Source of the DNA: Promethearchaeota archaeon
GTDB taxonomy: Archaea; Asgardarchaeota; Heimdallarchaeia; Hodarchaeales; Hodarchaeaceae
DNA: 32,000 bases
Direction of reading: 5' to 3'
NCBI GenBank assembly: GCA_048938105.1
Contig: JBHLMN010000005.1
Span: 207,036 to 239,035, forward strand
Made by a program: the position numbers and the translations under genes. The first letter of the stretch is position 1. The number at the start of each line of letters is the position of its first letter. A model generated the notes under the pieces. The model had not been told where the DNA came from, made no database searches, and saw only the letters and a program-made list of their open reading frames with translations. Positions 1-32,000 of the stretch are shown one piece after another.

Positions 1-216
1 TTCTAATTTTTGATAAAAATAATAGTGTTCCTTAATCGAATGAAGTGATGGAAGTTTTAATTCCTCTTGCATTTTTTTGAGAGAATTCCATGTTGAATTT
101 AGAACTTCTTCTGATTCTTTGCCTTTTAAGCTTAACAACCGTCGTAGTTCTTCTTTCAGTTTTTTTTCTTCAAGTAATTGGATTTTGTCTATTGAAGAAC
201 TAGTTTTATTGTTCAT
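1..216 (-). CDS. Partial hypothetical protein (N-terminal 72 aa, runs off window start)
   Basis: Open minus-strand frame starting MNNKTSSSIDKIQLLEEKKLKEELRRLLSLKGKESEEVLNSTWNSLKKMQEELKLPSLHSIKEHYYFYQKLE; charged, helical composition; not in supplied track. Confidence 0.5.
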   Translation of the reverse strand, partial: MNNKTSSSIDKIQLLEEKKLKEELRRLLSLKGKESEEVLNSTWNSLKKMQEELKLPSLHSIKEHYYFYQKLE

Positions 217-536
217 GAATTCTCATCTACTAAAGAGCTAATGTCTTTCATTGAGATAATCGAAAGAAGAAAAACCTAGAGGTTGCTGAAAAGAAACAGT
301 AGATCAACCGAATACATCATCCTTGAGATGAAAGCATTTTTGATGAGGTAATAGAGTGGATATAACTGTTAGCAGTTAAGACTTATTATTCATATTAGAA
401 TGGATTACAATATCACTAATATTATATAAATCTTTTATTTATGGATACAAAAATCCATCCGACTTAATAAGCTAAAAATTTGATCGAAAGTTTAGATTTC
501 GAGTTCTGAAGCTAATAAATCCAATCGAATCCGTTT

Positions 537-1091
537 TCATCTAATATCTTTTGTTTGAAGATGGTCTTCATTTTCAATCTTTTTTAGCCATTCTCCTCTC
601 CAAAAAAAGAAACAAGATCGATCACAAGGACCATAAGACTCTGTCCCTTGGCAGATGAGTCCTTCTAAGATAAAAATGCCTTTACTTCTCTTTACACTTA
701 AGTCACGTTCATCGACAAATCTCAATACTGGTTTCATTACTCGCTGGATAGTTCCACAGTACTCTTCCATTTCATGCATAAACGCGCAACCCCTGAGTGC
801 TCCCCAACGGTCAAGGGTAGCTCTGATTTCTTCTTTAGATCTCACACGAACCAAATCTCCAGTTTTTAAGCTTTCTATTGTAAGATTTGAAGATGGGATT
901 GCTGGATTATTACTTCTCCTGAAAAATCTTGATGGTAGATTTATCACTTTCTTAATTCTCTGTTTCATACTGTGACTCAAGTGTTTTCTAAGAAACAGTC
1001 TTAGACGGATGCGAATAGGCCGATGAATCTTAATCTTCCCCTCAGACATTATGTTAATACAATGAAGTTGGCAATTATGAATTTTATTCAT
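537..1091 (-). CDS. Conserved hypothetical Cys-rich protein (GDLVRVRSKEEI...WGALRGCAFMHEMEEYCG...CQGTESYGPCDRSCFFFWRGEWL)
   Basis: 184-aa ORF; Cys/Trp/Phe pattern resembles small proteins often seen in polysaccharide loci; true start probably an internal Met (e.g. MKQRIKKV). Confidence 0.65.
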   Translation of the reverse strand: MNKIHNCQLHCINIMSEGKIKIHRPIRIRLRLFLRKHLSHSMKQRIKKVINLPSRFFRRSNNPAIPSSNLTIESLKTGDLVRVRSKEEIRATLDRWGALRGCAFMHEMEEYCGTIQRVMKPVLRFVDERDLSVKRSKGIFILEGLICQGTESYGPCDRSCFFFWRGEWLKKIENEDHLQTKDIR

Positions 1092-1304
1092 GTAATAGCT
1101 CTCCTATTCTTCAAAACCGATATTATATTTAGATTTTTTACAAATGAGTACTATAAAACTCTTAATGTCATAGAATACGTTTTCCTATTATATTTATTTT
1201 CACTTCGAAGAGATTTTCGAGGGATAAATGAAACAATATTCAGAGGAGAAATTCTACATAATTGAGAATCAAATATATCTAAATGTCCAGATGGCATAAT
1301 AGAG

Positions 1305-2822
1305 TTACTTTAACAAAAATTTGGAGTCATCATCAGATAATATTCCTTTTTTTTTAAATGTGATCAATAAAATGCTAAGGAAGAAAAAAATATGTGAGAT
1401 ATCAGAGAATGGACTAGTATGATTAGATGTTGTTGTAGACATCTTTGAAGTGGTGTTATTACTTACTCCAGTTTTTGTTTCGGTAGATTGGCAGGATGGT
1501 AAACTATCAATATTTTTTTGTACTCCTTCAATAATGGTGATGTCAATGCTAGTGGAAGGTCCCGAGCCTCTCTCTTCAGGGGCAATTGGTGTATTTTCAG
1601 AGATGTAACTAGTGATTAGATACGCCTCATCAATTAATGAACCTGAAAATGACTCAGTTATTGTACTTGTTTCCAAATAATGTACGTTTTGATTGACATA
1701 CCAACCATGAGAATCATGTACAGCAAGGGAAATCCCAATCACATCCTGTGGGACCTTATTAATGATGACTGTAAAGTTATTCGGTGGAGCTTCTAGTTTG
1801 TGAATATAAAACGCATAATGATTGACAGAGATGGTTTTATTAGCTAGTGGTAGTTTATCCACTACTTCATAATTAGTGATTCGGGCATCAAATCCTTCAA
1901 ATCCAAACAGATTATTCTGAAAACCTAATTCATCTAGAGTAAGAGTAGTAATCCAGTTCATAAAAAGCTCATTAAATGTTATATCATAACCTGCTGCATG
2001 TAGAACTGTTTCAATTCCATGAGGGCCATCATCAGGTTCGGTTATCAGGTCTCGAAGAATATCTACCCCATATTTTTCAGCAATATAGAAAGCAAAAAGA
2101 TATGCACTTCCATAATCTTGGTCATCAGTCCAATATAATGGTGAATTTTCAGGATGAGGTAAATAAAAAGCAACTTGGGGAACGAGATTATTATATGGAC
2201 CTAAATACCCTGCATGATAAGTTGCATATTGAGCTAGTGCTTCCAAGGTAAATGGTGGTTCACCCCAATCATTATTAAACCAAATAAGATGATGAAATTC
2301 ATGAGCCATTGTTGCATATAACCAATCATGATGATAAAGTCTGTAACAAATGTAAATCATTTCACAAAGATTAGAAACATTATGTTCTATGTCATTAACT
2401 TCAGAATAGTAATTGTAATTGTCAAGAAATAAGATGTAGATTCTCGGATCACCATCGATATCTCCCATCGTCCCATTGGGATGGCCAGCCAGGTCAATTA
2501 TACGGGGATATATTACATTGTCAAATTCATAGCAAATTTCTTCCACCTTTGCCATGATAGAATTCTCTCCCAGTTTTGGTATACACTCTTCTTCCATATA
2601 AATGTAACACCAGTCACCAATTGCAAGTAACCTAGAGTTTACTTCCCAATATTCTTTTTTGATATAATTATATGTCCAAAATACTCGTTCTTCTTCAGGT
2701 TCCTTACTCATTGTTGAATTATTAAGAGTAATTGCTAAATTGACCTTATTAGTAACGATGGGGAGGGAGATAATAGTGGAGATCATACATAAAACGATAA
2801 TATGTGATTTAGTCATATACAT
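1305..2822 (-). CDS. Secreted zinc metalloprotease-like protein (HExxH, gluzincin-like)
   Basis: N-terminal signal-like hydrophobic segment; MAHEFHHLIWF...EALAQY gives HEFHH plus a downstream Glu; Ser/Thr-rich linker and C-terminal TM segment (ISHIFFFLSILLITF). Confidence 0.75.
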   Translation of the reverse strand: MYMTKSHIIVLCMISTIISLPIVTNKVNLAITLNNSTMSKEPEEERVFWTYNYIKKEYWEVNSRLLAIGDWCYIYMEEECIPKLGENSIMAKVEEICYEFDNVIYPRIIDLAGHPNGTMGDIDGDPRIYILFLDNYNYYSEVNDIEHNVSNLCEMIYICYRLYHHDWLYATMAHEFHHLIWFNNDWGEPPFTLEALAQYATYHAGYLGPYNNLVPQVAFYLPHPENSPLYWTDDQDYGSAYLFAFYIAEKYGVDILRDLITEPDDGPHGIETVLHAAGYDITFNELFMNWITTLTLDELGFQNNLFGFEGFDARITNYEVVDKLPLANKTISVNHYAFYIHKLEAPPNNFTVIINKVPQDVIGISLAVHDSHGWYVNQNVHYLETSTITESFSGSLIDEAYLITSYISENTPIAPEERGSGPSTSIDITIIEGVQKNIDSLPSCQSTETKTGVSNNTTSKMSTTTSNHTSPFSDISHIFFFLSILLITFKKKGILSDDDSKFLLK

Positions 2823-3197
2823 GATATTTCACATAATCCATGAGACACAAATTGAATAAAAAAACATTAATAACATCTAATAGAAAAACTGTAGACTTTT
2901 TTAATCCTATAGATTGGTGCAAAATGTTTAATCACTATTCAGAAGGAAAAAAGTGTTCTAATTTAGAGAACAGGCTGTTTCATTCTATAGGACACATTTC
3001 TAGGCTTATTGTGATTTATCCTCTAGTAGATAGATAATAAGTATTTTTACAAAAATAATTTTCACATGCACCAAATATGGAAAATGAATCGCATAAGGTT
3101 AAATAAACGTGAAGTTGGCTACTTTAAATCTAAAAATATACTCCTAATTTTGTGTCGAAATATGTGGGAATACATTGAATCTTTGGAAGCTATTACG

Positions 3198-3506
3198 TTA
3201 TAATGGTAAATAGTGACGTATAGAAGCCACCAATAATTCAAAATCATCGAATTCAGCACTTCTGAAAGGCTTTAACAATAGTTTTTCCTTATATAGTTGT
3301 TCAAATTGTCTTTCTAGATATTGAGAGATAGCTTGAGTAATAAAATTCTTCTCTGTGACAATTAATACACAGGATACTTCGCGTCCTCTTGCTGTTATTA
3401 TGTTTTTATCACCGAAAGATATCTGGTTTCGTTTATGATACCAATTATCTGTAGTAATATTTCTTGATATAGAACAGACACATCCAGTATGTCGAAAAAG
3501 GCCAGA
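3198..3506 (-). pseudogene. Start-less ~102-codon open frame, probably the C-terminal part of a decayed gene
   Basis: Minus frame ...NITTDNWYHKRNQISFGDKNIITARGREVSCVLIVTEKNFITQAISQYLERQFEQLYKEKLLLKPFRSAEFDDFELLVASIRHYLPL*; upstream bounded by TAA with no ATG/GTG start nearby; protein-like composition. Confidence 0.45.
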
Positions 3507-3598
3507 TTACTCGCTAGAATTCAGAACAGAATCTTTCTCGGTGGTATTCTCTTTTTTCACCTCTCTTCTCATAAACTTCAGAATCATACTTTACTCTC

Positions 3599-4465
3599 TC
3601 ATATAACCAGTAGAATAGCCCCAAATACCATGAATACCATACCAGGTATTCGTTCTTTGATCTCCTCCTTTAAAATTAACTTGGCTAGGAAGGCGGTTAC
3701 AAAAACTGATAATAATGATGCAGGTTCAGCAACTGTTACTTCTAATCCTACTATAGCAATTAATAGCATTACATATGCCCATCCATTTGATAGACCAGCT
3801 AGAATAATTGTTTTGAGGTTATTTCTAAAAGCAAGAATGCCATCATAATACCTTCTGGTAAAGATTGCTATTACAAAGAACATTAATCCAGCAAAGAAAA
3901 GGATTGAGAAAGCATAAACTCTTGAATCTATCGTTCTAATGGCATAAGTATCCACTGTTCTTCCAAGAGCTAAAAAGAATGAACCACTTATCATCAATAA
4001 CGATGCCCTTGATGTTTTTATCTTTTGGATTTTTTCGGTAATTTTTCCAGGATATAAGCAGAAAACTCCAATGAACATCGTGATCCCCCCTAATACTCGA
4101 AATACTCCTACATTCTCTCCTAGAAGAAATAAACCTAACACTAATAACCATAATAGTGATGAATTATAGAGAGGAGCAATTAACGAAGCGTCCTCCTCTG
4201 ACAAGGCTTTCACATAGGCAAAAAAACCAAAGGTGTAAATGATAGAACTGATAAATGCGAACTTTAAATCCTCTAATCCTGTAAGAAGTACTTCTATAGG
4301 GATGAACACAAAAATTGGTAATAAGAATAATGCTCCTGTTAAAAAGAAGATAGCACTGATTATTAACGAATCATATTCTTCAAGTTGTTTTAGAAAAATT
4401 CTTTCAGCACCTAACAAAAAGATCCGAAGTGATAGGGCAATAAATGAAATTATTACAATATCCAA
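3599..4465 (-). CDS. EamA/DMT-superfamily membrane transporter
   Basis: About 10 hydrophobic segments; YVKALSEEDASLIAPLYNSSLLWLLVLGLFLLGENV...GVLRVLGGITMFIGVFCLYPG and EVTVAEPASLLSVFVTAFLAKLILKEEI are typical EamA repeats. Confidence 0.85.
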   Translation of the reverse strand: MDIVIISFIALSLRIFLLGAERIFLKQLEEYDSLIISAIFFLTGALFLLPIFVFIPIEVLLTGLEDLKFAFISSIIYTFGFFAYVKALSEEDASLIAPLYNSSLLWLLVLGLFLLGENVGVFRVLGGITMFIGVFCLYPGKITEKIQKIKTSRASLLMISGSFFLALGRTVDTYAIRTIDSRVYAFSILFFAGLMFFVIAIFTRRYYDGILAFRNNLKTIILAGLSNGWAYVMLLIAIVGLEVTVAEPASLLSVFVTAFLAKLILKEEIKERIPGMVFMVFGAILLVI

Positions 4466-4534
4466 ATCAAAATCTTCCTAAAAATCATCAATAAGTCACT
4501 AAAAGTTGACATATTAGGATTAGGAAAAAAAAAT

Positions 4535-4551
4535 CGGTTGCATAAGCAACT
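4535..4551. promoter_or_regulatory. Palindrome GTTGC-ATAA-GCAAC next to an A/T run, upstream of the transporter gene
   Basis: cggttgcataagcaact, about 70 nt upstream of the 4465 start codon (minus strand); near-identical partner at 5521-5536. Confidence 0.45.
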
Positions 4552-4716
4552 ATGTTAAAAAGCAGTAATAAATGTCAACCAAAGCTTCTTAAAGGGGAAT
4601 AATTTCTGATTAAGTTATAAAAAATTGTCCATTTGAAAATTACTTACTATATGGCCATGCCTGTGATAAAATAATGATGTTACGTGGCTAAATCGGCAAT
4701 CAAAGATGCTAGGAAT

Positions 4717-5406
4717 TCAATTCTCGGCTGAACTTTTCTTTAATAAAAGATATGGCATTAAGGATGTGAATAACTTGTTTTCTGCTTTTCGTAAAGTCTT
4801 TTCAACAGCATATCTAGAAACCTTAAATTCGTCCGCAAGATCTTGAGTTCTAATTCTCCGTGGAATTTCATAATAACCTTTTTCAAAAGCTCCAATAAGA
4901 ATCAATAGTTGATGTACAGTCAAATCGCTGGTTAATTCTGCTATAGAAATCATTTGGGAGGGAAATATTCCTTCAGATTCTAATTCCTTTATGGAAATAA
5001 TCTTTGTTTTGGGATATGTTTGCAATACTTGTACCACTGAGGATAAAATGGAGTTATCTAAGCATACGATTTGATAATGGCTCCATCCTCCCGAATATCT
5101 TATTGGATAAATCGATATACCTCCCTGTTGTTGAATCTGTGAATTAATTGTTTTATCACAAAGACATTTCATACTAATATACGAAATTGTTGTCGGATTA
5201 CTATCAATCGTCGTAATTTTCCAATCATGAGTATTTGGATAAAGATTGTTGGCTATTTCCATATTTTTTTCGTTAATCTCACCTGGAATCATTAGTATAT
5301 CGAATTTTGAATTGCAGTATCCATAAATCTCTTTCATTAAGAAGGATTTTGAAAAATTAAGATGAGGAGAATCGTGTTGAATTTTAATCCGGAGTTCTAT
5401 TACCAT
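4717..5406 (-). CDS. HTH-10 (bacterio-opsin activator-type) transcriptional regulator
   Basis: C-terminal LTVHQLLILIGAFEKGYYEIPRRIRTQDLADEFKVSRYAVEKTLRKAENKLFTSLMPYL matches the archaeal HTH-10 signature. Confidence 0.88.
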   Translation of the reverse strand: MVIELRIKIQHDSPHLNFSKSFLMKEIYGYCNSKFDILMIPGEINEKNMEIANNLYPNTHDWKITTIDSNPTTISYISMKCLCDKTINSQIQQQGGISIYPIRYSGGWSHYQIVCLDNSILSSVVQVLQTYPKTKIISIKELESEGIFPSQMISIAELTSDLTVHQLLILIGAFEKGYYEIPRRIRTQDLADEFKVSRYAVEKTLRKAENKLFTSLMPYLLLKKSSAEN

Positions 5407-5520
5407 AAATCAATCCCTATCTAGAAATTAATTTTCGATTCAAAAATCATGTCAAAGCGGCAAATCTACTAATTCTAATTCCTTAATCAATAATTATTTT
5501 TCAAGACTTGAAAAAAAAGC

Positions 5521-5536
5521 GGTTGCTTATGCAACC
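5521..5536. promoter_or_regulatory. Perfect palindrome GGTTGC-TTAT-GCAACC next to an A/T run, upstream of the regulator gene
   Basis: ...gaaaaaaaagcGGTTGCTTATGCAACCataa, about 115 nt upstream of the 5406 start codon (minus strand). Confidence 0.5.
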
Positions 5537-5914
5537 ATAATATAAGATTACTTAAAAGATTACATTCAAAAAAAGGTGAAACGTTAATTCATTCTGAGGT
5601 GCTGCTGGTTTTTTTAAGGTGAACATAATAAGAATTTGAGCTCTCTCTCCTCTCTTTAAGACTGGTTAGATATGAAAAAGGTATAAAAGTGGATTACTGA
5701 TAATGAAACAGTAAAACAGGACACATATACTATGAACCTTCGCTTTATTAACAAAGATAGGACGGACAGAATGAGAGAAATCTTCAGAATGAATTCTATA
5801 ATAGGTAATTCCAGAATCAAACTCTAGCAAATAACACACAAAATTATCATCACTTTCTCTTTTCTCTTACTTCTACGGAAATTTTTATAATGTCACGGAA
5901 TTCTTGGATTATTT

Positions 5915-7345
5915 ATGTTAAAATTGTCCATTTTAACCCAACAAGAACAAGATTCAATTCATACCGCTGCGTTAAAGGTATTAAAAACCGTTGGTTGTGA
6001 GATTCAAGACAAGAAATGGCTGAGTCTTTTAGCGAAAAATGGAGTAAAAGTCGATTATACAACTTCGAGGGTTTTTATAACTGATGAAGACATTGTTAAC
6101 TCCTCACTTGAATCTTGTGGTCACTCGATTAAATATGCAGCTAGAGATCCCCAAAAAGATTGGATTATAGGCCAAGGAGTGGCTAAAACCCATACACCAG
6201 AAGGTATAACTCATGTCATAGAATTGGAATCAAGATGTCACCGAGAAGCCCAATTATCTGATCTAGCAGATATTACAAAAATTTGTGACTTTCTTTCCAA
6301 TGTCGATGGTATAATTGATCCTGTTGTTCCTTATGATGTTCCTCCTGCTATACAAAGTGTCATAATAACAAAGACACTGATAGAAAATACAACAAAACCA
6401 ATTGATCCAGCAGGGATCGCTTTGAAGAAAGGATTTCCTTTTGTTATGCAGATGCTTACTACTCTCCTTGGAGATCGAGATATATCAGAATACAGCTTAG
6501 GTGTTGGTGTTACCGCTACAAGTCCATTATTATTTCCATTTGACCAATTAGATACCTATTGGCAAGGAATTGAGCTAGGATCATCCTGTGATGTAGGTTC
6601 GATGCCACAGGCAGGATCGACTGCTCCTGCCTCTCTAGCAGGAACATTAACGTTGTTTGTCGCTGAAATATTAATGGGACTCATTATGGGACAGATAAAA
6701 AAGCCTGGATTATCTCAATTTGTATTTGTACGACCGTGCCTTTCGAATCCACGTTTTGGGATATTTAATTCAGGTCCGCCCGAGGTTGGATTGCTCCAGG
6801 CGGCAGCCACTCAATTCTGTAAGGAAAAATACGGCCTTCTTGTTAATGCAGGTTGGGGTGTAAGTGATTCCCATTGTATTAGTCCCCAAGTAGCCTATGA
6901 AAAATGCTATATTTGGATGATGTCATTAGCTGCTGGTGCAGATATGATTTCGGGTGTTGGAGGCCTCGGTAGTGGGTTAATATCTTCTCCTGCACAAGTT
7001 GTTATTGATGATGAGATTATTGCTCACCTTAGACGAGGTGTTCAAGGAATTACCGTGGATGATTTCCATTTAGGCGTAGAGATGATTGAAGACACTGGTA
7101 TCGGGAACACATTTCTTTTTCATCCAAAAACAAGCCAGATTATTAGGGAAGAATGGCTATTATCTGAACTACCAAGTCGGAATTCTTTTAGTACTTGGCA
7201 AAATGCAGGTGCTCTAGATCTAATTAGTAGAGCAGAAAAGAAGGCAAAAGAAATTCTTGCGAATCATGAGGTAGAAGCATTGGATCCCAGTCTAGAAGAA
7301 GATCTTAACTGTATCCTTAAAGAAGCCAAAAGAACGTTACTATAG
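5915..7345 (+). CDS. MttB-superfamily (trimethylamine/betaine corrinoid methyltransferase-like) protein, no internal amber codon
   Basis: 476 aa; GWGVSDSHCISPQVAYEKCYIWMMSLAAGADMISGVGGLGSGLISSPAQVVIDDEIIAHLRR and VSHGIKYAARDP-like N-terminal region are characteristic; frame is uninterrupted. Confidence 0.88.
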   Translation: MLKLSILTQQEQDSIHTAALKVLKTVGCEIQDKKWLSLLAKNGVKVDYTTSRVFITDEDIVNSSLESCGHSIKYAARDPQKDWIIGQGVAKTHTPEGITHVIELESRCHREAQLSDLADITKICDFLSNVDGIIDPVVPYDVPPAIQSVIITKTLIENTTKPIDPAGIALKKGFPFVMQMLTTLLGDRDISEYSLGVGVTATSPLLFPFDQLDTYWQGIELGSSCDVGSMPQAGSTAPASLAGTLTLFVAEILMGLIMGQIKKPGLSQFVFVRPCLSNPRFGIFNSGPPEVGLLQAAATQFCKEKYGLLVNAGWGVSDSHCISPQVAYEKCYIWMMSLAAGADMISGVGGLGSGLISSPAQVVIDDEIIAHLRRGVQGITVDDFHLGVEMIEDTGIGNTFLFHPKTSQIIREEWLLSELPSRNSFSTWQNAGALDLISRAEKKAKEILANHEVEALDPSLEEDLNCILKEAKRTLL

Positions 7346-7743
7346 GAAAAGATACTGGACTCTAGAAATAAATTTTAAACCTTACATTAAGAAAATACTT
7401 GAAAAACCTAACTTTTCCTTAATCATTACTCTTTTAATAAAAAAACCATTTCTTAAACATGATTTGATTGGATGGACTACATAAACCAACTCTAGATGAA
7501 CACCACTTAATTCATCAAAAAGTGTCTGAATTCTTCTTATCATGATTAATTGACTTGAATCTTTAAGTATGCAAAAATTAATACTGTTGAAATTTTAGTA
7601 CTAAATTGAAATCAAGAATAGGAACATCAGGAATTATAAAACTCTATCTATCCTAGAATTATAGTTGATGTACTTATCTTCTAGCGAATACCATATGGTT
7701 AGCCTTATAAAGGAAGAAAGATTACATTGTAACTGAAAATATA

Positions 7744-7872
7744 ATGATTAAAAATTCGAATAAACCTCAGAATGAAGGAGATATCACAGATATTATAGAA
7801 GTACTAGAATTTCTAAATTATGACGGTACAATAAGCTTTCATGATATAGATTCCACTGTAGCAGTTCATTAA
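7744..7872 (+). CDS. Possible small ORF or gene remnant (42 aa)
   Basis: MIKNSNKPQNEGDITDIIEVLEFLNYDGTISFHDIDSTVAVH*; acidic, protein-like, but in a decayed-looking region. Confidence 0.25.
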   Translation: MIKNSNKPQNEGDITDIIEVLEFLNYDGTISFHDIDSTVAVH

Positions 7873-8156
7873 CATACAATATCATTTTTATAGTTAGGAA
7901 GGAGCATTTTTGCAGTTATTATCCCTACTGATTATGATTTTCAAATATAAATCTCTGGAAAATCCAATCTAGGCTTTCATAGCAGCTATACTCAATGTCA
8001 GAAAAAGCTGGATTATATTGTAATGGTAAATGGTGATACCAAAAGTATTAGGTAAATCTTCTTAAAATTACTCCAGAGGAAATTTAAGAAGCTCTTTGGA
8101 TTGGTTGTTCTCCTGATGTGAGAATTATCACATCATAAAGAGTTTAAATGCTGGAA

Positions 8157-9575
8157 TTAACCAGGGGGGATTAAAATTCTGACCTTTGATCCTTCATTCT
8201 TTGTAGCATCAATAAAAATATTCCCACCATGTTGATCAACAATACCTTTAGTTATTGTTAATCCTAAACCAAGGCCCCCTGCGCTATAACTTGTTACTCT
8301 AGAAATGAATGGGCTATAAACTTTGGAAATAATTTCAGAAGGTATTCCCTCTCCATGATCCTGAACAGTAATGTTTAATCCTTTTGTTTGCCATTTTATG
8401 ATTAGAACTACTGGCATGTCCCCAGGACTATGTTTACAAGCATTCTCTAAGAGATTAAAAATAGCTTGGGAAAGGCGATCGAAATCAAAAACTAGTGGAA
8501 AAGTGGATTTTAAGCTTGGATCAATACAAATATCTGGAACAATACGTGAAGAGTAGTTCCAAGTCTTTAGATCATCCAATAATGCAGTCTTAAATTCTTT
8601 AAAGGTCACTGGTCGCTTATTTACACTAAAGATTCCTTTTTCAATCTCAGAAAGAGTATATACATCAGTAATCAGTTTTTCCAAACGATGTACATTTCTG
8701 GTAAGAGTATTAAGTATCTTTTTTCCATAATCATCATTTTCTTTAGCTTTGTTTAATAAATAAGTACACCCTCTAATTACTGTTAGAGGGGTTCGGAGCT
8801 CGTGCGTCGTTACTTCAATAAAGCGATTTCGGAGTTTCTCTAGCAACATCTTCTCTGTTATATCGGAAAATACGGCAAGAACTCCCCAATGATTTCCGTG
8901 TGGGGTCTTCAATGATCCTAATGAGAGTATTACTTCCTTTAGAGTCGAATCTGCACAACGTACCCTGATATGGTGAGCAAATGACCCCATGTCTACATTT
9001 TCACTGATTTGAGTTTTTATGTCTTCTAAATCATCAGAGTAAATGAGGTCCAAAATATTATTTACTTTAATTTCATTTTTAAGTTCATAACCTAGCATTT
9101 TAGCAAGAAATTGATTTAGATAAAGAATATTTCCATTAGATTCTGCTATTATTACACCAGAGTTAATTGATTTTAAAAATTCACGATTTTGATTAGTAAC
9201 ATTTTCTAATACACTATGTAATTCAACAAATTCGCTAATATCTTGAATTATTCCATAGATATACTTATTTTCGAAAATACCAACTGTGAATTGAACAGGT
9301 ATAGTTTTACCATGATGAGATACCTCTAGCCTTATTGACTTTGGTTTGCTTTCATCTGAAATGGTCGAAGCGAGTAATTCTCCTTCCTGAACAAATATAC
9401 TGCCTATTTTTCTGCCACGAATCTCATCAAAATCAGACACTTGGTGGAGTTCATTAAATATATCATTAGCCCAAACTAATACTCTTGTGTCCAAATCCTG
9501 AACATAAATCGCATCTTTAGATTCTTTAAGTATTCTCTTGAAAATCTTATATTCTGTTAGAGATACTTGATTCAC
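8157..9575 (-). CDS. Soluble PAS-domain sensor histidine kinase
   Basis: Two PAS-like regions, HisKA box FIEVTTHELRTPLTVIRG, N box NLLENACKH, G boxes VQDHGEGIP and GGLGLGLTI; no TM segments. Confidence 0.93.
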   Translation of the reverse strand: MNQVSLTEYKIFKRILKESKDAIYVQDLDTRVLVWANDIFNELHQVSDFDEIRGRKIGSIFVQEGELLASTISDESKPKSIRLEVSHHGKTIPVQFTVGIFENKYIYGIIQDISEFVELHSVLENVTNQNREFLKSINSGVIIAESNGNILYLNQFLAKMLGYELKNEIKVNNILDLIYSDDLEDIKTQISENVDMGSFAHHIRVRCADSTLKEVILSLGSLKTPHGNHWGVLAVFSDITEKMLLEKLRNRFIEVTTHELRTPLTVIRGCTYLLNKAKENDDYGKKILNTLTRNVHRLEKLITDVYTLSEIEKGIFSVNKRPVTFKEFKTALLDDLKTWNYSSRIVPDICIDPSLKSTFPLVFDFDRLSQAIFNLLENACKHSPGDMPVVLIIKWQTKGLNITVQDHGEGIPSEIISKVYSPFISRVTSYSAGGLGLGLTITKGIVDQHGGNIFIDATKNEGSKVRILIPPG

Positions 9576-9788
9576 AATAGGCTCATCCTAACATTAACAG
9601 CTTGAAGTGAGTTTGCACTAATCATAAGAATCAGTAAATTTATAATTTAACTTCTTTTTTGACAAAATAATTCGTCAATAAAGACTAATACAACTAATAA
9701 TATAAAAAAATATTATTTTATAATTGGAGATCCAACGATCATTTATACCGTTAATTTAAGATCTAAAATAATGGGTGTTTGTTAATTC

Positions 9789-10358
9789 GTGGCAATAATT
9801 GCAAAAATCTGCTTATGTGGCGATGGGGAGGTAGGAAAAACGTCGTTACGTAATAGATATTTAGGCCGAGGCTTTCAGAGTGATTACTTGCCAACTCTTG
9901 GTTCAGATTTTGTATCAAGAAAGGTTATGATAAAAAGTAGTTCAGAATCTAAAGAGATTCGTTTTCAAATCTGGGATCTAGCCGGTCAACCAGCATTTAA
10001 TCAAATTAGGCCCCTTTATTTTAAGCAAGCTGTAGGTTCCCTACTTATATTTGATATTACTAGACCAAAAACATTATACAATTTAGAAAGATGGGTGGAT
10101 GAACTCAACCAGAATTCTGGTTGTACAAAAATGGCAATAATTGTACTTGGCAATAAATCGGATTTAAAGGATGGAAGTACAAATCAGGTTACAAGAGAAG
10201 AGGCAAAAAAGTTCATTAAAAACCAGTTAACAAATCAATCTTATAATTGCATTGATAATACAATACCTTTTTTCGAAACTTCAGCAAAAACAGGTGAAAA
10301 TGTTAATCAAGCATTCGAAGAACTAGGATTAAAAATATATTCAAATTTTTATTATTGA
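9789..10358 (+). CDS. Ras/Rab-superfamily small GTPase
   Basis: G1 GDGEVGKTS, G2-region T (YLPTLGSDF), G3 DLAGQ, G4 NKSD, G5 ETSAKTG. Confidence 0.95.
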   Translation: MAIIAKICLCGDGEVGKTSLRNRYLGRGFQSDYLPTLGSDFVSRKVMIKSSSESKEIRFQIWDLAGQPAFNQIRPLYFKQAVGSLLIFDITRPKTLYNLERWVDELNQNSGCTKMAIIVLGNKSDLKDGSTNQVTREEAKKFIKNQLTNQSYNCIDNTIPFFETSAKTGENVNQAFEELGLKIYSNFYY

Positions 10359-10396
10359 CAATGATAAAGATTTGCTGAATAATAGAACTACTGAAC

Positions 10397-10510
10397 AAAA
10401 TTTCCTTATGTGGAGAAGGAGGTGTGAGAACAATTTTCCCTATGATGTATATTTCTCTTACCTTATTTTTGGACTATCTTAACAAAAACGTATTTAAATC
10501 TGAATTCTAA
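10397..10510 (+). pseudogene. Possible remnant of a second small-GTPase gene start
   Basis: Open frame KISLCGEGGVRTIFP... against KICLCGDGEVGKTSL of the adjacent GTPase; nucleotides around CTTATGTGGNGANGGNG are also similar. Confidence 0.3.
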
Positions 10511-10840
10511 ATTAAATGATCGGTTCTACAGAGGAATTTTCAATTTTGTTGTGAGAAGACAATAGCACGTTTCCCCAAAGGGTCTGAACTTTGGAAACAC
10601 TAAGTTTTTTCCTTTGATAATATGATTCTTTATACTTTGCTATATCCTTCAGTTGATTGGGAAGTAATTGATGCCTATAAAACGCAATGATTATCGGATT
10701 AGTGGTGTCATGCAACTTCTAGCATCACTATTCCAAGGTCATCATATCAAGGGAACCAGAGAAATAATTTCTAAATCTGATCATCTTAAGTAATGAAGAA
10801 ATAGCATCGCACAATCTGCCCTATATTGTTGCTAGACATC

Positions 10841-10868
10841 CCAAGTTCACAAAAGGCTGGATTAACAC
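10841..10868 (+). repeat. Dispersed 28-nt motif, copy A
   Basis: CCAAGTTCACAAAAGGCTGGATTAACAC; 26/28 identical to 29442-29469. Confidence 0.6.
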
Positions 10869-10897
10869 AAACAATTGGTAAAGAAAACAATAATAAA

Positions 10898-11473
10898 TTA
10901 GATTTTTTTGATTGCTTTTATGAAGAACCATTTTTCATGATTTTCTGTAATCTCAATGTGAAAATTGGTTTCAACGAGTGTTTTTTTTATTTCTGCTAAA
11001 CTACGATTCTTTCCTCTTGAACCATAGCCTGTTTTAATTTTTTTACCATTAGGTAGGATGATTTCTAGTTTTATAAGAAATAAATCTTTGTCATTAGATA
11101 TTTTTGCATCCCAAATCCAAAATTCTCCGTTATTCTTTAAAACACGATACACCTCTTCACATATTTTTCCAAAGGTCTCCATAGACATATACATTCCACT
11201 GAAAAATGTTGTAGCATTGTCAAAATGACCATCAGAATAAGAAAGATCAGTTGCATCAGCCAGAATCCAGTTTGCAGTTGGAGCATTAGGTTTTGCCTCA
11301 TCAATTTCGTGCTGATTCTTGTCTATAGCAGTAATTCTTTCATTTCCTATTTGGGCAATAATTCCTTCCCCACCTCCTCCGATATCAATCACTGAACCAT
11401 CTGGAATTGAATCAATAGTAATTTTGTGAGATGGTGTGAGAAAATACTTAATATATGGTATATATCTGCTCAT
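10898..11473 (-). CDS. Class I SAM-dependent methyltransferase
   Basis: VIDIGGGGEGIIAQIG...ITAIDKNQHEIDEAK...WILADATDLSYSDGHFDNATTFF. Confidence 0.88.
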   Translation of the reverse strand: MSRYIPYIKYFLTPSHKITIDSIPDGSVIDIGGGGEGIIAQIGNERITAIDKNQHEIDEAKPNAPTANWILADATDLSYSDGHFDNATTFFSGMYMSMETFGKICEEVYRVLKNNGEFWIWDAKISNDKDLFLIKLEIILPNGKKIKTGYGSRGKNRSLAEIKKTLVETNFHIEITENHEKWFFIKAIKKI

Positions 11474-11867
11474 TATTTCTCACACTGGGTATTTTACAAA
11501 CATACAAAGTTGTGTATGAAATTTACAGAAGTATCTTTTATAGTTACTCTTTCCTGCAAATTTCGTTCAACATGGAATCATGGATTGGTTAATGGATGAT
11601 TGGAATAGTAATTAGTAGTATTGGGTATTCTTGGGGTGTAACTACAAGAAAGCTGACTAGGCAATAGCTTTACGACTAATTTATCAGTTGATATCAAAAA
11701 TTAAATCGGATATTCCAATATGACGGGAGGATATATAAGTAAGAAAGTTTTTCAAGACATTCCAATCTAAAAGGCCAAATTATGTAAGAATCTTTGAATG
11801 GATACCAAAAATAAATAGCAAAAATGCATAAATAAATAGCAAAAGTAGAGAGAAGTAGGAAACTTCA

Positions 11868-12737
11868 ATGGTATTATTTGATATAATTTGGACAGAACTA
11901 CTGAGAGATCTGTTTCCATGGGCAGTTGACGCTTTCAAACTGATTACAGAACTTGGATCGAGCGCTATTTATCTAGCAATAATTTTAATCATTTTTTGGG
12001 GGATCGATAAAAGATTAGGTATGGTAACCACTTTTGTTTATATCGGTTCTTCTATATTAAATTATTGGGTCAAAGCCATTTTAAAATATCCTCGACCAGC
12101 TCCCAGTCAGTGGTTAACTAGTGCAGCGAACTATAGCCTACCTAGTGGACATGCCCAAAGTGCAACCACGTTCTATGGCTGGCTTACTCTAAAAATTAAC
12201 AGATGGTGGATGTTTATTATTGGAACAACTTTGATCATCCTTGTTGGGATTTCACGTATTTATTTAGGAGTACATTGGCTAGGAGATGTGTTACTTGGCT
12301 GGGGAATTGGAATAGTGATTATCATATTGGTTTGGCGCTTTGAAAATCCTATTAGTGATTATCTCTCCAAGTATAATACCTATCATCTATACATAGGCCT
12401 TGTGATTTTAGGAGGAATCGCTATGGTTCTTACTGAATTAATGCTCCCTGTCCCCACTGATAATTTTGGTGGCAGTGTAGGAATTGTTATTGGCATAGGA
12501 ATTGGTTTAGCCCTTGAAAAGAAATTTGTAAACTTCACAGTTAAAACTCCAGAAAAAGAGACATGGAAAATCTTTTTACGTATAAGTATAGGCTTAATCT
12601 TAGTCCTAGTTGTCTATTATGGTACATCTTTATTCTTAAGTTCTGAAGATGTTTTAACGGCAGCTCTTCTCTATTGTCTTATCGCCTTAGTTGGGGCTTT
12701 TGTCTGGCCTTTGATCTTCTCCAAGATAGACCTTTAG
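11868..12737 (+). CDS. PAP2-family membrane phosphatase
   Basis: K(6)RP-like KYPRPAP, SLPSGHAQSAT, SRIYLGVHWLGDV motifs and multiple TM segments. Confidence 0.92.
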   Translation: MVLFDIIWTELLRDLFPWAVDAFKLITELGSSAIYLAIILIIFWGIDKRLGMVTTFVYIGSSILNYWVKAILKYPRPAPSQWLTSAANYSLPSGHAQSATTFYGWLTLKINRWWMFIIGTTLIILVGISRIYLGVHWLGDVLLGWGIGIVIIILVWRFENPISDYLSKYNTYHLYIGLVILGGIAMVLTELMLPVPTDNFGGSVGIVIGIGIGLALEKKFVNFTVKTPEKETWKIFLRISIGLILVLVVYYGTSLFLSSEDVLTAALLYCLIALVGAFVWPLIFSKIDL

Positions 12738-12831
12738 ATAAAATTACATAATTATTACCTAATTTGCTAATGTCGGAAAAGGCGTGATTAAGATTATCAA
12801 TAAATCAAACGTATCATTGAATCACAGGTGA

Positions 12832-13161
12832 TTAATCAATTTCGTATTTTGAAGCTATTTTCACGATAAGAAATATAACAAACGCTATTATAATGAATGT
12901 GACCAATTCTCCGAGGAAATGGCCGATTAGAAAGTCAGCATTACCAATTGAATAAGTTATTTGATTCCAAGGGATATCTGTTGCACCAGGAAAGAGCTCA
13001 AAAATGGGCATGATGAGATCATTAACTAGTGCTTGAACGAGAGCGCCTAAATAGATGCCCATAATAAAAGCAACAGCTAATCCCAAAACTTTATAATTCT
13101 TGAGAAACTCTTTAAACTCTTGCAAAAGATTTTTTGGTTTTTCTTCAGTCTCAGTTGTCAT
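12832..13161 (-). CDS. mscL: Large-conductance mechanosensitive channel MscL
   Basis: FKEFLKNYKVLGLAVAFIMGIYLGALVQALVNDLIMPIFELF...GHFLGELVTFIIIAFVIFLIVK; typical two-TM MscL. Confidence 0.88.
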   Translation of the reverse strand: MTTETEEKPKNLLQEFKEFLKNYKVLGLAVAFIMGIYLGALVQALVNDLIMPIFELFPGATDIPWNQITYSIGNADFLIGHFLGELVTFIIIAFVIFLIVKIASKYEID

Positions 13162-13451
13162 TTTTACACCTCAAAGAGAAAAAAACTAATCTATTACTCC
13201 CCTGCTATTATTAAAAAACTTTACTACTCTTTGGAATTGGACAATTTTATAACTTTTTGAGAAGCAGACATAAGAATTTATGACATTTATAGCAAGAACT
13301 CCTTATTTAAAAAGAGCACACACAGGTTTTTTATTGCGATTCGTCTCCAGAGATAAATTAAACTCATTCCCAACCTATAATCGATTAATACTAAAGGACC
13401 TAACCATTAAACTAGTAAGAACTGAAAAACAGATACATTCCAAGTTATAGA

Positions 13452-16232
13452 CTATTGCCATGAACTAATTCGATCCGCTTTTTCTACAAACCTTGCAGAT
13501 AAGCTCTTCGTACGAGCTTGTAGAAGAATTTGGCGGCCTTCCAGGGTTCGTGTATAAATAATCTCCATATTCCCGACATATTTAGCCCAATTTTTGCTAA
13601 ATTCTTGGGCATATTCCTTATTTGTTGCTAAGATAGTGGGAAGGCCTAAATAATCCTGTCGCCTGAAAATTCTAGCCCAGATGGACTTTCGTTTCAAGAG
13701 ATAACGGGGATTCTCAATCGGACTTAGGAGTTCCTCAAGCGCATCAAGAAAAACCGACTCCTCTCTTTTGGTACAATTTTGAATGTAACATCTAACTGCC
13801 CCCAAGTATGTCTCATCTTTTTCGGTTTTAATGATGATTTCTTTAAAGGATGTTTTGATTTTCCCAGTCTTGCACAGGGATAATAATAATGCAGTCGCAA
13901 CCTGCTTCATACTACCTTTCAAAGGACCATGTTTTAAAAAAAGCCATGTAGCTTTGAAAAAATAAGGTAAAAAGATCAAAAAACCGATAAAAAAGCCTAA
14001 TAGAAGGAGGAGTAAAAGAAAATCTAACTCTCCATAGAATCGTACATTACTCAATCCCCGAAGGTAGAGTGCAAGAAAGAATAAAGAGGTCATCATTCCC
14101 TGCCAAACAATAGCAGCTATAGTATTTGTAAAAACATAAAAACGGGGTAGACTCGCGGGGTGTGTTCTGACCCCATGCACAAGCTTATAGCCTTTATTTG
14201 ATTGTAAAGCTTTTTCCCAGTCTTCTACCATCTTGCTTCGATTAATAGCCATAGTCTTGGTCAATTGGTTATAATTTTTTAATTCCGTGGAGGTTATTGG
14301 AGGTTTTTTAATATTCAGACGTTCAAGTCCATTTGTAATGATAGGTTTATCAAAAGCAACCCCAAGAAAACCCTTGAATCGTCGTTTTAACATGTGAAAA
14401 TCACCTCCAATGGCATTTTGATCAGGAAGGAAACTAAGTCTAGCTTTCAACGAAGGTAAATCTAAACACACTAGATGCCAAATATTAGCAGTCTTCATTG
14501 GCTTGGTAGGATCAATTCTAATGGCTCTACCACGCATTTGATTACTAAGCATGTAAGAACCAACAAAAGAAGCTAGTACAAGAGAGTTGATTGAAGGTGC
14601 ATCCCACCCCTCTCCCAGGAGCGAAGTAGTTCCCACTAAGACATTCAACCCGCCTTCTGTGAATAATCGGGTGATCACTTCAACACGTTTCTTTTTATCT
14701 GCAGCCTTAAACCTTATTCGAAGATAATTGGGATCATGCTTCAATTCTGTAATTGTTATTCGATCCAAAGGGATTTTCTCATCCTCAATGATTTGGTTAA
14801 ATAAAAATTGACTTATTTGGGGAATGATTATAATTGATCCAGTCAACACTCCCAATTTTGGTTCATTCATTCCTCTTAAATCTGATTTTAGGAAATGTCG
14901 TATTTCTTCAAAGATAGGAATTACCCCTATCTTGTTAATCACTACCTCATCCTGGGGATTCTTGGGTAAATATTCTTTTCGAATATAATCTGTTAAAATG
15001 ACTTGTCGTAACGAATCCCTGAGATGGGTTGATTCTAAATCCACGATTTCAACTATAGACCTCAATTTCGATAGACTTTGTTTCAAAATGCGTTCTATCT
15101 CTTCAGCACCCTCTAAGTCTACTTTTCTTCGTTCAATCGCCCCCAAAGTTTTCAATTGATCGTGAATTTTAATTAAGAATGGGGGAAGATCATCTAAGGA
15201 CGAATAGGAATTAAATATCAGACCTGTGAATAAAATCTCCAACCACGCAAACGAGATTTTAGGTAAATCTTTTGGATCTGAATTTATAATTTGCAAAGTT
15301 TTCCTCGGAAGTACCACCCCAAGACAATTAAGATATACAAGCATACTGGAAAAAAAGGCTGGTTCTTCTAGGATAGATTCTATATGAATAGTTGGGTCTT
15401 CAATCCATGGGTGGGTGAGTAAAAAATCCTTAAGTGAATCATAGTGCTTAATACCTTCAATAAGATCCCAAACTCTGTTTCTAAAGCGCAATATTTCTGT
15501 TGATTCATCATCAGTTGGCGTGGAAAATAAAACATAATCTTGATGATAACAGAGATTCCTTTCTTTCACAAGCTCAGGAACACTGACTTCTGTGTCAACT
15601 GGACCGCATAATTGCGTATAACGTTCCCATTCTGTAGGTAGAACATCATACGGAGGTGTTGCAGTCAGCGCAACAATGGTGCTAGGGGCTAACTCCTGAA
15701 TTATTTTCCATAGGTTCATCCACCAGCTTCGTCGTAAATGATGGGCTTCATCGACGACTATAGTTCCGACGTTTTGATTTTTTAAGAGATTTATTACATT
15801 AATTTTCTGGGTTGATCGCTTTTGAGAATTTTTCTCCTCTATTTCCTCCTCTGGTTCTTCAATATCTTCATCAAGGCCACACATGGCGCTATAGAGACCT
15901 TGATATGTGGAGACGGTTAAAAATTTGGGTTCTTTAATTATATCAGATATCCAAGACGGTCTCTGTTGATTGGGAATAAAATTGGTAACAAATCGGTCGA
16001 CCCATTGATTTTTAATTGCGATAGTAGGTGCAAAAATAATAGTAGGTCTGTTGAGCCTTAAAATGACTTCTAAACCTAATATTGTCTTACCTGATCCTGG
16101 GGCTGCCACAATATGTAGCCGAGAATCATCTAAATATTCTTTCAACTCCTCTAAAATGCGCTTCTGATAAGGTCGCCAAGGATACAGAAATCTTAGATTT
16201 GGAGGAAATCGCTCCATAAGCCCTACATTCAT
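13452..16232 (-). CDS. Superfamily 2 DEAD/DEAH-type helicase with large inter-motif insertion and C-terminal membrane module
   Basis: YPWRPYQKRIL (Q-like), AAPGSGKT, VVDEAHH, ALTATPP, VGTTSLLGEGWDAPSIN, QMRGRAIR; C-terminal TM segments TIAAIVWQGMMTSLFFLALYL and FLLLLLLLGFFIGFLIFLPYF. Confidence 0.9.
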   Translation of the reverse strand: MNVGLMERFPPNLRFLYPWRPYQKRILEELKEYLDDSRLHIVAAPGSGKTILGLEVILRLNRPTIIFAPTIAIKNQWVDRFVTNFIPNQQRPSWISDIIKEPKFLTVSTYQGLYSAMCGLDEDIEEPEEEIEEKNSQKRSTQKINVINLLKNQNVGTIVVDEAHHLRRSWWMNLWKIIQELAPSTIVALTATPPYDVLPTEWERYTQLCGPVDTEVSVPELVKERNLCYHQDYVLFSTPTDDESTEILRFRNRVWDLIEGIKHYDSLKDFLLTHPWIEDPTIHIESILEEPAFFSSMLVYLNCLGVVLPRKTLQIINSDPKDLPKISFAWLEILFTGLIFNSYSSLDDLPPFLIKIHDQLKTLGAIERRKVDLEGAEEIERILKQSLSKLRSIVEIVDLESTHLRDSLRQVILTDYIRKEYLPKNPQDEVVINKIGVIPIFEEIRHFLKSDLRGMNEPKLGVLTGSIIIIPQISQFLFNQIIEDEKIPLDRITITELKHDPNYLRIRFKAADKKKRVEVITRLFTEGGLNVLVGTTSLLGEGWDAPSINSLVLASFVGSYMLSNQMRGRAIRIDPTKPMKTANIWHLVCLDLPSLKARLSFLPDQNAIGGDFHMLKRRFKGFLGVAFDKPIITNGLERLNIKKPPITSTELKNYNQLTKTMAINRSKMVEDWEKALQSNKGYKLVHGVRTHPASLPRFYVFTNTIAAIVWQGMMTSLFFLALYLRGLSNVRFYGELDFLLLLLLLGFFIGFLIFLPYFFKATWLFLKHGPLKGSMKQVATALLLSLCKTGKIKTSFKEIIIKTEKDETYLGAVRCYIQNCTKREESVFLDALEELLSPIENPRYLLKRKSIWARIFRRQDYLGLPTILATNKEYAQEFSKNWAKYVGNMEIIYTRTLEGRQILLQARTKSLSARFVEKADRISSWQ

Positions 16233-16623
16233 AGTAATTACTTTTATACCTCCTCCTCTTTATATATTTAAGTATATAAGAAAAATCTACTAACGATTTA
16301 AAGTTCCTTTACTTAGTACTATACTGGATATTTTTACTTAACTAATTTAATGTCAAAAAGGAACCCGTCCCTTCATGGTGGTTATTATTATAGAATAAAC
16401 ATCAAAATTTCGATATGGTGATCAGAAGTTATTCGCTGCCTATCCCTTCCTTGACAAGACAGAGATTTGGGTACACTTCCGATCAAAATAGGAAAAATAC
16501 AATAAAATCGAAAAATAGGGATTCTTCCCCAAGCAGGATTGGCTGCTAAAATCTTAATTTAAAAATAACTTTTAGATTCCTATATATACATGATCTAATT
16601 TAATACATATTTGAAGAGAGAAT

Positions 16624-17349
16624 TCATTCTTTAATCTCAGCTCCACAGTGAGAACAGAACTTTTGTGCCCCTTGTACAATCGCTCCACATTTTGAACACA
16701 CAATTGTATCCGTACGAGGGAGAATAGAACTACCATTAGTTACAGTCGGAGGAACCGCTTTGTGAGAGGAAACAAATTGTGTTTTAGGGGAGATTCCAAT
16801 TGTATAAATGGACTCGGTTTGTTTTCGGTAACGGAAGTATAGAAATCCAATTATGCCAGCTCCTCCGAGGACAACAATAATCACCACTAAAGCATACCAA
16901 GGGAAAACTGGATTATCAATAGGTTTTTTTGTGAAAGTAACGTTATCAGATATTTCAATCCTAATATTGTCCCGTTCGGTTTTAGAGTCAATTGTATATT
17001 TTGTTTTAGTCGTTTGGGAGAGCGTTTTTGAGTCCTCTGGCTGCATATCACCAAAGAAAAAGTCTACTGTCTTAGTCAATTCCTCAATTCCTTGGTAGGT
17101 CTCATAAAGTTCAATGTAAATCTTGATGTCTTCGTAATAATAGGAAGATTCAATGCAGCGGCATTCAACAGTTAAGGTTATATCCCAACGTTCACCATAA
17201 TGACCCTCTCCTTTAGCATTGCACGTTATATCAAAGTAGTATTTATATCCTTGAAAAGGTGAGCCTAAAACACTAACAGAAGAAAAGATAGTTATTATTA
17301 TGAATAAAACTAACTGAAAACTATTTTTTCTCATTTTAACCCTCTTCAA
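16624..17349 (-). CDS. Membrane protein: signal peptide, extracellular domain, single TM and C-terminal zinc ribbon
   Basis: MKRVKMRKNSFQLVLFIIITIFSSVSVLG; TM WYALVVIIVVLGGAGIIGFLYF; C-terminal CSKCGAIVQGAQKFCSHCGAEI. Confidence 0.8.
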   Translation of the reverse strand: MKRVKMRKNSFQLVLFIIITIFSSVSVLGSPFQGYKYYFDITCNAKGEGHYGERWDITLTVECRCIESSYYYEDIKIYIELYETYQGIEELTKTVDFFFGDMQPEDSKTLSQTTKTKYTIDSKTERDNIRIEISDNVTFTKKPIDNPVFPWYALVVIIVVLGGAGIIGFLYFRYRKQTESIYTIGISPKTQFVSSHKAVPPTVTNGSSILPRTDTIVCSKCGAIVQGAQKFCSHCGAEIKE

Positions 17350-17655
17350 AACACAAATTGAATGAATTCTATAAATAACAACTGCTTAAAATCATGTACT
17401 ATATATTTTAAGCTGTGTTAAGCCAATCCCCGTTCTCTCTAACTTTTTAGAAAGACATTAGCTCTGCTGTTTATAGGAATGAAATTAGTTCCAGAAGACA
17501 CTGTTATTCTGCTGCTTCTGATACTTATTCCCACTTTTATATATTTGGATAAGAACATATTCGCTATTCGTCGTTTATTCAATGAATAAAAGTATCTTAC
17601 TTGATGTAATAGTCTTAATTTCCTTTAGGAAGAGAAAAGAATAATAACGATGTTC

Positions 17656-20600
17656 TCACATCTCTTCCTTCTTTTTTTGAAAATTGTGCTTAACCATAAG
17701 AAAAATCATTTCTCCCTGCAAAGAATCATTATCAATGGATATATTAGAATTTAACCATGATCCATCCCATAATTCAATCGAAACATTTTCTCCAGCAGAA
17801 ACCACCCCATTAATCGTTATACTATAAACTGGTTCATCTTGAGGTATACCAACTGCTTGATGTTCCCATTGTAAATGAAAATCATCAACCAAAAAAACAT
17901 TCTCTTCTGAACCATACAATATCTCTACTGCATTATTTACATCTAATGAAGAAGATAATGATGTTGCAGTCGAATTGCCATAATAAAGATAAATTACTTG
18001 ATTAGATGTAGATAAATCACCATCCAGCTCCACCCAGAACCGAGCATGTTTCCCAATAGTGCCATTAAGGAATCCTTTTGATCCCCATGCATACAGTTTC
18101 ACAAAATCAAAGTCTGATCCTGCAATATGCCACTCTGTATTATAAATTATAAGTTCCTGATCATATCCACCACGAGGAATAAGGCCATAATGCCACCCTT
18201 TTCCAGACACATAATCAAAAATCGTTTCTTCTAAGGTCCATATTTTACCATTCCAAGAATACTGAGCAAAATCTCTAGTTGGAGCTCCAATATATGCTGT
18301 AATATTAGTAGAATCATGAACAACAAAATCAATAGTAGGACTATTTCTATAAAATCCCTGATTCACTTCCTCTACAGCCGACCAAGATGAAGAAGTCTCA
18401 TTCCAATAACGAAACATAACCTTCTCTTGTCTTCCATCTATTATCCCCCACATAATATACGGATTTGAATTACTATCTACATGCACTGTTTCAGAAGCAC
18501 ATGGATCTGTTTCAGAATCATACACCCAGCATGAATACTGCTCAGTATTATTAATCATCGTTCCCATATCGTAATCAGAAGCATTAAACAGATGTCCTGA
18601 TGTTACATTTAAATAAGCATAAAAAATACTTTCATATTGAACAGATCGTGTGATATTATACCGTTTCCATACAAGATGAAGAATCTCTGGATTATTAGGA
18701 TCTAATTCACCCTGTTCTTGGTAAGGTCTTTCTGCATTTGCACCACCGTTTAGGTTCAAATCAATAATTGTTTGGCTATTACTCCACGTATATCCTCCAT
18801 CGGTGGAATTGCAATAAGCTATCACCAATCCTACACCTCCATAAATTTCACGATAATGTAAATGGACCACATCATTAGTAGAATCGTAAAAAAGATGTGC
18901 ATATGTTTGATCAGGACTCCCATCGTCTGATGTTCCCCATACGCCTGTCATATTCCCCTCATTCACATGAGTCCAACTTTGAATAGATTCAGGTGTTTGA
19001 GAAACATAGTGTTGAAAGTAGTCATTGTGGGAACCAGCAAACACATGAATATACCCATCATTAGTTACATAAACAGCAGGAGACCCATGACCATCAGTAT
19101 AACCAAGAACATTTTCACTAATATAAACCACATCTCCCCATGTGTCATTTTCATGGTCATAATAAGTAATATGTATATTCATATAATGTTGATTACTTGA
19201 TTGATCCAAGTCTCCCTGAAATACAAGATATGTTCGATTATTATAATAGTAAGCTGCTGGATAATTATAAGGATAATGTCCATGAAAAACAGAACTGTTA
19301 GTAAAATAGCGATAAGAACTATCTTCCTCATACGTCCTTTCAAGCCAATAATTAGGCAATGTCTTACCCTGATCATCAGTAAAACGAATATCATCAAAAT
19401 CCACTTGACACTTTCCATCAGTAAAAACGCGAATTCCATGATCTAAAGATGACTGAAAATAATCTCCATAGTAGACATCAAGAGGAATAACATAATTTTG
19501 ACCTGTTGAAACATCACGAGGTATAAATAACAATTTTCGATAATCCCACCCCTTTAACCATGATACTTTCTCAATATAAGTCACATTCACAAACGCATGA
19601 TGAGAATTCACATGTTCATACGCCTCCAATTGATTGTCAGTAGCAAGAGAATAAGATAGATACCGATCTAACGAAAATTGCACTCCAAAATAATTACCTG
19701 ACGACCAATCGGCTAAATTGACCTGATCTTGAAGCATATCGGTAATATCTGTTGTAATCCATTCCCCCGCATTCTTATTGAATGTATGATGAGCTATATT
19801 AGTATCTACAACCTCTGGAATTACTGAATCCCTCTCAAGAGGCCCAACATTACTCTCATTGATTCTTCGGATAGTAGCATCATATTCAATAAACTCTTGA
19901 ATTTCCCAAACAGTCACTGTGGCATATTGTATTGTTGAATATTGTGGAATAGCAAGACTCCAACGAAAATTTGAATACGCTCGCCCACGTTTGTCATCGT
20001 AACACAATCTTCCAATAGTTTCTTCCGTATGATGAGTCCATCCAGACTTGTATTGCCAATAATCATCATCCATCCCAGCTGCAATTGGAACGACAAGATT
20101 CCTAGATAACTCCTCCTGATAACTAATATTTACATACGCATGATGAGAATCTGGATGTGAATAATCTTCAAAACTATTACTAGCAGTTATTTCTGAAACC
20201 ATTATAAACCGAACTCCAAAATAATATTCTGACTGCCACCCAGCAAGATTTACCTGATCTTGCATCATTGCAGTAATATCAACAACCCTCCACTCATTTC
20301 CAGTTTTGTCCCATTCATAATCAACAGAATTTTGAGAAGTCACTACAGGCATTACGGTATCTGCCTCTAAAGAACCAACATTGGTTTCGTCAATACGCTC
20401 TACTATCGTATTACCAGTTGTACCATCCACAATTTCCCATAGTGTTAAAGTAGCTGATAATATAGTAACTCCCTGATTTAGATTAATCTGAAACCGCATC
20501 TGCCCAAAATTCGTTGCTATAGCTGAAAGATCCCCTACTCGTACTTCATCTGACGTAGTATAATGTGTATAAGCTCCCGCTTCCTCCTGATTTCCAAAAT

Positions 20601-21918
20601 CCATAAATGTAGAGGGATCATTTTGATTATTCCATTCTGTCAAAATCCAATCCGATGTCCGATCTGTACCAATAACTCTCATCTCATCTAAAGTACCATG
20701 CATGTCATTCTTTGGCCCACCCGTTACCCCAGCTAATCGAAGCTCTTCAGCCGTATTTTTCATGGCAATATAACTTCCACTCATCCGCCTAAAACTGGAA
20801 TTATCTTGACCATTTAGAAATACACTAAGACCTTCCTCTGTTGAATCACCGTTGTATACCCAATGAATTAAGTACCAATTTCCCACTTCCAAAGAATCAG
20901 AGCTATAAACACGTATATATGAAGAAGGAGAATCATGACCATAACATACAAGATATAATCTGCCATTAGACGAAAGGGTAGTGAAATATTCACGATTTGA
21001 AAAAGTTTTAGAAAAAATAATCTGCTCACGGTTTATCTCACTTGGTTTATACCATACACTTAAGGTAAAAGGAAAATCCTTTATTCCATTTCCAAATGAA
21101 AAGTCATCATGATCAGGAAGTTCAATGAACTTATCACTTCCATCGACATACTTTCCTCCTGCGATGTGTCCATCCGCATTCAGGGCACCATAATTCGTTC
21201 CATTATGATGATTTGTTGTGGAATCATCAAAATTGTATTCATTTAAATGCCATACCGCATGGTACTCATTATCCCAAACATTTTCCAAATCTTGTTGACT
21301 AGAAATAGTATTATTCCCATAATACATCAAAATTGTAGTATCACTACTTGTGGATAAAGATGGTATCCGAACCCATGCAGTTAATTCTCCATTTGTACCA
21401 TTATAGAATTCAATTTCATGATCTAACTGCGTTGTACCCTGATAAAACGCAATGTCATCTCCATCATCCTGTGCATAATCAGCTAAATCGGAATCAATAG
21501 TATTTATAAGAATAGTAAAATTTGTGTGACTGCCAGAACCACTAATATCATCAGAATCAAGTGTTATTTTTTTTCGATAATTCCACGTGTTAAAATATAA
21601 TCCTCCTGATATAAAGTTCCACATATCATCATCCGAATCATCCATTATCTCGGAAGATATTGTATGTTCTCCCACAAAAAACGGATTTTTCTCCGTAATA
21701 TTTTGAAATCCCCCATCTGACGATTCAGTATCACTATGATCGCCTGAACTTGAACTAGAATTCTCTGTACTGTCCGAAATAAATACTTTTGTATCTTTTA
21801 CATCTTCCATTGAACTAAGACTGTATAATATTAGCATACATACCAAAAAAACAGAAATTAAAACCAGCTTTTTTCTCCTATTACTCATTATCAACTCACT
21901 TTTTCTTCTCATTTTCAA
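17656..21918 (-). CDS. Giant surface protein: DUF2341, LamG, two tandem similar domains, second DUF2341 interrupted by a BNR-type beta-propeller
   Basis: WNYRKKITLDSDDISG...TILMYYGNNT (DUF2341); WHLNEYNFDDSTTNHHNGTNYG...ELPDHDDFSFG...MHGTLDEMRV (LamG); GWDYRKLLF...VIYLYYGNST (DUF2341); HGSPAVYVTNDGYIHVFAGSHND, HLHYREIYGG (BNR_4-like). The track start is TTG; MSNRRKKLVLISVFLVCMLILYSL at 21885 is a likelier start. Confidence 0.85.
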   Translation of the reverse strand: MKMRRKSELIMSNRRKKLVLISVFLVCMLILYSLSSMEDVKDTKVFISDSTENSSSSSGDHSDTESSDGGFQNITEKNPFFVGEHTISSEIMDDSDDDMWNFISGGLYFNTWNYRKKITLDSDDISGSGSHTNFTILINTIDSDLADYAQDDGDDIAFYQGTTQLDHEIEFYNGTNGELTAWVRIPSLSTSSDTTILMYYGNNTISSQQDLENVWDNEYHAVWHLNEYNFDDSTTNHHNGTNYGALNADGHIAGGKYVDGSDKFIELPDHDDFSFGNGIKDFPFTLSVWYKPSEINREQIIFSKTFSNREYFTTLSSNGRLYLVCYGHDSPSSYIRVYSSDSLEVGNWYLIHWVYNGDSTEEGLSVFLNGQDNSSFRRMSGSYIAMKNTAEELRLAGVTGGPKNDMHGTLDEMRVIGTDRTSDWILTEWNNQNDPSTFMDFGNQEEAGAYTHYTTSDEVRVGDLSAIATNFGQMRFQINLNQGVTILSATLTLWEIVDGTTGNTIVERIDETNVGSLEADTVMPVVTSQNSVDYEWDKTGNEWRVVDITAMMQDQVNLAGWQSEYYFGVRFIMVSEITASNSFEDYSHPDSHHAYVNISYQEELSRNLVVPIAAGMDDDYWQYKSGWTHHTEETIGRLCYDDKRGRAYSNFRWSLAIPQYSTIQYATVTVWEIQEFIEYDATIRRINESNVGPLERDSVIPEVVDTNIAHHTFNKNAGEWITTDITDMLQDQVNLADWSSGNYFGVQFSLDRYLSYSLATDNQLEAYEHVNSHHAFVNVTYIEKVSWLKGWDYRKLLFIPRDVSTGQNYVIPLDVYYGDYFQSSLDHGIRVFTDGKCQVDFDDIRFTDDQGKTLPNYWLERTYEEDSSYRYFTNSSVFHGHYPYNYPAAYYYNNRTYLVFQGDLDQSSNQHYMNIHITYYDHENDTWGDVVYISENVLGYTDGHGSPAVYVTNDGYIHVFAGSHNDYFQHYVSQTPESIQSWTHVNEGNMTGVWGTSDDGSPDQTYAHLFYDSTNDVVHLHYREIYGGVGLVIAYCNSTDGGYTWSNSQTIIDLNLNGGANAERPYQEQGELDPNNPEILHLVWKRYNITRSVQYESIFYAYLNVTSGHLFNASDYDMGTMINNTEQYSCWVYDSETDPCASETVHVDSNSNPYIMWGIIDGRQEKVMFRYWNETSSSWSAVEEVNQGFYRNSPTIDFVVHDSTNITAYIGAPTRDFAQYSWNGKIWTLEETIFDYVSGKGWHYGLIPRGGYDQELIIYNTEWHIAGSDFDFVKLYAWGSKGFLNGTIGKHARFWVELDGDLSTSNQVIYLYYGNSTATSLSSSLDVNNAVEILYGSEENVFLVDDFHLQWEHQAVGIPQDEPVYSITINGVVSAGENVSIELWDGSWLNSNISIDNDSLQGEMIFLMVKHNFQKKKEEM

Positions 21919-22044
21919 TTAAAGGTTTTTCTTTGACAACTTCGTAAAAGGTTGGATTAATACCATTCTCTTTTCTAGTAATTCAGGATTCTTATTCCTA
22001 TTTAGAATAAAACGACCTTTCCTTTTTTTTATATACGAATTCAT
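21919..22044 (-). CDS. Small basic ORF (41 aa) containing VLIQPFTKL; possible gene remnant
   Basis: MNSYIKKRKGRFILNRNKNPELLEKRMVLIQPFTKLSKKNL*; carries copy B of the dispersed motif. Confidence 0.3.
   Translation of the reverse strand: MNSYIKKRKGRFILNRNKNPELLEKRMVLIQPFTKLSKKNL
21936..21963 (+). repeat. Dispersed 28-nt motif, copy B
   Basis: ACAACTTCGTAAAAGGTTGGATTAATAC; 24/28 identical to 29442-29469. Confidence 0.45.
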
Positions 22045-22109
22045 TTATAATCATGCTAAAATATCTAATTCTTTTCTGTCAAGTCTAATTCACTTTATTA
22101 CTTATTTCG

Positions 22110-22135
22110 TGAGTTTTTTCTTTATAAGAAACTCA
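22110..22135. other. Short hairpin TGAGTTT...AAACTCA
   Basis: 7-nt inverted repeat with 12-nt loop upstream of the giant gene. Confidence 0.3.
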
Positions 22136-22278
22136 TGTAATATACGTACCACATGCACTATTTAAAGCTTACGAAATACCCGTAACACCCGAAACTTGTA
22201 TAAAAGTGAATGTTCCATCGATAATGATTGAAAATGTAAAACATTGCTTTGGTGTTCATAGTTCGAAAAAGCTCCATA

Positions 22279-22547
22279 GTTTTAATACATTTACATTTGT
22301 TTTCTCTGAAATTTCAGATTGTTTGGCAAACCATTCCCCGACAAAAGCGGGTTTGAAGGTCCCTTTGATATAATCTAGGTCATATGTTGAACTTCTTCAT
22401 AGAGTTGTACTTTGATGCAGGATTGGAAGTACCGTTCAGCTACTTCATAGATGAGTTTCGACATAGTTTTAATATATTTACATTCGCTTTCTCTGAAGTT
22501 TCAGACTGTTTGGCAAACCATTCCCCGACAAAAGCGAGTTTGAAGGT
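22279..22547 (-). pseudogene. Duplicated fragment of a decayed coding sequence (TFKPAFVGEWFAKQSEISEKTNVNVLKL / TFKLAFVGEWFAKQSETSEKANVNILKL)
   Basis: About 82-nt imperfect direct repeat (22279-22360 and 22467-22548) with 6 mismatches; both copies read as similar peptides on the minus strand, with stops and frameshifts around them. Confidence 0.55.
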
Positions 22548-22693
22548 CACCCTGAAGTAATTCTATCTTGGTTAAATGAATTTTAATTCTTAAGTTGAAA
22601 TTTCTCAATCAAGAACCTACATTGTAAAAGCTATCTAAGTCGAATATCAAACTACTATATTCTTAGAAAAATTAGAATAAAAGGTGAAAAAAC

Positions 22694-22858
22694 ATGTCAT
22701 TTAGGAATGTTTCACGAAAAAAAATAGCACTTGCACTCCTGTTTCTAATAGTTTTAGGGATGGGTATCTGGGGGGGTGTCACTAACTTTTTTGACAGAGC
22801 TGCTACAATCGAACTGCTAAAAGAAAGACTTGGGTTGCTTGGTATCAACATAATATAA
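22694..22858 (+). CDS. Small single-TM protein (54 aa), missed by the ORF track
   Basis: MSFRNVSRKKIALALLFLIVLGMGIWGGVTNFFDRAATIELLKERLGLLGINII*; preceded by AAGGTGA. Confidence 0.6.
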   Translation: MSFRNVSRKKIALALLFLIVLGMGIWGGVTNFFDRAATIELLKERLGLLGINII

Positions 22859-23047
22859 CAAGTCTGTTCTTTGAAGAAAAAAGCCTAATATTAGTCGTTG
22901 CTTCTGGCGGAGGGAGTGAATTGTATTCCCGTCACATTGTTGGAATGATGGAAGACATTACAATCTTTACTATTGCATTGAGAAACATATTTATCAAGAG
23001 GCCTTAGTACTTTGAACCAAAATAACTTATATTGAGGTAAAATTATT

Positions 23048-25099
23048 ATGGAACCGCAAAAAACCATACTTTTACTCAATGCAAGTAACCTTAAGACTGC
23101 GTTGATGTATCCTTACGCGTTCGTTCAAGTTTCAGAGATTGCAGACAGATTTGGCATTCATACTGTCCGTAACGATATGTATGGGATTTCAGAAGACCAA
23201 TGGGAGGCCAATCTACAGAAGTTGCTTAAAAAAAAACTCTTCGATATGATATTAATTACATTGAGAAACACAGACACCTGTGATTCAAATGATTATCGTA
23301 AGCGGTCTAAGAATACTAATTACCACCAACAGAATGTTTTTCAACCACCTGAACCACTAAATTATTATCCAATCGACGCTACAAAACTTCTAATTCAAAT
23401 TCTTCGGAAACTAACTAATATTCCTATTGTCATTGGAGGATATGCTTTTTCAAAATTATGTTTGGTTATGCCAGAAAGGATAATGAAATACCTCCAACCC
23501 GATTATGGTGTCATTGGAGGGCCTGACGCCTTTTTTAAACATTTTGAAGACATATTAGATAGACAAGATTTAGATCAGATTGCCAATCTAGTCTATTATC
23601 ATTCAGGGGCTCTCCAAACAGGGCCACGCCAGTTTTTTCCCCCAGCACCCCGTCGTGAGTATACGGATGAAATCATTGCAGACCGACTGGTTTTCTATTC
23701 TAGGTTTCCAGGGGACAATGGAGAACTTAGCTCTGTTCCCATAGAAGCGGTTCGGGGTTGCGCAATGAAATGTTCATTTTGCTCAGAACCTTTAGTTGAG
23801 GGGAGAAAGGTACAACACAGAGATTTAGACGTAATCGAAGATGAAATCAACTTTCTTAGGAAGTATCGGTTGAATCAACTGTTTTTTATATGTTCTGAAA
23901 TTAACACTGACAGTAATGAATATCTGATGAACCTCGCAGATCGCATAATTGAAATTAACGAAGAGAGGGAGGAATACGAGAAAATATCATGGTACGTCCT
24001 ACATCTTATGACTCTCTCTACTGATGAATTGAAACACATCAGAAAAGCGGGTTTTCTCGAAGGTTCAAATGATGTTGTTTCTCTGGATGATAACAATCTT
24101 GCAGCAACTAAGGCTCCTCTAAGGACTAATCAAATCATCAGATTTTTTACTCAAGCAAAAAAACTGGTCAGGGAAGAGTTTAGACAAAATGGGAGAAAAT
24201 TTTACTCCTTAGAGGAACGTATATTCAGATATCCCCAGTCTTTGAACCCTGATGACTTTATGAATGCTTGGAATATCTTTCTCGGAAACATAGAAGTTAC
24301 CCCCAAAACTATCCGAACCACATTAAAAAGGGCAGATGAAGCCAAACTTAACCAATTCTTTGATTCTTGTTATGTTAATAAGGCAACAAGATTATACGAT
24401 TATATACATCCAACTGATGAAATATTAAAATACACATGGTCATCAGTCAACGGAATAGTCAAAAAATCATATAATGAACTGTATCCTTCTTTTGTATATC
24501 CTCCAGCACTTTTACGTCATTTTGGTAGTGATGAGGTTTTAGAAGAGTTTTTTGAATTGGTAGGAGATACTTACCTCTCGCTCAGACATCTCTTCAAGAA
24601 GGATTGGAATTGGTTTTTAGCTAATAATCTAGATTCAAAAACTTTCTTATTCTGGTGGAATTCATCAATTGAATCTCAATTTGATTTCAATAACTTTACA
24701 CAGATACCAGAGGTTCTGGATTTTCTCTCTTTTCTACGTAATAATCCTTCGGCAAATAATATCAACCTATTCTTCAATCCAACACCAGGTAGAAGGCCCC
24801 TAATGAATTTTGCAGCCAATATAGCTGTACAATTTGTGTTATTTTCTCAAGAAAAAGATCTTACTCCAATCATGCAGTATCTTGGCTTGCCTCCAAATCT
24901 TGAAGCCACTCTGAATCTTTCCCCCTACAAAGTTGCGGTGAAGTTCTTTGAACGTTATTCAAATAAAGATGAATTGTATTTAATCATAAATGAAAGTTCA
25001 TTTAACAAAGCTCTCTCTAGGTTCTTTGTTGATTACTTGATTTATCTCAATAATATTCCTTTCAAAGCTGAATATCAGATATTTTTTGTCCCTAGTTAA
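23048..25099 (+). CDS. B12-binding-like / radical SAM protein
   Basis: GCAMKCSFCSEP gives CxxxCxxC; N-terminal Rossmann-like IPIVIGGYAF...YGVIGGPDAFFKHF; long uncharacterised C-terminus. Confidence 0.85.
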   Translation: MEPQKTILLLNASNLKTALMYPYAFVQVSEIADRFGIHTVRNDMYGISEDQWEANLQKLLKKKLFDMILITLRNTDTCDSNDYRKRSKNTNYHQQNVFQPPEPLNYYPIDATKLLIQILRKLTNIPIVIGGYAFSKLCLVMPERIMKYLQPDYGVIGGPDAFFKHFEDILDRQDLDQIANLVYYHSGALQTGPRQFFPPAPRREYTDEIIADRLVFYSRFPGDNGELSSVPIEAVRGCAMKCSFCSEPLVEGRKVQHRDLDVIEDEINFLRKYRLNQLFFICSEINTDSNEYLMNLADRIIEINEEREEYEKISWYVLHLMTLSTDELKHIRKAGFLEGSNDVVSLDDNNLAATKAPLRTNQIIRFFTQAKKLVREEFRQNGRKFYSLEERIFRYPQSLNPDDFMNAWNIFLGNIEVTPKTIRTTLKRADEAKLNQFFDSCYVNKATRLYDYIHPTDEILKYTWSSVNGIVKKSYNELYPSFVYPPALLRHFGSDEVLEEFFELVGDTYLSLRHLFKKDWNWFLANNLDSKTFLFWWNSSIESQFDFNNFTQIPEVLDFLSFLRNNPSANNINLFFNPTPGRRPLMNFAANIAVQFVLFSQEKDLTPIMQYLGLPPNLEATLNLSPYKVAVKFFERYSNKDELYLIINESSFNKALSRFFVDYLIYLNNIPFKAEYQIFFVPS

Positions 25100-25169
25100 T
25101 TCAATTTAGAAGTCCTTTGGCTTAAAATGATAAATCCGAAAACTCATTCTTTGGCGTTAAGGTGAGGAA

Positions 25170-25397
25170 TTGAATTTATTAAAAATAGTAGGGGGTCTTA
25201 TAATCATATTAGGTGCTTGTATCACTTTAATAAGTCCCTTTATTTTGCTTGTTGGTCTCGGTATGTTAGAAAATACATCTGATACTTTTTTAGGATTTGA
25301 AATAACTCAATTCACTGGAATTGTGTTAGCAGGAGTGGTATTCATTGTTGGAGCTATCATAGTCCTCATTGGAAAAGGCCTCTGGGGACGAGAATAA
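25170..25397 (+). CDS. Small two-TM membrane protein (TTG start)
   Basis: MNLLKIVGGLIIILGACITLISPFILLVGLGMLEN...TGIVLAGVVFIVGAIIVLIGKGLWGRE; GGTGAG upstream. Confidence 0.6.
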   Translation: MNLLKIVGGLIIILGACITLISPFILLVGLGMLENTSDTFLGFEITQFTGIVLAGVVFIVGAIIVLIGKGLWGRE

Positions 25398-25563
25398 TCT
25401 CTATCTCTAAGAAACGTTTTCTAGAATAATTCCATTAAGACCAGAGACTCAGGGGACAAAATCTTTGTTAATGTTATTTCAAGGCATATAAAATACAAAT
25501 ATGTACATAATATTGATTTTTAAAGTCCGTTTTGATTAGTAAAATACATCACTTATTAATTAA

Positions 25564-26778
25564 ATGAATAAAGAAGGGTTAATGGTGGAGAAAACTGAAT
25601 CAAATTCTTTTGAGATTTTTCCTTACAGGTGGATTGTGTTAGTACTTTTTATGTTTGTTGGGATTCTTACCCAAATTATCTGGATAACCTTCGCACCAAT
25701 AATGAATGAAGTAACTAGTTATTATAATGTAACTAGTGACGCTATTTTGTTACTAGCTGCTAGCTTTATGATTCTCTATATTCCAGTGAATTTCCCTGCT
25801 TGTTGGTTAATAGATAAATACGGTTTAAAATGGGGAACTGGGATAGGTGTCATACTCACAGGTATTTTTGGCTTTCTAAGAGCATTTACAGGGACTAATT
25901 TTCTCTTTCTTTTATTTTGCCAGATAATGGTAGCTATTGGTCAACCTTTCGTTTTGAATTCATTTACAAAAGTTGCTGTCAACTGGTTCCCCGAGGAAGA
26001 GAAGGCTACTGCGACTGGTTTAGGAACTATGGCATTATTTATCGGGATAATAATTACGATGATTGCTACTTACCCCCTTTATGCGTTAAATGGTATAGAA
26101 TTTGTATTACTCGTCTATGGATTGTTGGCCTTGATTTCAATGATACTATATCTGTTATTTGTGAAAGATAAACCCTCACAACCACCCAATCCATATTTTC
26201 GGGAAAAAACGTTCCAAACTAAAGGAATGAAGAATTTATTCAAAAATAGAGATTTCAACTTACTCATCTTTCTATTTTTTGCTGGTTTAGGAATATTCAA
26301 CGCTTTATTGAGTGCTATTGATGATATTTTCATTAGGTTCTCTCCTGATACTGGGATAATTGGGGGATTGATCATATTGGGTGGAATTTTTGGTGCAGTT
26401 ATCCTTTCTTCTCTATCAGATAAATTCGGTAAGCGTAAAATCTTTTTGAATGTTGCTTTGATTGTAAGTACACCTTTAGTACTTCTCCTAGGGTTTACTG
26501 GTTCTGAGGATTTTATATTAACAGTAATATTAGCTTTTATCTTTGGTTTCATATTAGTACCGGCATTACCCGTTGGATTAACGTATGCAGCTGAAATAAC
26601 CCATCCTGTACCAGAAGAAAGCTCCAATGGTGTGTTAATGATGTTTGGTCAGTTAGGAGGGATAATATTCCTAATTATACCAGAAATGATTCTATTTGCA
26701 GCTGTCTTTGGAATAGCAGCCATTTTGAGCCTTTTAATGAAAGATTCAGATGCCTATCAGGTGAAAAATGACCAATAA
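25564..26778 (+). CDS. Major facilitator superfamily transporter
   Basis: About 12 TM segments; NWFPEEEKATATGLGTMALFIG and LSDKFGKRKIFL motifs. Confidence 0.9.
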   Translation: MNKEGLMVEKTESNSFEIFPYRWIVLVLFMFVGILTQIIWITFAPIMNEVTSYYNVTSDAILLLAASFMILYIPVNFPACWLIDKYGLKWGTGIGVILTGIFGFLRAFTGTNFLFLLFCQIMVAIGQPFVLNSFTKVAVNWFPEEEKATATGLGTMALFIGIIITMIATYPLYALNGIEFVLLVYGLLALISMILYLLFVKDKPSQPPNPYFREKTFQTKGMKNLFKNRDFNLLIFLFFAGLGIFNALLSAIDDIFIRFSPDTGIIGGLIILGGIFGAVILSSLSDKFGKRKIFLNVALIVSTPLVLLLGFTGSEDFILTVILAFIFGFILVPALPVGLTYAAEITHPVPEESSNGVLMMFGQLGGIIFLIIPEMILFAAVFGIAAILSLLMKDSDAYQVKNDQ

Positions 26779-27073
26779 CTTGTTTTAACCTAATCCATTT
26801 CTGAATACTCGGATATGTGTTTGATAGCCAAATCCCTATAATAATGGTTAAAATGAGAATAAAATGATTTAAATGGCGATTATTGAAGAAACAAAACAAC
26901 TGGAAAAGATAATTTCTAATACTAGTTATTTAATCGTTTTCTTATAAAAAAATATATAATTAAGAATATATCTCATCTCAAATAACCTTTTAGAATCAAT
27001 ATACTCAACCAATCCTAGATGAGATTAAAAAAGAAATACATTAACAAGCATTCATCTTTTCTCCGTTAAATTA

Positions 27074-28300
27074 GTGATAACTTATGGGGCTGCCTTCGTG
27101 AGTTCTAAAAGAGTCAAATCTCGCTCTAATGAAATCTTAACCTTAGCTTATACTTTTAAAACTTATACAAAACGATTTAAGCGATCCTTCTACATGATTC
27201 TTGACCGAAAGAATCCTATACAGCTAAAACAATTCCCAGATGAATTTCTCAATGCATTTAATAATGTAAAAACCCCTGGAGTTGCGTTAAAACATTATTA
27301 TAAGTTAATTTTACTGTTATTCTTAGCTAGAAATGACTTCACCGATTTAAGTAAAAATGAAATCGATGTAATTTTCACGGAGGTTGGAGTTGAATTATCA
27401 ATAGATGTGTGGAAGAAATTAACAGGGCACCTAAGCAATAATTCTGACAATCTTATATACAAAATGAGGTTGGGGAAAGACACCAGATTATTATTTTCCT
27501 CTAATAAAGATTTAATTAAGATAATGGAGAGATTAATTTCAAATTCTCAATCTAGTGAACCTCCTCACGACTATTCATTAGCAATATTTAGTAAAACGGC
27601 TCCTAAGGATAAGAATAACGTTGATTATTGCTTAGATTTTTCTAACTATTTCAAAACAGGGATGCCTTCAGAGGATCAATGGTTAAGCATTGAGGATGAA
27701 ATAACGACAGCAATTGAAAATATCTATGAAACTCATTTTGACACAACCCTTCTATTAAAAGAATGTAAGCCTCATACTTCTCTTGCTTTCATTCTAGGCC
27801 ATTCGGTTAATTATTTTGAAAGTCTAAAGTTATTTATTTATCAGAACGGTCAATATTGGGAATACGAAAAGATAAATGAGAATATTTATGCCTCTAATCA
27901 CTGGACTCTTTCTACTAAATACAGAAAACCTGTAAATGAAGATGAAATAAACGTCATGATAAGTGTTAGTGACCCAATTATACGATATGTTGAAAAATAC
28001 CTTCAAAAAGATAAAGAAAAGACAAAATTCACAATTCACTTTTCAATCAAACCAGAACCACAAGTAAACAGTATTACTGATCAAAATGATGCGTTGAAGA
28101 AAATTGATGCTATTTACACATACCTTACACGGCTTAAAGCAAAAATCCCTTATATAAAGATTCACCTATTCTTATGGGCTCCTGTAGCTTTCATAGTATT
28201 ACTTGGAATGAGACTTGCCTCGGTAGCCCGGGTTCAATTATATGAGTTTGACCAAAAAGCAGGAAATTTTGTGCCTAGCATTTTACTAGATCGATATTAA
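27074..28300 (+). CDS. SAVED-domain protein with uncharacterised (possibly winged-helix) N-terminal region
   Basis: LDFSNYFKTGMPSEDQWLSIEDEI...HTSLAFILGHSVNYFESLKLFIYQNGQYWEY and YIKIHLFLWAPVAFIVLLGMRLASVARVQLYEFDQKAGNFVPSILLD match the two-half SAVED pattern. Alternative GTG start at 27098. Confidence 0.75.
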   Translation: MITYGAAFVSSKRVKSRSNEILTLAYTFKTYTKRFKRSFYMILDRKNPIQLKQFPDEFLNAFNNVKTPGVALKHYYKLILLLFLARNDFTDLSKNEIDVIFTEVGVELSIDVWKKLTGHLSNNSDNLIYKMRLGKDTRLLFSSNKDLIKIMERLISNSQSSEPPHDYSLAIFSKTAPKDKNNVDYCLDFSNYFKTGMPSEDQWLSIEDEITTAIENIYETHFDTTLLLKECKPHTSLAFILGHSVNYFESLKLFIYQNGQYWEYEKINENIYASNHWTLSTKYRKPVNEDEINVMISVSDPIIRYVEKYLQKDKEKTKFTIHFSIKPEPQVNSITDQNDALKKIDAIYTYLTRLKAKIPYIKIHLFLWAPVAFIVLLGMRLASVARVQLYEFDQKAGNFVPSILLDRY

Positions 28301-28611
28301 CCTTTATTTTTCAACAAATGCCATTAAAACACCGTTTGAATTCCTAAAGATGGTTAAATCTAATTTCTTGTATTTTTCGCACAATGTCGCACTTTCATGA
28401 ACTTGAAAGAATTAGCTTATTTTCTCTTGAAAAGTAATTTAATAAGTTTATTTTCCATTTAAGTTACTAATTTAATTTATTTTATAGTCTTAAAGTTGCA
28501 CTTATTTGCACTGCTTGTTTAAAACCATAAAATTTAAATACAATTCCGAAAAAGAATATCCTTGACCATAAATCAATGGTCAATATAAGTTTGACTACAA
28601 AGGTGAAAAGC

Positions 28612-28674
28612 ATGACAGAAAAAGAGAAGAAACCAAAAACTAAAAAACCCCGAGCTAAGAAAACAAAGAAATAA
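28612..28674 (+). CDS. Lysine/proline-rich micro-ORF (20 aa)
   Basis: MTEKEKKPKTKKPRAKKTKK*; preceded by AAAGGTGAAAAGC. Confidence 0.35.
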   Translation: MTEKEKKPKTKKPRAKKTKK

Positions 28675-28720
28675 CTTGATAAAATCTTAGTAAAACAACT
28701 AATAGAAAAAGGTGAAAGAT

Positions 28721-28843
28721 ATGAAGAAAGCTCCAAAGAGGAAAGTTCCTCAGAAGAAACCAATCTATGAAGAAGAGGAAGAAGAGGAAGAAGAGGACTG
28801 GGAAGACGAAGACGACGAAGATTGGGATGATGAGGATAATTAA
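28721..28843 (+). CDS. Charged micro-ORF, basic N-terminus and Asp/Glu/Trp tail (40 aa)
   Basis: MKKAPKRKVPQKKPIYEEEEEEEEEDWEDEDDEDWDDEDN*; preceded by AAAAAGGTGAAAGAT. Confidence 0.5.
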   Translation: MKKAPKRKVPQKKPIYEEEEEEEEEDWEDEDDEDWDDEDN

Positions 28844-28872
28844 CCTTTTACATTAAAATAGAATATAATACT

Positions 28873-28906
28873 AGGTGATTTTCCCTCTAATAAAGGGAAA
28901 TCACCT
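28873..28906. terminator. Strong hairpin between convergent ORFs
   Basis: AGGTGATTTTCCCT...AGGGAAATCACCT, about 13-bp stem with one bulge, 30 nt after the 28843 stop codon. Confidence 0.5.
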
Positions 28907-28913
28907 TTAATTC

Positions 28914-29033
28914 TCAAATAAAAGTTTTTTCAAGTCCCTCAATTATTTTTATAATATCATACTCTTTTTCTGGTAAGATCGAAGACATTATCTCTCCTAA
29001 TATCTCATCAAGACAATTAGAATTTATATTCAC
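28914..29033 (-). CDS. Possible small helical ORF (39 aa, GTG start)
   Basis: MNINSNCLDEILGEIMSSILPEKEYDIIKIIEGLEKTFI*. Confidence 0.3.
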   Translation of the reverse strand: MNINSNCLDEILGEIMSSILPEKEYDIIKIIEGLEKTFI

Positions 29034-29085
29034 ATTCAATCGCTATTGATAGTCCTATTTTCTATCGTTATTAATTCATTTTGAA

Positions 29086-29292
29086 TTAGATTGGTGGTTT
29101 TGAATCTTTTCGAGACTCAGTTGCGGGTTTTCCCTCAATACCCCAATGAGCTTTAGGGATTTCGTGAATAATGACTTCAACGGCATGAGAGGGAATTCCA
29201 ATTTTTACGAAGACATTCGTAATACCTTCAATTATTTCCTTAATTCTCTCTTCAGAGAATCCTTTCCAAATATGGACATGGATAATAGGCAC
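29086..29292 (-). CDS. 4-oxalocrotonate tautomerase family protein
   Basis: MPIIHVHIWKGFSEERIKEIIEGITNVFVKIGIPSHAVEVIIHEIPKAHWGIEGKPA; catalytic Pro after Met. Confidence 0.9.
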   Translation of the reverse strand: MPIIHVHIWKGFSEERIKEIIEGITNVFVKIGIPSHAVEVIIHEIPKAHWGIEGKPATESRKDSKPPI

Positions 29293-29441
29293 ATTACATC
29301 ACCTCATCAAATTTGTTATTCGTTATTGATCTAAGATTCTTTTGTTTTTGCTTTATCTTTTTTGATTTCAATAATATTTAAGACTTTAGACCTTATCAGG
29401 AACAAAGAGACAAACAATGATTGAAAAATTATTTTTATTTG

Positions 29442-29469
29442 CCAACTTCGCAAAAGGCTGGATTAACAC
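29442..29469 (+). repeat. Dispersed 28-nt motif, copy C
   Basis: CCAACTTCGCAAAAGGCTGGATTAACAC. Confidence 0.6.
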
Positions 29470-29943
29470 TTTAAAAATCTTATAACACTAAATTTTGTTG
29501 GTTACATCTAATACTGTTCCCTTCATTATGGACAAATATTCCTAACGGAATATCAATCAATAGATGTCAACCCCCAAATTTAATATGTAAAATGCCAGTA
29601 CTCCAATCCAACTTATATACGAAAAGACGGATAACCATTCAATGAAGGGAATAATTGCATCAACAAATAAGATCCCTAGAAAAAATCCCAGAGAATGAGT
29701 TTGATAGTTATTTTAGCACATTAAAAATCCCCTATTAACAATTCTTTTTTATAGACAAAGAATCTCTCTCTACAGTTAATTCTAGGCACAAAGAAATCAA
29801 GGAACTATTATTCAAATCGCATGAAAAACATAAAACAATGGTAGATATAATTAGAAATTCGACTCATCTGGCCATTTTTGGAGCATTTCCGATGGATTGA
29901 GAAAATAATGTAAGAATCCCCCAAATATACACAACAACATCAA

Positions 29944-30894
29944 TCAGATTGCCCAATTATCTGTTGCATTTTTATAATTAGGATCATCCCAATTATTTGT
30001 GGCAGGAAAATTGACATAAGAAGGAAAAGGCGGCCAATCCGATTTGGGATTGAAATCAGTTCGTATGATCTTTCCTTTGTTCCAAAAAGAATGAAACTCA
30101 TCTGAATAATAACCTGTAACAAACATTGATTCTCGCTCTAATGAAGGATAATAACTCTCTTTTTCACGGTCATCTTGATTAAACGCAACAAAACATAATG
30201 GCTTGATGAGCTGCCCCTCAATCTCTCCTGTTTGATAGGTTTGACGAGTATGCATAAGAGAAATCCCATAATCATCTACAATTGGTAATAATTCTTCAAT
30301 TATGTCAGGAAACACATGAAAACTCATAAGAACTATAATAATCCTTCCTCTTAATTCACCAATTGTTGGCCAAGTGCTTCCAGACACACCGTATTGTTCT
30401 AGATATTCTTCCTTGGTATAAAGCTTTTCCCGCCTTCTGGGCTGTTTTCTCAATTCAAGTGCGTTGGCTATTTGCTCATTAAATCGAATAAGGCCGTATC
30501 TTGTGTGAGGACGATTATTTCTACCTTGGAGATCCCTTTTTATATCCAAAAAAATAGTGATAGGTACATGATTTGGTTTGCTTTTTGACCAGTTATATAT
30601 TACTTCTAACCAATCTTGAAAATTATTATTCCGTGGATTGCCAGGAGCTTTATGATTTACTTCATGTCCAGGGGTCCAATGTCCGACCTTAAAGTTACCT
30701 TTACCACGAAAAAGTTTCAGAAGAGTTAAAAATCTCTTTATTCTCTCAAATAGCGTCCAACTATCATGAATGTCTAGCTCAAAGCCTCGGATTCCATAAT
30801 CAAGCTGACGTATTAATGACCACCGATAGGAATTATGGGTTGTCATAAAAATGCTTTTATTATAAGGTTGATTATCAGATATTCCATCAGTCAT
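29944..30894 (-). CDS. Phosphatidylinositol-specific phospholipase C X-domain-like protein
   Basis: FMTTHNSYRWSLIRQLDYGIRGFELDIHDSW...FKVGHWTPGHEV...PITIFLDIKRD...WPTIGELRGRIIIVL; no signal peptide. Confidence 0.8.
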   Translation of the reverse strand: MTDGISDNQPYNKSIFMTTHNSYRWSLIRQLDYGIRGFELDIHDSWTLFERIKRFLTLLKLFRGKGNFKVGHWTPGHEVNHKAPGNPRNNNFQDWLEVIYNWSKSKPNHVPITIFLDIKRDLQGRNNRPHTRYGLIRFNEQIANALELRKQPRRREKLYTKEEYLEQYGVSGSTWPTIGELRGRIIIVLMSFHVFPDIIEELLPIVDDYGISLMHTRQTYQTGEIEGQLIKPLCFVAFNQDDREKESYYPSLERESMFVTGYYSDEFHSFWNKGKIIRTDFNPKSDWPPFPSYVNFPATNNWDDPNYKNATDNWAI

Positions 30895-30997
30895 TAGTTT
30901 TCACCTTTAAATCTTAGGAATGGATGAAAGATAGATATAATACATTACATAGCACTTTATAATATCTTCGCTTATCTTATGAATAGACTTCTCCTTC

Positions 30998-31387
30998 TTA
31001 GCTGCCAACATAAGCAACAACATCAATTTGGATTAATATCCGATCATCTAAAAAATCAGTAATGAAAGTTGTTCGTACGGGAAAATCAGTTTTAAATTGG
31101 TTCCTGTAGATGCTAACCATCTTTCTGAAATCTTCTTTGTTCTTTATTAGAACTGTCGTTTTGATAACATCATCGAGAGATGCATCCGCATGAGCAAGAG
31201 ACTTTTTTAATTCTTTGAATGTATATTCTGTCTGGGATTCAATATCTGTAAGTAATTTCCCTTCTTCATCTACTATTGCACCATGATAACTCGTATAAAT
31301 GAAATTCCCTGCCTTAACATATGTACAATGGGTGAATCCAGTTTCTGGGTGTAAATTAACAAATTTTACTTCTCCTTTATCCGTCAT
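30998..31387 (-). CDS. RidA (YjgF/YER057c/UK114) family protein
   Basis: AGNFIYTSYHGAIVDEEGKLLTDIESQTEYTFKELKKSLAHADASLDDVIKTTVLIKNKEDF...FPVRTTF. Confidence 0.88.
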   Translation of the reverse strand: MTDKGEVKFVNLHPETGFTHCTYVKAGNFIYTSYHGAIVDEEGKLLTDIESQTEYTFKELKKSLAHADASLDDVIKTTVLIKNKEDFRKMVSIYRNQFKTDFPVRTTFITDFLDDRILIQIDVVAYVGS

Positions 31388-31473
31388 TTTTTGAATATCT
31401 CCTTCGTTTTTGATAGTATAACTATAATGTTGGTCATCACCTTGATAGAGCAGGTTTTATTAAACTAACGAAT

Positions 31474-31995
31474 TTATTTCATGATTACATCATTAAGTTC
31501 TTGAAGAAAGGAATCAAGAAATTGCTGCATCTCTGGTCTGGGTTGTGACTGAGTGATAGATGTCCCCAGTGGTTGAAATTGATATTTTTGTATTGATGTT
31601 TCTATAATAAGAAAGGGATAATATTCTGGCGTATGACCTAGCATATCCCATCGAATATTGGTGATTTGATACTTAGAAATAGTTTTAAAACGGTTGAATT
31701 TCCAGAACTCTCTTCCGACGTATATTTTATCATTCTTTACGATTATCACAAATCGAGAGAGAAGAATTACACAAACCAAGGTTGTAAATATAATCCCAAC
31801 TGTACTGACTCCTAAACCTAATGTAAAGGAAAAATTATGCTGAAAAGCTGAAATTAACTCTGTAATAAAGAAGAAAAAGAAGGCAATGACAATTATAGGA
31901 CTAACTATTCTTGGAACATAACTTTTGTTTATAGGAGAACTAACAACGATTTTCGTTTGACTTGAAGATTTCTTAGTTTCAAACGAGAACAACAT
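31474..31995 (-). CDS. Two-TM membrane protein with a possible bacterial-PH-like cytosolic domain
   Basis: Two hydrophobic segments followed by IVKNDKIYVGREFWKFNRFKTISKYQITNIRW...YPFLIIETSIQKYQFQPLG. Confidence 0.5.
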   Translation of the reverse strand: MLFSFETKKSSSQTKIVVSSPINKSYVPRIVSPIIVIAFFFFFITELISAFQHNFSFTLGLGVSTVGIIFTTLVCVILLSRFVIIVKNDKIYVGREFWKFNRFKTISKYQITNIRWDMLGHTPEYYPFLIIETSIQKYQFQPLGTSITQSQPRPEMQQFLDSFLQELNDVIMK

Positions 31996-32000
31996 GGGCC

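Follow-up and report, generated by a model that had tools for sequence, protein, structure and literature searches.

What can a SAVED protein do when no cyclase and no cas gene is found beside its own gene? This question is raised by a locus in a 32-kb stretch of DNA from an Asgard archaeon (the whole of which was analysed and is called the window here), where the initial annotation had placed an orphan SAVED-domain protein and had read it as a second-messenger-responsive regulator or a novel SAVED effector. SAVED effectors act through ligand-induced oligomerisation, and SAVED proteins typically stack head-to-tail. To our knowledge, every characterised SAVED protein is an enzyme or a pore that kills or arrests the cell, and Csa3, which carries a CARF domain, is the only characterised fusion in the CARF/SAVED superfamily that leads from a sensor to transcription.

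The segment 27074..28300 of the forward strand is an ORF of 408 aa starting from GTG, and both peptide stretches quoted in the initial annotation were found inside it. The ORF at 27098..28300 is a real gene. All homologues conserve, at the protein level, the 32 residues before the internal Met, and most of the homologues are annotated with 400 aa; translation therefore most likely starts at GTG 27098 and would yield 400 aa, with 27074 as a possible alternative. The 400-aa homologues begin with MSSKR at the position of GTG 27098, and P0005 has an ATG there. In the DNA alignment the GTG/TTG at 27098 was conserved, with a GGGG/GGTG/GAGG stretch approximately 10 nt upstream. The gene and its two domains are as follows.

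27098..28300, forward strand: gene of the protein termed wHTH-SAVED here, 400 aa (the mechanical ORF begins at GTG 27074; GTG 27098 is favoured)
27098..27547, forward strand: N-terminal domain, residues 1-150, pI 9.9 (AF2, Foldseek, invariant residues)
27524..28291, forward strand: SAVED domain, residues 143-398 when counted from GTG 27098 (NF033611, PF18145, PDB sequence matches, Foldseek)

The C-terminal part of approximately 255 aa is a bona fide SAVED domain, which passed the curated profile cut-offs. Pfam PF18145, the profile that the initial annotation had proposed to search, matched residues 232-403 of the 408-aa ORF with E=7.1e-22 (78.5 bits; cut-off 26.2), and NCBIfam NF033611 matched residues 151-406 of the same ORF with E=5.5e-29 (101.5 bits; cut-off 33), the alignment spanning profile positions 5-260 of 261. 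The PADLOC models for Cap4, TIR-SAVED and Lon-SAVED were matched solely via their SAVED portions, those of the Cap4 type at 1e-28, and the profile search of the PDB reached the solved Cap4 structures 6vm5 (4e-11) and 6vm6 (6e-10) through the SAVED part only. The NCBIfam Cap4 equivalog NF051438 scored only 26.6 bits against a cut-off of 160. At the level of structure, Foldseek matched the AF2 model to Cap4, Cap5 and SAVED-CHAT at about 1e-10 and, with viral SAVED included, at E values of 1e-10 to 1e-7 over approximately 207-230 columns, as for a fold of two fused CARF-like halves, the full-length model behind these matches having a poor pLDDT of 52 overall and 55-73 in the SAVED part. The filament structure 8tl0 and the viral SAVED 9r8s were among the fold matches. 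The domain is strongly conserved across homologues and has a pI of 6.0. The SAVED assignment made from the letters of the DNA is therefore borne out by profiles, by solved structures and by fold.

With the start at GTG 27098, the non-SAVED N-terminus would comprise approximately 142-150 aa; the unclassified region described earlier is real, but it is shorter than the 165 aa or so then given. Nothing significant was found for it in Pfam, NCBIfam and PADLOC, which were searched with the whole protein, or in a profile search of PDB sequences. No nuclease, TIR, Lon or TM signature appeared in Pfam, NCBIfam or PADLOC, in keeping with what the initial annotation had stated. Among the N-terminal fragments of 14 members, no HTH family of Pfam was matched at E up to 10, and hhalign against two local wHTH proteins gave probabilities below 1%. 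When the isolated domain was modelled with AF2 on 14 similar sequences, the pLDDT was 90 and the pTM 0.86. The model has a long basic helix (3-35) and a helix at 48-57, followed by a module like a winged helix-turn-helix (wHTH): H64-77, a short strand, H86-95, H102-109, a beta-hairpin at 120-133, and H137-147. In this module, H102-109 is the modelled recognition helix and 120-133 the wing. Down to 41% overall identity, W105-K106-K107-x-T109 in the recognition helix and G126 in the wing are invariant, and K122 and R130 of the wing are kept in at least 90% of sequences.

In the structural search that had been suggested for this region, the best neighbours were ArsR/SmtB wHTH proteins, STIV F93 and the Cdt1 winged helix, at non-significant E values of 0.15-0.7. 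The N-terminal 150 aa are thus probably, as judged from the model, a long basic helix plus an ArsR-like wHTH, and the earlier guess that a winged helix could form here gains a modelled topology, with ArsR/SmtB neighbours only at E of at least 0.15. A PD-(D/E)xK reading of the E..D..K residues was considered and abandoned, since the model shows helices and a hairpin wing. The nearest structures were the repressors SqrR (6o8k), HlyU (4k2e), CzrA (1r1u) and PagR (2zkz), with which the model shares the order helix, helix, helix, recognition helix, hairpin, helix at a target-normalised TM of 0.5-0.6; the match is weak (E at least 0.15, identity 12-19%, no HMM match). Unlike these repressors, the protein has an extra basic helix of 35 residues, and a SAVED fusion instead of a metal- or sulfide-sensing site.

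The N-terminal domain is confined to the wHTH-SAVED architecture of approximately 400 aa. Only three clusters among 1.84 billion representative proteins contained it, all from Asgard MAGs, and a profile search over 5.8e9 proteins returned the same 15 proteins, so the alignment remains shallow. The wHTH-SAVED family is restricted to Asgard archaea. Identity is 64-90% among MAGs of a narrow group and 41% in the most divergent comparisons.

Among window ORFs of at least 90 aa, no CD-NTase/SMODS or cas gene was found with Pfam and PADLOC, and at that level the earlier statement to this effect holds. The neighbourhoods of homologues were also tabulated, as had been proposed. At nine related loci, the genes called in the 10 kb on either side included no cyclase, cas or other defence gene; neither in these loci nor in the window was there the adjacent CD-NTase of a CBASS or the cas10/CRISPR-cas association of a type III system. 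The ordinary neighbour genes differ from locus to locus, and what emerged as conserved is a small cassette downstream. It was found 3' of the wHTH-SAVED gene in the window and in L024/L022, L001, L004, L005, L007, L019 and L015. In L008 the boxes of the cassette were found after the gene; in L016, the most divergent member, only half-boxes were found, and a different small ORF follows the gene. Wherever the sequence downstream of the gene could be read, gene and cassette were adjacent in each distinct context, to 41% protein identity. The label "orphan" is therefore right in that no cyclase or cas gene lies nearby, but it overlooks a conserved micro-ORF operon with GCAC-N6-GCAC boxes. A metallophosphatase was considered as a conserved partner and rejected: those in L004 and L005 are mutually unrelated, and it is absent elsewhere. 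In the window the cassette consists of the following features.

28379..28402, forward strand: box 1, GCAC-N6-GCAC-N6-GAAC, candidate distal operator/UAS (motif count, conservation)
28498..28511, forward strand: box 2, GCAC-N6-GCAC, candidate proximal operator (conservation across cassettes)
28533..28540, forward strand: TATA-box-like element TTTAAATA of the micro-ORF operon (conserved block ATAAAATTTAAATA, alignment A3)
28562..28583, forward strand: inverted repeat TTGACCAT-N6-ATGGTCAA (fixed position, compensatory changes)
28612..28674, forward strand: micro-ORF 1 MTEKEKKPKTKKPRAKKTKK, 20-aa polylysine peptide, pI 10.6 (intact in all cassettes)
28721..28843, forward strand: micro-ORF 2 MKKAPKRKVPQKKPIYEEEEEEEEEDWEDEDDEDWDDEDN, 40 aa, pI 4.05 (Shine-Dalgarno AAGGTGA upstream; conserved in all cassettes)
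28873..28906, forward strand: hairpin AGGTGATTTTCCCT-N6-AGGGAAATCACCT, then a T-run within approximately 20 nt (position and stem conserved, alignment A3)

In box 1 three direct repeats follow one another in phase, one every 10 bp. From box 1 to box 2, further downstream, the distance is 119 bp, and from box 2 to the TATA-like element it is 22 bp. Most loci share the 119-bp spacing of the boxes; L008 has 118 bp, and L015 has 109 bp, which preserves the helical phase. GCAC-N6-GCAC occurred twice in the window against 0.05 occurrences expected; every cassette carried it in the same position, and outside the cassettes it was absent from the fetched loci (approximately 165 kb non-redundant). In L001-3 a second cassette with no adjacent SAVED gene lies 8 kb away and has its own box pair, indicating that the boxes belong to the cassette promoter. 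No box was found upstream of the SAVED gene itself.

From the established archaeal consensus, we infer that TTTAAATA is a TATA box. The inverted repeat TTGACCAT-N6-ATGGTCAA begins 49-53 nt before the ATG in nine of the ten cassettes and probably folds into a hairpin where the micro-ORF mRNA starts or close to that point. In L005 its stem (TTGGCT/AGCCAA) differs by two compensatory double changes; L022 has a G.U wobble, and in L015 the stem is of wholly different sequence (GATTGTC/GACAATC). The boxes are likelier operators than this repeat, since the sequence of its stem drifts with pairing retained (compensatory substitutions, a G.U pair), whereas the recognition helix is invariant. The hairpin AGGTGATTTTCCCT-N6-AGGGAAATCACCT with its T-run is likely to mark the 3' end of the micro-operon. 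An Rfam search over 26700-29400 gave no match.

Between these elements, micro-ORF 1 follows a Shine-Dalgarno sequence (AAAGGTGA, 28599-28606) that is invariant in all cassettes, and the peptide core K[TS]KKPR is preserved through synonymous changes. With 117 synonymous and 161 non-synonymous differences, the evidence for selection on it is weaker than for micro-ORF 2. The latter encodes a Trp-containing peptide of approximately 40 aa that is basic and then acidic. Across its PKKPIYEEEEE block, 0, 1 and 9 columns varied at the first, second and third codon positions, respectively, and the codon differences were 102 synonymous versus 14 non-synonymous. Micro-ORF 2 is coding and under purifying selection.

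A SAVED domain joined to a probable winged helix, with its gene nearly always directly upstream of the micro-operon, suggests a new, messenger-controlled switch of transcription, not a killer protein of the classical antiviral type. We give about even weight to the view that the wHTH-SAVED protein is a messenger-responsive transcription factor controlling the downstream micro-operon. Of the two roles named in the initial annotation, the regulator is the best reading. The gene would encode a cytoplasmic, ligand-controlled factor, the C-terminal Cap4-type SAVED domain of which may sense a nucleotide second messenger produced elsewhere in the genome; the candidate ligands are cyclic oligo- and dinucleotides, among them perhaps a housekeeping messenger such as c-di-AMP. 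The long basic helix and the ArsR-like wHTH would bind DNA, most likely the promoter directly downstream, with boxes 1 and 2 as the operator. This promoter would drive a bicistronic micro-operon for the 20-aa polylysine and the basic-then-acidic peptide. Because SAVED proteins characteristically stack head-to-tail, ligand binding would be expected to alter the oligomerisation of the protein. Stacked in tandem, the winged helices could match direct repeats that share one face of the DNA; assembly on the repeats may switch the micro-operon on or off.

On the side of a regulator are the basic N-terminus (pI 9.9 versus 6.0 for the SAVED part), the conserved recognition helix and the strict cassette linkage. 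On the other side are the lack of an HTH sequence profile, the Foldseek E values of at least 0.15, the lack of a box 5' of the SAVED gene and the half-boxes of L016; another transcription factor could also bind the boxes.

The arrangement follows the logic of Csa3, in which a sensor of the CARF/SAVED superfamily is fused to a wHTH, and the protein is not a member of the Csa3 family. Csa3 is a CARF-wHTH protein of CRISPR loci, and the Csa3a site lies 12 bp upstream of BRE/TATA (PMC8699464, PMC9704534); candidate box 2 ends 22 bp upstream of the TATA-like element. Unlike Csa3, which has CARF first and wHTH last, the present protein has the wHTH at the N-terminus and, at the C-terminus, a SAVED sensor, which is a fused pseudo-dimer. 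Its candidate site consists of phased direct repeats, not a palindrome; the protein would act on a micro-ORF operon, no CRISPR-cas genes lie near its own gene, and no sequence similarity to Csa3 was detected. For an orphan archaeal SAVED protein reading a housekeeping messenger there is a precedent: a standalone archaeal TIR-SAVED responds to host c-di-AMP without a cognate cyclase (bioRxiv 10.1101/2025.06.19.660554). The output of that protein is NAD+ depletion by TIR, whereas here a putative DNA-binding domain takes that place.

The closest relative of the SAVED part in sequence and fold is Cap4 (DUF4297 nuclease plus SAVED; 6vm5, 6vm6, 7yib), and a cyclic oligonucleotide is presumably bound in the same pseudo-dimeric pocket. 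In contrast to this CD-NTase-associated endonuclease, the nuclease domain is absent here, the N-terminus is modelled as winged-helix-like, no CD-NTase is adjacent, and the family is archaeal and Asgard-restricted. This kinship raises the possibility of a CBASS or type III effector, in which the messenger of a distant cyclase or Cas10 would assemble SAVED filaments whose winged helices coat DNA non-specifically and shut down the cell or the virus, the cassette being incidental. The proximity to the Cap4 and TIR-SAVED effector models, the oligomerising mode of action of SAVED effectors with 8tl0 among the fold matches, and the presence of CBASS in Asgard archaea (PMC11291487) are consistent with it. 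However, no cell-killing domain of CBASS effectors (nuclease, TIR, patatin, TM) was matched in the N-terminus, the window and the nine loci are devoid of cyclase, cas and defence genes as described above, the high identity within the narrow MAG group is unlike that of patchy defence genes, and it would be left unexplained why the gene is so strictly linked to a promoter that carries particular conserved boxes. We consider such an effector unlikely.

Just as improbable is a transcription factor with other targets, the boxes being bound by another factor and the adjacency reflecting shared history or co-mobility of one small module. The second cassette, the box-free upstream region of the SAVED gene and the L016 locus, which retains the gene beside degraded boxes, would agree with this, but the adjacency persists to 41% identity while all other synteny is lost, and a regulator acting in trans accounts for the second cassette equally well. 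More improbable still is a SAVED domain that receives no signal and instead breaks down cyclic oligoadenylates as a ring nuclease, sequesters them as a sponge or binds a non-nucleotide ligand, with the N-terminus as a protein or RNA adaptor: SAVED ring nucleases exist (CalpL SAVED, PMC11417357), the viral SAVED is among the fold matches and winged helices can engage in protein contacts, as that of Cdt1 does, but the basic conserved recognition helix and wing and the linked conserved boxes favour DNA binding.

If the messenger-responsive transcription factor is the right reading, it would bring gene regulation within the reach of cyclic-oligonucleotide signalling in the archaea most closely related to eukaryotes, and the defined candidate operator and tiny target operon would offer a simple system of one protein, a 24-bp box and cyclic nucleotides. 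The lack of a linked cyclase would then raise the question of which enzyme is the source of the signal. We also put forward, as a tentative and somewhat doubtful extension, a self-contained circuit, independent of a cyclase and peculiar to the Heimdall/Hod group of Asgard archaea, in which the orphan SAVED-wHTH protein would read a cellular (housekeeping or stress) messenger, assemble head-to-tail on the GCAC repeats and switch on oppositely charged microproteins of a novel kind; such a circuit would contain the first transcription factor based on SAVED and connect this sensor family to microprotein expression for the first time.

The cassette also brings to light two conserved, largely unannotated microproteins. 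Homology of the acidic one to DSS1/Sem1 was considered and rejected, with no Pfam match and an hhalign probability of 0.7% against a single DSS1/Sem1 sequence. A protein search with the acidic-peptide profile recovered another copy of the cassette only, and micro-ORF 2 is annotated as a gene in L007, in L024 and, in variant form, in L016.

The initial annotation had assigned a SAVED domain to an ORF that is present in the window and contains both of the peptide stretches it quoted:

27074-28300, + strand: SAVED gene ORF, 408 aa counted from GTG

The Pfam SAVED model (PF18145) matched residues 232-403 (E=7.1e-22; 78.5 bits vs a cut-off of 26.2), and the longer NCBIfam SAVED model matched residues 151-406 (E=5.5e-29; profile positions 5-260 of 261). 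The PADLOC models for Cap4-type nuclease-SAVED, TIR-SAVED and Lon-SAVED proteins matched in their SAVED parts only, and the family profile aligned to the solved Cap4 proteins 6vm5 (4e-11) and 6vm6 (6e-10) over the SAVED region only. Furthermore, a Foldseek search with the full-length AlphaFold2 model, itself mediocre (pLDDT 52), retrieved the SAVED domains of Cap4, Cap5, SAVED-CHAT and a viral SAVED ring nuclease (E ~1e-10 to 1e-7). Since these independent tests agree, the SAVED assignment is solid, and by profile and fold the protein belongs to the SAVED domain family. Translation likely starts at GTG 27098, giving 400 aa, because many homologues are 400 aa long with the N-terminus MSSKR, conservation at the protein level extends over the 32 residues ahead of an internal Met, and an ATG stands at the position of GTG 27098 in one homologue; 27074 is a possible alternative start.

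The non-SAVED portion comprises residues 1 to about 150, numbered from 27098 as are all N-terminal elements here. It had been described as an unclassified region of ~165 aa; no sequence method (Pfam, NCBIfam, PADLOC, PDB-sequence profile, hhalign) assigned it to a class, but its length from GTG 27098 is about 150 aa. When this domain was modelled alone with AlphaFold2 from 14 sequences, the pLDDT was 90, the pTM was 0.86, and the models were concordant (5/5). The model contained the following elements:

residues 3-35: 33-residue helix
residues 48-57: helix
residues 64-77: helix, then a short strand
residues 86-95: helix
residues 102-109: helix (putative recognition helix)
residues 120-125 and 128-133: beta-hairpin (wing)
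residues 137-147: helix

In the predicted structure, the order of elements is that of an ArsR/SmtB-type winged helix-turn-helix (wHTH), with a statistically weak fold match and a shallow alignment. This confident winged-helix-like model falls on the very stretch that had been singled out as a possible winged helix. The N-terminal module had a computed pI of 9.9 and the SAVED part one of 6.0. Even at 41% identity, W105-K106-K107-x-T109 of the putative recognition helix and G126 of the wing were invariant, and K122 and R130 were conserved in at least 90% of the sequences. The basic pI and the residue conservation support a predicted binding of nucleic acid by this module.

The window comes from an Asgard archaeon, and a protein identical to the one encoded here is on record from a 273-kb contig of a Promethearchaeota MAG. 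The protein family is tiny, with 14 members of 64-90% identity found by a word-indexed search of 5.8e9 proteins; a profile search gained no further members. When 1.84e9 representatives were searched exhaustively with HMMER, using the N-terminal profile alone, only three clusters (at 50% identity) emerged, all of them ~400 aa and SAVED-bearing; two (P0015 and P0016) shared 41% identity with the window protein. Therefore, in the databases searched, the N-terminal domain is confined to this SAVED-bearing architecture. The named sources were without exception Asgard MAGs, labelled by their submitters as Hodarchaeales, Hodarchaeota, Heimdall-, Hermod-, Thor- or Promethearchaeota.

The gene had also been called an orphan, with no CD-NTase or cas gene in the window. 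Pfam, run on every ORF of 90 aa or more, and PADLOC, run on the unannotated ones, bore out the latter: neither a CD-NTase nor Cas10 nor any further cas gene was detected in the 32 kb. Likewise, no cyclase or cas gene was found in the flanks (at most 10 kb per side) of nine other family members, and the ordinary neighbours differed in all nine loci (hydrolases, a metallophosphatase, NosD-like, histone, ABC transporters, MarR, epimerase). The term orphan thus holds for cyclase and cas genes locally, but not for the downstream side, where a conserved micro-operon with paired boxes is linked to the gene. The long "intergenic" stretch directly 3' of the SAVED gene was conserved at every locus with enough sequence, and in the window it comprised:

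28379-28402: box 1, GCACAATGTCGCACTTTCATGAAC (GCAC-N6-GCAC-N6-GAAC)
28498-28511: box 2, GCACTTATTTGCAC, 119 bp after box 1
28533-28540: TATA-like element, TTTAAATA
28562-28583: inverted repeat, TTGACCAT-N6-ATGGTCAA
28612-28674: micro-ORF 1, Shine-Dalgarno AAAGGTGA, then 20-aa MTEKEKKPKTKKPRAKKTKK
28721-28843: micro-ORF 2, own Shine-Dalgarno, 40-aa MKKAPKRKVPQKKPIYEEEEEEEEEDWEDEDDEDWDDEDN
28873-28906: G+C-rich hairpin, with a T-run within ~20 nt after it

GCAC-N6-GCAC occurred twice in the window, vs 0.05 expected by chance; in the fetched loci around related SAVED genes (~165 kb non-redundant), it occurred in these cassettes only and was invariably paired. The two boxes were mostly spaced 119 bp apart; the distance was 118 bp in L008 and 109 bp in L015, where helical phase was kept. 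In the PKKPIYEEEEE block of acidic micro-ORF 2, variable columns by codon position numbered 0/1/9, and codon differences were 102 synonymous vs 14 non-synonymous; by this substitution pattern micro-ORF 2 is certainly coding. The lysine-rich micro-ORF 1 was less constrained (117 synonymous vs 161 non-synonymous); nevertheless, its frame, length, Shine-Dalgarno and K[TS]KKPR core were preserved. Neither peptide had a Pfam match, and a likeness of the acidic peptide to DSS1/Sem1 was supported neither by Pfam nor by an hhalign comparison.

When the motif of the acidic peptide was searched for in GTDB species genomes and JGI metagenomes, only cassettes of the same type and a few chance bacterial matches came up, with no cassette in unrelated organisms. 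Where enough upstream sequence was available, it ended with a SAVED gene, with one exception: a second complete copy in L001-L003 (19669-20135, - strand), ~8 kb from the SAVED gene, at a place shared with L013 7684-7912. This copy carries its own GCAC-N6-GCAC pair, Lys-rich ORF and acidic ORF; it adjoins a fragment of an ABC ATPase gene, and no further SAVED gene lies close to it. In L016, the most divergent member, each box was reduced to its first GCAC, the two still 119 bp apart as read by eye, and the downstream ORF (within 1760-2301) was different, MPKRKMAEKAARRIQSHADRTNTNQGFKARARSAADRNKK, 40 aa and basic. This peptide had no Pfam match and by eye resembles hydrophilin/LEA-type stress peptides. 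Upstream of the SAVED gene (window 26779-27097), a conserved A/T-rich TATA-like block (consensus ACAAAAAAATATATAATT) lies ~140 nt before the start, with further conserved blocks common to L007 and L001; the GCAC-N6-GCAC box is absent from this stretch.

We consider the chances about even that the protein is a ligand-controlled transcription factor with the adjacent micro-operon as its target, DNA and ligand binding both being predicted, because a sensor and a predicted winged helix are fused, the adjacent promoter is conserved with phased repeats, and no other neighbour is conserved. The SAVED domain would sense the ligand, and the predicted N-terminal winged helix would act on the promoter directly downstream. 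The initial annotation had hedged between a messenger-responsive regulator and a novel SAVED effector; that interpretation is supported, and the micro-operon and its boxes are an addition to it. The TATA box is preceded by box 2 at a distance of 22 bp, with box 1 another 119 bp upstream, a layout that resembles that of upstream sites for activation or repression in archaea.

The inverted repeat would be the other candidate site. It begins 49-53 nt ahead of the ATG in 9/10 cassettes. However, compensatory changes (two double substitutions in L005), a G.U pair in L022 and, in L015, an equally long stem of unrelated sequence in the corresponding position favour a hairpin in the RNA, at the transcript 5' end or close to it, rather than a DNA operator. 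Since GCAC and the recognition helix are both invariant across loci while the hairpin sequence drifts, the comparison points to the GCAC boxes as the candidate protein site. The boxes are not palindromic but repeat directly, with a period of 10 bp. SAVED proteins assemble head-to-tail upon ligand binding, as established for Cap4, TIR-SAVED and SAVED-CHAT, and such stacking would match direct-repeat sites; the filament structure 8tl0 was among the Foldseek matches of the full-length model. The SAVED domain of the window protein is nearest to those of the Cap4 type, whose ligands are cyclic tri- or dinucleotides. For a SAVED protein that is orphan locally, a plausible model comes from an archaeal TIR-SAVED recently reported to respond to host c-di-AMP in the absence of its cyclase (bioRxiv 10.1101/2025.06.19.660554).

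Among known systems, CBASS operons and the ancillary modules of type III CRISPR are marked by linked cyclase or cas genes, none of which was found in the window or the nine loci. Cap4 carries a nuclease domain, whereas the window protein has none and scores far below the Cap4 equivalog cut-off; it is thus not a member, in keeping with the earlier remark that the N-terminus, which has no sequence-family match, shows no recognisable restriction-nuclease, TIR, Lon or TM signature. Csa3 is closer in working logic, with sensor and wHTH in one protein; however, its sensor is CARF rather than SAVED, its domains come in the opposite order and the sequences share no similarity, so that the protein is not a Csa3 member. 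It is a counterpart of Csa3 built on SAVED, and its distribution is limited to a small Asgard group. In Csa3a, 12 bp separate the site from the BRE/TATA downstream of it (PMC8699464), and reviews list no other characterised CARF/SAVED effector that is non-enzymatic (PMC9704534). In full-text literature searches, no paper joined "SAVED domain" with Asgard or used SAVED-HTH-type terms; an earlier computational-only mention is possible (2020 CARF/SAVED census).

Several further genes were observed near the SAVED genes. In L004, the divergent neighbour encodes a double metallophosphatase (7857-9488, -), and a 920-aa protein with nucleotidyltransferase (NTP_transf_2) and calcineurin-like phosphoesterase domains, which could make or degrade a nucleotide signal, lies 4 kb away in L005 (5204-7966, -). 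Metallophosphatases are not a conserved partner, because these two are mutually unrelated and the other loci have none. A RidA/L-PSP gene lies 2.7 kb downstream in the window (30998-31387, -) and a HEPN_RiboL-PSP protein 2.4 kb downstream in L015 (5761-6402, +); their placement, not seen in other loci, is probably coincidence. The window also encodes a 926-aa ResIII/DEAD helicase (13452-16232, -; weak PADLOC matches only, to PbeA, type I REase and DinG-like) adjoining a 241-aa zinc-ribbon protein (16624-17349, -), a pair 11 kb from the SAVED gene with no evidence tying it to that gene. In L015 only, an archaeal histone gene (CBFD_NFYB_HMF; 1454-1684, +) lies directly upstream of the SAVED gene, worth noting because the highly charged micro-ORF peptides could be chromatin-related. 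Elsewhere in the window are an HTH_10 regulator and a Ras/Roc/Arf-type small GTPase (9789-10358, +; Pfam Ras E=9e-42), which is one of the "eukaryotic signature" proteins of Asgard archaea; similar GTPases occur in L005 and L024. The G+C content of the window is 0.32, with a local peak of 0.40 at an MttB-family (trimethylamine methyltransferase-like) gene (5915-7345, +). A 1420-aa protein with DUF2341, LamG-like and BNR_4 domains is encoded at 17656-21918 (-), and the GC skew at 17000-22000 is strongly negative (-0.16 to -0.28), in contrast to the rest of the window.
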